DNA of 64,000 nt from Nitrosopumilus sp. (GCA_965204345.1 OZ241981.1:1632001-1696000), one strand, 5' to 3'; counted from the stretch's first letter, positions 1 through 64,000 are shown. Notes: generated by a model not told the origin, from the sequence alone. Translations and numbers: made by a program.

Positions 1-275
1 CAACCGTATTGTCCCCCTCAATGTCTGCAACGATAACCGTTGAATGAGAGAGAGGCATAATTTCTGTGTGATTACTAGTACAAAACCACATTCTTGTTTG
101 TGTGCTGTATCTTTGGAATGTCTTGGCGCCAGCATTGCTGTCTCCAGTGTTGTTTATGGATATTTTTGCAGATTCTTTTGATACTTCTTTTGATGATGAT
201 GCATACCATGCCTTTGCAATTCTGGGTCTCTTGTCTGGCTTTCCAAGCTGGTCTTACCCACAGTTTTTTCAATAA
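1..275 (+). pseudogene. Probable degraded 3' end of a membrane transporter gene (MFS-like)
   Basis: Hydrophobic fragments split over frames (IFGM / LGASIAVSSVVYGYF / ADSFD..AYHAFAILGLLSGF) with stops and frameshifts; no intact ORF. Confidence 0.3.
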
Positions 276-317
276 ACCTATAAAGCCCTCTAATGACGAT
301 CGTCATAAGGAAAACAC

Positions 318-638
318 ATGAGTAAAATACTTGAAAAATCTTTAAGGGATGCTTGTAAGGAAGACAGGCTGACAATGGGATCCAAACAGGTCTTAAGCTC
401 TGTAAAAAATTCCAAGCTAATTGTATTGTCTCAATCAGTTAAGAAAGAAGTGTTTGAGCAAATTGAATCTGATGCAAAAAAGGAAAAAATACCATTAGTA
501 AACTTTCAAGGAACATCAGTCGCATTAGGCAGGCTATGCGGCTTACAATTTAGAATTTCAACAATTTCGTTTACATCAATCGACGATGCAAGCATCAAGT
601 CAATCTTAAAGGACACAGAAGATGAGGAAAGAAAATGA
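318..638 (+). CDS. rpl30e: 50S ribosomal protein L30e
   Basis: L7Ae/L30e pattern (GSKQVL, GTSVALGRLCG); first gene of the L30e-NusA-S12-S7 cluster. Confidence 0.9.
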   Translation: MSKILEKSLRDACKEDRLTMGSKQVLSSVKNSKLIVLSQSVKKEVFEQIESDAKKEKIPLVNFQGTSVALGRLCGLQFRISTISFTSIDDASIKSILKDTEDEERK

Positions 639-705
639 CTGATTACAACCTGTTTGCTGAAAGTTTAAATGAGATACTTTTGTTTGGAGATAAATAGAAA
701 TTCTA

Positions 706-1170
706 ATGACACAATCAATTAAACTGACAACTGATCAAATGCGGATGATGTCCTTGTTTCAAAATGTTACCGGGGCAACCGCACGTGACTGCGTGGAAGA
801 CGAGAAGCAAAACAGGGTGATCTTTGTAGTTAATACCGGCAAGATGGGCCTTGCAATTGGCAAGGGCGGAATTCACATAAAGTCCCTGCAAAATATTGTA
901 AAGCGAAATGTTGAGTTGGTTGAGTATGATGAGAATCCTGCAAAATTTTTATCCAATCTGCTTAACTCGAAACTAGTTTCTGAAGTAAAAATAAATACGC
1001 GAACTGACGGTTCAAAGCAGGCAATAGTTATGGTAGACCCAAGAAAGAAAGGCATTGTTGTAGGCAGGGAGGGCAGAAATGCCGAAAAGGCAAGGATGCT
1101 TGCAAAACGATATTTTGATATTAGCAGTGTATTGATTAACAGTCCTGAACGCGCAACCTTGGAGATGTAG
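706..1170 (+). CDS. nusA: Archaeal NusA-like KH-domain transcription factor
   Basis: Two KH GxxG motifs (AIGKGG, VVGREG); canonical position. Confidence 0.93.
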   Translation: MTQSIKLTTDQMRMMSLFQNVTGATARDCVEDEKQNRVIFVVNTGKMGLAIGKGGIHIKSLQNIVKRNVELVEYDENPAKFLSNLLNSKLVSEVKINTRTDGSKQAIVMVDPRKKGIVVGREGRNAEKARMLAKRYFDISSVLINSPERATLEM

Positions 1171-1173
1171 TGT

Positions 1174-1611
1174 ATGAGAAAATCACCCCTTGGATTGTTT
1201 GCCGGCAGAGTCCTGACAAACAAAAAGAAAAAACAGAGATGGGCCATTTCCACCTTCAAAAGAAGAAAACTGGGCATTGACAAGAAATCAGATCCCCTCG
1301 CAGGCGCTCCCCAAGCTAGGGGCATCGTATTGGAGAAGGTCGGCGTTGCAGCAAAACAGCCAAACTCTGCAATCAGAAAGTGTGTCAGGGTTCAGCTGAT
1401 TAAAAACGGAAAGACAGTGACTGCGTTTTTGCCACGGGATGGCGCAATGAACTTTATTGACGAGCACGATGAGGTCCACATTCAGGGCATGGGTGCTACC
1501 CAGGGCGGCGCAATGGGGGATATTCCAGGTGTCAGATTCAAAGTCTTCAAGGTTAACGGAACCGCATTACACGAACTAGTAATTGGAAAGAAGGAGAAGC
1601 CAAGGAGATAG
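1174..1611 (+). CDS. rps12: 30S ribosomal protein S12 (uS12)
   Basis: [15 protein letters not shown] and [10 protein letters not shown] signatures. Confidence 0.98.
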
Positions 1612-1615
1612 AGAT

Positions 1616-2215
1616 ATGGCAGAGACAAAAAACTTGCTATTGTTTAGAAAGTGGGACTTGTCTGCCATTGAAGTAAGGGATCCTGGACTAAAGACTGCCA
1701 TCTCGCTGAGAAAACAAATCTTGCCTTACACATATGGCCGCTCTGCACTAAAGAGGTTCAACAAGGCCGATGTCAACATTGTTGAGAGGCTGATTAACAA
1801 GACCATGCACTTTGGAAAAAAATATGCAAAGAATACCGGCAGAATGACCGGCAAGAAGACAAAGCTTCTCAATACCGTAAAAACATCCTTTGATATTATT
1901 GCACTAAAGACTGGACAAAACCCGGTTGAAGTATTGGTTAGAGCCGTGGAATTCTCAGCTCCCAATGAGGATACCACCAGAATCGTGTATGGCGGAACAG
2001 TCTACCACGTCTCAGTGGATGTAGCTCCAATTAGGCGGGTTGATCTGGCCCTCAAATTCATTGCAGATGCCATAAAAGAGGCTACCTTCTCAAACCCAAA
2101 GCCCATTGAAGAGCACATGGCCGAACAGCTCATGCTTGCAGCATCAAATGATCCCAATGCCCCCTCTGTAAAGAAAAAGAACGAGCTGGAACGCATAGCA
2201 CAGGCATCAAGATAG
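1616..2215 (+). CDS. rps7: 30S ribosomal protein S7 (uS7)
   Basis: SVDVAPIRRVDLAL and KKKNELERIAQASR; start placed at ATG 1616 after the rps12 stop. Confidence 0.97.
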   Translation: MAETKNLLLFRKWDLSAIEVRDPGLKTAISLRKQILPYTYGRSALKRFNKADVNIVERLINKTMHFGKKYAKNTGRMTGKKTKLLNTVKTSFDIIALKTGQNPVEVLVRAVEFSAPNEDTTRIVYGGTVYHVSVDVAPIRRVDLALKFIADAIKEATFSNPKPIEEHMAEQLMLAASNDPNAPSVKKKNELERIAQASR

Positions 2216-2244
2216 CCTGTATATCTTTGAGTATTTTTTATCAG

Positions 2245-2332
2245 TAGCCCGAGGCAGATTCGAACTGCCGTCTCCGCCTATCCACTCTTGAGATCCAGAG
2301 GGCAGAATCCTTGACCACTAGACTATCGGGCT
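2245..2332 (-). tRNA. tRNA-Gln(CTG) with ~15-nt anticodon-loop intron (~2280-2294)
   Basis: Reverse complement folds as a cloverleaf: AGCCCGA/TCGGGCT acceptor, CTGCC-CT-CTG-G..A-GGCGG anticodon arm interrupted by ATCTCAAGAGTGGAT, T-arm GGCAG-TTCGAAT-CTGCC. Confidence 0.9.
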
Positions 2333-2385
2333 ACCTGAGGGAATTTTGATGTTTTAGAATATATTCATTTGTTGTGCTTTAGCAG

Positions 2386-2721
2386 TTATTTTAGCCTGAC
2401 CTCGTGGATTGCAGTTGCATAGCTGCAGTCAGCCCCTAGTCTCATGTATGGAACCAGTCTAAAGTGAATCGAGTAGATGTTGCCTTCCTTTCGCAAGATG
2501 CCCTTTTGCACAAGCGATACAAGTCCCCTTGAGGGAACCGAAATTGTTACGTCCTTCTCCCTGCAGATTTTTTCCCGCTTTTTTTGAAACTGCTTTAGTG
2601 AGAATGCCACATCGTTGATTTCCAAAACCAGGGGCCAGATTATCTGGCCCCATACGAATCTTCTGTTTTCTGTAGCTGATGCATATTTTCCTTTTTCACT
2701 CAACATTAATAACATCTGCAA
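2386..2721 (-). CDS. Hypothetical protein, possibly winged-helix
   Basis: 111-aa ORF with a wing-like segment (SRGLVSLVQKGILRKEGNIYSI); divergent from the next gene. Confidence 0.65.
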   Translation of the reverse strand: MQMLLMLSEKGKYASATENRRFVWGQIIWPLVLEINDVAFSLKQFQKKREKICREKDVTISVPSRGLVSLVQKGILRKEGNIYSIHFRLVPYMRLGADCSYATAIHEVRLK

Positions 2722-2740
2722 AAGAAGTTATAACTTAATA

Positions 2741-3445
2741 GTGTCTCAAAACGAAATTGAAGAATCTCTGAATTTGCTACAAAAAGACTGGGATGTTGAT
2801 CCCATCTTGAGAAAGTTTATGCTAGGACAAATTACAGACGTCTCTGACTGTCCCATCAAAGTCAGGGATGTTGTTTTTCACGTGCCTTACCTGAATTCTG
2901 AAAAAAAGTATATCCTGTGGAAGTGCCATTGGCCTGACTGTCATAACTGCTGCGACAGGCAGGGCAGGCTGCCGCTGACCTCTGATGACCTGATTACCAT
3001 CGGAGAAGGCCTGAAGTACAAAAAGCCATCTGATTTTATCAAAAATGAGACGCTTACTGCAACGTATCAGGAACCTGGTCCCTCCGGACAAATGACAACC
3101 ATGACCACCATTAATCTAAAACGAAAAGCCGATGAAACAGAATCCGATGACGGGACACATATCTCTTGCAGGTTTTTGGATGGCGAGGGCGGATGCAGCA
3201 TGCATCCTGACAGGCCCGGTGTCTGCTATCTTTATCCATTTTCAAGCTGGCTTGAAAATGAGCAGGGTAAAGCACGCGTACATTCAACCTACCAGTTTAC
3301 CGGAGACTGTCCCGGATTCTACCTTGCAGAAAGCCTAGATCCAATGAGGGATGAGTTCAAGGAATACTCAAAGACAATTTATGACTATAACATGGCCTCA
3401 AATAGGACAAACCGGGAGGGGCTTGGGTCTGTAAGTTTTAGCTAG
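2741..3445 (+). CDS. YkgJ/CxxCxxCC-family cysteine-cluster (Fe-S/Zn) protein
   Basis: CHWPDCHNCC, CRFL...CSMHPDRPGVCYLYPF, CPG; start placed at GTG 2741 to avoid overlap. Confidence 0.85.
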   Translation: MSQNEIEESLNLLQKDWDVDPILRKFMLGQITDVSDCPIKVRDVVFHVPYLNSEKKYILWKCHWPDCHNCCDRQGRLPLTSDDLITIGEGLKYKKPSDFIKNETLTATYQEPGPSGQMTTMTTINLKRKADETESDDGTHISCRFLDGEGGCSMHPDRPGVCYLYPFSSWLENEQGKARVHSTYQFTGDCPGFYLAESLDPMRDEFKEYSKTIYDYNMASNRTNREGLGSVSFS

Positions 3446-4524
3446 GCCTTTGCTACCTTTATCAAATCCGCTATCTTGATATTCATTCCAAACCTGTCCT
3501 CGTGTTTTTTCATATAGCGGAATATTGCCAAAAAATCCGGCAGTGCCTTGATAAAGCTAAAGTCCTTGTGAATTTTGGCCCTGACAAATTTGAACACCTT
3601 GGCATAGACCTTGTAATGCTCCTCTACTGCCTTTTCATAGGCCTTAAAGTCGTTTATGTTCTCTAGGAATATCTCAACGCACTGCATTGATGGGATGATT
3701 CCCTCCCCCAGCAGCGCATATACTGTTCCGATTGATTCTCCCACTCCTACCACCTTTCCGGAATAGTACGGCTTGCACTTGTCCGGGGTTGCCAGCCTTA
3801 TTGGGCGTCCTTTGGTTGCAACTATCTTTCCGCCATGCTTTTCCAGGAATGCGTCTGTTGCCTTTATGTGGTTTTTGTTGTAATCTCCTGCCCCAATGTG
3901 TGCATGTTTTTCCCCCAATGGGAAATACCAAAAATATCCCGACATTCCCGGGAATGGCTCTATGTAAAAGTCATCATATGGTACCCCGTCCTCATATTCT
4001 ACCTTGTATTCGTATGTTGGCAAAAAAAAGTCCTCTTTTAGTTTTGGAAGGTATACCCTGTGAAAACCTGTACAGTCAACTATCAGGTCATATTCTTTTT
4101 CCAGTTCTTCGAGCTTTGGCGCTTTGCCATAAATTATCCTGGAATCTTTGATGAAATCCTTAATCAGGCCCAGCTTGTCGTATGTGCACAGTCCCTTTAA
4201 TCCAATGTCAAATTTTACGCCGTTATTCATCTTGACGTGCATATTTTTTCCGTCATGTATAAGAAAATCATCAAAGTCTCTTCCGGTTTTCTTGCAAAAC
4301 TCATCTAAAACCGGCTTTATTGTTCCCCATGCACAAATCGAGTCGTGCCTTTCCTCTACCATCCTTTCGTAACCTACAACCTGGTGCTCTGAGTCCTTTA
4401 GCCTGGCCATAAGATAAGAGCCTGCCACACCCATGCCCATTACTGCAATCTTCAAGACATTCTGCGGTTTGCCCATGCCTAATAAATACACTATCTGAGG
4501 TTTGTGAAGTTTTTTGGTTTTCAA
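3442..4524 (-). CDS. NAD(P)/FAD-dependent oxidoreductase, geranylgeranyl reductase-like
   Basis: GMGVAG Rossmann motif, GYFWYFP, VGESIGTVYALLGEGI; true start probably near LKIAVMG. Confidence 0.85.
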   Translation of the reverse strand: MKTKKLHKPQIVYLLGMGKPQNVLKIAVMGMGVAGSYLMARLKDSEHQVVGYERMVEERHDSICAWGTIKPVLDEFCKKTGRDFDDFLIHDGKNMHVKMNNGVKFDIGLKGLCTYDKLGLIKDFIKDSRIIYGKAPKLEELEKEYDLIVDCTGFHRVYLPKLKEDFFLPTYEYKVEYEDGVPYDDFYIEPFPGMSGYFWYFPLGEKHAHIGAGDYNKNHIKATDAFLEKHGGKIVATKGRPIRLATPDKCKPYYSGKVVGVGESIGTVYALLGEGIIPSMQCVEIFLENINDFKAYEKAVEEHYKVYAKVFKFVRAKIHKDFSFIKALPDFLAIFRYMKKHEDRFGMNIKIADLIKVAKA

Positions 4525-4619
4525 AGTATGAAAAGGCAGTGTCTGGCAAAGAAGATTGTGATGTTGCAGTCTTCGATTCCAAATTATACGTTTAAGTTTA
4601 CAATTCTCTGATAATCTCT

Positions 4620-4805
4620 ATGGGATTTCTAGATAGGTTTGTTGGAAACAATGTTGGAAATGTTCCAATCAAGGTACAGTGTACCGGATGTCAAAGGATA
4701 ACCGTTGTTAAGATTCCCTCTGCGAAGACATTTGAGAAATGGAATGAAAAGGCAACATGCAGCCAGTGTGGTGCTGCTAAATGCTGGGTACAAGTTAAAT
4801 CCTAG
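4620..4805 (+). CDS. Small C4 zinc-ribbon protein
   Basis: 61 aa with CTGC and CSQC pairs; TATA-like TTTAAG upstream. Confidence 0.6.
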   Translation: MGFLDRFVGNNVGNVPIKVQCTGCQRITVVKIPSAKTFEKWNEKATCSQCGAAKCWVQVKS

Positions 4806-4817
4806 TCTCAGAAAAAC

Positions 4818-4864
4818 GGATCTGGCAAATTCCGGTGATTGGTTTGCCAAAATTTACAAAACTC
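4818..4864. repeat. Short (~47 bp) degenerate derivative of the MITE-like element
   Basis: GGATCTGGCAAATTCCGGTGAT...AAAATTTACAAAACTC matches the left and right ends of the copies at 5435 and 50610. Confidence 0.55.
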
Positions 4865-4926
4865 TGCCAATTATTAAAACGCAATTATGCTCCAATTTAT
4901 TAAATAACTCAAATGTTAGATTCATA

Positions 4927-5446
4927 ATGACGCCAAAAAATGCAAAGACAATTCTGTTTGCATCCTTGATTGCCGCAATGATTCTGCCATTTAGTGGGGG
5001 GCATGCAATCTGCAAAAGCAATAACAAATGAGGATGTAGAACTTGAAGAAAAATGCCTAGCAGAAAGACAGGCCAAACTTGATGAAGGTTACAAACTCTA
5101 TCCTGGAGTGGGTTGGGTTAAAAATGAAAGTATTGAAGAACCCATCTACACAAACCATCCAGATACGGGTGAAAAAATCATTGATCTTGAGGCAACTATG
5201 AAAGATAGAAAAGATGGGAATGTTGAACTTGATGGTTGTGTTTGGCCTGATACGTCAGGTTGGAATATTGCTGACTCAAAACATGAACCATCAAAAACAG
5301 TGTCTTATGCTGCACCTGATTGGCAAGTTCCAACAGAACCAGTTGAGAATGAAGGTGCCACTTTTTACTTTAATGTCTTTGAATCCTTTGGTGGCGTTAT
5401 CCTTCAACCTGTACTACAATATGACTATGGTAATGGGTTCTGGTAA
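4927..5446 (+). pseudogene. Secreted thaumarchaeal protein, frameshifted at a G6 run and truncated by a MITE
   Basis: Signal peptide MTPKNAKTILFASLIAAMILPFSG (ATG 4927) shifts frame at G-run 4996-5001 into the 4994-5446 ORF; its stop codon lies inside the MITE left end. Confidence 0.7.
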
Positions 5447-5606
5447 ATTCCGGCGTTTCATATCATAACTTACAGTCTAGTAGTCTGAATTGCGCTTTGA
5501 GATTTTTTGACGATTGGAACTTTTTGGCAATTTTTTTTAAGAAAATCATCTCTTGGCAATTTACTGGTAAATTCCTGCAGTCAGATCATCAAAATTTACC
5601 AAATCC
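5435..5606. mobile_element. MITE-like non-autonomous element, copy 1
   Basis: Imperfect terminal IRs GGGTTCTGGTAAATT / AATTTACCAAATCC; internal blocks (CTTTGAGATTTTTTGA, TTTTTTAAGAAAATCATCTCTTG, TCAGATCATCAAAA) shared with 50610-50775. Confidence 0.75.
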
Positions 5607-5828
5607 TGAGACCTGATACAACATGATGCCGTCCATGAAAAAAAACTCTTTTAACATTTGTATCTTGTCATTGCTTGTGCTGTTGCCTGCAAGCCTCTTG
5701 CCTCTGTTCCCATCTATTTTTCTGGGAATTATTGGAGATATTAGTCCGTCTTGCTTTATTGACTATGCATGCTATGCAATGTAACCCCTGTCATTTCTTA
5801 TGCCTGTCCCCGACTTGATTTTTGACAT
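5607..5828 (-). pseudogene. Remnant of a ParB/Srx N-terminal-domain gene
   Basis: Reads MSKIKSGTGIRNDRGYIA*HA*SIKQDGLISPIIPRKIDGNR, resembling the ParB 'ELAESIK..GL..PI.V....IDG.RR' pattern, with two in-frame TAG. Confidence 0.45.
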
Positions 5829-6548
5829 CTCTACCTGTCGTTTATTTTTTCTCAGAACCAGTTCCCATTGGGACCACTGTCCCGTCTTTGGAGGAACTCT
5901 CTTTTGTGCATCCTCGCATGCCGGCAAGACATGATCAAATTCTTTGCATAATTTATCTAATTCTTTTTGCGAGTAAAAATGGATGTCAAGATTCTTTTTT
6001 GGACCTTCAGCATAGCATACAGTCATGCCGCCATCTGTGTTTGTCTCTTTTACAACGTGTTTGAGATAAATGTCCGTGGATACAGAGTTTGTCCGCAAAA
6101 ACAGCAGGCCCCCGGTCTTTAGGAGCGCGGATGACTTTTGAAAATACTCTCTTGTCTGTCTTTCTGTCCCGTGCTGGAATACCTGGATTGATATGATATA
6201 GTCAAATGTCTCCTCTGAATCATAGTCTGCAAAGTCAACGCATTGCAGCTTGTCTGCAAAGTCCGGTCTTTTTTCCAGCAGCTGTCCTATTGCAACCTGC
6301 GATATGTCAATTCCCAAAATACCCAGTCCCGAATCTGCCAGTGGGATGTAGTTTCTGCCGTTGCCGCATCCAATGTACAGGCCGATACCTTTTGAGATGC
6401 CTTGGGTTTTTTGAAGGGTTTTGATAATTTTGTTGACAAACTTTATTGGCGGATCATTTTGGTATCTTTTGCCCTTTTTGTATTCCCTGTCCCATTGCTG
6501 AGATACCTGAGTGTTTTCTTCTTTTTCCAGTTTATGGTTTGCAGGCAT
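5772..6548 (-). CDS. Class I SAM-dependent methyltransferase
   Basis: YIGCGNGRN motif I, GIDIS, FDYIISIQVFQH, LKTGGLLF; start placed at ATG 6548. Confidence 0.85.
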   Translation of the reverse strand: MPANHKLEKEENTQVSQQWDREYKKGKRYQNDPPIKFVNKIIKTLQKTQGISKGIGLYIGCGNGRNYIPLADSGLGILGIDISQVAIGQLLEKRPDFADKLQCVDFADYDSEETFDYIISIQVFQHGTERQTREYFQKSSALLKTGGLLFLRTNSVSTDIYLKHVVKETNTDGGMTVCYAEGPKKNLDIHFYSQKELDKLCKEFDHVLPACEDAQKRVPPKTGQWSQWELVLRKNKRQVEMSKIKSGTGIRNDRGYIA

Positions 6549-6550
6549 GG

Positions 6551-6715
6551 TTATTCCCATATCACGGTGCCAATGACCTGGTTGTCTGACAGTGTTGTTC
6601 TGGAGTGGTGCTGCTCATGTCTCTCCTTTTGTATAGTCCATAACGGATCACTCTCGTCAAATGACTGCCCACAGAGGCTGCATGTCCTTATTTTGACCTT
6701 GAAAAGCCCGTCCAA
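6551..6715 (-). CDS. Small C2H2-like zinc-finger protein (not in ORF track)
   Basis: TTG-start 54-aa ORF MDGLFKVKIRTCSLCGQSFDESDPLWTIQKERHEQHHSRTTLSDNQVIGTVIWE; its stop is 2 nt before the methyltransferase ATG. Confidence 0.55.
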   Translation of the reverse strand: MDGLFKVKIRTCSLCGQSFDESDPLWTIQKERHEQHHSRTTLSDNQVIGTVIWE

Positions 6716-6779
6716 ACTGATCTCAGTATGACTTTGAGCTACTGCATATTATATTTTTGATATTCTCGGCATTGACATA

Positions 6780-6827
6780 GGGTTCTGGTAATTCCGGTGA
6801 TCAGATAATCAGAATCTGCCAAGCCCC
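6780..6827. repeat. Short (~47 bp) internally deleted MITE derivative
   Basis: GGGTTCTGGTAATTCCGG (left end) joined directly to TGATCAGATAATCAGAATCTGCCAAGCCC (right end). Confidence 0.65.
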
Positions 6828-6922
6828 AAAAAATTACCACGGATCTTTTGATCTTTGTACATTAGCTTGATTTGGGTATTGCTTTTCAGTTTATGCCCTA
6901 ATCCCAAAAGGCGTTTTTCCTT

Positions 6923-9793
6923 TTACTCGACTAAAATTGCAGGTTTGTATGGCCTTGCATGCCTCGCTTTCCCCTTTGGATCATAGATGTCGTCATCTGA
7001 TTTGGCGTATACTGCAATGTCTGCGCCAAATTCCTTGCTTCCGATACTTGATAGTTCTTTAGACAGGAATTCCTTCTCATCAAACGAGTTGGATTGAATC
7101 CTCATCTGTTTGATCTCTTCGGACTCTGAGTGCAGATCCTTGATTACCTTTTGTACATAGTCCGGCATTTTTTTAGCATCTGCTGTTTGAGGATCTGCAA
7201 TAAGCTCCCTCATTACTATACCCATGTTGTTCTGACCTGCTGCCATCATCTCTAGTACCCTGTGATATATCCTGCCTTTCACGGGATCTGAATTTACATA
7301 TATTACAATTTTTTTCGGAGTAATCTTTGTAACCCTGAGAATATTTGCAATATCGCCTATAGTTGACTTGAGTAATTCCTCGGATTGGACTGATGTGGCA
7401 TCCATCTTTTCTTTGGAGAACCTGGGCCACTCTGATCTTGACACTAATCCTGTCTGTCCAAGTTCCTCCCACATCTCCTCAGATATGTGCGGTGCAAACG
7501 GGGATAACATTGCAACCCGGATTGAGCTGATATGGTGCAATATTCCTGCTGTGTCTGCCCTTTCTTTGGCCTGTACTCTCTTGCGATACCAGCTCAGCTC
7601 AGATTCAAACGTAAACAAAATCCCATGCAGCGCCTCACGCAATCTCATTTTTTCAACGGCCTCTGTAACTTGCTTTATCATGCTTTGAGTCTTTGATAAA
7701 ATCCACCTGTCTTCGGCTTGCAGCTCCCCTGGGATGATATCCTTTTTGAGACCGGAGCACTCTTCAAGCAATGACTCTAGCTTGCCTTGAATCCCTGATA
7801 CGGATTCCATGTTAAAATCAGCGTCTTGAAGCAGTTCTGCTGATGAAATAATTGACAGCCTGATTGGATCTGCGCCGTGATCCCTTACTGCGATTCTTAA
7901 CGGTATGATGTTTCCCATGCTCTTGCTCATCTTGGCACCGTCCATCATAACGCTCCCATTGACTACAATTTCTTGCGGCCATAATTTCTCATCAAAAATT
8001 GCCACGTGATTTAAGACAAAAAATGACAGATGGTTTTGCACCAAATCTCTGCCCGAATGTCTGGAATCAACCGGATAAAAATATTCAAATTCCTTTTTCA
8101 TTGTATCTATAATATTCTCATGCAGCTTTGATGTACCGGAGGCCAGCCCCGCATCTCCCTTGCCCAGTAATACATAGTCAAAGAATTCCCGAGTCAGGTT
8201 CTCCGGCCTTACAGTTCCATCATTTACAAATCGTGAAATTGTATAGTATGCCATGTAAATTACACTGTCTGATAATGACTCTACGATCCAGTCGTTGTCC
8301 CATGGCAGCTTTGTTCCCAGTCCCTGCTGTCTTGCACAGGCCCGCTCATGCAGCCAGTCAACAACCTCGTTGAATTCTGTTTGGATGTTGCTTGGCAAAA
8401 TATTCATCTTCTCAAAACAGTTGCGAGCAAGCTCCTTCCATTTTGCGTCTCCGTAATCCAAAAACCATTGGTTGTTTAATACCTTGACAACACATTCTGC
8501 ACCGCATCTGCAGTGTACCGGGGCATTCTCAAGTACCGGAAATTTCTCTAGGTGTCTATTTTCTTGCAGCCACGCCCTAATCTTCTCTCGTCCAAACCTG
8601 ACCCTTTCATTGCTGAATTTGCCGCATTTTTCATTTAATCTTCCCTCTGCAAACTCCTTGAGATACAGTTCCTTTGTAGCCTCTTCCAGCTTGGAATCTG
8701 TTTGGTCTGAGACTCTTAATTTCTCACAAATCTGCTTTGCAGGAAACTTGCCATATTCCTCTGTAACTATGATGGGAACAGGCTCAATTTTGAGTGCCAG
8801 TTCGTTGTTTTTGGCCTTCAAGTCCATCAACGCCTGATAATCCTTGGGGGCATGGGCAGGCACTGACATTACAAGGCCCGTTCCCATTCCGGGCTCTACA
8901 AATTCGGCAGGCAAAATTGGGATTTTCTGTCCAGCGTGATCTGTCGCACTCCTTCCGGCAATCTCTGCACCTGAAATGTCTCCGATTATTTTGACCTGTT
9001 TTTCAAAGAATTTTATCTTGTGTGCGCATTCTTCTGAGACTATCCATGTCTCACTGTCAACTGATGCTTTTTTGTATGTGACATTTGGGTTGACCCACAA
9101 ATTTGTAACCCCAAATACTGTCTCAGGCCGCAGTGTTGTAACCGGGAAAATGAACTTGCCAAATGAAAACTTTACAAGAAAGTTCTTATCGTCAATCTTT
9201 GGCTCTACATCCCCCATTGTATCGTGCTGTGATACTGGGTTTTGATCAGCAGGACACCATCCTACCGGGTGACTACCTTGAATGATTCTGCCCTTCTCTT
9301 TTAGGGTGGTAATCTGCCACTCGATAAATTTCTGATAACCTGGAACTATGGTGGTAAACTCTCGCCTCCAGTCAATGGAATAGCCCATCTCTATCATTCC
9401 TGATTTTATTTCCTCATGAAAATAGTCTGCAATCTTAATTGGATCAACAAACGTCTTGATGTCCTCTTCTGGAACATGATACGTGTTTCTTAGCCCGTCA
9501 AGGATCTCCTTTTCTCCGGCCTGAATTCTTTTTGCCATCCCTAGTATCGGGGTACCAGTATAATGAAATCCCATCGGGAACAGCACGTTGTATCCCCGCA
9601 TTCGATAAAACCTTGCATGCACATCAGCTAGCGTGTATGTCCTTCCATGTCCGATATGCTGTGGAGAATTCGGATATGGGTATGCCACTGTAATGAATTT
9701 TTTTGGTTTTTCGTTTGGATTTGTCTCAAAGTCTCTTGATTCGACCCATTTTTTACGCCATTTTGCTTCTATTTCATTCCAGTTTACTGTCAT
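6923..9793 (-). CDS. leuS: Leucine--tRNA ligase
   Basis: HIGH and KMSKS motifs, TTLRPET editing domain, archaeal C-terminus ARPYKPAILVE. Confidence 0.97.
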   Translation of the reverse strand: MTVNWNEIEAKWRKKWVESRDFETNPNEKPKKFITVAYPYPNSPQHIGHGRTYTLADVHARFYRMRGYNVLFPMGFHYTGTPILGMAKRIQAGEKEILDGLRNTYHVPEEDIKTFVDPIKIADYFHEEIKSGMIEMGYSIDWRREFTTIVPGYQKFIEWQITTLKEKGRIIQGSHPVGWCPADQNPVSQHDTMGDVEPKIDDKNFLVKFSFGKFIFPVTTLRPETVFGVTNLWVNPNVTYKKASVDSETWIVSEECAHKIKFFEKQVKIIGDISGAEIAGRSATDHAGQKIPILPAEFVEPGMGTGLVMSVPAHAPKDYQALMDLKAKNNELALKIEPVPIIVTEEYGKFPAKQICEKLRVSDQTDSKLEEATKELYLKEFAEGRLNEKCGKFSNERVRFGREKIRAWLQENRHLEKFPVLENAPVHCRCGAECVVKVLNNQWFLDYGDAKWKELARNCFEKMNILPSNIQTEFNEVVDWLHERACARQQGLGTKLPWDNDWIVESLSDSVIYMAYYTISRFVNDGTVRPENLTREFFDYVLLGKGDAGLASGTSKLHENIIDTMKKEFEYFYPVDSRHSGRDLVQNHLSFFVLNHVAIFDEKLWPQEIVVNGSVMMDGAKMSKSMGNIIPLRIAVRDHGADPIRLSIISSAELLQDADFNMESVSGIQGKLESLLEECSGLKKDIIPGELQAEDRWILSKTQSMIKQVTEAVEKMRLREALHGILFTFESELSWYRKRVQAKERADTAGILHHISSIRVAMLSPFAPHISEEMWEELGQTGLVSRSEWPRFSKEKMDATSVQSEELLKSTIGDIANILRVTKITPKKIVIYVNSDPVKGRIYHRVLEMMAAGQNNMGIVMRELIADPQTADAKKMPDYVQKVIKDLHSESEEIKQMRIQSNSFDEKEFLSKELSSIGSKEFGADIAVYAKSDDDIYDPKGKARHARPYKPAILVE

Positions 9794-9796
9794 GTA

Positions 9797-12475
9797 TCAT
9801 TCATTCCCAAAAATCATTGATTTTGCCCTGGCTATTACCTCGTCTTTTTTAGATGTGTCTTTTCCCCCGCCTTGGGCAAGTTTTGCATCGCCACCGCCAA
9901 AGCCGCCAAGGATTGCAGCAATCTCCCTGGCTATCTCCCCTGCATTGACGCCTGACTCCTCACCTGCAAATATCACTACACGTATTGTGGGACCGGATTC
10001 ATAGATTCCGCAAAATGCGGCTTTGCTGTCTTTGGCAACTAGCTTCTTGCCAAAGTTTTGAATAAAACGCTCATCATAATTCTCACTTGACGTAAAACAA
10101 ATCCTGTTATTTACTGTCATTCCCTCCAACTCCCCTGATTCCCCCGCCAGGATCTTTTCTAACAAAATTGGAATTTGCTCTCTTGCCCTTTGCTTGCTTT
10201 CATTGCGTTCTCTTACCACGGCTTCCCTTGCAACATTCTCAGCAGACTGCTTCTTTGACTCTTCTTCTTGGTCCCTAACATACTGGAATGCAGTCGGACC
10301 TGACACAAACTCTATGCGAACCACTCCGTCTTGAATTCTTTTTGTCTTTGTAATTTTGATCAGCTCTATCTCCCCTGTCTTCTTTACATGCGTTCCGCCA
10401 CAAGCCTCAATGTCCTTATCCTCAATTGACACAATGCGTACTGACTTTACCGGAACGACACCCCCCTGATAGATTCTAAACCCGTATTTCTGTTCTGCTG
10501 TCCCCCTGTCATAGTAGTCAATGCTTACTTGGTGATCCTCTTTTATCATCTGATTGGCAGCATCCTCAATCTGTTTTACTTGCTCCTCAGTCAGTGAGGA
10601 GTGATGTGTGATGTCCAGTCTGGCATGGTCATCGTCTTTGAACGCAGAGTGCTGCCAAACCCATGAACCTAGTACTGCCCTTGATGATGCATTGATTATG
10701 TGGGTGCTGGTATGATTTTTTGTAATGTTTGCACGCCTTGTCTCATCGACTTTGCAAAGTACCGTTTCCCCTTTTTTTGGAACTCCGCCTTTTAGCTGAT
10801 GAACAATAATGTCTGCGTGCTTGTCCACATTAACCACACTATACCCTGCAATGCTTCCATGGTCCGGCTCTTGTCCTCCCCCTCTTGCATAAAACGAGGT
10901 CCTATCTAGTACCACCTGATCATCGAAGACCTTGATTACCTTGGCCTCAAACTCCATTGGGTCATCCCTGTAAAACAATGTCTCAGTCTCAGGCAATTCC
11001 TCAAGTGAAAGATTGGCTGTTGCCTCTTTCTTTTCAGACTGGTGCAAGTCTGAGAGCTTTGAGTAAAATTGTGAGGGAATCTCACTAATTGCATCCACCT
11101 CCTTGAGGTATTCAGGAGTAATTCCGTCTGACTCGTACAGCGTGATAAGCTGCTCCACTGAGGGTGCTCCTCCTCCCTGACGGATTTTCTCAGCCTTTTT
11201 CTTCATGTGAACTCTGGATTCCTCGTATCTTGCTGATTCTATCTTGAGTATTGTCTTGACATCCCCTCGTTTCTCATCTAGCTCAGGATAGACGTCTCTG
11301 AGATAATCAATGTGGGAATCAACTAGCTCATCCATGTCCAGCTTTAGATTCAGCCGGTTAACTGTTCCATTAATTCTTCGCAGCATCATTCTAAGATTGT
11401 ATCCCCCGCCAACATTGCTTGGCAGTGCACCATCCGTAATTGCAAAGATTAGGGTTCTCAAATGGTCTGCAATAAGGTACACCCCCTCAAGCGGCGTGAT
11501 CATTTTGTCTAGCTGGGAATCCGTAATCCCCGCCTTTCTTATTGCAAGGCGTCTTACCTCGTTGAGGTCATCTGAATCATTGATCCCTTTTGCAATCTCT
11601 GTAAAGTATCTCTTTAAAATTTCCGAATCCGAATCAATTCCGATAATGCCAAATAGTTTTTGATTGATTGGGCCAAAGCAGCAGTCATATGCAGTGGGCG
11701 TCCCCATGGTAATCCACGCAAATCTCTCAAGGCCTGCACCCATGTCAATGACTCGCTGGTCCAAAGTCGTGTGTTGCCCTAGTTCTCCCTGAAACTCTGT
11801 AAACACTGCATTTCCTAATTCCAGTCCCCTGACAAAATATTCCAATGACGGGCCAAAAGAACCGCCGCCTGCCCAGACGTCTTCCACAAAGACAACTTCC
11901 TCTTCTTTAATTCCAAACTGGTCTGTTAGTAACTTATAGTCCAAGTCAACACATTCATCCTTCCAGTATCCTCCCAGGTCCGGAACACTGTGCTGTCCTA
12001 TCATGCAAAAACTTGAAAAATGCCGACCTGTGACTCCGACATTCTCCAAGTCCTTAAAGCGCAGGCAGGTTTGCGGAACTACCAATGGGTTTGCGGGAAA
12101 CTCAAAGACTACCTTGCTTCCCATCACCCTTTGAAAGTCAACAACTGATGCAATTGTAAAAAACAAATCATCCCGCCACCTGCACACAACCGGATATCTG
12201 CTTACGGAGGTGTGGTTGTTTTTTACAAAAAATTCCTCTACCTGCTTCCATGACTGAGTATAGTCAAATCTTTTATCCGTAGGCGGCTCGCCGATGAATG
12301 AATAGGTGTCGGTCCCATCCTCGGGACACAGGACTCTGTCTGCATTTAGGGTCCAAAAGAACCTGCCACACTTGGCACATGATCTTCTGACAAATCCCTG
12401 CTCTTGGAACAGCTTGACATTATAGTACTTGTCAGGATCTGCTGAAAATTCTTTTAGAATCTCTCTTTTATCCAA
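9797..12475 (-). CDS. alaS: Alanine--tRNA ligase
   Basis: IDMGAGLER, editing HTSTH...CGGTHV, C-terminal GGG..AQGGG. Confidence 0.97.
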   Translation of the reverse strand: MDKREILKEFSADPDKYYNVKLFQEQGFVRRSCAKCGRFFWTLNADRVLCPEDGTDTYSFIGEPPTDKRFDYTQSWKQVEEFFVKNNHTSVSRYPVVCRWRDDLFFTIASVVDFQRVMGSKVVFEFPANPLVVPQTCLRFKDLENVGVTGRHFSSFCMIGQHSVPDLGGYWKDECVDLDYKLLTDQFGIKEEEVVFVEDVWAGGGSFGPSLEYFVRGLELGNAVFTEFQGELGQHTTLDQRVIDMGAGLERFAWITMGTPTAYDCCFGPINQKLFGIIGIDSDSEILKRYFTEIAKGINDSDDLNEVRRLAIRKAGITDSQLDKMITPLEGVYLIADHLRTLIFAITDGALPSNVGGGYNLRMMLRRINGTVNRLNLKLDMDELVDSHIDYLRDVYPELDEKRGDVKTILKIESARYEESRVHMKKKAEKIRQGGGAPSVEQLITLYESDGITPEYLKEVDAISEIPSQFYSKLSDLHQSEKKEATANLSLEELPETETLFYRDDPMEFEAKVIKVFDDQVVLDRTSFYARGGGQEPDHGSIAGYSVVNVDKHADIIVHQLKGGVPKKGETVLCKVDETRRANITKNHTSTHIINASSRAVLGSWVWQHSAFKDDDHARLDITHHSSLTEEQVKQIEDAANQMIKEDHQVSIDYYDRGTAEQKYGFRIYQGGVVPVKSVRIVSIEDKDIEACGGTHVKKTGEIELIKITKTKRIQDGVVRIEFVSGPTAFQYVRDQEEESKKQSAENVAREAVVRERNESKQRAREQIPILLEKILAGESGELEGMTVNNRICFTSSENYDERFIQNFGKKLVAKDSKAAFCGIYESGPTIRVVIFAGEESGVNAGEIAREIAAILGGFGGGDAKLAQGGGKDTSKKDEVIARAKSMIFGNE

Positions 12476-12783
12476 CGATCAGGCTGCTCTAATCCGATAT
12501 TAAGAATTACCGCTAACAGGCAGTCAAGCAGGTGTTCCTTTTTTTGCGTTGATTTTGTACTTGTCCTATCAAGTGAAATATTTGGAGAAAGAAAAATGGT
12601 TCTTTTGTATAGTCTAAAATCATTCTGTACTCAAGAATGATCCGGCTTTTTTCCTTGGGTGCTAAAATTTGAAAACACTTGTTTTTCTTTAACAGTCTAA
12701 TGCATTGTATAGTCTGGCCTTCACTTGCAAATAATTTTTTTTAAAAGGATCTGTTTTAGTATGTGAAAATATAACGAACTGAT

Positions 12784-15700
12784 GTGACTTTTACTCTGAA
12801 TCCTCAGCAAGACGAGGCGATACATCACGCTGATGGACCATTACAGCTAGTTGCAGGACCAGGCAGTGGAAAGACCTTTGTTCTAGTTGAAAAGGTAAAA
12901 AATCTTGTAGCCTCGGGCGTTCCGCAATCCTCTATTCTTTGTATGACTTTTACTGAAAAGGCAGCAGGAGAAATGAAACAGAGATTGGAAAAGTTTGGCA
13001 TCCTGGATTCTACGATCGCCACTTTTCATTCTTTTGCCAAGGAAGTTCTTGAAGATAATTTTGTAGAGTCCGGATTGGGGAAATTCACTAAAATCTTTAA
13101 AAAAACATCACAGCTTGTTTGGTGCATAAGAAATACCGACAGGTTTAATTTTAATTCAGACTATCTGGATGTTGGAAACAATCAAGTTAGAATCTATGCT
13201 GCAATCCTTGAGGCAATAAGCTCATACAAAGAAAAGATGATCTCACATGAAAAGCTTGCAAAATGCATTAAAGATAACCTGGAAAAATTAGAACAGTCTG
13301 ATCAGGCTGACCTGGAAGTAAAAAAACAGCTAAAGTCTTTTCATATGCTAAGCGAATTCAACAAAGTCTATACCGAGTATGAAAAATACAGGGAAGAGAA
13401 AAACCTGATTGATTTTGATGACATGGTGATCAAAGCTATTGCCCTGCTGCAAAGAGATCCCGTAGTTTTACAGCACTATCTTGACAAATTCAAGTATGTC
13501 CTAGTTGATGAATTTCAGGATAATAATTTCTCTCAACTAAAACTGGTAAAAATTTTGGGTTCTGGAAAAAATGTTACAGTTGTTGGCGATGATGATCAAT
13601 GCATAATGAGATTCCAAGGTGCATTCTTTGGAATCTTCAAGGATTTTCAAACTAGTTTTTCTGACTTTAAACGAATCGAATTAAGTAGAAACTATCGCAG
13701 TACTAAAAATATTGTTAATCTTGCAAGCCAGCTCTTGGAGCCAATTACCGCAAGAGAATCAAAGTCCCTCTTTTCTAAAGAGGAAGACGGCGAGCTTGTG
13801 CGCGTGATCACCACTCCTACTGACAGAGGCGAGGTTGAATTTGTTGCAAAGAGGGTACGAGAGCTGCTTGGCAAACCCCTAAGGAGACGGGATGGAAGCA
13901 CATCTCCAATAACTTACAGGGATATTGCAATTTTATCTAGAAGAAAAATAGAAGGCCAGCAGTTTACAAAGATACTGCGCTCATTTGGAATTCCGGCCAC
14001 GTTTGTTGGCGGGATTAACATCTTTACTAGTCCAATAATCTTAGATCTTGTTTCATATTTGAAAATTGCAAATTCTCCTACCACCTCCGGTGCGGAAATT
14101 TACCGATTGCTGAAAAATCATGGAATATCTGAGCAAAACATTGCCGTGCTGACAAATGCTGCCCATAAGAGAGCAAGATATGTCTATGAAGGCAGTCAGG
14201 ATTTTGTTTTAGATACGATTAGAAATTTTAATCGCTTTGATATAACGCAAAAATCTGAGATCTCTGAGTTACTTGAACAAATCGACAAAGTAATTGATAT
14301 AACAAGTCATGCGACAACAAGCGAACTAGTCTACAGAATAATGTTTAACATTTCTGATCTGTATAAAAAATCCATAAATTCAGAAAAGTCATTTGATAAA
14401 AAAAATATCTTATTGCTAAACAAGTTTTATGAAATTGCACAAGAATTCCAAGATCTTTACCCTACAAATCCCCTGTCTGACTTTTTAGAACACCTGTCTA
14501 TCATTGGAAATTTTGAGATTGAAATTGAAGATATTGTCATAGAAAATACTGTCAATGTCCTCACCATGCACAAAAGCAAGGGAAAGGAATTCCCAATTGT
14601 ATTTGTAACTGATTTGGCCGATGACAGGTTCCCTAGTAAATGGAAGGAACCTCTGTTTCCCATACCTGCCGAGTTGATGAAGGATACCAGCAGTACAGCT
14701 GACTCTGAACCCCTTCACATTGACGAGGAAAGACGCCTGTTTTATGTGGCCATGACTAGGGCAATGAACATGCTGTTTTTGCTATATCCTAAAAAATATG
14801 CAGGAAATGTCAATGAAAAACATCCCTCTCAGTTTCTTCGTGAATTGGATTATGAAAGCAATCCCCTAATTGAGAACATAAAGTTTGATGAATCTGAGAA
14901 TTTCAATATTGAATCCGAAGAACTAATTGAAAGAGAAAAATCCAGTTTACAGAGACAGGCAACTAGTGCAATTAACCAACAGCACCTGAGAACTGCAATA
15001 CATAGAATCATAGAATTATCCAGAATCAAACACTATGAAAAGTTTGGAAGCTTTGATGACTTTGATCCTACATCCATTCTAAAAGTTGATGTGTCTGATT
15101 TGGACTTAACATCAGATATTGTTGGCCAAAAAATGCCTCTAATCAACAAAGAGGAATTTACGCTATCCCCAAGCAGTATAAAGGCATACGATGACTGCCC
15201 GCTAAAATTTAAATTTCAAAAAATTCTCCGTGTTCCTCAACCCGCCAGTGTTGCCCTAGACCTTGGTACCGTAATTCATGCAGTAACTGAAGAGATGGCA
15301 AATGAAAAAGCTAAGGGAGAAAGCCTGTCCCGGGAGAAAGGTATCAAGAAACTAAAAGAAAAGTGGATTTTTCGTTCATATCAAAATCATACGGATGAAA
15401 ACAAGGCAATGGATAGGGCAGTTCAAATGATTGATGCATATCTAAGATGGGAGGACTCTACAAAAAACACCCTGGTTGAAACTGAGCTGTCATTTGAAGT
15501 AAAGATAGGTGAGATTACCTTTACTGGAAGAATAGACAGGCTAGAAAAAAATCCTGATGGCAAGTTTGAGATTGTTGATTTTAAATCCGGCTCTACTGTC
15601 AAATCAAAGAACAAGGCAAAAACTGATCCACAGCTAAACATTTACGCAAAAGCAATTGAGAAAATAAAGGGAGAGCTGCCAGTCAAGGCATCACTGTTTT

Positions 15701-15891
15701 ATGTTGAAAAAGACAAGATGGTGGAATATCCTGTAACTCCAGACTCTTTAAAAGATGCATTAGAGCCAATTGAGGAAATGACAAAAGAGATTCTAAAGGA
15801 GAACTTTATGCCTACGCCAAGTATGAAGGCATGCATGTATTGCCCGTATCAGAGTATCTGTGATGCTAAAATTCTTAATGAATCCATCTAG
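12784..15891 (+). CDS. UvrD/PcrA-family SF1 helicase fused to a C-terminal RecB-like PD-(D/E)XK nuclease with putative Fe-S cysteines
   Basis: AGPGSGKT, VDEFQD, VGDDDQ, NYRS, TMHKSKGKEF, EERRLFYVAMTRA; C-terminal CPLKF, GRIDRL, DFKSG, QLNIY, CMYCPYQSIC. Confidence 0.92.
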   Translation: MTFTLNPQQDEAIHHADGPLQLVAGPGSGKTFVLVEKVKNLVASGVPQSSILCMTFTEKAAGEMKQRLEKFGILDSTIATFHSFAKEVLEDNFVESGLGKFTKIFKKTSQLVWCIRNTDRFNFNSDYLDVGNNQVRIYAAILEAISSYKEKMISHEKLAKCIKDNLEKLEQSDQADLEVKKQLKSFHMLSEFNKVYTEYEKYREEKNLIDFDDMVIKAIALLQRDPVVLQHYLDKFKYVLVDEFQDNNFSQLKLVKILGSGKNVTVVGDDDQCIMRFQGAFFGIFKDFQTSFSDFKRIELSRNYRSTKNIVNLASQLLEPITARESKSLFSKEEDGELVRVITTPTDRGEVEFVAKRVRELLGKPLRRRDGSTSPITYRDIAILSRRKIEGQQFTKILRSFGIPATFVGGINIFTSPIILDLVSYLKIANSPTTSGAEIYRLLKNHGISEQNIAVLTNAAHKRARYVYEGSQDFVLDTIRNFNRFDITQKSEISELLEQIDKVIDITSHATTSELVYRIMFNISDLYKKSINSEKSFDKKNILLLNKFYEIAQEFQDLYPTNPLSDFLEHLSIIGNFEIEIEDIVIENTVNVLTMHKSKGKEFPIVFVTDLADDRFPSKWKEPLFPIPAELMKDTSSTADSEPLHIDEERRLFYVAMTRAMNMLFLLYPKKYAGNVNEKHPSQFLRELDYESNPLIENIKFDESENFNIESEELIEREKSSLQRQATSAINQQHLRTAIHRIIELSRIKHYEKFGSFDDFDPTSILKVDVSDLDLTSDIVGQKMPLINKEEFTLSPSSIKAYDDCPLKFKFQKILRVPQPASVALDLGTVIHAVTEEMANEKAKGESLSREKGIKKLKEKWIFRSYQNHTDENKAMDRAVQMIDAYLRWEDSTKNTLVETELSFEVKIGEITFTGRIDRLEKNPDGKFEIVDFKSGSTVKSKNKAKTDPQLNIYAKAIEKIKGELPVKASLFYVEKDKMVEYPVTPDSLKDALEPIEEMTKEILKENFMPTPSMKACMYCPYQSICDAKILNESI

Positions 15892-16600
15892 TCCTGCTAT
15901 CAGTTTCACTCACAGGCTCTGTGTCCATTGTTGCTATCTGTCTGTCCATTTTCATGAGAAAAGTCTTTTGCAAATCTATTGTAGATAGGCTAATTATTAC
16001 ATCTAATGAGGCTTGTATTTTTCTGTGTGTTTTATTGGAATGTTTACTATGTGTAGTTAATTTTAAATAAAATTTGGAATCTGGTTACTCTTTCCAAAAT
16101 GCTCGCTTTAGAATTTCTTGATTAATCTTATTTTTTCTTGGTGATTTTATCGTTATATTATAGGAATATGCTAAAACTGACTCAGGTTCTTTTCTAATTT
16201 TTTAATAATCTACTTTGTCATATGCAAGCTTATCACTTTGTGTCTCTTCTTTGCAGGGAAATTAAATGAATTTTGTCCTGATTTCACAGCGTATGCCGAA
16301 TTTTATCACCAGTTTCTACTGCAACATCAGTTCCTTACTTGGAGACACTGAAGACCTCCGGAAATCCGTTTTGCAATAAGTTACAGAATCGGTCTCCAAA
16401 AATGGTTTCAACTGATGATCAAATATGTGTAAAAAGAATTTGTTCTATAATTTCTGATGCTTTTTCTGTATCAGACACTCTAAACAAATATGTAGATTTT
16501 TTCTCCTAAGAAGTGTTTTTAGTTCTAATTTGTCTAGTCTTTGTAATCTGTTTTGATAAAAATTATTTGAACAGTTTGAAATTAGTTTTTCTAGATTATA
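15890..16600 (-). pseudogene. Degraded type II restriction endonuclease (PmeII-family-like)
   Basis: Fragments across frames: FYQNRLQRLDKLELKTLLRRKN, YLFRV..KASEIIEQIL..SSVETIFGD, AVKSGQN, AFW, NRFAKDF; multiple stops and frameshifts; directly downstream of the DNA methyltransferase. Confidence 0.65.
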
Positions 16601-16620
16601 CTATCTGGATTTGATATTTT

Positions 16621-17475
16621 TTATTTTCTTTTTTTGTTTACTTTGTTTTTTATTTGATTGGATTTTTTCCTAACTTCTTTAATTCTATTTAGCGCTGTTT
16701 TGTAATATTCTTCATGTACTTCTGTTCCTATAAAGTGTCGATTTAGATTAATTGCTGCCAATGCTGTACTACCACTTCCCATGAATGGATCTAATACCAA
16801 ATCTTTCTCTTTGGTAAATAATTTGATAAACCATGTAGGTAATGCTACTGGAAATGCTGCACTATGATTAACATTTCCGCATTCTGTAGGCATGTGGATG
16901 ACGTTTGTAGGATAAACAGTATCTTTTCCTACCCAATTTGATATATTTTTACCAAAACCACTTTGAACTTTTGATTCGTCTCTAACTTTGTCTGTTTTTG
17001 ATAGTTTTTTGAGACGTTTTTCAGCCCAATCCATCATTGGAACTTTAACTGCATCCTGATTCATGTAGAATTTTTTCTGTTTAGTAAAATGAAGACATCT
17101 CTCCCATGCATCTCTGAATCTATTTGGCCATTTGCCTGGAAACGAATTTTTTTTATGCCAAATGTATTCTTCTGTCCATAGCCATCTTTGCTTTCTCATC
17201 TCTAAAATCAGTTCTAAAACATAGGTTCCTCTTTCACCGTCTATTGTTCTTTCTTTAATGTTTAAAACAAAAGATCCATCTGGCTTTAAAACTCTCCTCA
17301 ATTCTGCTGAAATTGGAAGAAACCAGTCAACATATTTTTTTGTTGGAACTCCCACATAGGTCTTCTTTCTGTTATCTGCATAAGGTGGCGAAGTAACAAT
17401 AAAGTCTACAGAATTCTTTTCTAGTTTCTTTAACATAGAAAGACAGTCTTTATGATAAATTTTATTTAGATTCAC
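16621..17475 (-). CDS. Beta-class amino (N4-C/N6-A) DNA methyltransferase
   Basis: TSPPY catalytic motif before LDPFMGSGST SAM-binding motif; H.AAFP motif. Confidence 0.93.
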   Translation of the reverse strand: MNLNKIYHKDCLSMLKKLEKNSVDFIVTSPPYADNRKKTYVGVPTKKYVDWFLPISAELRRVLKPDGSFVLNIKERTIDGERGTYVLELILEMRKQRWLWTEEYIWHKKNSFPGKWPNRFRDAWERCLHFTKQKKFYMNQDAVKVPMMDWAEKRLKKLSKTDKVRDESKVQSGFGKNISNWVGKDTVYPTNVIHMPTECGNVNHSAAFPVALPTWFIKLFTKEKDLVLDPFMGSGSTALAAINLNRHFIGTEVHEEYYKTALNRIKEVRKKSNQIKNKVNKKRK

Positions 17476-17525
17476 AGATTTTTTTTTATTTTACCTCTTT
17501 TATGTGTGGGTAATAGTATCATATG

Positions 17526-18494
17526 CTAGTTTGAATCTGTTTTAGTTATATGATATTTCTCAGTTTCTATCTTAAATAATTGATCATTGAAAATTATTTC
17601 AGCAGGGTTTTGAATTCGTATAGGTTCTCTTGGAGATAATCTAGATTTAACATCTACTTCTGAAATAAAATAAATCCAATATTTTTCTCCATACTTTTTC
17701 GCTTTTTCTAGCTCATTTGATGACCAATAGAAATCTAATTCTTTCTCAGCTGAACCTTTTACTTCGATATAAATTTCATTTATGTTTCCATTGTGTTCTG
17801 AAAATGATTCTATGTCATAACCCGCATTTACAAATTCTTCACTAATTCTTTTTACTTCTTCTGATTCTTTTATGTGACCTTCTTTTTTGAGCCTATTTAT
17901 CTCAAATTCCAAAACAATTTCTTCTGCAATTTCTCCTATAATTTTCCAATTTTGTAGTTGAATTTCAAGTTGTTTTAATGTCATTTTCTTTTGAGATTTA
18001 CTAAATATGCTAGCATGTTTTGGGTTAATCACAACTTTGATGTGTTTCTTAAGAAGAATTTCTAATTCATACAAAAGTGGCAGTATTTCGGGATTTTCAA
18101 ATCTGCCGTAAATTTCTTCTTTTGGACAGCATTTATTTTGATTTTCATCCGTATCAAATTTAGAAAATGTATTTCTTATTTTCTCTCCTAATTCTGTTTG
18201 AATTAGAGATTCTTTGATAAAAATCTCTTTGAATTCTTCACTGATCTTGTTTTCTTTATGACATTCTAAAATTTTTTCTCCAAGTTCAGTCAAAAAAATC
18301 TCATCAGTTTCAATTTTCAATAATTTTAATTCGTTGCATATCTTTTCAACTTCTTCATAATTAGGTAATCTAGCTTGTTTAACGGGCTCATCATTATAGG
18401 TTTGTTGGACATAGATCCGTGAAGCAAATTTTTCTTTTTCATATAATTTAATTAAATGTAAAAGTTTAGGAATATCATTAAGAGTTAGTGCCAA
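17526..18494 (-). CDS. DUF3883 (NOV C-terminal) PD-(D/E)XK nuclease-domain protein
   Basis: GEIAEEIV..E, GYDIESF, YIEVKG, SSNELEKA...YWIYFI. Confidence 0.85.
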   Translation of the reverse strand: MALTLNDIPKLLHLIKLYEKEKFASRIYVQQTYNDEPVKQARLPNYEEVEKICNELKLLKIETDEIFLTELGEKILECHKENKISEEFKEIFIKESLIQTELGEKIRNTFSKFDTDENQNKCCPKEEIYGRFENPEILPLLYELEILLKKHIKVVINPKHASIFSKSQKKMTLKQLEIQLQNWKIIGEIAEEIVLEFEINRLKKEGHIKESEEVKRISEEFVNAGYDIESFSEHNGNINEIYIEVKGSAEKELDFYWSSNELEKAKKYGEKYWIYFISEVDVKSRLSPREPIRIQNPAEIIFNDQLFKIETEKYHITKTDSN

Positions 18495-18500
18495 TTATTT

Positions 18501-20450
18501 TCAGTATCTGCTTCGTAAATGTTCTATGACTGCTTGATAATCTTTGTTAAATTCTGTATCATCGATATGTTCAGGTTCTGGATTAATATCAATAGATTCT
18601 AGCATGTCGTCATTTAATGCATGAAGCATGTCTTTCCATTTTTCATTTAATCTTCTATTAATTACCTCATCTATTGTATTTTCTGCTGTTATGATATGAT
18701 ATTCAACATTTATTTTTTTATCCATTCCTATTCTATGGATTCTGTCCATTGATTGCATGTATTGTGCTCCGTTGAAATTTCTATCAAGATAAATTGCATG
18801 ATTACAAACATTTTCTTTTTTTGAATTTTTGTGTAAAGAAACTGATTCACCAAGTGATGCTGCAGATGTAATTAATATTCTAGGCTCTGTACTGTTTTTG
18901 AATTCAGTTATCAATTCATCTCTATTTTCAGGTTCACTGAGTTCTCTTGGTGTCTTTCCATTGATCACAATAGGTTTTAGATCTGATAATAGATTATTTT
19001 TGAAAATATCCATGTTATGAATAAATGAATTCCAAATGATTACTTTGTGTTCTTTCTCTACAAATTCTCTTGCTAATTGTGCTGCTTTCACCATCTTTGA
19101 AGGTATTTCAAATTCAGAATAATGGGCAATTTTATCAATTATTGAATTTTCTACTCCTGGTAACTTGATTTTACTAGGTGGTAATCCAAACTCTTCTGCA
19201 AATGTTTTACTGTTTACATCAAAATCCGAAGACATTTCATGTAGTAAACTTGGATTAGATGCTGTTTGCAATAATCTCATTAATCTTGCAATTCTAAATT
19301 TTTGTAATTTTCCCTGCTCTTGAATTGTTGTTTCTTCTATTTCTTTGAGAGTTTTTGCAGCAATAGCATCATAGATTTCCTGCTGTCTGGTGTTTAGCAC
19401 AACTTCGTGAAGTATCCATTTTGGTTTTGGTAAATCAAGATCATCCTTTTTAATTCTACAAAAAAGATTATCCAAAGTTGATTTGTGTTTTCCTATCCCT
19501 CGTTTGTTAACATAGTTGTTGTATATGATTTGATTTCCTAAAGGTTCATCACTTGGCCACAAAAATGTAATTTGTGTCCATAAATCCTTGGCATTATTTG
19601 GCATGGGAGTTCCTGATAGAATAATTCTTCGTTTTGCTCTTGGTGCAATATTGATTGCAGTTGATGCCCATTTTTTCAATTTTGGACTTTTGATATAGTG
19701 AGATTCATCTATAATTAGAACTGTTTTATATTTTTTCATAAATTCTTGTAATTCCCATTGATGATTCATTGCACTGTTAAAGTGCATTAAAAAAAGATCA
19801 TACGAATCACCTAATTTGTGAAATTCTTTTGCAAATTCTCCACTAATTCTAAGTGATCTGGGTCTCTTACCAAAGCATTCTTCATATTCTTCTTCCCATG
19901 GAAGAAATGATGCTGTGGGGCCAATGACAAAAATTTTCTCTACAATTCTATCTTCTAACCATCTTGATATTGCTGCATACGTAATTGTTGTTTTTCCACT
20001 ACCTGGAACTGAAAAATTTGCAGCATTTCCAAGTGTCATCATGTGCTCTACTGATTCTTTTTGATAATCTTTTAACTCTCTTTGAAAATTTTTTGAAATG
20101 TTTGGATTGTGTTCTTTCTTATTTTTGATCTCTTCTCCATTTTTGATTGCATTTTTATAAAAATCTACATCATTTTGAATTTCTTCTATTGATCTCTTAA
20201 CTGACCCACAAACATCAACATTTTCTTCTCCAAAATCTCTTAGAAATTTATCTACGGTCCATTTAATTCTCTTGTTAAACTGTACCATATCTTTATTTTT
20301 GTAAGTGTATAGGTGTTTTGATTTTTCTCCAAATCCCGATTCTTTTAAAAAATCATCAATACTCCAATCTTTATCAAAATCGTTAGTAGGTTCAAAATTT
20401 ACGACTATATTTTGTTGTTCATCAATACATATTTTGTGCAATTTCATCAA
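18501..20450 (-). CDS. SNF2/SWI2-family ATPase
   Basis: LKDYQ, PGSGKT, IIDESHYIK, LSGTPMPNNAKDLW, QSMDRIHRIG. Confidence 0.92.
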   Translation of the reverse strand: MMKLHKICIDEQQNIVVNFEPTNDFDKDWSIDDFLKESGFGEKSKHLYTYKNKDMVQFNKRIKWTVDKFLRDFGEENVDVCGSVKRSIEEIQNDVDFYKNAIKNGEEIKNKKEHNPNISKNFQRELKDYQKESVEHMMTLGNAANFSVPGSGKTTITYAAISRWLEDRIVEKIFVIGPTASFLPWEEEYEECFGKRPRSLRISGEFAKEFHKLGDSYDLFLMHFNSAMNHQWELQEFMKKYKTVLIIDESHYIKSPKLKKWASTAINIAPRAKRRIILSGTPMPNNAKDLWTQITFLWPSDEPLGNQIIYNNYVNKRGIGKHKSTLDNLFCRIKKDDLDLPKPKWILHEVVLNTRQQEIYDAIAAKTLKEIEETTIQEQGKLQKFRIARLMRLLQTASNPSLLHEMSSDFDVNSKTFAEEFGLPPSKIKLPGVENSIIDKIAHYSEFEIPSKMVKAAQLAREFVEKEHKVIIWNSFIHNMDIFKNNLLSDLKPIVINGKTPRELSEPENRDELITEFKNSTEPRILITSAASLGESVSLHKNSKKENVCNHAIYLDRNFNGAQYMQSMDRIHRIGMDKKINVEYHIITAENTIDEVINRRLNEKWKDMLHALNDDMLESIDINPEPEHIDDTEFNKDYQAVIEHLRSRY

Positions 20451-21646
20451 CTACTGTATTTTTTCTTTAATTCTTCTGAATATCTTAAAATTTTTTCAAT
20501 TAGTGAAATTGCTTTTGGAGATGATAATTCATTCCCTTGATAATCTAATAATGGCCTTAGGTTTTTCTCAGCCCTGCTTAATAACAAAAATTCCTTTCCT
20601 TCGTTATTACTTACATCTAAAACATCTGCAGCATTAACAAAATGAATATAAGTTGGAGTCATTTCTCCCTTATTTTCTTCAATTATTTCTTCAGAGTTTT
20701 TTTCTTGAGGTGCAGTTGGTTTTAATTCACTTCCTGCTGCTTCAATTTCTATAATTGCATCTGTAAGATCTTTTTCAATTATTTGTCTGATCTTCCTTAA
20801 TTCTAAGTGTTGTATTCCTTCTTTGATTAATTGAAATGCTGTTTTTTTAATTTTTATAATTTTTTCTGGTTCGTAATCTCTATTTTTACATTCTTTAATG
20901 ATATTTTGAAGATTGATAAAATGTTCTACTTTATTTTTTACTTGAGAATATTTTTCTGGAATCCCAACGAATGTTAAATATTGATCAATTAGTTCTAACC
21001 TGTTTAGTTTTTCTTTAATTTCCTCTTCCTTGTCATATCCATAAAGTGTATTGACAATAGCTTTTTCTGATAATCCAGCTTCTTTCCCTTCTCTAAGTTT
21101 TAAAAGATCGTTAATAGGGCCATATCTTACAATCTCATCTTTTCCTAATTGTATTCCCGCCTCTAATGTCCAAAGATCTTCAGGCGATATTGATTCTTCC
21201 AAACGAGCAACTTCTAGATATTTCCATTCATCTAATCCTGTATCTTCATAAAGTTTAGAAATGATAGACATTCTTCTATTTCCGTCAATTACATATCCGT
21301 CTTCTGTAATTACTCCACAATTCCATTGCCCACGTACTTTAAGATCTTTATATGTTCTTTTTGTCTCAGTTGGTTCTAAATTTAATAACATCTCTTTAAT
21401 TTTTTTTGAATCCTCACTTATTTCGGGTCGCAGATGTCCTCCTTCTCTTTTAACTAGTTCCTTATACTCTGCTGCAAATCTTCCATTTCTAATATTATAA
21501 AATAATAAATCTGTGGGTAATCGATATACTGTAAGCACTTTTTTCTTTCCTTGTAGTGAAATTGGAAATCCATCCTTGAGTTGACATTCTGAGTGATCTG
21601 AAATGTATTTGTCAATTCTGATCTTACTGTCTGTATTTAAGCTCAT
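20447..21646 (-). CDS. ParB/Srx-like domain protein, paralog 2
   Basis: GVITEDGYVIDGNRR arginine patch; stop overlaps the SNF2 start. Confidence 0.75.
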   Translation of the reverse strand: MSLNTDSKIRIDKYISDHSECQLKDGFPISLQGKKKVLTVYRLPTDLLFYNIRNGRFAAEYKELVKREGGHLRPEISEDSKKIKEMLLNLEPTETKRTYKDLKVRGQWNCGVITEDGYVIDGNRRMSIISKLYEDTGLDEWKYLEVARLEESISPEDLWTLEAGIQLGKDEIVRYGPINDLLKLREGKEAGLSEKAIVNTLYGYDKEEEIKEKLNRLELIDQYLTFVGIPEKYSQVKNKVEHFINLQNIIKECKNRDYEPEKIIKIKKTAFQLIKEGIQHLELRKIRQIIEKDLTDAIIEIEAAGSELKPTAPQEKNSEEIIEENKGEMTPTYIHFVNAADVLDVSNNEGKEFLLLSRAEKNLRPLLDYQGNELSSPKAISLIEKILRYSEELKKKYSS

Positions 21647-21692
21647 ATTATCATATCCTTGAATTTTGTATAGATAGTATTTTTAACATCCA

Positions 21693-22871
21693 TTATTTTT
21701 TTAATCTCTTAATTACTGCTTCAATATCTAAAATCAATTGATATATTTCAGATTTTTTCAATATGCTTGAATCAAAATCAATACTTTCTAGATTTGTTAA
21801 TGCACGTTTGAGTAATTTTTCTGGCTGTTGGGATTCTGACAATGCCTTTGCGGCATCTAGACAATTATTGAAAATTGTTCTTGCTGGAGTAAATTCATCA
21901 TTCATGTCTGCTTGAATTTTTCTCTCTCTCTTTTTGTTAGCTTCTTCTGGTTTACTATACTCTGTGGCTTGCCAGAATTCTTTTCTTGATTTTTCATTTG
22001 CCAGAATTTCTTTGATTTTCCTAATTTCTCTTTGAGGTACACCATCATGAATCAATTGAAATCCTATTTTTTTTGCACTTGTAACTTCATCCGGATTTAC
22101 TCCACTTTTTCTAAAATTATTCAGAACGTTTCGTAAATCGATAAAATGTTCATGTATTCCTTTTGCTCTGTTGAATACGCCTGGTTCTCCAATATAACTT
22201 AGATATTCGCTGATAAGGCTTAATTGTTCCATCTTATCCACGATGTCTTTTTCTTTAAATCCTCCATAGAGCGAATTTGCTATTTCAATGGGTGTTAATT
22301 CCGCATCAATTCCTTCTTTGAATTTTAATAATTCATTAATTGGTCCATACTCTACCTGAACATTTTTTGATAATTGTATTCCTGCTTCTAGCTTCCACAA
22401 ATCTTGTGATGACACATTTGGTGGAAGCCTTGCAACTTCAATAAACTTAAATTCTGAATGTCCTAATGAACATAATTCTTCAAGTACAGAACGTCTTCTA
22501 TTCCCATTGATGACAAATCCATCCCAAGTAATTATTCCAGGATCTTTTTGTCCAAACTGTTGAAGATCTTTTTCTAAAATTCTACTTTGTTTAGGATCTA
22601 ATTCAAGCAATAATGATTGAATATCTTTTGAATCTTCTTCATTTTTAGGATCTAACTCCCTTCCTTTCTTTTCTACTAAATCTATATACTCTGCTGCAAA
22701 TCTCCCATTCTTGATATTATAGAATGTGTGATCTAAAGGTAAACGCCATGTTTGCAAATCCATTCGTTTACCTTGTAATGTTACTGTGATTGTTCTTGGT
22801 ACTTTACAATCTGGATTGTTTTGTATATACTCATTAATTTTTATCGCATCTGCTGCATTCTCATTATTCAT
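21693..22871 (-). CDS. ParB/Srx-like domain protein, paralog 1
   Basis: GQKDPGIITWDGFVINGNRRR; homologous along its length to 20447-21646; start placed at ATG 22871. Confidence 0.75.
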   Translation of the reverse strand: MNNENAADAIKINEYIQNNPDCKVPRTITVTLQGKRMDLQTWRLPLDHTFYNIKNGRFAAEYIDLVEKKGRELDPKNEEDSKDIQSLLLELDPKQSRILEKDLQQFGQKDPGIITWDGFVINGNRRRSVLEELCSLGHSEFKFIEVARLPPNVSSQDLWKLEAGIQLSKNVQVEYGPINELLKFKEGIDAELTPIEIANSLYGGFKEKDIVDKMEQLSLISEYLSYIGEPGVFNRAKGIHEHFIDLRNVLNNFRKSGVNPDEVTSAKKIGFQLIHDGVPQREIRKIKEILANEKSRKEFWQATEYSKPEEANKKRERKIQADMNDEFTPARTIFNNCLDAAKALSESQQPEKLLKRALTNLESIDFDSSILKKSEIYQLILDIEAVIKRLKK

Positions 22872-22930
22872 AGAATAGTGTTTTTTGATGGAAATAAAAC
22901 ATTTTGCATGATGATTATCGTTGCCCCTGA

Positions 22931-25099
22931 TTATCTGCATTTTTTACATCTTGATTGTCTACGTAATGAAAATCTGTCTTCTTTACTCATTTGCCTAAAT
23001 CCAAATCTCTCTTCAACTTCTTTGAGGTTATGTGCAATGTCTCCACAATGTGGACATTTGGCTTCAGTGGATTCATCAGTACTTGAGTATCTTAATCTGT
23101 TTAGAAATAAATCCATTCTTCGTTCGATCTTTCTCAAATGTTTTTTTATGTTAATTTTGGATGATTTCTTATCCGACGTTAAAATTTCTTTGACAACTTC
23201 ATTCAATGTAAAAATTAAATGATCACATAATCCATTTGATCTGCTTTTTTGATTCCATTCAAAACAAGTACATGAAAACAAATCTTCTGTGGAATATCTC
23301 AATGATGATTTATCAAGATGTTTTACAAAATTAATTTCTGTTTTGAATCCTTCTTCAAAAATGCATTCAATGTATTTATCTGGGAAGATTCTAATCTCTG
23401 GTATTTTTTTTAACCGTGATGAAATAAATAGTTCATCTGAAATTATTTTTCTAAATATTTCTATTTTTGAAATCTGATGTAGTTTTCCTAAAAATTGAAA
23501 ATACATGTTTGAATAATCAATGAATTTTTTTGTACTAACAGGCAATGTTAATTCTTCAAGTGCTCCTATGTATTGGGTTTTTTCTTCCATATTTGGAAAT
23601 AAAATAATATCTGCTCTACCTGATTCGTAGTTTATTGATTTAATTTTTACAATGCTTCCGCGATTGTCTCCTTGTCGTACAACTGCAACTGCTCCTCTTC
23701 TTGATGGGATTATGGGAGTAATTTTACACCACTCTTCTAATTCTTTTTTAGAAATTATCTGAATTGTTTTATTTTTTTTTAATATTTTTTTTACAATTTT
23801 TTCAGGTTCTACAAATGAAATAACGAAGCCTTGTTCATTACGTTTTCTTTCTTTTAATTTTAAAATCAAGTCTGAAATTTTACCAACTGTAATTTTTTCA
23901 TTTATGAATACTTTGATGTAAATGATGTTTGATTTTATTTCCAGATTTAAATTTTGGATAACTTTTTGTTGTTCTTTTGTAAATTCATAGTTGGATAAAT
24001 CAACTGCAAAATCAAATTGGTCTAGGTCATTAGGAGGATGACTCATCATGTTTGAATTAGTCAAAATCATGCCTGCAATTCTGGTTACTTGGTCATCCTG
24101 ATCTTCAAAATCTCCTTTTTCAAGTTCAACTAATTCTGCAATGAACTTATCTGAGGTCATTTTTCTTCCAAAAAATTTTCTATTTTTCTTCCAAGACAAT
24201 GTGCTATCTTCATTCATTTTTTTATAATTTTCAAAAGTAAAAAATTGATCAAAAAATGGCTTGGACTTCCAATATCCATCTTTTCTAATAACTTGATTTT
24301 GGTTAATGAAATCTTGTAATGTCATTACAATCAATGGATTGGGAATTTGTGCAATTATTGGAAGTTTTTCTTTAAGTGAGATGATTAATTCTTGATATGT
24401 AACTCCTTCCATTCTATTTTGGATTATGTTAAAAATGTATTCTTTAAAAAATAATTGATGTTTTTCTAGCCTAATGTCTCCATGTTCATTAGTTTCTAAG
24501 AAAAAATTATTTTTCAAATCAATTATGATTTTATCTATCATTTCATTGATTTTTTCATTACTAATTGTAGAAAGGGACACATGCGGTGTTAAAATCAAAT
24601 GTTCAAAATCTTGAATTATTTGTGGTATTGATTGAGAAATTTTCTCTTTGTTTGTAAAATCTTGTTCATTTAAAAATAATTGTATTATTATTATTGCTCT
24701 TAATACATTATAACTTATTTTATTTTTGATTAGTTGCTGATGTTTTGACAATACTTGCTGCAAAAATTCATAACGTTTTGTTAATCTTTTATCTTCCAGA
24801 TTGATTCTTCGTGACTCTGCATTTTTACCGATTACTCTTCTTTTTATATTTAATTTTAAAATCTGCAAAAGTTTGTAATAATCAGTAAATCCAAAAAGAT
24901 GAAATTTCTCTATAAGATCTTTAGAATATTTTCCATTCACATACATTTCCAAAAATTCTAATAAATCTACAAATGGAAACTGTTCGTCTATTTTTTGGAG
25001 AGTGCCTTTGAATTCGTTATGATGAATATCTTGTTTTAGATCATCAATTAGAGTTTGCAATTTTTTAACAAATGGATCTACTGGTTCCTGAAATGCCAT
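22931..25099 (-). CDS. Large multidomain protein with SWIM Zn finger and C-terminal C4 Zn finger
   Basis: CTC...CDH (SWIM-like), CPHC...FGFR...CKKC; central REase-like and KOW-like segments are tentative. Confidence 0.7.
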   Translation of the reverse strand: MAFQEPVDPFVKKLQTLIDDLKQDIHHNEFKGTLQKIDEQFPFVDLLEFLEMYVNGKYSKDLIEKFHLFGFTDYYKLLQILKLNIKRRVIGKNAESRRINLEDKRLTKRYEFLQQVLSKHQQLIKNKISYNVLRAIIIIQLFLNEQDFTNKEKISQSIPQIIQDFEHLILTPHVSLSTISNEKINEMIDKIIIDLKNNFFLETNEHGDIRLEKHQLFFKEYIFNIIQNRMEGVTYQELIISLKEKLPIIAQIPNPLIVMTLQDFINQNQVIRKDGYWKSKPFFDQFFTFENYKKMNEDSTLSWKKNRKFFGRKMTSDKFIAELVELEKGDFEDQDDQVTRIAGMILTNSNMMSHPPNDLDQFDFAVDLSNYEFTKEQQKVIQNLNLEIKSNIIYIKVFINEKITVGKISDLILKLKERKRNEQGFVISFVEPEKIVKKILKKNKTIQIISKKELEEWCKITPIIPSRRGAVAVVRQGDNRGSIVKIKSINYESGRADIILFPNMEEKTQYIGALEELTLPVSTKKFIDYSNMYFQFLGKLHQISKIEIFRKIISDELFISSRLKKIPEIRIFPDKYIECIFEEGFKTEINFVKHLDKSSLRYSTEDLFSCTCFEWNQKSRSNGLCDHLIFTLNEVVKEILTSDKKSSKINIKKHLRKIERRMDLFLNRLRYSSTDESTEAKCPHCGDIAHNLKEVEERFGFRQMSKEDRFSLRRQSRCKKCR

Positions 25100-25249
25100 A
25101 TTGTTCTAATAATACTTTCATAGATAAGTGTCAATTGGTCACAAAAAATAAGATTTGCATTTTTTCAGGATGACGTGTTATTGAATGTTCCATTCATTAG
25201 GAACCGTCGATTAATAACACATTAAATACACTATCTGACTAGTCTATCC

Positions 25250-25759
25250 ATGTTTGGCAAGAAACCCACATTAAAAGAGGGAACTCACATCTTCTCAGTT
25301 AAAAAAAACGGCGAGTTCAATGACTTTATCTTTGGCGTAGTTACCGGTGTAGACGGACAAAAAGTAGGCGTCAACGGGGTAATTGTAAATCCTGTTGGAC
25401 TGAAAAACAAGATTGCCCAAGGAAAAACAGGCCAGCGCTCCAGAGAAATCTTAGAATACCCAAATCCTGACAATGTGGTCCTGGCTTTGGTGTACAGAGT
25501 TGAGCATGAAAATTACGCTGACGTGCTGGATCTTGACGTTGACAAGTGTGATATTCTTCCTCCAAAAATCTATGCAATGCTTGATGGCTGGATTAGAGAG
25601 TCGCTGCCAGAGTTCTTTAATACTGTCTTGTCCCTGCCGGAGGGTTCTGAGAGAGACGAGGCAAAACGAATCCTAAGAAACAGAAAGGACACCCTGTCTG
25701 ATCCGCATCTCAGACGGACAGTATATGCTGTTTGTAGAAGTCTGAAGATCCTCAACTAA
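25250..25759 (+). CDS. Hypothetical protein
   Basis: 169-aa ORF with host-like composition and a TATA-like element upstream. Confidence 0.75.
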   Translation: MFGKKPTLKEGTHIFSVKKNGEFNDFIFGVVTGVDGQKVGVNGVIVNPVGLKNKIAQGKTGQRSREILEYPNPDNVVLALVYRVEHENYADVLDLDVDKCDILPPKIYAMLDGWIRESLPEFFNTVLSLPEGSERDEAKRILRNRKDTLSDPHLRRTVYAVCRSLKILN

Positions 25760-25824
25760 ACTTTTGAATTTTGGGCGTGGGTTCTCCATAGTTTTATATT
25801 ATGCCCCAAGAAAATCTCGATACA

Positions 25825-26136
25825 ATGGAATATGTTTACGCTGCTTTGCTTCTTCACAAACTAGAAAAGGAGATTAACGAGACAAATCTCAGCTCAGTTG
25901 TAAAGGCATCCGGAGCTGAAGTTAATGAAGCCCAAGTTAAATCACTGGTTGCAGCCCTGGCCGATGTCAACATCGATGAGGCAGTCAAAGCCGCACCTGT
26001 AGCAGTTGCACCCGCAGCAGCAGCCGCACCAGATGCAGCAGCAGCAAGTGGTGGTGAAGAAAAGAAGGAAGAAAAGAAGGAAGAACCCAAAAACGAAGAA
26101 GCAGCCATGGAAGGACTGTCTTCATTATTTGGCTAA
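25825..26136 (+). CDS. rpl12: 50S ribosomal stalk protein P1 (archaeal L12)
   Basis: [11 protein letters not shown] start, Ala-rich hinge, acidic tail ending GLSSLFG. Confidence 0.96.
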
Positions 26137-26199
26137 GCGACCTTACTTTTTTCAGTTTAATTTTGATTTTTATTTTTGTTAATCCTAATTACTTTCAAC

Positions 26200-26762
26200 T
26201 CTGCTGATTGGTCGATTTTACTACTTTTCCAATAGGTGATTTTATCAGCATTCTGGATTATTTGTAAACGATGGCATTTGCAGTTACTGGAGCATCCAGT
26301 GGTTGCACACAAGGCTGATATTTTTGGAATTGTTGTCTTTGCGACCAGAGATGCAGGCAGGACTCGGGAGATACTGTCTTTGGATGACTCTCTGCTGCAT
26401 TTTCAGATTCCGTCTATGCCAGTATTGCCGCAGTTGTTGGGGTTGCTGTTTGGAGAGGTGTTACTGCCATTGGTCAAGGAATCCTGAGCATTGGCAACAC
26501 AAACATTGGCACTGCAAACCGTGGGTGGTTACTGCCATTGGCAGAGGAATTCTAAGGGATGCCTGTTGGAGAAATCCCCAGTCTTTGTTAAAAAAGTCTA
26601 TTGCTGTTGCAGGCATGATTGGAATTGTAATTTTTTTTTACTTTGTCATCTCATTTGGAGTCAATGTGGGGGATGCATCTGTCATTGCAATTGCTGCGAC
26701 TATCAGAACACATCTAGTTGCAATCAAACGCAGCTGACATCTTTCTAAGGTTAGGGAAACTT
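26200..26762 (+). pseudogene. TRIC-family (UPF0126) membrane protein pseudogene
   Basis: Fragments ILDYL*TMAFAVTGA, HKADIFGIVVFAT, AFSDSVYASIAAVVG, VTAIGRGILRD split over three frames. Confidence 0.7.
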
Positions 26763-27627
26763 AGGCCGGAGTGTAATCCTTTGCCTGACTGGCAACTGAT
26801 TTTGCCTGCGAGTCTGCCTTTTGCAATATCTGCTCCTTTGTTTCATCTGTCATGAATCCTGATTCTACGGATACAGAGCGTGCAGACTGTGCTGCCTTGC
26901 CAAGAATCTGTGAAATATTATCTGCTGTGACATATGCTGCCTCAATAGACAGTGAGACTGCCTCTTGGTGTGCCTGAACGAATTCCCCTCTGACTTTCTC
27001 AACATCAATTATCATCTCTTCCTCTGCATAGGTGAGCCCTTCCTCTAATGCCAGATAAAGTGAAATGCCTGCCTCCACCGGCTTGATATCTAATTTGCCT
27101 AAAATTGATGCCAATTTCTCATTGATTGCATCCCCTTTCATTACTGGTGTACTGTCTTTTGCAATCCAGATTGTTCCCTGATCAATTTTGGTAGGAATTC
27201 CTGCCTCCTTGAATTCCGTAAGCATTGGTCCTGGTGCAATGCCCGTATTCTTGGCTGGAACCACAATGTCCATGCTTGCAATATCTCCGCCTCTTGCAGC
27301 CATCATGACTTTGTTTTTGGCAAGAAGCACGTTTAGCTTGAATGGTGACATGTTCGTAAACAGGAACATGCACTGGCCTGTTAGCTTGTCTGCAATCTCT
27401 TTAATGCCTGAGACGTCAAGTTCAGACAGTGCCTTTCTTGCAACCTTGTCCTTGATGCTGAAAAACTCTACATCCTCCTGAAGTGTCTTTCTTAAAGGAA
27501 GAATTTGCGTAGAGCGTACCTTGTTCATCCTGATTACAGCTAAAACCTTGTATTTTTTTGGCAGCTCCTGCAGCTGCTGATACATCTGGACTTTTCTTTT
27601 AGGGTATGTGGTCCTGTTCTCATGCAT
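26761..27627 (-). CDS. rpl10: 50S ribosomal protein L10 (P0)
   Basis: TGIAPGPMLTEFK, GIPTKI, LGKLDIKP. Confidence 0.95.
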   Translation of the reverse strand: MHENRTTYPKRKVQMYQQLQELPKKYKVLAVIRMNKVRSTQILPLRKTLQEDVEFFSIKDKVARKALSELDVSGIKEIADKLTGQCMFLFTNMSPFKLNVLLAKNKVMMAARGGDIASMDIVVPAKNTGIAPGPMLTEFKEAGIPTKIDQGTIWIAKDSTPVMKGDAINEKLASILGKLDIKPVEAGISLYLALEEGLTYAEEEMIIDVEKVRGEFVQAHQEAVSLSIEAAYVTADNISQILGKAAQSARSVSVESGFMTDETKEQILQKADSQAKSVASQAKDYTPA

Positions 27628-28282
27628 ATTTTTTCTTAACCTCTTGCGCCTGTTTTACCGGCTTGCCCATTGTAGTTTTAATCAGGATCTTTTTCATGTT
27701 CTTCTCGCCGTTTGGAAGTTTCTTCTCAATTGCGCTTAGAACCGCATGTGCATTAATTGCCAAATCCGAATCCTCCATTGTCACATCCCCTATTTTAGAT
27801 GAGACTGACAGTGATGCCCTTGTCCTTACCTTGATGCATGATCTAAATCTTTCCAAGAATGCTTCAATGGATGCATCAAAAGGAACCGGCGTTGGCATTT
27901 TTCCTCTTGGGCCTAAAAGCTGGCCCAGTGTCTTACCTACAGTTGGCATTACCTTTGTATCTGCCAAAAAAAAGTCATACTTGTTAATGAATTTTCGAGA
28001 TTCTCTCTTGTTAGTGCCAAATTTTTCTAATTCTTCTGTTCCAATCACCGAGTCTGCCTTGGCCGCTTTTGCCTTTTGATTCATGTCTCCCGTAGCTATG
28101 ATACAGACAGTTGCCGGAGAGCTAGTCTTTGGCAGCTGAACAACCTCGTTTAGGGCAAATCCCTTCTTGACATCAATGTCCTTGAAGGTAATGATCAACT
28201 CTATGGACTGTTTGAATTTTCTCTCCTTTGTTGCAGCTTTTGCCTCCTTTATCATTTCAGTAAGCTGAGTCTCTGTAATCAT
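27620..28282 (-). CDS. rpl1: 50S ribosomal protein L1
   Basis: LGQLLGPRGKMP, KTTMGKP. Confidence 0.96.
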   Translation of the reverse strand: MITETQLTEMIKEAKAATKERKFKQSIELIITFKDIDVKKGFALNEVVQLPKTSSPATVCIIATGDMNQKAKAAKADSVIGTEELEKFGTNKRESRKFINKYDFFLADTKVMPTVGKTLGQLLGPRGKMPTPVPFDASIEAFLERFRSCIKVRTRASLSVSSKIGDVTMEDSDLAINAHAVLSAIEKKLPNGEKNMKKILIKTTMGKPVKQAQEVKKKYA

Positions 28283-28448
28283 TACGACCACTTTCTAGAA
28301 AACCTACTTAAAATCGTTTAGAGATTGAGTTTTTTGATGACCCCTTATTTTTAAAAAATTACATATTTTCAACAAAATAGTTATAATTCCAAGTAAAATT
28401 TGGCTAAAAACTACATATATTAAATCATAACCAGATTTTTTCAGTACG

Positions 28449-28904
28449 TTGCATCGATTTGATGAATTAGATATGAAATTACTCTATGAGCTAACCACTG
28501 ACGGTTCCATATCTGTCCCACACCTATCCAAAAAATTAGGAATTAATGCCTCTGTACTGTATAGCAGAATCAAGCGATTAATGAAGAAGAAACTCATCAA
28601 AAAATTCACTATTGAGATTGATGATTCGCTTTTGGGGATAGGGGTCAAGGCTTCAGTCGGCATTAATCGGGATCCAAAGTTTAAAGATACTATCCATAAG
28701 AAATTCATGGAAACAGCAGAAGTCGTCTCAATATCTGAGGTGACTGGCAGGTTTGACATCATGATTCAGGTCTATACAAAGGATCTTGAATCCCTCCATT
28801 CGGTGGTAATTGAAAAAATAGGCAAAATTGAGGGCATTCAAAACACCGAAACCTTTGTAGAATTACAAAAGACCGATAAAGATCCTGTTTATCTGATTCA
28901 GTAA
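28449..28904 (+). CDS. Lrp/AsnC-family transcriptional regulator
   Basis: DELD..L N-terminal HTH, EVTGRFD, I.GIQNTET RAM domain. Confidence 0.92.
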   Translation: MHRFDELDMKLLYELTTDGSISVPHLSKKLGINASVLYSRIKRLMKKKLIKKFTIEIDDSLLGIGVKASVGINRDPKFKDTIHKKFMETAEVVSISEVTGRFDIMIQVYTKDLESLHSVVIEKIGKIEGIQNTETFVELQKTDKDPVYLIQ

Positions 28905-29387
28905 CTATTGTTGTAATTTTTCATCCCATTTGCCTTCATTGATTTCGGCAGTAATTTCTTTTGGAGTTTTTCCCTCTATTTTTACTCCCAATGCCCCACA
29001 TGTGCCAATGATTGTTTTTGCAACTGGTTTTAATGAAGAGGCATAAGATTTCTCTAATTTCGTATTTGCCACTTTGACAATCGAATCCATTGTGACATCT
29101 CCTGCCCACTCTGTGCCTGCCGCTCCCGAACCTTTCTGGATTCCTGCTTCTTTCATAATTAGTGCCGCAGCCGAGGGAATGCCGATTTCAATTTCATATT
29201 TTTTTGTCTCAGAATCGACAATTACCGTTACTGGAACCTTCATTCCTTCAAAGTCCTTTGTTTTGTCATTAATGGATTTAATGACTTCCATGATGTTTAC
29301 TCCTAGGGGGCCTAGTGCTGGGCCCAATGGCGGGCCTGCTGATGCTGCCCCTCCTGTTACAAGTGATGATACTTTTTGTTCTCCCAT
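28905..29387 (-). CDS. rpl11: 50S ribosomal protein L11
   Basis: AGPPLGPALGPLG signature. Confidence 0.97.
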   Translation of the reverse strand: MGEQKVSSLVTGGAASAGPPLGPALGPLGVNIMEVIKSINDKTKDFEGMKVPVTVIVDSETKKYEIEIGIPSAAALIMKEAGIQKGSGAAGTEWAGDVTMDSIVKVANTKLEKSYASSLKPVAKTIIGTCGALGVKIEGKTPKEITAEINEGKWDEKLQQ

Positions 29388-29422
29388 GTTAAATCAGACT
29401 CAATTAGAAAATTTAATCCTTC

Positions 29423-29887
29423 CTAAGAGGAAGTCTCACTGGATAGTTTTAGATAGTTTGCATCCACTGTGACTGGCAGCTGATATGACGCATCCAACAA
29501 AACTACTGTTGCCTCTTCCTTGTCTGTGTCAATTCTTGTAATTGTTGCCTTCATTCCTTTAAATGGACCGCCTGTAATTTCCACTATGTCATCTACTGTT
29601 AATTGTGAAACTGTTGATTTCTTAACCAGGTATCCCTCGATGTCTTTGAACTCCAGCTCTCCTCTTAGCTGGCCCCTGATGTGTCTGACACCTTCAACTG
29701 CCATGTATGCATCGCTGGGATTAATCGCCTCAATGACAACATATCCCTTCAAATCACTTACCCAAAATACTGACTGAATGTTAATTTCACTTGCGTTAGC
29801 CTTTGCTTCTAATAGTCTCATTACCACTTTTTCTTGTCCTCCTGTGGTCCTAATTGCAAATAAGTGTGATTTAATCTCCTCTGACAA
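29423..29887 (-). CDS. spt5: Transcription elongation factor Spt5/NusG
   Basis: TTGGQE NGN domain, VEITGGPFKG KOW motif. Confidence 0.95.
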   Translation of the reverse strand: MSEEIKSHLFAIRTTGGQEKVVMRLLEAKANASEINIQSVFWVSDLKGYVVIEAINPSDAYMAVEGVRHIRGQLRGELEFKDIEGYLVKKSTVSQLTVDDIVEITGGPFKGMKATITRIDTDKEEATVVLLDASYQLPVTVDANYLKLSSETSS

Positions 29888-29889
29888 TT

Positions 29890-30063
29890 TTATCCACCAA
29901 ATGTAATTACCGAAAAGACAAACTGTATGGTAAAACCAATAGCTCCCACTCCTGCAATTCCTAATAATACAAGTCTGAGATGTTGCTGATATTCATCTTT
30001 GTCTGGTTTCTTGGCCATTTTCATGGTATTGGCCATATTCTTCAGAGTCTGCTTGGGGTTCAT
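29890..30063 (-). CDS. secE: Protein translocase SecE/Sec61-gamma (not in ORF track)
   Basis: 57 aa MNPKQTLKNMANTMKMAKKPDKDEY..GIAGVGAIGFTI with one TM helix; canonical position upstream of spt5. Confidence 0.92.
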   Translation of the reverse strand: MNPKQTLKNMANTMKMAKKPDKDEYQQHLRLVLLGIAGVGAIGFTIQFVFSVITFGG

Positions 30064-30301
30064 TGCTGAAAATTAATAAGGTGTCCTTATATCTCTTGTT
30101 TCATATTAGCCGTGTTTTGATATTTCTAGGCTTGTCTGTATGGGTACCGTACAAAGTACCGTATGGATTTCTATCTGAGTCACAATTTGAAGATCATTCT
30201 CTTAAAATTTTTATTCATGTCTTGATCCCTTGATTGTAAAAGTTACACAAACAAGAACAAAATCATAAATAGTTATACGACGTCATAAAATTGAGACAAT
30301 C

Positions 30302-30433
30302 ATGACTGAAGAAATGGATTTTACTACTGCTCCTTGTATTTGGACAGAGAGAGATGCTGAATATGTAGCTGATTATGAAATTCATCAAGAACTAGGTTTA
30401 AAAAATGTCAAGACTTTAGGAATCAAAGAATAA
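30302..30433 (+). CDS. Small acidic hypothetical ORF (43 aa)
   Basis: MTEEMDFTTAPCIWTERDAEYVADYEIHQELGLKNVKTLGIKE; TATA-like TTATA upstream. Confidence 0.35.
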   Translation: MTEEMDFTTAPCIWTERDAEYVADYEIHQELGLKNVKTLGIKE

Positions 30434-30704
30434 TAATTATTTTTTAGAGCATGACTAGATGACCTTGTAAACATGCACCAAGGTTCAACAGAAAAGTTAT
30501 CAATCTAAAAACCAATTTGCATCTTACAGAATTAGAAGACTGTGTAAATGCATTGCAGATCAGCATGATCCTTTTGTATTGAGAATATTACAACTTGCAA
30601 AGAAATCGTAAACAAAAAAATTGTTCTTTACATCCTACGGATGGCATATTGTCTTTAGATTTGAACATCAAGAGATTATTTTCATAATGTTCTATAATAA
30701 TTCT

Positions 30705-30822
30705 GATAACCCCAAGTCATAATGTGGCAAAATTTCTTTCAAAAGAAATGACTTTGAAGGATAATGATATTTTTCATGGAGATTTTTATGATCTTGCAAT
30801 AATTCCAACTTCTGCAATTTCA
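30705..30822 (+). repeat. Diverged duplicate of the 5' part of dtdA (31852-31971)
   Basis: Shares TGGCAAAATTTCTTTCAAAAGA, TTTTCATGG.GATTTTTATGATCTTGCAATAATT and CTGCAATTTCA with the dtdA 5' region. Confidence 0.85.
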
Positions 30823-30872
30823 CTTATGATTCATGAGAATCATTAAAATAATATTTCCTACTTTCCAAGATA

Positions 30873-31607
30873 TTGAAGTATTTATTCACAATTTTACTGT
30901 TATCTGGAATTTTTACAGTTTCACCAGTGTTTGCAGACGTTGAAATCGATATTGGTTTAGGTTCTGGAATTCCCGGATGTGATGATACAAATGAATGCTA
31001 TATCCCATACCACGCTTTAGTTTCTGCAGGTGATGAGATTACTTGGTCAAATGATGATTCGGTAGCCCACACTGTCACAAGCGGAACACCCGCAGCTGGT
31101 CCTGATGGTAAATTTGATAGCAGCTTGTTTGTTACAGGAAGTACATATTCTGTCACTCTTTATGAATCTGGAGAATATCCTTACTATTGTATAGTTCATC
31201 CTTGGATGACTGCAAAAGTAATTGTTGATAGTGTTGATTTTGAGTCATCTGAGATTGATGTATCAGGATTAGATGAGCGAGAAGTCATGGAACCAAAAGT
31301 TGGAGAATGTGGAGCAGGAACAGATCTTGTTGATGGAATATGTGTGGTTGTAGATAATTCTGAGGTAGGAGATTATTTGATTACAACAGATGATCCCAAA
31401 GATGAAGAAATTCAAGAATTGAAAAATAATATTCATGGTCTAAAAGCAGAAATTACAGAGAAAGATGAAGAGATTAACTCTTTGAAAGCATTGATTGTAA
31501 CACTTGAAGATGAAATCAACACATTAAAAGATAAAGCAGTAGACGATCTAGCTATTATTTTGGAACAATTGAAAATCCTCAATGAGTTATGGCAAACTAA
31601 AAAATAA
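30873..31607 (+). CDS. Secreted type-1 copper (plastocyanin-like) protein with C-terminal coiled coil
   Basis: Signal peptide, HTVTSG, YYCIVHPWM ligands, heptad-rich tail. Confidence 0.88.
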   Translation: MKYLFTILLLSGIFTVSPVFADVEIDIGLGSGIPGCDDTNECYIPYHALVSAGDEITWSNDDSVAHTVTSGTPAAGPDGKFDSSLFVTGSTYSVTLYESGEYPYYCIVHPWMTAKVIVDSVDFESSEIDVSGLDEREVMEPKVGECGAGTDLVDGICVVVDNSEVGDYLITTDDPKDEEIQELKNNIHGLKAEITEKDEEINSLKALIVTLEDEINTLKDKAVDDLAIILEQLKILNELWQTKK

Positions 31608-31827
31608 TTCCTTGGTAAGTAAATCATGTAATCTTCTTTATGATAGATGAGTTTTTATCCGAATTTGCACCTTAGGTGCTTGTTGTTGCAGTAGTTGTAG
31701 TTTTGGCATGATATCTGGCCTAGATTGTTTCCCCCCTAAAACATCTTTATTTTTTTTAAATTATGATTTTCCTCTATGAGAATATCTATTATGACACGTT
31801 TATTGCATACCCAATATCTCTTATCTC

Positions 31828-32607
31828 ATGGAACTACTAGTTGCATATCAAGATGACCCCGCAGGCCATAACATGGCAAAATTTCTTTCAAAAGAGATGA
31901 CTATGAAGGATGATGGCACTTTTCATGGGGATTTTTATGATCTTGCAATAATTTCGACTCCTGCAATTTCAGCTGACTGGCTGGAGGAAAAATATGATTA
32001 TGATGGATTTATCTTTCTCTCAAAGCATGCTGCTGAATCCGGCGTTCTGGCTTTGACCTGTCATAGTACCGGAAACTTTTCTAGTGCAAAGTTTGGCGGA
32101 AACGATAGGCAGGTTGCAGTTCCAAAACCTGACTTTCAAAAATCATATCTTCAAACTTTGAAAAAAAATCAATCACAATTTTCAGACTTTCAAGTTACTA
32201 TAGAGGCAACACATCATGGGCCTACTGCACTGACAAAGCCTTCCATATTTGTAGAAATTGGCACTACTGAAAAACAATGGACTGATGTATCCCTTTGCAG
32301 TTCTGTTGCCTCGCTTGTACATCAGGTAATGTCTCATCCCATCAAGGAACATCCTGTGGCAATCTGTTTTGGGGGTACTCACTATCCTACAAAGTTTACC
32401 CGTGAACTGTTAGAGGGTGCCTACTCTCTTGGAACTGTAATTCCCAAACATGCCTTAGCTGATCTTGACGAGTCCTTGTTTTCTCATGTTCTTGAACAAA
32501 ATAGCATGGCAAAAGCCGCTCTTTTAGACTGGAAGGGATTGGGATCACATAAACAAAAAGTACTTGAACTACTTGGCCGAACTGACCTTGAGGTAGTCAA
32601 GCTTTGA
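31828..32607 (+). CDS. dtdA: D-aminoacyl-tRNA deacylase (DTD2 type)
   Basis: SKH, H.TGNF, EATHHGPT, FVEIG, FGGTHY. Confidence 0.93.
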   Translation: MELLVAYQDDPAGHNMAKFLSKEMTMKDDGTFHGDFYDLAIISTPAISADWLEEKYDYDGFIFLSKHAAESGVLALTCHSTGNFSSAKFGGNDRQVAVPKPDFQKSYLQTLKKNQSQFSDFQVTIEATHHGPTALTKPSIFVEIGTTEKQWTDVSLCSSVASLVHQVMSHPIKEHPVAICFGGTHYPTKFTRELLEGAYSLGTVIPKHALADLDESLFSHVLEQNSMAKAALLDWKGLGSHKQKVLELLGRTDLEVVKL

Positions 32608-32903
32608 ATCTGCAGCAAAAAATCTTCAAAAAATTACTTGAGGTGCCAAAGGGCCAACTTACAACATATGGCGAGTTGGCAAAATCTGTTGGGTTAAAAA
32701 ATGGCCAGCGCGCAGTTGGCAAAATAATGAACAAGAACCCGTATCCTGTGATCATTCCATGTCATAGGGTTGTCATGTCTACTGGAAAAATTGGCGGTTA
32801 TGCATATGGCGAACATGTTAAAACCAAGATGCTAAATGACGAGGGTATTCAAATACAGGATGGAAAAATTGTAAATTTAAAAGATATTCTTTACAGGTTT
32901 TAA
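32604..32903 (+). CDS. ogt: Methylated-DNA--protein-cysteine methyltransferase
   Basis: TYGELA, RAVG, active-site PCHRV. Confidence 0.93.
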   Translation: MNLQQKIFKKLLEVPKGQLTTYGELAKSVGLKNGQRAVGKIMNKNPYPVIIPCHRVVMSTGKIGGYAYGEHVKTKMLNDEGIQIQDGKIVNLKDILYRF

Positions 32904-33355
32904 TCTTTTCTCTTTTCTCTGATTTCATCCATCAATGTTCTAAGGTGTGCCTTGTTTCTGACTGTGTTTCCGCCAACCTTTTTGTACAAAGCCCAGAATT
33001 CAGGATTGGTCAGATCCTTTCTGTCTTTTGCAATTTTCAGTAGCCGCCTCAACGATCGAACCTTGGCAACGTAAACCTCCTTTTTGCCGACCCTTGCGCC
33101 CTTTCTTCCCTGCTTGGAACCCTGTGTTGTACCCCTTTTGTTCCTTTGATCTTTCTTTTCTTGCGCCCTTCCTCTTGATGTTCCCGTAAATGATTTAATT
33201 TTGATTGTATTAGCTGTGATGAGACTTCGGATATTTTCCCTTGTAATTGCATCTGCAATATCATCTAGATGATCAGCATCAAACTTTATTCTATGAACTC
33301 CGACACCAGTAACTCTGGCTGCAAGTCTCTTCTTAGCTTTAAGATTTACTACCAT
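32900..33355 (-). CDS. rpl19e: 50S ribosomal protein L19e
   Basis: KRLAARV, AITRENIRSLI, GSKQGRKGAR. Confidence 0.95.
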   Translation of the reverse strand: MVVNLKAKKRLAARVTGVGVHRIKFDADHLDDIADAITRENIRSLITANTIKIKSFTGTSRGRAQEKKDQRNKRGTTQGSKQGRKGARVGKKEVYVAKVRSLRRLLKIAKDRKDLTNPEFWALYKKVGGNTVRNKAHLRTLMDEIREKRKD

Positions 33356-33743
33356 CTGCACTCACTCTTGCATTAAAAACCTTGAACTTTCGCTCAATTG
33401 CTTTAACAACGATCTCTTTTCTTTTTCTAGTCCCAACACTATGTCCAAATCTGACCCCGTCTTTTTTTGGATCTAGCTTTTCTAGATCATTTAAGTTGTA
33501 AACTAGGTTATCTGTAAATCCTGATGGGTGTAATCCTCTTGCGTCTTTGGGTCCGCCATACCCGACTTTGACAAGACCTGGACGGCCTCTGCTTTTTTGT
33601 TTTCTTTGATGGTGATCAATGCCCTTTGGTTTTCTCCAGTTAGTCTGAAGCCTAACATAGCGCCAGCTCTCCGGCCTGAGAAAATCCGGATTGTGTTCTT
33701 TTACCTCCTGTCTTTTTGCAATCTTTTCCTTATTGATCGGCAT
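33339..33743 (-). CDS. rpl32e: 50S ribosomal protein L32e
   Basis: WRKPKGID, RGLHPSG; start at ATG 33743. Confidence 0.95.
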   Translation of the reverse strand: MPINKEKIAKRQEVKEHNPDFLRPESWRYVRLQTNWRKPKGIDHHQRKQKSRGRPGLVKVGYGGPKDARGLHPSGFTDNLVYNLNDLEKLDPKKDGVRFGHSVGTRKRKEIVVKAIERKFKVFNARVSADGSKS

Positions 33744-33939
33744 CAGTTTGACTCTTGAATTTTGGAATAAATACGTTCCTAGAAAGGAAAAAATTTCATA
33801 TGGGAAAAAGATAATAAGGAAACTCAAGGCGGATCGAATATCTCATGAACCTGCCTGGGATTGAAAAAATTATTTTTGGAGGCATAATCCTCTGACTGAA
33901 GTACTTGGTACTGCCCCAACTAAGAAATTCTCATCACAA

Positions 33940-35496
33940 TTGGTTTCATTTGGAATCAATCCCTCCAAAGTCCACAGAAATCTAAGCGTAGGTGATATGA
34001 TTGCTCTTTCAGTTCAACGAAACGAGGGCGTGGTCAATTCAACAGGCTCTCTTTCAGTCAATACTGGCAAGTATACGGGCAGATCACCTGATGACCGATT
34101 TATCGTATATGATGGGAAAACTCATGATGCAGTTGATTGGGGAAAGATTAACCATCCGTTCCCAAGCGATAAATTTGAAAAGCTCTTTGAAAAAATGAAA
34201 AACTTTGTTGAGAACAAGGAACTTTTTGTTTTTGACGGCTTTGTAGGAGCCGATCCTGAGACCTGTCTGCCTATCAGGGTAATCAATGATCATGTATGGC
34301 AAAGCATGTTCTCAAGTAATCTGTTTATCCGGCCAACTGATGAGGAATTAGAAAGACACGAGCCTGAATTTACTATTTTATGCATTAATGATTTTGTGGC
34401 CGTGCCTGATGTTGATGGCACCAGAACTGATGTCTTTATTCTAATTGATCTAACTAGAAAGATTGTGCTGATTGGAGGAACTGAATATGCAGGCGAAATG
34501 AAAAAGTCCATGTTTGGCGTAATGAATTTTCTGTTGCCTGACCGTGGGATTTTTCCAATGCATTGCTCTGCAAATATTGGTGAAAATGGGGACACTGCTT
34601 TGTTTTTTGGCCTGTCTGGTACTGGAAAAACTACTCTTTCAGCAGATCCTAACAGAAAGCTAATCGGTGATGATGAGCATGGCTGGTCTGATAACGGGAC
34701 GTTTAATTTTGAAGGTGGCTGCTATGCAAAGTGCATTAATCTTAGCCAGGAGGCAGAGCCTGAAATATGGAATGCGATTAAACCTGGCGCACTTTTGGAA
34801 AATGTCGTGTTAAATGACAATATTCCGGATTATGATGATAACACGTTAACTGAAAATACTCGCGTTGGATACCCCTTGGATTTTATTCCCGGAGCAGTAA
34901 TTCCAAGCGTTGGTGGAAATCCTAGGGCAATTGTATTTCTGACTGCTGATGCCCTGGGAGTCCTGCCTCCTGTTTCTAGGCTGACTAAAGAAAGTGCAAA
35001 GTATCATTTCATGTCCGGCTATACTAGTAAATTGGCTGGAACTGAGAGGGGCATCAAAGAGCCAAAATCCGTATTTTCCCAATGCTTTGGGGCGCCATTT
35101 ATGCCCAGGCCTGCATCCGTTTATGCCAAGCTTTTGGGTGAGAAGATTAACAAGCATAACACCATAGTCTATCTTGTTAACACCGGATGGTCTGGAGGTC
35201 CTTACGGTGTAGGCAAACGAATCAAGATAAAATACAGCCGCGCCATGGTAACTGCCGCACTTTCAGGGGCACTTGATACTGTCAGATATAGGCATGATGA
35301 TTTGTTCAACCTGGATGTTCCAGTTGAAGTTCAGGGCGTGCCCTCTGACATCTTGGATCCGAAGAATACCTGGGCTGACAAGGATTCCTATGATCTTTCT
35401 GCCAAAAAATTGGCACAGATGTTTGTTGAGAACTTTGCGAAATTTGAAAATGTCTCACCTGAAATTGTTGCAGCAGGCCCGCACATCCTACGGTAA
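33940..35496 (+). CDS. pckA: Phosphoenolpyruvate carboxykinase (ATP)
   Basis: GLSGTGKTTLS, IGDDEHGW, FEGGCYAK; start may lie upstream (CTG 33892). Confidence 0.96.
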   Translation: MVSFGINPSKVHRNLSVGDMIALSVQRNEGVVNSTGSLSVNTGKYTGRSPDDRFIVYDGKTHDAVDWGKINHPFPSDKFEKLFEKMKNFVENKELFVFDGFVGADPETCLPIRVINDHVWQSMFSSNLFIRPTDEELERHEPEFTILCINDFVAVPDVDGTRTDVFILIDLTRKIVLIGGTEYAGEMKKSMFGVMNFLLPDRGIFPMHCSANIGENGDTALFFGLSGTGKTTLSADPNRKLIGDDEHGWSDNGTFNFEGGCYAKCINLSQEAEPEIWNAIKPGALLENVVLNDNIPDYDDNTLTENTRVGYPLDFIPGAVIPSVGGNPRAIVFLTADALGVLPPVSRLTKESAKYHFMSGYTSKLAGTERGIKEPKSVFSQCFGAPFMPRPASVYAKLLGEKINKHNTIVYLVNTGWSGGPYGVGKRIKIKYSRAMVTAALSGALDTVRYRHDDLFNLDVPVEVQGVPSDILDPKNTWADKDSYDLSAKKLAQMFVENFAKFENVSPEIVAAGPHILR

Positions 35497-35497
35497 G

Positions 35498-37555
35498 CTA
35501 TCTTCTCCTAATCAAACCAAACATTGCTATTCCAATTAAAATCACGCCAATTATTCCAATCTGTCTTTCTGGAATGTCTGGTATGGCCATTGCATTTTGA
35601 TTTTCTGCCAGCGAATTAATCTCAATTGTATTGTATGCGCTTGATGTATTCCCGCTGACTTTGATTTTAGCATCTATCCAATACATCGAATTTTCATAAA
35701 TATCAATGGACGCTTTTTTGTCTGGGGTTGCAGTTGTAGTATGTGTGCTCCCATCTTTACTGTTTGTTACTGAAATTTTTGCAAAACTCCACTCCTCTGG
35801 ATGCCGAATGTCAAAATCTAATCTTTGGTTTTGCTGATTGATCGAAATTGAACCCTGTGTATACTGTATTATGAACGGAACTGTATAGCGTATGTCTTCG
35901 TGATTTATGACTAATCTACCCTCATGCTCGCCAAATTTTTCCTCACTCATATTCATCTTAAGATGCAGTGTGTCTCCCTCTAGGATATGTGCAAATTTGA
36001 CAAATTCAGGCACCTCAAAATCTACCTCCAAACTATCCCAAGATCCGCCAAGCAATTTTAGTTTGAGTTGCTGCTCTGCAATCTTTTTTTCTGATGATAC
36101 ATTGACTACAAAATTTGGCGGCATGATGACTAGCTTTGCATTATATGCACTGCCAATGTCTAGTCTGCCTGCACCCGTCTCGTGTACTGAGAATCCCTGC
36201 CCATAGGTATCAGTTACAGGCTCAACTGTGGTTAATAATAAAGACTTTATTTCATGATGGTGAAGTTCTGGGTTTTTCTGAAGTAACAATGCTGCTGCCC
36301 CGCTGACATGCGGGGCTGCATAGCTGGTTCCGCTGGTAAAGTTGTATCCTCCGTTATTTTGAGTCGTATTGATGTATGCCCCGGGTGCTACCATTTCAGG
36401 CTTGATGTAAAATGGAGATACCGGTCCTCTAGAACTAAAATGCGTCACAAAATCTGGGTTATAAAACAAATGCATGGCAGATTCGCTGTCTTTTGTGATT
36501 GATTCTCTAATCTCTAATCCCTCCTCCCTGTCCATGGACACTGCTGGAATTCTTGGCACATATTCTGACTCTATAAACTCATGAATTAATTCCCCCAAAA
36601 AAATCCCCTGCCTGTTATTGTAAACAATTAGCGCCTTTGCTCCAGCATCTGCTGCATTTTTTTCCTTAATTGAAAAATATAGTAGTTCTCCCTCTACATC
36701 GCTTCCTCGCTCTACGATTACTATTGCATCTTTTGCATCTATCCCTTCAAAGTCTTCAATTTTTCCATACCCTCCAAAAACAATCTTTCCCTGAATTGAA
36801 TCTTCCACTTTTGAGGATCCGACCATCGGAATTACGGTATATGGCTTTTCATCTACTTCTAAGGTTGCCACCAAACTTGAAGTCAGGTTATTGTATGTAG
36901 CTCCCACCGTTACTGATCCAAAGTTTCTTCCAGGGCTGCCAATTGTTTTTAATCCCGGTCCGTCATTTCCAGCCGCTGTAACTACAAAAATCTCTTTTTC
37001 TAGTGCCAAATTAACTGCACGATCAATCTTTGCATTTGTTTTGTTTACTCCCAAACTTATGTTAATTATGTCTGCCTTGTCCTCAATTGCCTTTTCAATT
37101 GCCATGATGATTAAATCTGATGATACCCCTTCCCCATCTTCTGAAACTTTGTAGGCTAGAATTTTTGCTTTTGGTGCTATGCCTGATATCTGCCCATCTG
37201 CTGCAATTACGCCTGCCACTTGGGTGCCGTGGCCATTTGTATCTAAGGGGGGCTGCCCTGTCTGTATAAAGTTGTACCCTCCTATCACTTTTCCGTCTTC
37301 ACCCCATCCAAACAGTTCTGGATGATTAAAATCAACCCCTGTATCTATTACTGCAATTCTTATTCCCTCACCATCGATTCCATCAATTCTGGGAATATCT
37401 GTACCTACAAACGGTATGCTTTTTTGCAGGTATGTGCCAACTTCATTTTCAGTCTGTAATGTCTGTGATAAAATAAAAATCCCCAGAATTACTATAATTG
37501 ATGAGAAAATTACTATTTTCACAAGTTTTACATCATTATAACAAGTAAAAATCAA
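35498..37555 (-). CDS. Subtilisin-like S8 serine peptidase with PA domain, membrane-anchored
   Basis: Catalytic IDTG, HGTQVAG, AAGN, SGTSYAAPHV; N- and C-terminal hydrophobic segments. Confidence 0.92.
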   Translation of the reverse strand: MIFTCYNDVKLVKIVIFSSIIVILGIFILSQTLQTENEVGTYLQKSIPFVGTDIPRIDGIDGEGIRIAVIDTGVDFNHPELFGWGEDGKVIGGYNFIQTGQPPLDTNGHGTQVAGVIAADGQISGIAPKAKILAYKVSEDGEGVSSDLIIMAIEKAIEDKADIINISLGVNKTNAKIDRAVNLALEKEIFVVTAAGNDGPGLKTIGSPGRNFGSVTVGATYNNLTSSLVATLEVDEKPYTVIPMVGSSKVEDSIQGKIVFGGYGKIEDFEGIDAKDAIVIVERGSDVEGELLYFSIKEKNAADAGAKALIVYNNRQGIFLGELIHEFIESEYVPRIPAVSMDREEGLEIRESITKDSESAMHLFYNPDFVTHFSSRGPVSPFYIKPEMVAPGAYINTTQNNGGYNFTSGTSYAAPHVSGAAALLLQKNPELHHHEIKSLLLTTVEPVTDTYGQGFSVHETGAGRLDIGSAYNAKLVIMPPNFVVNVSSEKKIAEQQLKLKLLGGSWDSLEVDFEVPEFVKFAHILEGDTLHLKMNMSEEKFGEHEGRLVINHEDIRYTVPFIIQYTQGSISINQQNQRLDFDIRHPEEWSFAKISVTNSKDGSTHTTTATPDKKASIDIYENSMYWIDAKIKVSGNTSSAYNTIEINSLAENQNAMAIPDIPERQIGIIGVILIGIAMFGLIRRR

Positions 37556-37599
37556 CTGCTTGCTAAACCAATAAATTGAATAAATATCTCATGTTTTGC

Positions 37600-38220
37600 A
37601 TGGGAAAACACACTCTTCCTGAAATGCCATATGCTTATGATGCATTAGAACCTCACATTGATGCTAAAACAATGGAGATTCATCACACAAAACATCATCA
37701 AACATACACTGACAAACTAAATGCAGCTCTTGAAACATGTCCATCTGAAATTCAGGATAAGGACATTGTTGATATCCTCTCTGATATCAACTCCGTACCA
37801 GATGACAAAAGGGGCGCAATTAATTTTAACGGTGGTGGTTATGACAACCATAGGTTATTCTGGAATAACATGAAACCAAATGGGGGCGGAGAACCCGGAG
37901 GATCTATTGCAGATGCAATCAATGATTCTTTTGGCAGCTTCTCTGACTTTAAAGAGAAATTCTCATCTACTACAGCTGTAATACAAGGCAGCGGTTGGGG
38001 ATGGCTGGTATACAATCCTTCTTCAGGAAAGGTTGAATACAAATCAATGCCAAACCAGACAAGTCCAAGAACCGAAGGACTAGTACCACTGCTTGGCTGT
38101 GATGTGTGGGAACACGCATACTATCTCAACTATCAAAACAAAAGACCTGCATACATTGAGGCATGGTGGAATGTTGTTAATTGGGACGAAGTAGAATCTA
38201 GATTCTCTAAAGCAAAATAA
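37600..38220 (+). CDS. sod: Fe/Mn superoxide dismutase
   Basis: HHTKHH, QGSGWGW, DVWEHAYY. Confidence 0.97.
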   Translation: MGKHTLPEMPYAYDALEPHIDAKTMEIHHTKHHQTYTDKLNAALETCPSEIQDKDIVDILSDINSVPDDKRGAINFNGGGYDNHRLFWNNMKPNGGGEPGGSIADAINDSFGSFSDFKEKFSSTTAVIQGSGWGWLVYNPSSGKVEYKSMPNQTSPRTEGLVPLLGCDVWEHAYYLNYQNKRPAYIEAWWNVVNWDEVESRFSKAK

Positions 38221-38308
38221 AGCTAAACCTTTATTTTTTTTCTTATTCTTTAGCCTATCTTCCAAATCTATGAAGAACTTATAACCATCTGGTAGGTGTT
38301 TGTTGTAC

Positions 38309-38746
38309 ATGAGTGAAGAACAAGCAGAACAACTAATGCAACAGATGCAAATGCTTGAAACGTATTTTTCTGACTTGTCCCAAAGAGAAGCAACTTTTAT
38401 GAATATCTTGAGGGAGGCAGCTGCCTCTATTGAATCCATTAAATCCCTTAGTCAAAACGCTGAATCTGAAACTCTAGTACCCATTGGCATGGGAACTTTT
38501 GTTCCAACAAAAATTTCTTCTACTTCCAAAATTGCTATGAATATTGGTGCAGGGATTGTCGTTGAAAAAGATTTTCCTGCGGCAATTAATTATCTTGAGG
38601 CAAGGATTAAAGAAATTGAAATTGCCCTACAAGATACCGTTGCAAAAAAACAGGATGCGGCAACACGGCTAGAGCAAGGAAAGACACAGATGAATCAAAT
38701 GATGCAGTCTATGCGACAACCACCACAGCCTCCGACTACGGGATAA
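38309..38746 (+). CDS. pfdA: Prefoldin alpha subunit
   Basis: LVPIG.G, NIGAGIVVEK between coiled coils; upstream of ftsY. Confidence 0.92.
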   Translation: MSEEQAEQLMQQMQMLETYFSDLSQREATFMNILREAAASIESIKSLSQNAESETLVPIGMGTFVPTKISSTSKIAMNIGAGIVVEKDFPAAINYLEARIKEIEIALQDTVAKKQDAATRLEQGKTQMNQMMQSMRQPPQPPTTG

Positions 38747-38749
38747 GTT

Positions 38750-40237
38750 ATGTTTGATAAGCTTCGTAGTGCGTTTTCTAATGCAGCAAAAAGTCTTGGA
38801 GAAAAAGAGCTTAATGAAAAAGACATAGAAGACGTTCTTTTTGAACTAGAAATTGCGCTTTTAGAATCTGATGTTGCCCTTGAGGTGATTGATTCTATAA
38901 AATCTGATCTCAAAGACAAGCTAATTGGCTCTAGAGTTGATAAAAAAGAAATTGAAAGATTTGTTAGGGATGGTTTGATTTCCAGCGTTTCTGCGTTGTT
39001 TGATGCTGCGGGAAAAATAGATCTCTTTGAGAAGATTAATGAAAGAAAAGAGCAGGGACAGCCCTTTCTTATTTTGTTTGTTGGAATTAACGGCACTGGA
39101 AAAACTACATCACTAGCTAAAATTGCGTACATGCTCAAGGAAGCAAAATATTCTGTTGTTATTGCTGCTGCTGATACTTTTAGAGCTGGTGCAATTGAAC
39201 AATTGCGAGAACACACCAATCGTCTTAATTTGAAACTTGTTGCTCAAAACTATGAATCAGACCCTGCCGCTGTTGCACGAGATGCAGTTTTGTATGCAAA
39301 ATCTCACAAAACAGATTGTGTGTTAATTGATACTGCAGGACGAATGCAGACCAGCAAAAATTTGATGGAACAAATTGGCAAAATTACCAAAGTTGTAAAT
39401 CCTGACATGAAAATTTTTGTGGGTGATTCTTTAGCAGGTAACGATACTGTTAATCAAGCTCGTGAATTTTTTGAACATGTAAAATTTAATGCTTCAATTT
39501 TAACAAAGAGTGATGCTGACGCTAGAGGCGGAGCTGCATTATCTATTGTTAAGGTTACTTCTACTCCAGTTATTTATGTTGGAGTCGGACAGGAATATTC
39601 TGATCTTAGGCCATTTGACAAGGAACTCTTTCTAGAAACTGTGTTTGGCTCATTAGATACTGTAGATATTACAAAGTCTATAGATTCTGAACCAACATCG
39701 GAACCGACACCAACACCAGAACCGACACCAGAACCAGAACCGACACCAGAACCGACACCAGAACCAGAACCGACACCAGAACCAACACCAACACCAGAAC
39801 CAACACTGGAACCAACACCAGAACCAACACTGGAACCAACACCAGAACCAACACTGGAACCAACACCAGAACCAACACTGGAACCAACACCAGAACCGAC
39901 ACTGGAACCAACACCAGAACCAGAACCGACACCGGAACCAACACCAGAACCAGAACCAACACCAGAACCAACTTCTGATGATCCTTTTGATGGAATCAAA
40001 GATGATGACATTGCAATTTATTCTGACTTGTTTGATATTCCTCCGCCTGAAAATGATAAAGATGCAATGAGTATGGCTAGTAAAATTCGTCAATGGATTA
40101 AAGATGGAAGACCTGATCCTAGAGAATCAAAGAATGTCAGTAATACAGACAATGTGGTAGATAAGGAAGAAATAAAAAAACATGATAAAGAAGAACCCAA
40201 AAAGAAAAAAGGCAGGTTCGGGTTCCTTAAACGATGA
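38750..40237 (+). CDS. ftsY: SRP receptor FtsY with Pro/Glu/Thr-repeat C-terminal extension
   Basis: [25 protein letters not shown] GTPase motifs. Confidence 0.96.
39689..39972 (+). repeat. Coding minisatellite encoding (EP/TP/TLEP)n in FtsY
   Basis: Arrays of CCAGAA/CCGACA/CCAACA hexamers including repeated 24-nt CCAACACTGGAACCAACACCAGAA units. Confidence 0.95.
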
Positions 40238-41148
40238 AACTAAAAACAAAAAATTTGCTCACTTTGGGAGAATTATCCTCAAAGGAATTTTTAGGACTAA
40301 TTGATGATTCCATCAAACTAAAAAAAGAACTCAAAAGGGGTGCAGGCAAACCTGTTCTAAAAAACAAAACACTGACAATGATCTTCCAGAAACCTTCTAC
40401 CCGAACACGAGTCAGTTTTGAGGTTGGAATGTATCAGTTGGGAGGACATACAGTCAATCTTTCGTCTAATGACATGCAGCTATCCCGTGGCGAATCAATA
40501 GAAGATACTGCAAAAACTCTTTCACGGTATTCTGATTGTATTATGGCGCGTGTATATGATCATGACTTACTTGAATCCTTCTCCAAGCATGCAAGCATTC
40601 CTGTGATAAATGGCCTTTCTGACACTTTTCATCCTTGCCAGATACTTGCAGATTTTATGACAATAAAAGAAAAAAAGAAAAGACTCAAGGGACTAAAGAT
40701 TGCATGGATTGGTGATGGCAACAACGTCTGCAATTCCATGATTTATGGCGCAGCCTTATCCGGAGCTGGCATGTCTGTTGCAACTCCAAGGGGATTTGAA
40801 CCCAACAAATCCGTCGTAAACCAAGCTAAAAAATCCACAAAAATAGAACTAACAACTGATCCATTCACAGCATCTAAAAACGCAGATATTGTTGTTACAG
40901 ATACGTTCTCATCAATTCACAACCTTGACAAAAAACGATTAAAAAAATTCTTGCCAAAGTACCAGGTAAATGAAAAATTAATCCAGTCTGCAAAAAAAGA
41001 TGCGATCTTTTTACACTGCCTTCCGGCAAAACGGGAACAAGAGGTTACCTCATCTGTAATTGATGGACCACAATCAGTTGTTTGGGATGAGGCAGAAAAT
41101 CGCCTACATACTCAGAAGGCTTTACTGATTGCTCTGATTTGCGCTTAA
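40234..41148 (+). CDS. argF: Ornithine carbamoyltransferase
   Basis: STRT, HPCQ, HCLP, EAENR. Confidence 0.96.
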
Positions 41149-41184
41149 CGTATATAAGAGCAGATTCAAACTCGGATTCTATAG

Positions 41185-41667
41185 ATGGCTTATTCGAAAA
41201 TATTGCGTAGACTAAGAGAAGAAAAGACCAATTATAGAAAACGTGGCACCATGCTGATGGGCAAGCGTGATTTTATAACTGTAAATATTACTAATGAAAA
41301 TACTCTAGTCCAAATATTAAAACCAGGCATGACTGGAGACAGGGTCGTAGCTTCTGCCCATTCTAGATCTTTACTTGACAAGGGATGGAAGGGTTCTAGA
41401 AAAAGCGTGCCTGCTGCCTATCTTACAGGCTATCTGGCTGGTAAGAAGGCATTGGGCCAAGGTACCAAGGATGCAATTTTGTACACTGGAACAAGACGAT
41501 ATACGCAAAGAATGGCAGCATCTCTGAAAGGAGTTATCGATGCAGGCCTTCAAGTTCCGGCTAATGAAGAAACATTTCCATCCGAGGATAGAATCAACGG
41601 GGAACACCTAACTGTTAAAAATGAAATTTTAAAAATAAAATCTTCCATTGACAATGAGGCCAAATAG
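41185..41667 (+). CDS. rpl18: 50S ribosomal protein L18
   Basis: KTNYRKR, PAAYLTG; spc-cluster position. Confidence 0.94.
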   Translation: MAYSKILRRLREEKTNYRKRGTMLMGKRDFITVNITNENTLVQILKPGMTGDRVVASAHSRSLLDKGWKGSRKSVPAAYLTGYLAGKKALGQGTKDAILYTGTRRYTQRMAASLKGVIDAGLQVPANEETFPSEDRINGEHLTVKNEILKIKSSIDNEAK

Positions 41668-41669
41668 AA

Positions 41670-42392
41670 ATGAGTCAAGCAACACAATCCAAAGGCAGTT
41701 CCGGTCCGCGAGGCAAATCCGCTCCTGTATATGGACGGGGTCCTCCTGAAGGAACTAAGGGCAGTGGAGACCGTCCAAAGAGACCCCGACGAGAACCTGA
41801 AGAAGAGGTTTGGATTCCAAAAACTATTCTGGGACAAAAAGTTGTATCAGGGGAAATTTCATCCCTCGAAGAGATTATTGAATTAGGATTAAGGATTCAG
41901 GAATCTGGCATTATTAAGAAGCTACTGCCAGATTTAAAAAGCGAAGTTGTAGATGTTGGCATTATTCAGAAAATGACCTCTAATGGTCAGTCAACTAGGT
42001 TTAAAGCGATTGTTGCGGCAGGAAATGAAAATGGTTACCTGGGTATCGGTCAAGGAAAATCAAAACAAATGAGAATTGCTATTGAAAAGGCAACTAGTCA
42101 GGCCTATCTTAATGTTAATCCGATTAAAATGGGATGCGGCAGCTGGGAATGCAGGTGTGATCAAAAACATTCTGTTCCATTCAAAGTCAAGGGCAAAGGC
42201 GGAAGTGTTACAATCGAAATTATTCCTGCACCTCGTGGATTGGGCCTTGTAGCAGGCGGTAAAATTAAACGGTTGTTGGAGTTGGCAGGTCTCAAAGATG
42301 CATGGACTACTGCAAAGGGCTCTACCCCTACAATGAACTCGACCTCAAAAGCTATACTGGATTGTCTAAGACAGACATTCAGTCAGAGTTGA
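41670..42392 (+). CDS. rps5: 30S ribosomal protein S5
   Basis: WIPKT.LG, GCGSWEC, PAPRGLGLV. Confidence 0.96.
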   Translation: MSQATQSKGSSGPRGKSAPVYGRGPPEGTKGSGDRPKRPRREPEEEVWIPKTILGQKVVSGEISSLEEIIELGLRIQESGIIKKLLPDLKSEVVDVGIIQKMTSNGQSTRFKAIVAAGNENGYLGIGQGKSKQMRIAIEKATSQAYLNVNPIKMGCGSWECRCDQKHSVPFKVKGKGGSVTIEIIPAPRGLGLVAGGKIKRLLELAGLKDAWTTAKGSTPTMNSTSKAILDCLRQTFSQS

Positions 42393-42398
42393 TGAAAA

Positions 42399-42866
42399 AT
42401 GGCAAATGCATATCTTGTTGTTAGAATAAAAGGTCAGGCTGATTGTCCTTACTGGGCAACCCATACCATGATGCTCTTGCAGTTGGATAAAAAATATCGT
42501 GCTACTATTCTCCCTGCCAAGGAGAATACCTTGGGAATGCTACGCAAAGTACAGCATTACGTGTCCTGGATTGAGCTTGACTCTTCTTTGGCCAAGGAAC
42601 TAATTGACAAAAAAGCAAGAAAATCCGGCTATCAAAAAATTACTCCTGACGATCTAAAGGCGCTTGGATTTGCAAGTTCTGATGAATTAGCAACAGCTTT
42701 GGCTGATGGCAAAGCAACCTTGTCAAAATTAAAACCGCTAAAACCTTGGTTTGCCTTGGCTCCTCCAATTCATGGCTTTAAACGAAGCACCAAGAAACTT
42801 TATGGACAGAAAGGCATCCTTGGGCAAAATAAGGAGCTTGATACTATTGTAAGGAGAATGATTTAA
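42399..42866 (+). CDS. rpl30: 50S ribosomal protein L30 (uL30)
   Basis: VVRIKG, GMLRKVQHYV, LAPP..GFK. Confidence 0.94.
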   Translation: MANAYLVVRIKGQADCPYWATHTMMLLQLDKKYRATILPAKENTLGMLRKVQHYVSWIELDSSLAKELIDKKARKSGYQKITPDDLKALGFASSDELATALADGKATLSKLKPLKPWFALAPPIHGFKRSTKKLYGQKGILGQNKELDTIVRRMI

Positions 42867-42867
42867 C

Positions 42868-43293
42868 ATGGCAAGCAGGTTGCGAAAAACTAGACGACTT
42901 AGAGGCGGACGACACATGGGGTGGGGACAGGTAGGTCAACATCGTGCAAGTGGTCATAAGGGCGGTCTAGGAATTACCGGTATGAAGAAACATCACAGAA
43001 GCACTATGATGAAAGAAGATCCAGACCATTATGGTCATGATATCCCTAAAACACCTCACCCAAATATTATAAAAAAATGGGCCAGTCTCCGAGATCTAGA
43101 TGACTTGTTTACAAAGTTCGGTAAAGAAGAAGAAGGAAAGAGGATTGTAGACCTTCAAAGTGCAGGATACGACAAGCTCCTTGGCGGCGGAAAAATAACT
43201 AATGCATATTCCGTCAAGGTTCAGCAATTCACAGCATCTGCAGAAGAAAAACTAAAGGCTGTCGGGGGAGAGGTGTTATCTGATAATGGTTGA
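42868..43293 (+). CDS. rpl15: 50S ribosomal protein L15
   Basis: RG.R..GWG...HR..G.KGG, KLLGGG. Confidence 0.95.
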   Translation: MASRLRKTRRLRGGRHMGWGQVGQHRASGHKGGLGITGMKKHHRSTMMKEDPDHYGHDIPKTPHPNIIKKWASLRDLDDLFTKFGKEEEGKRIVDLQSAGYDKLLGGGKITNAYSVKVQQFTASAEEKLKAVGGEVLSDNG

Positions 43294-44719
43294 GGGTACA
43301 TTAACTACCACAATTCGAAAAATCGTTTTTAAAGCAGAGCCCTACCTGCCTCAGGTACCAAAACCTAAAAAGAAAATCGCCCTTCAGACCAGATTGCTTT
43401 GGTGTGGTATTGCGCTACTCATTTACATGATAATGGGTCAGACTCCGTTATTTGGGGCCAGCGCACCGGCATTTGACTTTCTTGCGTTTGCAAGGGTTAT
43501 CTTTGCGTCTCAACAGGGCACCCTAGTCGAATTAGGGATTGGGCCGATAGTCACGGCTGGACTTTTGATGCAGCTGTTGAGGGGCTCGGATATTCTCAAA
43601 TTTGATTTTAAGAAACCTGAGGAGAGAGGAATATTTCAAACTGCCACCAAGTTAGTGACCTATGTTGTTATTGTAGCTGAGTCTATTGTATATGCCATAG
43701 CAGTTTATGGTCCTGGCATTGCAGATCCGTACGTTCTATACGTGATGATCGGCCAGCTGATGGCCGCCTCAATTATGATCATGTTCCTAGATGAGCTAAT
43801 TCAGAAGGGCTGGGGTCTGGGAAGTGGGATCAGTCTTTTCATCATGGCCGGTGTAGCCCAGCAGATTCTTTGGAGTATGTTTAGCCCGCTGCCTGCCGGT
43901 GATGGCGGCATGATTGGCATTATTCCGTATATTGCACAGTCTTTGACCGGTGATGGGGATATTGCAAATACCCTCTTCCGTTCCAATCAATTGCCGAGTA
44001 TCTTTGGACTGTGTCTTACTGCAGGAATCTTGCTAATTCTTGTATTTACACAAGGCATGAAGATTGAAATCCCAATAGTCTCTACAAAATACAGAGGCTT
44101 TTCTGCCGTTTATCCAATCAAGCTGATGTATGTTTCTAACATCCCTGTAATCCTAGCTTCTGCATTAACTGCAAATGCCGTGTTTATATTCCAAATGATG
44201 TGGGCAAATCTGAACCCGCGGAATAATGATTTCTTTATGAATTTTATAGCTCAATTTGACCCGACAAGTCCTTCTACGCCTATTGGTGGACTTATTTACT
44301 TTATCACTCCGCCTAGGGGTCTAGATATAGCAGCTCAGGATCCGATGCGGGCAGTGGGATATGTGTTATTTATGATTGGTATTGTGGTCGTATTTGGCAG
44401 ATTGTGGGTTGAGCTTGGCGGTTTATCCCCAAAGAGTGCAGCTCAGAACCTGCTTGATGCAGATGTACAAATTCCCGGATTTAGAAGATCAAACAAACCA
44501 GTTGAGGCAATGCTAAACAAGTACATTCCATCTGTTACGATTATTGGCTCTATGATATTGGGCCTTCTTGCAGGAGTATCTGATGTTCTTGGAGTCTTTG
44601 GTTCTGGAATTGGCGTTTTGCTTATGGTTGATATTCTCATTAACTACTACACACAGCTAGTCAGGGAACAGGTTGAGGTTGCTATGCCGCGTTTAGGTGC
44701 TTTGCTTGGCAGAAAATAA
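43286..44719 (+). CDS. secY: Preprotein translocase SecY
   Basis: ELGIGPIVTAG, GLGSGISLFI, YVSNIPVIL, IPGFRR. Confidence 0.97.
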   Translation: MVEGTLTTTIRKIVFKAEPYLPQVPKPKKKIALQTRLLWCGIALLIYMIMGQTPLFGASAPAFDFLAFARVIFASQQGTLVELGIGPIVTAGLLMQLLRGSDILKFDFKKPEERGIFQTATKLVTYVVIVAESIVYAIAVYGPGIADPYVLYVMIGQLMAASIMIMFLDELIQKGWGLGSGISLFIMAGVAQQILWSMFSPLPAGDGGMIGIIPYIAQSLTGDGDIANTLFRSNQLPSIFGLCLTAGILLILVFTQGMKIEIPIVSTKYRGFSAVYPIKLMYVSNIPVILASALTANAVFIFQMMWANLNPRNNDFFMNFIAQFDPTSPSTPIGGLIYFITPPRGLDIAAQDPMRAVGYVLFMIGIVVVFGRLWVELGGLSPKSAAQNLLDADVQIPGFRRSNKPVEAMLNKYIPSVTIIGSMILGLLAGVSDVLGVFGSGIGVLLMVDILINYYTQLVREQVEVAMPRLGALLGRK

Positions 44720-45284
44720 GAAAATTGTAATGATTGGTATTCCCGGGGTTGGAAAAACCACTCTGCTGTCTCAAATTGTCGAAATTCTAAAAAACCATGC
44801 AAAAAATGTCAGCATGATTAGTTATGGCACCCTGATGTTTGAGGTTGCAAAAGAAAACGGTCTTACAGACCGAGACGAGCTTCGAAAGTTACCCGTAGTG
44901 GAACAACAGCGTCTTCAGAAGGTTGCAGCAGAAAAAATCGCAGCCCATACTGAAGAAATTGTAATCATTGACACTCACGCCTTTATCAGTTCTCCTGAAG
45001 GCTACTATCCGGGATTGCCTGAGCATGTTCTGAAAATAATCCAGCCCACAAATTTTGTATCAGTATCTGCAAAACCCGAGGAAATCTACAACAGAAGGAT
45101 GAAGGATACCACCAGAAACCGAGATAAGATCACTCTGGCTAACATTAAAAAGGAATTAGATGTTCAATCAGGCATGATTTCTGCATGTTCTGTAATCACC
45201 GGTGCCCCTGTAAGGCTTGTTTTAAACGGTGAGGGAAAGGTTGATGAAGCGGCTGATAAAATCATAAGTGCAATAGGACTGTAA
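44697..45284 (+). CDS. adk: Archaeal adenylate kinase
   Basis: GIPGVGKTT, IDTH, GYYPGLP; exact start uncertain. Confidence 0.93.
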   Translation: MLCLAENKKIVMIGIPGVGKTTLLSQIVEILKNHAKNVSMISYGTLMFEVAKENGLTDRDELRKLPVVEQQRLQKVAAEKIAAHTEEIVIIDTHAFISSPEGYYPGLPEHVLKIIQPTNFVSVSAKPEEIYNRRMKDTTRNRDKITLANIKKELDVQSGMISACSVITGAPVRLVLNGEGKVDEAADKIISAIGL

Positions 45285-45287
45285 AAA

Positions 45288-45911
45288 ATGGATTTTAATT
45301 TTATTCTGCTTTTCATTGATTCTATCCCCCTACAGTTTGATCTCTTTGGAGATGAGAGACAAGCCTTGGGCAGCGATGATCCCATCGTTAAGGGATTGGT
45401 TCTTTCAATGTTTGCAGTGTCTGGGTTTGGTATTTTACTAAACATCTTTAATTCGGCGGTAAGAAAAAAGATGGTTGACCAAGTCAAACTAAAGCGTATT
45501 ATGAAAGAGACTCGCGGATGGCAAAAGGAAAGAATGTCTGCAATGAGGGCAAAGGATCAAGCCAAGATTGCAGAGCTTGGAAAAAAGTCATCCTACATGA
45601 ACAAAATGTCAATGGAGATGATGCAGATGAACATGCGTCCAATGATGATTACTTTTATTCCCCTGATTTTGATATTCTATCTTGTGCTGCCGCAATTGTT
45701 TGCTTACACTGTTGCAATATCCCCAATACCTCTAAATGTAATTCCTGGAGAGCTGTTCCAACTGACGTGTACGGCAGAACAAGCAGCAGATCCTGATCAT
45801 GTTTGCACTGAAGAAAACGCATTATACCTTTGGGCCTGGTACTTTCTTTCATCTATTGCATTTAGTGGCATAATCATGAGAATCACAAAAACCTCGATGG
45901 ATCTCAGTTGA
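45288..45911 (+). CDS. DUF106/EMC3-TMCO1 (Oxa1 superfamily) membrane protein
   Basis: MRPMMITFIP, WYFLSS; conserved position after adk. Confidence 0.88.
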   Translation: MDFNFILLFIDSIPLQFDLFGDERQALGSDDPIVKGLVLSMFAVSGFGILLNIFNSAVRKKMVDQVKLKRIMKETRGWQKERMSAMRAKDQAKIAELGKKSSYMNKMSMEMMQMNMRPMMITFIPLILIFYLVLPQLFAYTVAISPIPLNVIPGELFQLTCTAEQAADPDHVCTEENALYLWAWYFLSSIAFSGIIMRITKTSMDLS

Positions 45912-46468
45912 CAAAGTCCATCATTGTCTCTGGTCCTCCTGCAGTGGGAAAGACTACTGTTGCCAAAGGACTGGCAGAAGAATTCCAGATGCAGTACCTT
46001 AGTGGCGGGGATGTTCTCAAGGAGGTGGCAAATGAACATGGGTTTGATTCCAAAGGCGATGACTGGTGGGATACCCCGGAGGGAATGAAGTTTCTTAATC
46101 AGCGTGAGGAAAATTCCGAGTTTGATAGGCAGCTAGACGAAAAACTAATTGCCCTTTTTAATCAAGGCGGAATGGTGATAACCAGCTATACCCTGCCATG
46201 GCTAATCCGGGATGGGATAAGAATCTGGTTGGAGGGCTCGCATGAAAGCAGCACTAAAAGAATGCAGACAAGGGACAACATGAGCCCTGAAGATGCATAT
46301 GAAATCACAAAAGAACGATTTGATAAGAACAAGGACCTCTACAAAAAATTATATGATTTTGATTTTGGCGAGGACAAGTCCGTATTTGATTTAATCATAA
46401 ATACAGATAATCTGACTGCACAGCAGGTAATTGATGTTGCAAAGGAGACTGTGAGAAAACTGCTATGA
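45908..46468 (+). CDS. cmk: Cytidylate kinase, archaeal type
   Basis: SGPPAVGKTT, YLSGG, YKKLY.FD, FDLIINT. Confidence 0.88.
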   Translation: MTKSIIVSGPPAVGKTTVAKGLAEEFQMQYLSGGDVLKEVANEHGFDSKGDDWWDTPEGMKFLNQREENSEFDRQLDEKLIALFNQGGMVITSYTLPWLIRDGIRIWLEGSHESSTKRMQTRDNMSPEDAYEITKERFDKNKDLYKKLYDFDFGEDKSVFDLIINTDNLTAQQVIDVAKETVRKLL

Positions 46469-47466
46469 CACTGCAGCAGCTTGAAAATCTGCTTGAGATT
46501 GATCAGGACATTACTGATGATGCCTATGGAACATATTATGACAAAAGAACAATCGAACAGCTGTTTAATTACGGAATTATTCTCTTGGACAAGCCTCCAG
46601 GTCCTACAAGTCATGAAACCGTTGCCTGGACCAAGCGGCTACTGAAACTACCAAAAATTGGTCATAGTGGAACATTGGATCCCCAGGTGTCCGGTGTCCT
46701 GCCTTTGGGATTGGGCGAGTCAACCAAAGCATTGGGTGTTCTGCTTTATGGCCCAAAAGAATACCATGCATTGGGACGCATACATTCCCTTCCTCCTAAA
46801 GAAAAACTATACGAAACTGTAAAAATGTTTACTGGTGAGATTTTTCAAAAACCCCCACAGCGCTCTGCTGTACTAAGGCAAACTAGAACCAGGACCATTT
46901 ATGAGTTTGAAGTCATAGAGCAAAAAGAAAGACTGCTCCTGACTAGAATCCTATGTGAAGCCGGAACTTACATTCGTAAGCTTTACTATGACATAGGGGA
47001 GGTTTTGGGTCCTGGCGCAACTATGATTGAACTTAGGCGAACTAGGGTGGATCAGTTCCATGAGTCTGACGGTTTGGTAACTCTGCATGAACTTGCAGAT
47101 GCATTTGCGCTGTGGGACGAGAAAAAAGATGACAGCAAGCTGATGAAAATGATCAAGCCAGTCGAACACGCTTTAAGTGAATTAAAATCCGTGGTAATAC
47201 GTGATTCTGCTGTAGATGCAATGTGTCATGGCGCACAGCTTGCAATTCCAGGCGTTTTAAAAATTTCTCCCAGCATGAAAAAGGGTGATATTGTTGGAAT
47301 TTATACACAAAAAGGAGAAGCAGTAGCTCTTGCCGAGTCAACAATGTCTGAGCAGGAAATTCGTGATGCAACAAAGGGATATGCCTTTGAGACAAAGAGA
47401 ATCATTATGGCTCCAAACACATATCCGAAAAAATGGAGAACAAAACCGACATCTCCAAAGGATTAA
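46465..47466 (+). CDS. cbf5: H/ACA RNA-guided pseudouridine synthase Cbf5
   Basis: DKPPGPTSH, GHSGTLDP, CEAGTYIR, PUA domain. Confidence 0.96.
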   Translation: MTLQQLENLLEIDQDITDDAYGTYYDKRTIEQLFNYGIILLDKPPGPTSHETVAWTKRLLKLPKIGHSGTLDPQVSGVLPLGLGESTKALGVLLYGPKEYHALGRIHSLPPKEKLYETVKMFTGEIFQKPPQRSAVLRQTRTRTIYEFEVIEQKERLLLTRILCEAGTYIRKLYYDIGEVLGPGATMIELRRTRVDQFHESDGLVTLHELADAFALWDEKKDDSKLMKMIKPVEHALSELKSVVIRDSAVDAMCHGAQLAIPGVLKISPSMKKGDIVGIYTQKGEAVALAESTMSEQEIRDATKGYAFETKRIIMAPNTYPKKWRTKPTSPKD

Positions 47467-47939
47467 AAAATAACAAAATTATTCTAAAAGAATTGTTAGC
47501 ACAAAGCCTCGTAATTTTTATTGGAATTGGCGTAGTTGCAGGACTTGCATTTGGCGTATATTTGATTGATGTTAAAAATACCAGCCAGTTAGTTTTTGTT
47601 GATGGCTCTTCTATTTCCGTGGTTACTGAAAAATCTGATTTTAAAAAGGGTGAGACAATAAATATTCGCGTTGTAAATTCTGGAACCACCCCTATTGGTT
47701 TTTCTGACTCATCTTACGGCCTTCGAATTTCTGGCCTATCTGGAATCTTGATGTATGCTCCTGATTCTTCTGGGGTTCCTCCAATTTTGGATCCTGGGGA
47801 TGATGCTATTTTTTCATGGGATCAAATCAAAAATGACGGAGATGCGGCTCTTGAAGGCTTGTACAAAATTTCTGCCAAAGGCATGGATTCTACGGGCAAT
47901 AATGTGGAAAAATCCACCACTGTCACAATTTGGAAGTAA
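47433..47939 (+). CDS. Hypothetical membrane-anchored protein with beta-rich ectodomain
   Basis: One N-terminal TM then an Ig-like beta pattern; start probably near 47494. Confidence 0.7.
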   Translation: MENKTDISKGLKNNKIILKELLAQSLVIFIGIGVVAGLAFGVYLIDVKNTSQLVFVDGSSISVVTEKSDFKKGETINIRVVNSGTTPIGFSDSSYGLRISGLSGILMYAPDSSGVPPILDPGDDAIFSWDQIKNDGDAALEGLYKISAKGMDSTGNNVEKSTTVTIWK

Positions 47940-47999
47940 TTTTTGTTATTAACATAATTTATAATCAGATTTTCTCAAATATCGTTGTCGCAAGACTGT

Positions 48000-48100
48000 G
48001 CCGGGGTCGCCTAGCCTGGTAGGGCGCGCGCCTGGAAATAGTTAACCATAAAGCGCGTTCTCGCAAGGGAACGGGAGTTCAAATCTCCCTCCCGGCGCCA
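48000..48100 (+). tRNA. tRNA-Ser(GGA) with 14-nt intron (48038-48051) and encoded CCA
   Basis: GCCGGGG/TCCCGGC acceptor, CGCGC-CT-GGA-A[intron]A-GCGCG, long variable arm, GGGAG-TTCAAAT-CTCCC. Confidence 0.93.
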
Positions 48101-48158
48101 TTAAATTACTTTAAATTTATGCCATCGTAGGCATAAGCACTTCAAACGACACTTGAGA

Positions 48159-48257
48159 ATACATGACATAGAGTTTTCACTGTTAAATTTACATGACACA
48201 GTTTTGCCTCAAAATCTAGCTCAGATACAGGTATTAAATTTACATGACATGGTTTTG
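48159..48257. repeat. Direct repeats TTAAATTTACATGACAnnGTTTTG downstream of tRNA-Ser
   Basis: Two 24-bp copies at 48183 and 48234 plus a partial TACATGACATAGAGTTTT at ~48160. Confidence 0.75.
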
Positions 48258-48976
48258 AAGTTTGTAAATATACATTGAATCTATCATAATTGCCGCTTTA
48301 TTGGACAACGTATGATAAATTTCATTTCTTGACAGCAATTAAGATGTTATATTAAAGAGAACTTTGGGTGTTGACCTATATGTGATCTAATCGACTATGT
48401 CACAAGTCCTTGATCTTTTGCCAAACAAACATACAAGCCAGATACACGGTAAAGATTTGATAATATCATCTTATTTGCAAGTCTGATTTCTTTTCTGGGC
48501 TTTTCATTTTGAAGGCAAATCCAAATGACCAAACACTAGATCTGATGAACGAAAGTACAGTAATCATTAGTTTCTTTGTGTGTTTTACTCTATTTATTTA
48601 TCAAAATCAGTAATTTTATTCCTAAACTCCGTCGCTTTGATTCTTTCCTAGTTTATACACTACACCAAACTCGAAATATTTTAGAATCTTTCATTTCAGA
48701 TTCCTAAAGATGTAACAGTGTATCTTGTAATACAGTCTTTACCTGACAGTGTCTGTGCATATCTCTGGTCTATTTTGGAATCTGATATGGAATCAAATTT
48801 GGATGAGGTATCTTTTATGACAGTTATCTTGTTTTGGTCAATGATCATGCATCTGCCTGGTGCAAACTTTTCAGCCATGTAAGATAAACTGCCACAAATA
48901 CAATTTAATGGATTTGGTATGTTTTGGTTATCTGATAACTGGAATTTGACAATTTATTGCCAAATACAACTACGGT

Positions 48977-50541
48977 TTACGGATCAGATATCCTTCCCAT
49001 AAACAAAATCGTACCGCTCTCATCATCTTGAATTATAAACAAAAACGGATGATCTGCAATAAATTGTGGAGGTGGAGGTGGTACACTTGTCATCGTCCCA
49101 ATGATACTTGTTACAGCAGCCGCTTCGGTTCCTTCCTCATTTACGTCTATAAACGTGTCCTGTGTTGCAGCACTCACGAATAGATTTCTTAGAGAAATAT
49201 CTGCAATTCCTCCAAGATCGGCCTTTTGTGAACTAAATGCATCTAACATTCCAAGACTCATTAGTGGCCCATTAAGAAAATATTTTTCAGTTATTTGGAA
49301 TTTTGGCATTGATACTTGAACTTGTTGTTTATGCAAGTTCTGCGTCCATTGTTTAATCTGTTCATGAGACATAGAGTCCTCAATCTGTTTTAGGCCATCT
49401 ATATCATCTGGCAAAATTACCAACATAGATATCATGTCGCCTTCGTATGACATTTTTAGTATCTGAGCATCATCTGATTTTGTATAGTTGAATACGCCTA
49501 GCATTCTCATAAAATCTGTATCTACAGAATCCTCGCTATTCTTCCAAAAGGTGGACTTTACGGTGTTCTCCTCAGGAAACTGTGTTGCCCATGTACCCTT
49601 AAAGTATATGGCGTTGTTGATTACCATTTTAGTAAGTTCGTTTACACTAGAAATATCAATTACTTCGTCAATCTTGCCGTTTGTGTTATCTGAGGCCCAC
49701 TGGTTATCTTTTTTACACCGTCACCTGGATCCAAAAAGTTTACCTTTTCTGCGGTGGAATGATATGTCTCTCGTGCCACAGAGGTATAGGAATCATATGG
49801 TTTAAACCAGTCTGCAATCCAAAGTGCGTTTGCCGTATTCAGTTCTATGTGCGGATCATCTCGGTTTATCGATGATATAAAATGTGACACAGAGTTGTGG
49901 CGTGCATCTCTGTCTGGTTCAAATCCAAAGACATCCTGCATTTCTTGTGCTGTGCTTTCTCTGGCACCCTCATACAATATTGAAAATGCCAGATACATGC
50001 TGACAGGTGAAAAGAATATGTTTTTAGGAGTGCCTGATATCTGCCTGTAAAAATCAATTGCAAACTTGTTGTTTGTAGCTGCAATACTGGTATCATCAGT
50101 TGCCTGCATCATTGTGGTACCAGTACCAGCATCATCAGTTGCCTGCATCATTGTGGTACCAGTACCAGTATCATCAGTTGCCTGCATCATTGTGGTGGAA
50201 CCATCATTCATAGCAACGGCATCATCGTCTGTTGAGGTGTTGTCGTTGTTGTTTGATATTGTTACGTTTTTGACATCATCTTTTTGAGATGTTTCTGGTG
50301 GGCATACCGTGGCATAGTCCCTATCTGCTAATTGCATGGCAGAATTACTAGTTACACAAACTGGCTTGTCTGCAGAAGTCACCATCAGAAGCTTGCCATC
50401 ATTGCACTGAATCATATCTATTGGTATGCCTGATTGGTATTGTTCCAATGGCGAGTCAGAGGATACAGCATATGCTGGCATCACCGCCACTATCATCATC
50501 GTCAATACGGTAACCAAAACCAAAAAATCCCGACATTGCAA
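48977..50541 (-). pseudogene. Secreted serpin (inhibitor family I4) split by a 1-nt frameshift near 49705
   Basis: 5' ORF: signal peptide, NNKFAIDFY, NIFFSPVS. 3' ORF: NAIYFKGTW, EEGTEAAA hinge, FIADHPFLF, LFMGR. The -1 frame bridges them (NQWASDNTNGKID). Confidence 0.85.
50090..50196 (-). repeat. 39-bp tandem repeat (~3 copies) encoding TTMMQATDD(T/A)GTG
   Basis: ATCATCAGTTGCCTGCATCATTGTGGT recurs with period 39. Confidence 0.92.
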
Positions 50542-50609
50542 TTCCAGACATTGGATAACATGGATATGCCTTGTTATTAAAAATTATCAGCAGAGGTTCT
50601 GTCAAGTGT

Positions 50610-50775
50610 GGGGTTCTGGCAAATTCCGGTGTTCATGCCATAAATCATAGATTCAGGAATCTGTGGACTGTACTTTGAGATTTTTTGATGACTGGGTAAT
50701 TTTTTTAAGAAAATCATCTCTTGCAATTCGCTTTTAAATTCCAGTGATCAGATCATCAAAACTTGCCAGAATCCC
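50610..50775. mobile_element. MITE-like non-autonomous element, copy 2
   Basis: Terminal IRs GGGGTTCTGGCAAATT / AACTTGCCAGAATCCC (14 of 16 complementary); collinear with 5435-5606. Confidence 0.78.
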
Positions 50776-50816
50776 TTTAGATATAGATTTTATACTGATT
50801 AATTCACATCAAGTTA

Positions 50817-51875
50817 TTGCACGATATTTTGGGGCCTTCTGAAATTTCATCATCTGAATGGCTGTCTCTAAATCAATTTCTCTACGAACTAAAGCAAGTC
50901 AATTCAACCTGTGTATCTGTCTATTACCCTTATGGAAAAGGCTCTGATGTTGTTTCTCTCTTGCAGGAAAGCAAAAGAGATGACGCCATTGAAAAAATAG
51001 AATTAAAAATTCAAAAAAGAATCCTTAAACTCAGAAAAAATCCCACGTCTGTCGGGCAATTTACTAGAACCTTGTGTATTTTCGGTTGGATGAACAATGG
51101 GAAAATTGTTCTCAAGGAGATTGGCACGTCAAAAAAACTTCCTTACATTTACATGAAAAGTAAAAAGCCATACATCAAGCCGTTTCGTGATGTGCTCAAG
51201 ACCAACTATGATGTGTTGGTAGTCACACTTGATCAAAAATCTGCAAAGATACAGAAGTTTCATGGAAGTCAAATATTACAAGAGACAAAACTCAAAATTG
51301 ATTTACAGGGAAGGCACAAAAAAGGAGGACAAAGCCAGGGTAGGTTTTTGAGGGCAAGGCAGACCAAAATTCATGTCTTCTTTAAAAAAATTGCAAACAA
51401 AGTCAGGGCTATGGATTCAAACTGTGAACTAATATTGCTGGGTGGGATTGGTCCTGCAAAAACAGAATTTTATGACGAGCTGAATTCAGAACTTGTAAAA
51501 AAATGCCGATTTGTAGAAAATCTGTCATTTTCAACCCCCATAAACAAAATACATGAAAAAATTATCCATCATTTGTATGAACACCGGAGAAAATATGTGA
51601 TAGAACTGATTGAAAAATATGAAAAACTGTTCAAGGACGGATTGACTGCAAGAAGGAATTCCGTAATTTACAAGGCCTTAGAAATTGGCGCCGTAGATAC
51701 GCTGATTGTTTCTGTAAACTATCATACAAATTCTCAATTTAAGACTATCATGAAAATGCTTGAATTGGCCAAAAACACATCATCTAAGATTGAGTTTGCT
51801 ATCTCTCCTAAGATAATTAAAAAGTTAGATATTGATAATGCTGTTTTGGCTATACTTCGATACAGGATAAAATAA
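50817..51875 (+). CDS. eRF1/aRF1-like release factor paralog
   Basis: HKKGGQSQGRF, ILLGG.GPAKTEF, ALEIGAVDTLIV, AILRY; no NIKS motif. Confidence 0.8.
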   Translation: MHDILGPSEISSSEWLSLNQFLYELKQVNSTCVSVYYPYGKGSDVVSLLQESKRDDAIEKIELKIQKRILKLRKNPTSVGQFTRTLCIFGWMNNGKIVLKEIGTSKKLPYIYMKSKKPYIKPFRDVLKTNYDVLVVTLDQKSAKIQKFHGSQILQETKLKIDLQGRHKKGGQSQGRFLRARQTKIHVFFKKIANKVRAMDSNCELILLGGIGPAKTEFYDELNSELVKKCRFVENLSFSTPINKIHEKIIHHLYEHRRKYVIELIEKYEKLFKDGLTARRNSVIYKALEIGAVDTLIVSVNYHTNSQFKTIMKMLELAKNTSSKIEFAISPKIIKKLDIDNAVLAILRYRIK

Positions 51876-51895
51876 TTCTGCATTTAGGAGCTCTG

Positions 51896-53206
51896 CTATT
51901 GTATTTTTTCTACAATGTCTGTGAACTTCCACGTACCGCACATTGCATCCTTGCTTTCATTTTCCAACAGTCCTGATTTGTCTAGGTGATTTACAATATG
52001 CACTGCAAATGGGAGCGCCCCTGTGGCTCCTGGGGAATTGTAATTTAAAACATGAAATGACCCCTCATCATCATCTATTAGCATCACATCTGGTACAAAT
52101 TTTCCGTCTTCGGCAATAACTACTGATCGTATGCCTGCTGTTCCCTTTCTTGTAATTTTATCTGCATCGATTTTGGGCAAGAATTTTCTTACCCTGTTGA
52201 TCATGGCAGTTTTTGATATGGATGACTGGATTTCATTTATTGCCAATTCCTGAAACTGTCTGTCAAAAATTGCTTTTCTTGCACCAGAGCCCAGCATCTC
52301 TAAGGTTTTTGGAATGAATTCCTTGATGTTTTCTGACGTGCTATATCCATATGGGCTGAATACTGGAACCGCATTGGGTCCAATCTCGCAGCTGCTATCA
52401 GCTCTGATAATCCAGTGCGGATCCAAAAATGGATATTCTGGATGCTCTGGAACTGAATACACGCTTGATTTTGTAAGATTGTGGTACTCTGTTGGAACTT
52501 TCCAATACTCTCCTCTGAAATGCACATCTGTAAATTCCTCTGCAATGCCTAGTTCATGTGCAATATCTACGGCCTCTCCACCTGCCGTATTAATCAAAAA
52601 TTTTGCATGAATTTCATACTCGTGATTTAGTGTGATTATCCACCTGCCACTTTCTTTTTTTATTCCAGTTACCCTTGTATCCAGCAAAAATTTTGTACCG
52701 TTCTCTTTGCTATCCCTCATTAGCGCATTTGTAAATATTGCATAATCCGTTGAAGCATCCCTGTAAACACACAGTGCCGATTGACATTTTATTTCGGGCT
52801 CTATTTCTGCTACCTCCTCCTTATTCATCAGTCTGATGTCCTTGTCTTCAAGGCCGTTTTGTCTTCCCCATTTTAGATATTTTTCAAGCGTATTGCTGCC
52901 GTTTTCATCTAGTGCCACCTCGATTACTCCGTCTTTTTTGAACGGTATGTTTTTTATTTTTGCGTATTCCTCCCACATTTCATATCCGTGAAAAGCTGAT
53001 TTTGCAAATAGTTTTTTCTTTTTGGGATTGTACAAGTATGGCGCATGGACTTTTCCGGTATTTCTTCCACTGGTATGAAATGCAACACTATGAGCCTGTT
53101 CTATAACCGCTATTTTTTTTGATTTGTTTAGAAACGATAGAAAATATGATATCGATGTTCCAAGAATGCCCCCACCGATAATCACCATGTCAAAATCCTG
53201 TACCAA
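51896..53206 (-). CDS. FAD-dependent oxidoreductase, L-2-hydroxyglutarate oxidase-like
   Basis: GGGILG, HTSGRNTG.VH, FRGEY, GPNA, AGIR, SPGAT. Confidence 0.85.
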   Translation of the reverse strand: MVQDFDMVIIGGGILGTSISYFLSFLNKSKKIAVIEQAHSVAFHTSGRNTGKVHAPYLYNPKKKKLFAKSAFHGYEMWEEYAKIKNIPFKKDGVIEVALDENGSNTLEKYLKWGRQNGLEDKDIRLMNKEEVAEIEPEIKCQSALCVYRDASTDYAIFTNALMRDSKENGTKFLLDTRVTGIKKESGRWIITLNHEYEIHAKFLINTAGGEAVDIAHELGIAEEFTDVHFRGEYWKVPTEYHNLTKSSVYSVPEHPEYPFLDPHWIIRADSSCEIGPNAVPVFSPYGYSTSENIKEFIPKTLEMLGSGARKAIFDRQFQELAINEIQSSISKTAMINRVRKFLPKIDADKITRKGTAGIRSVVIAEDGKFVPDVMLIDDDEGSFHVLNYNSPGATGALPFAVHIVNHLDKSGLLENESKDAMCGTWKFTDIVEKIQ

Positions 53207-53293
53207 TAGCTCTCAATTTTATTTTGTCCTAGTTGATAATAAATTCAACATGCAACAATCAAGATTAATATCTGATAAAATTTTGATTTAGGT

Positions 53294-53578
53294 ATGCTGC
53301 CTGACAGGTGTTCAGTAATGGAAGAAGGCAAACCTTGTGTAAATCCCCCCGAATTTATTGTATCTGTTATCGCGGGATCTGATGAGTACATGGTCGGATT
53401 AACTTGCCAAAAGCACAAACAAATTGTTTCTGGCAAAGTTGGAATCTTGCAAAATGAAGGCAAGATGCACGATGGCAAAATTAACTTCCTTCCTGTAAAG
53501 GCAGTAGGAACTGACTGCATTCATGGCGATGCTGATGATGATTTTGTCCAAATTGATATGAACAGTTCAAAAAATTAA
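53294..53578 (+). CDS. Hypothetical Cys-containing protein
   Basis: 94-aa ORF with several Cys/His (CSV, C.NPP, CQKH, CIH). Confidence 0.7.
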   Translation: MLPDRCSVMEEGKPCVNPPEFIVSVIAGSDEYMVGLTCQKHKQIVSGKVGILQNEGKMHDGKINFLPVKAVGTDCIHGDADDDFVQIDMNSSKN

Positions 53579-54007
53579 AGCAGCTTACTTGTCATTGCAT
53601 AGATTGACTATCTGATTTAGTTCAAACTGATAATGTCTTGCTTGTCGTAAAAAAATAACTGTGCAACAAGCAAGTTTGTTGCCTTGATGAAATTCAATGA
53701 ATAGACCCTGCACCATTTTTTTTATAAAGATGCATGATTAAGCAATTAATTTTTGAAAGAAAAAAAACGTGTATGATCATCTAGCCAAAAGTTTGCTTTA
53801 AAATTGAATTTTAAAAAAAACCTTGCCTGAAAAAGACAAGGAGAAAAAATATTATTCCTCAGATTCTTTCTTCTTCTCTTTTTCAGATTGTAGTTTAGCT
53901 AATTCTAATTCTTTATTTGTATGCTTGAATTTTTTCAATCTGACTTATAGATAACATTTAGATATAAAAACTCAACATTATGTTGATCTGTATCTCATGC
54001 GTGAAAA

Positions 54008-54976
54008 TCAGTATCCTACCGAATAAGTTGGGCTTTTTCCACTTATTCCAAGTTTCAAGTTTTTCACCACAATTTCTGCCATTTTGATTCTTGTCTCTTT
54101 TGTCGAGCTTCCAATGTGTGGCGCTAGTACCGTGTTTGAAAGTTTTGTTAGTGGGTGATTCTTTTTGATTGGCTCTGTTTCAAATACGTCCAAACCTGCA
54201 CCTGAAATCAATTTTTTCCTTAGTGCTGTTTCAAGATCCTTTTCATTAATTATTCTGCCTCTTGACGTGTTTATCAGAAACGAAGAGTCCTTCATCTTCT
54301 TGAAAACTTTCATGTCAAACATCTTGTCTGTCTCTTTTGTATGTGGCACATGGATTGAAATAAAGTCACTTTCCGTGATTAGTTTTTCAAACGACACGTA
54401 TCTTGCACCAAGTCTTCTCTCTCTGTCTTTTGAAACACGTCTTCTGTTGTGGTATGTTATTTTCATCTCAAATGCCTTTGCTCTTTTTGCAAGCGTGCTG
54501 CCGATTCTGCCTAAACCCAATATGCCCAGTGTTTTATTTTGCAAACCTGCTCCAACATAATCAAATGCCCCATAGATCTCCTTCCATTTTCCGTTGCGAA
54601 TAATTCTGTCTCCTTCTGAAACCCTCCTTGAAATATCCAATAGCAGTGAGAATGCCATGTCAGCTGTTGCATCCGTTAATACTTTTGGCGTATACCCGAT
54701 TCTGATCTTCTTTTCTTTGGCATACTCTGTATCTATATGATCAAAGCCGACACTGTATGTACTAATGACTCTGAGATTTTTTGCGTAATCCATTGTCTCT
54801 TTATTGATTCTGTCATATGGAAAGCAAATCAATCCGTCAATTTCTTTTATTTTTGATCGCAGTTTTGTTTGCGGAATTGGAATTTTTCCATCGTATACTT
54901 CAATATCGTACGTCTTTTTTAATTCTTTTAGTGCAAAATCGTGCAGCCTTCTTGTAAGGAAAACTTTCTTTTTCAT
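54008..54976 (-). CDS. D-2-hydroxyacid dehydrogenase (glyoxylate reductase-like)
   Basis: GLGRIG, LINTSRG, LDVFETEP, PHIGS. Confidence 0.92.
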   Translation of the reverse strand: MKKKVFLTRRLHDFALKELKKTYDIEVYDGKIPIPQTKLRSKIKEIDGLICFPYDRINKETMDYAKNLRVISTYSVGFDHIDTEYAKEKKIRIGYTPKVLTDATADMAFSLLLDISRRVSEGDRIIRNGKWKEIYGAFDYVGAGLQNKTLGILGLGRIGSTLAKRAKAFEMKITYHNRRRVSKDRERRLGARYVSFEKLITESDFISIHVPHTKETDKMFDMKVFKKMKDSSFLINTSRGRIINEKDLETALRKKLISGAGLDVFETEPIKKNHPLTKLSNTVLAPHIGSSTKETRIKMAEIVVKNLKLGISGKSPTYSVGY

Positions 54977-55028
54977 CAGTCTTGAGGTTTATCTCAAACC
55001 ATTTATACGATTTCTTTGTAGTTTCTTT

Positions 55029-55169
55029 ATGTCTTCTGAGGTTGAAGAGGAATTTGCCATCTGTGTAGAATGTGGAAATTCGATTGAAAAGTGCGTATGT
55101 GTATGTCCTTATTGTGGCGAACGTGATAAATGTGAATGTGCCTTATTTGATGCGGCAACAGGCGGATAA
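55029..55169 (+). CDS. Small Cys-rich metal-binding protein (46 aa)
   Basis: MSSEVEEEFAICVECGNSIEKCVCVCPYCGERDKCECALFDAATGG, 8 Cys; TTTATA box upstream. Confidence 0.7.
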   Translation: MSSEVEEEFAICVECGNSIEKCVCVCPYCGERDKCECALFDAATGG

Positions 55170-55216
55170 AACATGCATCACATTCATATCAAAATTCAAA
55201 AAGTGAGTGAGAACCT

Positions 55217-57127
55217 GTGATTCCCGTGGATTTTACTTGGTTGATTGGAGGGCCTCAGGGCAGTGGGGTAGAATCTGGCGCAAACATATTCTCAAAAGTC
55301 TGTGCCGAGATGGGATACCATGTATTTGGCAAGAGGGAGTTTTATTCTAATATCAAGGGCGAACACAGTTATTTTACAGTAAGAATTACTGATAAAAAAA
55401 TCAATTCAAATGTAAATGGCGTTGATCTGATGGCCTCCTTTGATGCTGAAACTATTTTTCGTCATTTTGATGAAGTCATATCCGGCGGCGGCATCATTTA
55501 TGACTCTGACTTGGAAGATACAAAAACAGATTCTGTACACACTCTTGATGCCCCCTTCAAAGAAAGATTGCATGCAAAGCTAACCTCCAAAAACAAGCCG
55601 TTTACCATTGCAGGTGTCCTAGAAATTGCAAAAGAAAACGGGGCCGTATTGTTTCCCGTATCCTTTAGGTCCTTGCTTGAGACTCTTTCTGAGGAAACTG
55701 AAAATCCTCGCCTAAGGGGACTAGTAAGAATGTATAACGTAATTGGAGTGTCCCTGTCTTTGGGCCTAGTTAAGATGCCTCCTGATTCCTTGCAAAAGAC
55801 AATCGAGTCAATTTTTTCAAAAAAGCCTGCAATTGCAAAAATTAACCAAACTACTGCAAGCTATTCTTACAACTATGCTGCTGCAAAATTTGACAATTTT
55901 GACCATACGCTACCTGGAATTCAAAAGGAATCCCAAACCCTCTTGGTTCAGGGATTTCAAGGAACTGCATTAGGTAAAATGGCATGTGGATGCAGATTCC
56001 AGCCTTATTATCCGATTACTCCAGCATCTGACGAGTCTGTCTTTTTAGAATCAAATGAGCTCTTGGAAATAATTGATGACAGGCCTGGCTCTACTGCCGT
56101 AATTCAGACAGAGGATGAAATCTGTGCGATGGGCATGGCCATTGGAGGCGCGCTAACTGGAACCCGTTCTGCAACATGCACGTCTGGTCCAGGGTTTGCA
56201 CTGATGACTGAAATGCTGGGCTGGGCTGGGATAAACGAGGTTCCTGTTGTGATAACCAATTACCAAAGAAGTGGGCCATCCACCGGTCTTCCTACCCGCC
56301 ATGGGCAAGACGACCTGCTCTTCTCCGTATACGCAGGACATGGGGATTTTCCAAAAATTGTTTATGCCTCTGGGGACATTGAAGAGAGTTTCTATGATAC
56401 CGGCAACTGTTTTAACTATGCTGATATATTTCAGGTTCCTGTAATTCATCTGATGGACAAGTTTCATGCAAGCTCTGTAATTACATGCAAGCGATTTGAT
56501 CCACGAAAGATTTCTATCAATAGGGGCAAACTATTGAAGAAGATAGATGATGACTATAGACGGTTTGAATTTACCGATGATGGCATATCTCCCCGTTCTA
56601 GACTGGGTATTGACAATGGTATTTTCTGGAATACTGGCGATGAGTCTGATGAATCAGGCCATATTACAGAAGATCCAATCTTGCGTGTAAAAATGATGGA
56701 TAAGAGAATGTCCCGTCTTGATCTGATTCTAAAAGATATCTCCGATGATGAGCAGGCCAAATCCTTTGGCGTTTATGAGCATACTGTAATTTCATGGGGC
56801 TCGGCCAAAGGTCCCGTCCTTGATGCGCTAGAAATGCTCAAAAATGAAGGAATATCTGTTGGATTTATTCAGCTAAAGCTGATTCATCCCTTTCCTACTG
56901 ACTATGTGAACTTTTTGCTAAAAGATGCCAAGACAATTATTGATATTGAGGCCAATCATTCAGGACAGTTAGGGAAGTTGTTCAAACAAAATACTGGACG
57001 CGATGTTGATTACTTTATTTTAAAATATAATGGCAGGGCAATGACATCCACTGAGGTCTATGATTCACTCAAAAAAATCATTCAAAACAAAGCAAACAAA
57101 CGGGAGGTTTTAATGCATGGCGCTTAA
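55217..57127 (+). CDS. 2-oxoacid:ferredoxin oxidoreductase alpha subunit (gamma-alpha fusion)
   Basis: [32 protein letters not shown]. Confidence 0.93.
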
Positions 57128-58079
57128 GCTGGCTGATTTTAAGACCAGTGTCCATAATGATTGGTGCCCCGGATGCGGGGATTTTGGGATTGTCAATGCA
57201 ATCCAGATGGCTTTAGCTGAGATGGGCATAGAGCGAGACAAGGCCGCGATGTTTTCTGGAATTGGATGCTCTGGCAAGACTTCTCATTATATCAACACAT
57301 ATGGCGTTCATACTCTGCATGGCAGAGTTTTGACTTTTGCCCAGGGGGCAAAAATTGCAAATCCTGAACTCACTGTAGTTGCAGTGGGCGGCGATGGTGA
57401 CGGTTTGGGCATTGGTGCCGGTCATTTTGTAGCTGCTGGCAGACGTAATGTGGATATGACTTACATTATTTTTGATAATGGCGTCTACGGTCTGACAAAA
57501 GGACAGGCCTCCCCCACCTTGAAGTTGGGAGAAAAAACAAAATCACTGCCTTCTCCAAATACAAATTCTAATGTCAATCCCATTGGGTTGGCAGTCGCAA
57601 GTGGCTTTACGTTTGTAGCCCGTGGATACTCTTATGACGTGAGACATCTCAAAGATCTGATAGTTCAGGCAGTTAACCACAAGGGTCTTTCGTTTCTTGA
57701 TGTTTTACAACCCTGCCCGACTTACAATGATCTTAATACCAGAGACTGGTATGCCGGGACTGATCTAGTTGATGAAGCACAAAAAAGGCATTCAAGAATT
57801 TACAAACTTGAGGATCATGGATATGAGCCCATGGTCCACTATGATTCAGAGGTTGAAATGAATGAAAAACTCTCTCAAGCTCTGATAAAGTCCCTTGAAT
57901 GGGGTAAGAAAATACCCACAGGCGTGTTTTACAAAAATGAGCTTGTTTCTCCTTACACCCAAAGACTAAAAGACAAAATCCCAAACTATTTGGAAAACTC
58001 TCCTGCAAAACAAAATATTTCAAAAAATGGCTATTCTAATACTGACATTTCAAAAATATTGGACTCCTTGGAGGTATAG
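57117..58079 (+). CDS. 2-oxoacid:ferredoxin oxidoreductase beta subunit
   Basis: WCPGCG, GDGD TPP motif, [17 protein letters not shown]. Confidence 0.94.
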
Positions 58080-58254
58080 GATGTATTGTGAAATATCCGG
58101 TTCAGGTTACAATTTCAAATTTGTTTGTGTGTTATTTTGGAATTAGTTTATCACTGCTTTTATCGTCAACGTGATTGGAAGAATTGCTTCTACTGACCAA
58201 GCAGTTTTAGATGCTGTTTGGGAAAACGCGCCGCATTTGGCTTCAAATCCTGAG

Positions 58255-58647
58255 TTATTCTTCTGCTATTGGGATCTCTACAATGCCTGATTCTAGAATG
58301 TATGCTCTGAAATTTTTGTTAATTCCCGAATAAATTACCCATGCAACCGGGTTGCCTTGCATGAATTTCTTGTCTGTATCTGATGGAAATGCGTCTGAAT
58401 TGGGGTGTGAATGGAAGATCCCAATTACCTCTGTCCCCTTTTCCTCGGCAATACTGTATCCCTCCATCAGCTGCTCGTCTGAAATTGTAAAGTTAACGGG
58501 TGACTCTTTTATGTTCTCTGCCAAAAACAAATCCGAAACTCTGTCTTCTCTTCCAAACAACAACGCACATGCCTCATTAGGTTTTTGATTTTCTGAATAC
58601 TCTGCCAAAATTTTTTTATCTGATAGCGATAGTGTTATTTTTTGCAA
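58255..58647 (-). CDS. JAB1/MPN/Mov34 (JAMM) metalloprotease
   Basis: E.C.LL.G, HSHP...AFPSDTD. Confidence 0.9.
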   Translation of the reverse strand: MQKITLSLSDKKILAEYSENQKPNEACALLFGREDRVSDLFLAENIKESPVNFTISDEQLMEGYSIAEEKGTEVIGIFHSHPNSDAFPSDTDKKFMQGNPVAWVIYSGINKNFRAYILESGIVEIPIAEE

Positions 58648-58649
58648 AT

Positions 58650-59750
58650 CTATTCGACATTAACTGTTCCCATCATCCAAGGATGAACTACACAGTAATA
58701 ATCAAAAGATCCTGGGTCATTAAATGCAGTTTCAAATGTTTCACCTGCCGGAAGTAACCCCGAATCAAATATGCCATCTGCCCCTGTCTCCTTAAGCCCA
58801 CTTGTTACAGTATGTGCCGCAGTATCGTCATTACTCCAAGAAACAAGGGTACCTGCATCAATGCTTACTTCAAACGGTAAATAGCATTCGTTTGTTTCCT
58901 CACATCCTGTTACGCTTGTTCCCTCTGGAATTGAAACCTTGGTCGGCTCTGATGGGGCCTCAATTACTATTGTTGCAACCATCCATGTATGTAAAATACA
59001 CAGGTATTCGTATTCTCCTGCTTCCATTGACGTTGTATCTAACGTGTAACTTTCTCCTGCATTAATCAAGCTAGAGTCAAATGTTTCTCCAATGTCTACT
59101 GCGCTTGTTACGGTGTGTGCAACAGCATCTACGTTTATCCACTCAATTGTATGTCCTTGCGGTATCACTGCCCTGTCTGGTTCATAGTCTGGGTTTCCTT
59201 CTTGATCTGATCCTTCCAAAATATCAATTGTAAATACTGGCCCAGCTGGCACAAGATCCTCCTCTGGTTCCTCAATGCCCACCTGTTGGGGAATCATGTA
59301 TGTGTCAGGAGCTGAGAAGACTCCAAATGATACCCACATGATAATTCCGGTTGCTGCAGCCATTGCCACAATTGATCCTATTGGCTTTACTATGGTTGGA
59401 TGCTTCATTGCCAAATATGCAATAATTATCGCTGGAAATGCAATTCCCATTAAAATTCCTGCAATTGTAACTGTAAAGTTTGATGTATTCATAGTCATGG
59501 CATACATGCCAAATCCCAGTGATATTGACAAAATTACCAGAGTCGTAGCCTTGGCCCTGTTGCTAGTTGAAACCCCTCCATCTAGAATGCCTGCTGCCAA
59601 GAAAATCAGTCCCACAAACATGGTCAGGCCTGTTAATGCGTGCATTCCGTCAATGAATGTGTGTGCGATACCTGCATAGGACAACGTAAGACCTGCCAAG
59701 CCTATAGCTGTAAGTCCCATTCCTGGCATCATGAGGTCCCAATTACTCAT
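58650..59750 (-). CDS. Multi-pass membrane protein with two cupredoxin domains
   Basis: N-terminal TM helices; two HTVTS...C..H.WM copper sites. Confidence 0.88.
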   Translation of the reverse strand: MSNWDLMMPGMGLTAIGLAGLTLSYAGIAHTFIDGMHALTGLTMFVGLIFLAAGILDGGVSTSNRAKATTLVILSISLGFGMYAMTMNTSNFTVTIAGILMGIAFPAIIIAYLAMKHPTIVKPIGSIVAMAAATGIIMWVSFGVFSAPDTYMIPQQVGIEEPEEDLVPAGPVFTIDILEGSDQEGNPDYEPDRAVIPQGHTIEWINVDAVAHTVTSAVDIGETFDSSLINAGESYTLDTTSMEAGEYEYLCILHTWMVATIVIEAPSEPTKVSIPEGTSVTGCEETNECYLPFEVSIDAGTLVSWSNDDTAAHTVTSGLKETGADGIFDSGLLPAGETFETAFNDPGSFDYYCVVHPWMMGTVNVE

Positions 59751-59845
59751 TTAAGATAGCTGGTAGGACTGAGATACTTATTCCTTGCGAAATGTTGGGG
59801 ATCTAGACGAATAAATTAAATGGCTTTGGGATAGGATAGAGTAAG

Positions 59846-60733
59846 TTGGGATTTAATGAAATACTGGAGATATCAAAACCCAGAATTGTCGTTCTTTTAG
59901 TAATTACAGCAGTTACATCCATGTATGGAGCTAGCAGACTTGTTCCCGGTGTCCCTGAACTTGATTACTGGGCTTATCTGCACATTATCGTCGCAGGTGC
60001 ATTGGCCTCTGCTGGCTCTAGTGCTTTAAACCACTATTATGATAAGGACATTGATCCTAAGATGACGAGAACTAGTACCAGGCCTATTCCATCCGGACGC
60101 ATGTCTGCATCCGGCGTCCTCATATATGGTTTAGCTGTAAGCTGTGTTTCTGTAATCTATGGATATCTTGCACTAAATGCCGTATCTGCATTCTTTATTG
60201 CAGTTGGCATTTTTTCATACGTAGTTATTTACACTGTATGGCTAAAGCGAAAAAATACCTCAAACATTGTAATTGGCGGGATAGCCGGCAGCGCTGCATC
60301 TTGGGCCGGATGGGCAGCTGCAACAGGCAGCATGGATTTGCTGGGTTTTCTAGTTGGCTTTCTGGTTTTTGTTTGGACCCCCTCCCACTTTTGGTGCCTT
60401 GCCATGAAAATCAAAGACGAATATGCAGAAGCAAAAGTTCCCATGCTTCCCGTGGTAATTGGAATGCAAAAAACATCCAACTTTATCTTAGGCAACACCA
60501 TAATTTTGATTCCATACTCTCTGATACTTTCATTTATTCCTGATGGAATGGGACTTGTTTATACTGTGATTGCCGTTGTATCTGGAGGATTGATGCTCGT
60601 ATATCACTACAAACTAACTAAAACTCCGACTTCTGAATTTGCCTGGAAGGCATACAAGGTAACTGCCCCCTATCTTACGATAATTTTTGTTGCCATAGCA
60701 CTAGATGCCGCGTTTCACATTCCCTTGTTCTGA
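59846..60733 (+). CDS. ctaB: Protoheme IX farnesyltransferase (heme o synthase)
   Basis: NHYYDKDID..M.RT..RPIPSG, YT.WLKR, WTPSHFW.LA. Confidence 0.93.
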   Translation: MGFNEILEISKPRIVVLLVITAVTSMYGASRLVPGVPELDYWAYLHIIVAGALASAGSSALNHYYDKDIDPKMTRTSTRPIPSGRMSASGVLIYGLAVSCVSVIYGYLALNAVSAFFIAVGIFSYVVIYTVWLKRKNTSNIVIGGIAGSAASWAGWAAATGSMDLLGFLVGFLVFVWTPSHFWCLAMKIKDEYAEAKVPMLPVVIGMQKTSNFILGNTIILIPYSLILSFIPDGMGLVYTVIAVVSGGLMLVYHYKLTKTPTSEFAWKAYKVTAPYLTIIFVAIALDAAFHIPLF

Positions 60734-60736
60734 AAG

Positions 60737-61033
60737 TTACTTGTCTACGCCGGGGAAGCTAGCTTCGTAATCCTTTTCCATGGTTTTCTTTACCTGCTCT
60801 TCTATCTTGTCGACTGTCTTTTCAACTTCTGCCACTTCTATTCTGCGCTCATCCTTTGTAACCCATGAGACTTTGATCAGCCCTAAAATCTCCAAATCCA
60901 AAAGTATCTTGTTGAACCTGTCATCTGCAATAGCATGTCCGTCCTTTACTAAACTCTTGAAGAGCTCAACATCTGTTAAGCGATTTGCCTCTTTTATCTT
61001 CTCAAATACTGTGTTTCTTATTGGTATTGCCAT
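60737..61033 (-). CDS. Hypothetical winged-helix-like protein
   Basis: FNKILLDLEILGLIKV; directly downstream of cdc48. Confidence 0.75.
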   Translation of the reverse strand: MAIPIRNTVFEKIKEANRLTDVELFKSLVKDGHAIADDRFNKILLDLEILGLIKVSWVTKDERRIEVAEVEKTVDKIEEQVKKTMEKDYEASFPGVDK

Positions 61034-61035
61034 TT

Positions 61036-63204
61036 TTATCCGTAGAATGATTTATCCCCTGACTTTGGCACGACGTTAGATATACCTTCCTTTACGGTGC
61101 TATACCATTGATCCACCTCTTTTGTTATTGATGGTTTTACCTGTTTTAGGCTATTTGCAAAATCATGACTTGAGATTTTAGGGGAACTGTTCCTCATTGC
61201 TTCTACTGCTGCCTCCCTGCACAATGCCGCCAAATCCGCCCCGGAGTAGTTTTGTGTGGCTACTGCAATTTCCTGCAGTCTTACATCGGCTGCCAGTGGC
61301 ATCTTTTTTGTTAGAATTTTAATGATTTCGAGTCTTCCTTTTTCGTCTGGCGGGGATACATACAATACCAAATCCAGCCTGCCTGTTCTTAATAATGAGT
61401 TATCCAACACGTCTGGCCTGTTTGTAATTCCAATCACAACAACACGTGATGATACTCCCTCTTCGATCTCCGTTAACAGTTGGCTAAGAAGCGTTTCTCC
61501 TGCACCGCCCTCTCCTGATTTGGAGCGTGCCAGAGAATCCAGCTCATCAAATATTACTACACACGGTGATGAGGCTTTAGCTTTTCTAAATATCTCCCTG
61601 ATTGCCTTCTCAGATTCCCCCAGCCATTTTGAAAGTATCTCAGGCCCTCTAACCAGGATCATGTTTGCACCAGTCTCAGTGGCCAATGCCCGCCCAAGTA
61701 ATGTTTTTCCACATCCTGGAGGCCCATAAATCAAGGCTCCCTTTGGAGGCCTGATTCCCATTTTTGTAAACTTGCTTGGCTCTTTCATTGCCGTGATCAA
61801 GTTATCTGTCAGTGATTTTTTGATATCTTCTAGTCCTCCCACATCCTTCCACCAAACTTTTGGCCTCTCAACATAAAACTCCCTCATTGCCGTGGGTACC
61901 ACCTCGTGCATTGCATCGTAAAAATCAATTAGTTTTATCTGCATTGACTGCAGCACTTCTGATGGTATTTTTTCAGTTTCAAGATCTATCTCTGGCAGAT
62001 AACGCCTAATTGATTTTAGTGCTGCCTCCCTGCAAAGTGACTTGATGTCTGCACCCGTATATCCGTGCAATTCTGATGATAGATCCTTTAGATCAATATC
62101 CTCACTGATTGGCATTCCGCGGGTATGAATCTCAAGAATCTCCAATCGCTCATCCTCGTTTGGTACTGATATCTCAAATTCCCTATCAAACCTGCCTGGC
62201 CTCCTAAATGCTGGATCCACGCTGTCTGGCCTGTTTGTTGCGCCAAGCACAATGACATTTCCCCTGTCATTTAGCCCATCCATCAGTGCCAAGAGCTGGG
62301 CTACGACCCTTTTTTCCACATCCCCGTATGCCTCCTCCCTCTTTGGTGCTATGGCATCAATCTCATCTATGAATATTATGCTTGGGGAATTGTCCTTTGC
62401 CTCTTTGAAAATATCCCTTATCTTCGCTTCTGTTTCCCCATAATACTTGTTCATGATTTCCGGACCGTTGATAGGATACATGTTAGCTTCTGATTCGCTT
62501 GCCATTACTTTTGCAAGTAGTGTTTTTCCGCATCCTGGAGGCCCATAAAGTAAAATTCCGCTATGTGGCTCAATTCCCAACCTTGCAAACAGTTCTGGAT
62601 GCCTTAATGGAAGCTCCACAATCTCCCGCATTGCTTTGACTTCGCGTCTTAGTCCCCCAACCTCCTCATATGTCACCCTGACTTTTCTATCCACTGTTGT
62701 CTCTACTGAAATGTTGAGATTCGTTGTACGGTCTATCTTGACTACGCCCTTGGGAGTTGTTTTTGTAATCTTAAAGTCCATGGAATTTCCTAAAATCATC
62801 ACGGAAATCTCATCACCCTGTGTTATTGGCAGTCCCTTTAGCCTGTTTTTGACAAAATCTGTAAATTCTTTATCCACCGTGACTGTGTCATTTACCGGTA
62901 TTAGCGCAACTGACTTTGCCAGCTTTGATGCTACCTTTCTAATTTTAACAAAATCATTTAGTGACGCACCCACATTTTTTCTTGTCTGTCCATCCACCCT
63001 GATTATTTCTGGATGCTTCTCATCCTCATCGACTGGCCAAACAGCTGCGCAGCTTGATCTTGACCCTGTCACCTCTATAATGTCTCCTGGCGTGACTTTT
63101 AGAAAATCCATTGCATCCGGACCTATTCTGGCACGTTTCTTGCCTACGTCTCGTTGCTTTGCTTCCCCGATTCTCATTTGCAAAGGCTCTTCTTTGCGTA
63201 CCAA
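61036..63204 (-). CDS. cdc48: Cdc48/VCP-family AAA+ ATPase
   Basis: N-domain plus two AAA modules (GPPGCGKT twice, DEID/DELD, RPGRFD). Confidence 0.96.
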   Translation of the reverse strand: MVRKEEPLQMRIGEAKQRDVGKKRARIGPDAMDFLKVTPGDIIEVTGSRSSCAAVWPVDEDEKHPEIIRVDGQTRKNVGASLNDFVKIRKVASKLAKSVALIPVNDTVTVDKEFTDFVKNRLKGLPITQGDEISVMILGNSMDFKITKTTPKGVVKIDRTTNLNISVETTVDRKVRVTYEEVGGLRREVKAMREIVELPLRHPELFARLGIEPHSGILLYGPPGCGKTLLAKVMASESEANMYPINGPEIMNKYYGETEAKIRDIFKEAKDNSPSIIFIDEIDAIAPKREEAYGDVEKRVVAQLLALMDGLNDRGNVIVLGATNRPDSVDPAFRRPGRFDREFEISVPNEDERLEILEIHTRGMPISEDIDLKDLSSELHGYTGADIKSLCREAALKSIRRYLPEIDLETEKIPSEVLQSMQIKLIDFYDAMHEVVPTAMREFYVERPKVWWKDVGGLEDIKKSLTDNLITAMKEPSKFTKMGIRPPKGALIYGPPGCGKTLLGRALATETGANMILVRGPEILSKWLGESEKAIREIFRKAKASSPCVVIFDELDSLARSKSGEGGAGETLLSQLLTEIEEGVSSRVVVIGITNRPDVLDNSLLRTGRLDLVLYVSPPDEKGRLEIIKILTKKMPLAADVRLQEIAVATQNYSGADLAALCREAAVEAMRNSSPKISSHDFANSLKQVKPSITKEVDQWYSTVKEGISNVVPKSGDKSFYG

Positions 63205-63212
63205 AAAACCAC

Positions 63213-63494
63213 CTATTTCATGTCAACAGACATTCTGCTCATGTTGAGCACCTCAAATTCACTAACACCCTCCGTTGATTTGATGGCATTCTCCAATGCA
63301 TCGCTTTGACCCTCCTTGTCTTCTAAGACAAATTCAGCCTTTAGAAATTCCAATCCAAAAGCTAGTGGCTCTCTGGCATGTCTTTTCATGGACATTCCCT
63401 CCGGCAGTGAGGATTTGATAGTTTCTACTAGTTTGTCCAAGTCAACCTCTGTTCCCTGCGGAAGGATTTTTGTAATGAATAGTAACTGCGTCAT
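63213..63494 (-). CDS. ef1b: Translation elongation factor 1-beta
   Basis: [14 protein letters not shown]. Confidence 0.9.
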
Positions 63495-63497
63495 TTT

Positions 63498-63680
63498 CTA
63501 TGGTCCCTGTGAATTACATGAGGAACAGGTATAGGTTCTTGCTGCCTCCCTGCAACTTTGACATCTCCAAATCAGGTCATCACCACAGCTGGGGCAGTTA
63601 AACTTTACACATTTATCATTAGGCATAATATGTCTGTGACAGCCACTACATGTCGGTAAGGAAATAGTAGATGATGACAT
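63498..63680 (-). CDS. Double zinc-ribbon protein (DUF1610/HVO_2753-like)
   Basis: CSGC, FNCPSCG, RCQSCR, YTCSSC..GP; conserved upstream of EF-1beta. Confidence 0.88.
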   Translation of the reverse strand: MSSSTISLPTCSGCHRHIMPNDKCVKFNCPSCGDDLIWRCQSCREAARTYTCSSCNSQGP

Positions 63681-63731
63681 GACACGATTTCCTGTAAACA
63701 TCATTTATACCTTCCTTGAAATAAAGGCAGT

Positions 63732-64000
63732 TCAACCAAGCAGTTTTTTTATCTCTCCGCCGATTAAGGCTTGAGCTGTTTTGATTGATCCCCTCAGACC
63801 CAATAGTTTTATAATTGAACCCGTGTGAAAGTCAAAATCGTCTTTTTCTGAAATCTCTTTGGTGATTTCCGGCGTAACTGAATCAAACAACTTGTTAATT
63901 GTATTGTTGTCTGTTCTTTCCAAGACCTTCCTTGCCAGCAATTGTTTTTCAAATTCCTTGCCGAATCTTTTCGTCCATCTTTTCTGATATTCCTCAAGGT
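63732..64000 (-). CDS. 3' end of a probable geranylgeranyl-reductase-family oxidoreductase (truncated by window)
   Basis: Frame open to the window edge: LEEYQKRWTKRFGKEFEKQLLARK. Confidence 0.6.
   Translation of the reverse strand, partial: LEEYQKRWTKRFGKEFEKQLLARKVLERTDNNTINKLFDSVTPEITKEISEKDDFDFHTGSIIKLLGLRGSIKTAQALIGGEIKKLLG

Follow-up and report, generated by a model that had tools for sequence, protein, structure and literature searches.

A ParB-like, SNF2 and DUF3883 gene cassette of Nitrosopumilus sp. as a candidate restriction-like immune system

AbiR of the Lactococcus lactis plasmid pKR223 is, according to PMC13064643, an experimentally studied anti-phage system that lowers phage DNA replication. 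It comprises AbiRi, AbiRii and AbiRiii together with the LlaKR2I methylase, on which it depends and without which it is toxic. AbiRii resembles ParB and superimposes on PDB-entry 5K5D, and AbiRiii combines an endonuclease with Snf2 (PMC13064643). The Hma or type-1 BREX-related (BR) systems (HmaA, HmaB, HmaC) are described as a SNF2-DUF3883 fusion with a methylase (PMC11232893, PMC12839542); the DUF3883 domain of HmaA is reported to be a nickase required in anti-T4 defence (PMC11232893).

We analysed a stretch of 64,000 nucleotides from Nitrosopumilus sp., a marine ammonia-oxidising archaeon (GCA_965204345.1 OZ241981.1:1632001-1696000), referred to as the window. It contains a cassette based on a ParB-like protein, a SNF2 ATPase and a DUF3883 nuclease, which, judged by analogy, is most likely a restriction-like immune system akin in design to the little-studied AbiR of lactococci.

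The island and its relation to described systems

The AT-rich cassette belongs to an insertion of 12.8 kb that lies between alaS and orf169, a conserved gene of 169 aa. The features are as follows.

9797-12475, minus strand: alaS, flank of the island
12476..25249, no strand assigned: whole inserted island, 12.8 kb, between alaS and the conserved 169-aa gene
12784..15891, plus strand: fusion of a UvrD-type SF1 helicase and a PD-(D/E)XK (Cas4/AddB-like) nuclease, 1035 aa (PF00580 E 3e-62, PF13361 E 2e-47, PF12705 E 1e-40)
15950..16594, minus strand: EcoO109I-family type II restriction endonuclease (REase) pseudogene (tblastn with the intact enzyme of locus L034)
16621..17475, minus strand: beta-class N6/N4 DNA methyltransferase (MTase), 284 aa, intact (PF01555 E 4e-49; PADLOC type II MTase E 5e-53)
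17526..18494, minus strand: DUF3883/NOV_C PD-(D/E)XK nuclease, 322 aa, with an N-terminal domain of ~180 aa (PF13020 E 8e-19)
18501..20450, minus strand: SNF2-family ATPase, 649 aa, with an N-terminal extension of ~120 aa (PF00176 E 7e-18, PF00271)
20447..21646, minus strand: ParB-like 2, 399 aa, ParB/Srx-fold, partner of SNF2 (AF2 model and structure matches)
21693..22940, minus strand: ParB-like 1, 415 aa, paralogue, partner of the SWIM/Zn-ribbon protein (identity to ParB-like 2)
22931..25099, minus strand: SWIM/winged-helix/Zn-ribbon protein, 722 aa, multidomain (AF2 model and motifs)
25250-25759, plus strand: orf169, conserved 169-aa gene, other flank of the island

The initial annotation had described an AT-rich run of seven minus-strand features, from the SWIM protein to a dead endonuclease, with a tightly coupled core and no ParA partner. 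All seven are present in that order and place, with correct gene calls. The GC content is 0.26-0.32 in each 1-kb bin of 16001-25000 compared with 0.41-0.46 at 9001-13000 and 25001-28000. The stop of ParB-like 2 overlaps the SNF2 start, SNF2 and DUF3883 are separated by 6 nt, and neither the ORF calls nor a Pfam scan yielded a ParA-like gene in the island. The motifs GNRR (in both ParB-likes), DESH and EVK were all recovered from the translations. What had been omitted is the UvrD/PD-(D/E)XK gene of the same insertion.

The alaS-orf169 interval that holds the window's copy is an insertion hotspot: in G012, a genome of the same genus, ~80 bp separate these flanking genes, and the gap varies among relatives (3.4 kb in G017, 1.3 kb in G019). 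A search for an integrase, a tRNA or a flanking direct repeat found none.

The likeness to AbiR is one of architecture only, with AbiR taken from its description in a review: a ParB-like protein, a Snf2 ATPase and an endonuclease lie beside restriction-modification (R-M) genes, and PDB-entry 5K5D is matched by AbiRii as well as by ParB-like 2, for which it is the best match. The ParB-like protein of an E. faecalis plasmid operon of AbiR design (sigma70-like HTH, ParB-like, SNF2) is a homologue of the window's by hhalign (99.1% probability). In contrast to AbiR, the window has no sigma70-like AbiRi; it has instead a second ParB paralogue and, as the upstream gene, the one for the SWIM/winged-helix protein. 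Its nuclease is a separate DUF3883 protein, whereas that of AbiR is the N-terminal domain of the ATPase, and its methylase is a beta-class amino-MTase of EcoO109I-type R-M.

With Hma the window shares a SNF2 ATPase, a DUF3883/NOV_C PD-(D/E)XK nuclease and a DNA methylase; in two related loci (L005 and L041) a DUF1156-type (HmaB-like) methylase adjoins the corresponding genes. However, SNF2 and DUF3883 are two closely spaced genes in the window and a ~1150-aa fusion in HmaA, and the window MTase has PF01555 only, without DUF1156. The PADLOC scan, which included the HmaA model, gave no match of this model to the window SNF2 at E <= 0.01. HmaC (DUF499 AAA+ ATPase) was absent from the eight scanned proteins of the island; the third component here is a ParB-like protein.

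In PADLOC, the window SNF2 matches ZorD best (E 3e-29, helicase core). The ZorD architecture is seen in a same-genus genome, where a 45%-identical SNF2 protein and an Mrr nuclease form one fusion. PADLOC gave partial helicase-core matches to ZorD, DrmD and DpdE, but no ZorABC, DrmABC or Dpd genes were present in the island, and Zorya type I, DISARM and Dpd have no ParB-like partner. A full Zorya type I or DISARM system was ruled out, since the companion genes are absent and the NCBIfam scores of the SNF2 protein lie far under the cut-offs (ZorD 47 vs 1500 bits, DrmD 17 vs 610). The initial annotation had called the gene set a candidate undescribed system; this holds insofar as no PADLOC model covers the ParB-likes, but AbiR and Hma are close in design.

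ParB-like 2, SNF2 and DUF3883 as a conserved unit

The label "ParB-like" is backed by structure comparison, although the two proteins gave no Pfam, NCBIfam or PADLOC match at the thresholds used. Bacterial homologues match ddrB-ParB below the cut-off (E 0.002-0.007). For the AF2 model of ParB-like 2 (pLDDT 84.6), the best VIA match was the pNOB8-type ParB-N 5k5d_B (Z 9.5, 212 aligned, rmsd 3.9). Together with Spo0J 1vz0_A (Z 8.5, rmsd 3.7, 166 aligned), PadC 6ryk_B (Z 8.2, rmsd 2.6, 96 aligned) and sulfiredoxin 6ky4_A (Z 8.0, rmsd 3.4, 86 aligned) it forms the top four, all of the ParB/Srx superfamily. Foldseek ranks 1-11 were ParB, Noc, Spo0J or pNOB8 ParB, with weak E-values from 8.5e-3 to 5e-2. 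The motif GNRR (G122-N123-R124-R125), which occupies the position of GERR in ParB, is unchanged in 22/22 aligned ParB-likes including both window paralogues; the homologues from E. faecalis and Streptococcus retain it as DGNRR. The alpha+beta N-terminal fold of the model and the GxxR-type motif support membership in the ParB/Srx fold. Since no curated ParB model matched and the Foldseek E-values are only ~1e-2, it is the GNRR motif by itself that suggests NTP binding.

The CTP-dependent DNA clamps ParB (of ParABS partition), Noc and KorB likewise have an N-terminal ParB/Srx fold and, after it, a helical region that binds DNA. In contrast to ParABS, the island has no ParA, no strong parS-like palindrome in 15800-25400 and no curated ParB match; the genes are rare and island-borne, and their constant partner is SNF2. 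With neither a ParA partner nor a parS centromere, a ParABS partition system was rejected.

In the SNF2 protein, G150/G152/K153/T154 (Walker A), D248-E249-S250-H251 and Q566/R570/R573 are unchanged in 20/20 sequences. D227, E244, V245 and K246 of the DUF3883 nuclease are unchanged in 19/19 aligned homologues. A fold model of ParB-like 2 with SNF2 predicts binding of this pair, with an ipSAE of 0.69 (median of 3 runs) compared with 0.01 for the best of 3 controls, a contact agreement between runs of at least 97% and a pLDDT of the partner of at least 76. The ipSAE mark of the pair was reached by 58/80 solved complexes and 2/110 mismatched pairs, counts that are only approximate because the analysis used its own alignments. 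The model sets the helical middle part of ParB-like 2 against the N-terminal extension of SNF2, where residues 25-68, together with residues 306-313, form the predicted interface, and supports binding of ParB-like 2 to the SNF2 N-terminus.

The order ParB-like, SNF2, DUF3883 recurs as in the window in 15/17 related genome loci; the exceptions are L036, with ParB-likes only, and L043, a weak match. Among 72 metagenome loci, SNF2 follows within 400 bp after 31/31 near-complete ParB2-type genes that have at least 500 bp downstream, and DUF3883 comes next after 24/24 complete SNF2 genes. The prophage record of Streptococcus phage Javan191 has the same order (ParB-like, SNF2 and then NOV_C), and Bacillota plasmids, from E. 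faecalis, Priestia and L. lactis, carry ParB-like followed by SNF2. By profile comparison these phage and plasmid ParB-likes are homologous to the window's (99.7% and 99.1% probability). ParB-like 2, SNF2 and DUF3883 (the trio) are the conserved unit, constant in order and strand in both archaea and bacteria.

The ParB-like family is rare and patchy, occurring in 14/401 class genomes (window's own counted) and in 0/60 other same-genus genomes (one draw). Homologues are present on 68 plasmid records, mostly of mobilizable or conjugative Enterococcus plasmids, and on 4 phage records. On such plasmids they could serve the plasmid instead of the host, which would speak against a machine acting for the host.

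The plasmid and phage records would also suit a ParB-like/SNF2 pair that serves a plasmid, virus or integrated element, in partition, entry exclusion or anti-restriction as in polyvalent proteins, the archaeal copy being a relic. ParB-superfamily, SNF2 and methylase domains are described as hubs of phage and plasmid polyvalent proteins (PMC5512222), and ParB-like genes are reported from thaumarchaeal conjugative elements (PMC6563490). We nevertheless regard this explanation as improbable. Genes for an integrase, replication, conjugation, ParA or a capsid are missing from the island, the pair is conserved together with an intact nuclease, R-M genes lie next to it, and defence systems such as AbiR are usually plasmid-borne as well.

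Neighbouring modules and the methyltransferase

ParB-like 1 shares 39% identity with ParB-like 2 (E 3e-90) and gave a weak PHROG ParB-like match (E 0.0023). Its translation probably begins at the ATG at 22871, giving 392 aa; the N-terminal 23 residues have no equivalent in homologues. The adjacent 722-aa SWIM protein is a predicted DNA-binding protein of several domains. In its AF2 model (pLDDT 82.4), a pair of winged-helix domains is joined by a conserved central domain, a barrel of KOW/Tudor type, a SWIM zinc finger and, at the C-terminus, a zinc ribbon (CxxC...CxxC). Residues 121-215 resemble the cullin WHB winged helix (VIA Z 10.5) and residues 215-293 a linker-histone or Fur-type winged helix (VIA Z 9.2), and the KOW matches are weak (~50 residues, E > 0.1). 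The CxCx12CxH SWIM motif at residues 610-627 is unchanged in 22/22 homologues.

In other loci ParB-like 1 also adjoins a SWIM or Zn-ribbon gene. In L098 the pair is present and the trio is missing within 5.9 kb; joint action of the seven genes is therefore not required. The pair is a module separable from the trio and is probably an added DNA-reading or regulatory layer. The claim that the gene set travels together thus stands for the trio, linked in genomes and metagenomes, but not for seven genes as one indivisible set: this module is separable and the MTase comes from EcoO109I-type R-M.

A homologue of the UvrD-nuclease adjoins the trio in 5/16 trio-bearing genome loci (window counted), in L038 and L039 directly upstream on the same strand. 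The family occurs in 56/401 class genomes, and the protein is a recurrent neighbour of the trio and possibly an accessory.

The MTase has its SPPY motif early and an FxGxG-type motif late in the sequence. The endonuclease next to it had been read as dead, and this was confirmed: the remnant aligns with the intact L034 enzyme (itself PF14511, E 1e-57) at 30% identity over 227 columns (tblastn, E 2e-18), has 5 in-frame stops, and its second piece lies in another frame. By this alignment, the window MTase is the surviving half of a decayed EcoO109I-type type II R-M system. A complete type II R-M system of this family was rejected, the MTase being intact and the cognate endonuclease a pseudogene.

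A window-type MTase (63-80% identity) directly follows DUF3883 in 13/30 loci; 17/30 have none downstream. Of those 13 loci, 2 have the EcoO109I-type partner intact; another 2 carry it frameshifted and 1 truncated, and in 8 it was not found. Counting any family, a DNA MTase is present in 13/16 trio-bearing genome loci, and none was found in the partly scanned neighbourhoods of L002, L003 and L006.

These figures bear on a modification-dependent (type IV-like) restriction, in which the ParB/Srx protein would take the part that the DUF262 domain has in GmrSD, SspE or BrxU and the trio would attack modified foreign DNA. GmrSD and BrxU are nuclease-coupled ParB/Srx-fold (DUF262) NTPase enzymes. Such nuclease-coupled domains are described as a theme of type IV-like enzymes in PMC12839542 and PMC10853773, and the 17 loci lacking a window-type MTase would agree with this. 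Unless the two differ in specificity, however, an MTase near the trio, as in most genome loci, would turn a methyl-directed enzyme against its own host. Methylation is reported to protect the host in AbiR (PMC13064643), and neither SRA nor EVE nor any other reader domain for modified bases turned up in the domain scan and structure matches. We therefore give the type IV-like reading little credence.

A different reading treats the island as a patchwork of independent systems gathered in one hotspot: a decayed type II R-M system that left an orphan methylase, a ParB-SNF2-nuclease effector independent of methylation, the SWIM module and the UvrD-nuclease, the methylase being irrelevant to the trio. 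There is a cognate REase family for the MTase, the SWIM module occurs apart in L098, the alaS-orf169 site is variable among relatives, and elsewhere quite different R-M genes adjoin the trio (D12 with HaeIII-type, Eco57I/MmeI-type, DUF1156-type). The divergence of the MTase is not coupled to that of the trio: identity to the window's protein is flat at 63-80% for MTase and spans 31%-76% for SNF2, so an independently mobile R-M system landing beside the trio explains this no worse than an integral self-marker does. On the other hand, many loci have the MTase on the strand of DUF3883, overlapping or directly adjoining its stop, and the MTase is kept where the REase is broken or gone. In L037 the tightly packed gene run that contains the trio also includes REase and MTase, and AbiR is reported to need the neighbouring R-M methylase (PMC13064643). 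Weighing these points, we consider a patchwork rather unlikely.

Proposed mechanism

We consider it fairly probable, as one joint reading, that the region is a defence island gained by horizontal transfer and that ParB-like 2, the SNF2 translocase and the DUF3883 nuclease form a three-protein restriction-like machine, with the neighbouring methylase protecting the host. The ParB-like protein would bind DNA and nucleotide via its GNRR pocket and would load or license the SNF2 motor. The motor would track along double-stranded DNA and bring the DUF3883 nuclease to cut. Host DNA would be kept safe by the neighbouring methylase, as reported for AbiR. In the window this machine would be joined by the module of ParB-like 1 and the SWIM protein, the MTase of the decayed R-M system, which may be kept as a protective mark, and the UvrD-nuclease neighbour. 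Nucleotide gating and self-marking by the MTase, both proposed in the initial annotation, are inferred here as well.

More tentatively, and with doubts prevailing, a nucleotide-gated clamp of the ParB family may have been turned from chromosome partition to the DNA sensor and loader of a SNF2-nuclease restriction complex. In this archaeal lineage the sensor would have been duplicated, one copy serving the motor and the other the SWIM/winged-helix/Zn-ribbon DNA reader, and the methylase from a type II R-M system in decay would have been captured as a self-mark. If true, this capture would explain the several loci in which the methylase persists beyond its endonuclease.

Island structure and gene content

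The cassette lies in a markedly AT-rich stretch. The GC content is 0.26-0.32 in each 1-kb bin from 16001 to 25000 of the window, compared with 0.41-0.46 in the housekeeping flanks (9001-13000 and 25001-28000), and the stretch consists of six ORFs, all co-oriented on the minus strand. Compared genomes are numbered with G, and related loci from genomes, metagenomes, plasmids or phages with L. In G012, alaS and the gene of a 169-aa protein are separated by about 80 bp, in G019 by 1.3 kb and in G017 by 3.4 kb (all same genus), versus 12.8 kb in the window. The comparison with G012 indicates an insertion at approximately 12476-25249, and this gap (12476-25249 in the window; L014, L015, L016) is a variable hotspot in the genus. 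To the right, the island is bordered by the ribosomal P1/L10/L1/L11/NusG cluster.

Genes of the island and its flanks (window coordinates, strand)
9797-12475, minus: alaS, left flank
12784-15891, plus: UvrD + PD-(D/E)XK helicase-nuclease, 1035 aa, within the same insertion
15950-16594, minus: dead EcoO109I-family endonuclease, aligned to the intact enzyme of related locus L034
16621-17475, minus: N6/N4 DNA methylase (PF01555, E 4e-49)
17526-18494, minus: DUF3883/NOV_C protein (E 8e-19)
18501-20450, minus: SNF2 ATPase (PF00176, E 7e-18)
20447-21646, minus: ParB-like 2, 399 aa
21693-22940, minus: ParB-like 1, 415 aa
22931-25099, minus: SWIM protein, 722 aa, with a CxCx12CxH motif and a C-terminal zinc ribbon
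25250-25759, plus: 169-aa protein, right flank

At the island borders no flanking direct repeat, integrase or nearby tRNA was found, and a search of the cassette stretch for a parS-like palindrome gave none of note. A reading of these genes as gear of a mobile element appears improbable to us. Further low-GC stretches at 30001-32000 (0.32-0.35) and 53001-54000 (0.33) could be additional acquired islands. The sole tRNA found in the window is a tRNA-Gln(CTG) (2244-2332, minus strand) of 89 nt, which is longer than usual; its anticodon is given at position 28, and this may reflect an intron or an odd call.

The initial annotation had left the 1035-aa UvrD + PD-(D/E)XK gene out of the set, although it lies inside the same insertion. 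Its homologues adjoin the trio of ParB-like 2, SNF2 and DUF3883 genes in L033 (80% identity), L035, L038 and L039, directly upstream and on the same strand in the latter two, and are also present in the metagenome loci L045, L052 and L077. Across the class, this helicase-nuclease occurs in 56 of 401 genomes, including 9 of the 13 among them whose ParB-like match is clear (E of at most 8e-16, leaving aside the weak match of G408). It is accessory in the class.

ParB-like, SNF2 and DUF3883 proteins

Curated Pfam models recognise three of the six cassette ORFs: SNF2, DUF3883/NOV_C and the methylase. The three upstream proteins (722, 415 and 399 aa) had no match in Pfam, NCBIfam or PADLOC and a single weak one in PHROGs. 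A comparison of ParB-like 2 with PDB sequences gave a best E-value of 1.8, which was taken as a chance match. The two ParB-like proteins share 39% identity (E 3e-90) and are paralogous.

A model of ParB-like 2 was calculated with AlphaFold2 (pLDDT 84.6) from an alignment of 21 homologues together with the 415-aa paralogue. In a Foldseek search the first eleven PDB rows were all ParB, Noc, Spo0J or pNOB8-type ParB, at E-values of only 8.5e-3 to 5e-2. An independent structure search placed a pNOB8-type ParB-N first with a Z-score of 9.5 (212 residues, r.m.s.d. 3.9), followed by Spo0J (8.5), PadC (8.2) and sulfiredoxin (8.0); below these four there was nothing but hairpin matches to the last 50 residues. 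Residues G122-N123-R124-R125 are unchanged in all 22 aligned sequences, and E162 and Q166 of the block LWxLEAGIQL are likewise invariant (22/22). We take the two blocks to resemble ParB boxes II and III. Together, the structural matches and the invariant GNRR support a ParB/Srx fold with its arginine motif, so that the earlier description of both proteins as ParB-like stands. We infer that they bind nucleotide.

The family is large and unannotated, with no Pfam or PADLOC model. A profile search retrieved 1772 cluster representatives with E <= 1e-3; 1230 of these also have E <= 1e-10, and 219 have E <= 1e-30. Among the 120 near relatives listed, no precomputed Pfam domain explained the family; one carried just PF00833. 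Within the class its distribution is patchy: it is present in 14 of 401 genomes, the window's own included, and in none of 60 other genomes of the genus (one draw).

The SNF2 Walker A, DESH and motif VI are unchanged in 20/20 sequences, as are D227 and E244-V245-K246 of DUF3883 in 19/19. The initial annotation gave the spacing of the cassette genes correctly, and likewise the motifs GNRR, DESH and EVK. When SNF2 (residues 1-600) was modelled together with ParB-like 2, the median ipSAE of three runs was 0.69, compared with 0.01 for the best of three controls. Since own alignments were used, the calibration is rough: 58 of 80 solved complexes attain this level, as do 2 of 110 mismatched pairs. 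Contact agreement between runs was at least 97% and the partner pLDDT at least 76. The predicted interface comprises SNF2 residues 25-68 and 306-313 and ParB-like 2 residues 222-313, which would place the N-terminal extension of SNF2 against the helical part that follows the ParB/Srx domain. For this pair, modelling of the kind proposed in the initial annotation supports a predicted binding of ParB-like 2 to SNF2.

Gene order and exchange of modules

Of the gene set suggested earlier as a unit, the trio holds together, whereas the SWIM protein and ParB-like 1 are separable from it and the methylase is not constant. The arrangement ParB-like, SNF2, DUF3883, with all three genes on one strand, is kept in 15 of 17 genome-level loci (six from one scan and eleven from the class search), with a Thermoplasmata archaeon and a Patescibacteria bacterium among the hosts. 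The two misses are L036, with two ParB-like genes and neither SNF2 nor DUF3883 within 20 kb, and L043, where the ParB-like match is weak (E 9.5e-5). In metagenomes (72 loci, near-duplicate contigs retained), genes were counted if the contig extended at least 500 bp beyond them. SNF2 comes next, within 400 bp, after all 31 near-complete ParB-like 2-type genes of this kind, and DUF3883 comes after all 24 such SNF2 genes that reach their C-terminus.

Related arrangements exist in bacteria, whose ParB-like proteins are matched by the archaeal profile with probabilities of 99.7% (Streptococcus) and 99.1% (Enterococcus). The record of Streptococcus phage Javan191 contains genes for a BanI/DpnII-like endonuclease, a ParB-like protein (428 aa), SNF2 (652 aa) and NOV_C (311 aa) adjoining a C5 methylase. 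A Priestia plasmid encodes dcm, a ParB-like protein and SNF2 with an N-terminal PLD nuclease next to a Sau3AI-type endonuclease. E. faecalis plasmids carry a sigma70-like HTH protein, a ParB-like protein and SNF2, and in an L. lactis plasmid type III Mod and Res precede a 'ParB N-terminal domain-containing protein' and a helicase. The nuclease is interchangeable. In the window it is a separate DUF3883 protein; in Priestia SNF2 is fused to a PLD domain, and one SNF2 homologue from the same genus is fused to an Mrr domain. The constant element is the ParB-like/SNF2 pair. The PLD domain of the Priestia protein (L118, 8214-10769) matches PADLOC PbeA (E 2e-65), which ties this module to a nuclease that also serves a phosphorothioate-associated system.

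The SWIM protein partners ParB-like 1 and not the trio. Full-length SWIM genes adjoin a ParB-like 1-type gene in the window, L001, L004, L053, L057, L073 and L077, and in L098 a member of the SWIM cluster is found with ParB-like 1 but without the trio in the 5.9 kb downstream. In L050, L057, L059 and L091 the gene immediately upstream of ParB-like 1 encodes only a protein of approximately 70-82 aa, which carries the C-terminal zinc-ribbon module of the SWIM protein. The SWIM gene of L003 lies just beyond DUF3883 on the opposite strand. In the divergent loci L035, L038, L039 and L040 a 229-297-aa protein without the SWIM motif follows DUF3883 and joins the SWIM cluster by zinc-ribbon similarity only. 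SWIM proteins have a known link with bacterial SNF2 genes.

The CxCx12CxH motif is unchanged in all 22 SWIM homologues. In the model (pLDDT 82.4), structure search resolved two winged helices only, one spanning residues 121-215 (Z 10.5), the other residues 215-293 (Z 9.2). Besides the SWIM finger and the zinc ribbon, the model contains what weak Foldseek rows suggest is a KOW/Tudor-like barrel. Foldseek gave no match at E <= 1e-3, and an Atlas search with residues 300-560 none that was usable. The most conserved block, FEDQDDQVTRIAGMIL ... FDFAVD, lies in the central domain (residues ~300-460), which may be restriction-enzyme-like, judging from weak Foldseek matches with FokI and MspJI.

A second ParB-like gene directly follows the ParB-like 1-type gene in just 15 of 36 cases; in other loci an Eco57I/MmeI-type IIG enzyme or a KTSC+INT_rpt protein lies between them. 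Type IIG enzymes (Eco57I/MmeI-like, ~950-1075 aa) between the two ParB-like genes or after ParB-like 1 occur in L050, L052, L059, L076, L080, L091 and L107, a position which suggests that the two ParB modules frame a slot for restriction-modification cargo. Proteins with KTSC and/or INT_rpt ('integrase repeat unit') domains recur right after ParB-like 1-type genes or ahead of the trio (L004:3832-5583, L033:4454-6208, L017:5991-7370; further in L073, L074, L076, L077, L090, L095, L097 and L098). In G014, of the same genus, such a protein precedes an SNF2-Mrr fusion 45% identical to the window SNF2.

The window methylase is part of an EcoO109I-type type II restriction-modification system. The endonuclease called dead in the initial annotation is a genuine remnant: 15950-16594 (minus strand) matches the intact L034 enzyme (itself PF14511, E 1e-57) with E 2e-18 and 30% identity over 227 columns. 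The match is interrupted by 5 in-frame stops, and a further piece lies in a different frame. Intact endonuclease genes adjoin methylase orthologues in L034 and L037, and in L001 the neighbour is a member of the same BLASTP cluster. Among the 30 loci in which the DUF3883 gene is complete and the sequence continues for at least 1 kb beyond it, 13 have a methylase orthologue (>50% identity) after DUF3883 on the same strand. Their endonuclease is full-length in two (L034, L037), split by a frameshift in two (L048:10957-11696, L057:12024-12763), truncated in one (L073:7352-7783) and was not found in the remaining eight. The damage differs between loci (frameshift, truncation, many stops in the window), which suggests that decay set in independently more than once; frameshifts seen in metagenome contigs might alternatively stem from misassembly.

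Other loci have other methylases (D12-class with a HaeIII-type endonuclease, DUF1156-type, Eco57I-type), and some DNA methylase gene lies within the fetched stretch of 13 of 16 trio-bearing genome loci, the window included. A modification-dependent enzyme would be a further reading of the cassette, to which we give little credence. Identity to the window methylase is flat (63-80%), while that of SNF2 spans 31% to 76%. This looks like repeated capture or independent mobility and argues against an integral role of the methylase. A patchwork island, in which the methylase is irrelevant, is a serious minority possibility.

Relation to known systems and proposed mechanism

The PADLOC run suggested earlier gave helicase-core matches only for the window SNF2 (ZorD, DpdE, DrmD), matches of the DUF3883 domain to PD-T4-1, PDC-S36 and TmtA, and none for the ParB-like proteins, archaeal or bacterial. 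No paper describing the set of ParB, SNF2 and DUF3883 was found in the article texts searched. The consulted portions of PMC10853773, PMC12839542, PMC3710099, PMC6563490, PMC5512222, PMC11529989 and PMC13069673 do not describe the cassette. The claim of an undescribed system holds in that the set is unnamed there, but it is less new than proposed, since the close designs AbiR and Hma are published.

The type-1 BREX-related system Hma shares the logic of SNF2, DUF3883 and methylase with the window (excerpts of PMC11232893, PMC12839542). As described in these excerpts, its defining features are an SNF2-DUF3883 fusion, a DUF1156 methylase and a DUF499 ATPase, of which the window has none.

The closest experimental system is lactococcal AbiR. 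According to the sections of a 2026 review that treat it (PMC13064643), AbiRi is sigma70-like, AbiRii is ParB-like and superimposed on 5K5D, and AbiRiii combines an endonuclease with an Snf2 ATPase. The same entry, 5K5D, is the top structural match of the window ParB-like 2. AbiR needs the LlaKR2I methylase and is toxic without it, and these sections call its mode of action unclear (PMC13064643). Our comparison uses the review's description of AbiR; a search for AbiR-like records among Lactococcus plasmids found none. By analogy, the view that the cassette may work like AbiR is supported. Phage resistance by AbiR has been known since 2000.

Conserved synteny, intact motifs, island status and the predicted contact of ParB-like 2 with SNF2 are shown here, and we lean towards a restriction-like reading of the cassette. 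In this mechanism the ParB-like protein would bind DNA and nucleotide and load or license the SNF2 translocase. The DUF3883 nuclease would then cut, and the methylase would protect the host. The SWIM protein and ParB-like 1 may form a second DNA-reading or regulatory layer. For comparison, the DUF3883 domain of HmaA is a nickase according to the excerpt available (PMC11232893).

The window adds an archaeal (Nitrososphaeria) version of the cassette of ParB-like protein, SNF2, DUF3883 and methylase. It features a duplicated ParB, a SWIM/winged-helix partner and a restriction-modification system with decayed endonuclease and kept methylase. The restriction-like reading would also supply a mechanism for AbiR. 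ParB is the textbook chromosome-partition factor and was recently shown to be a CTP-dependent sliding clamp. That a ParB-like family is tied to an SNF2 motor and a nuclease in archaea and bacteria suggests that immune systems make wide use of the clamp principle. To our knowledge, the viruses and defences of ammonia-oxidising archaea are poorly known; for these organisms the cassette marks a strain-specific defence hotspot beside alaS.
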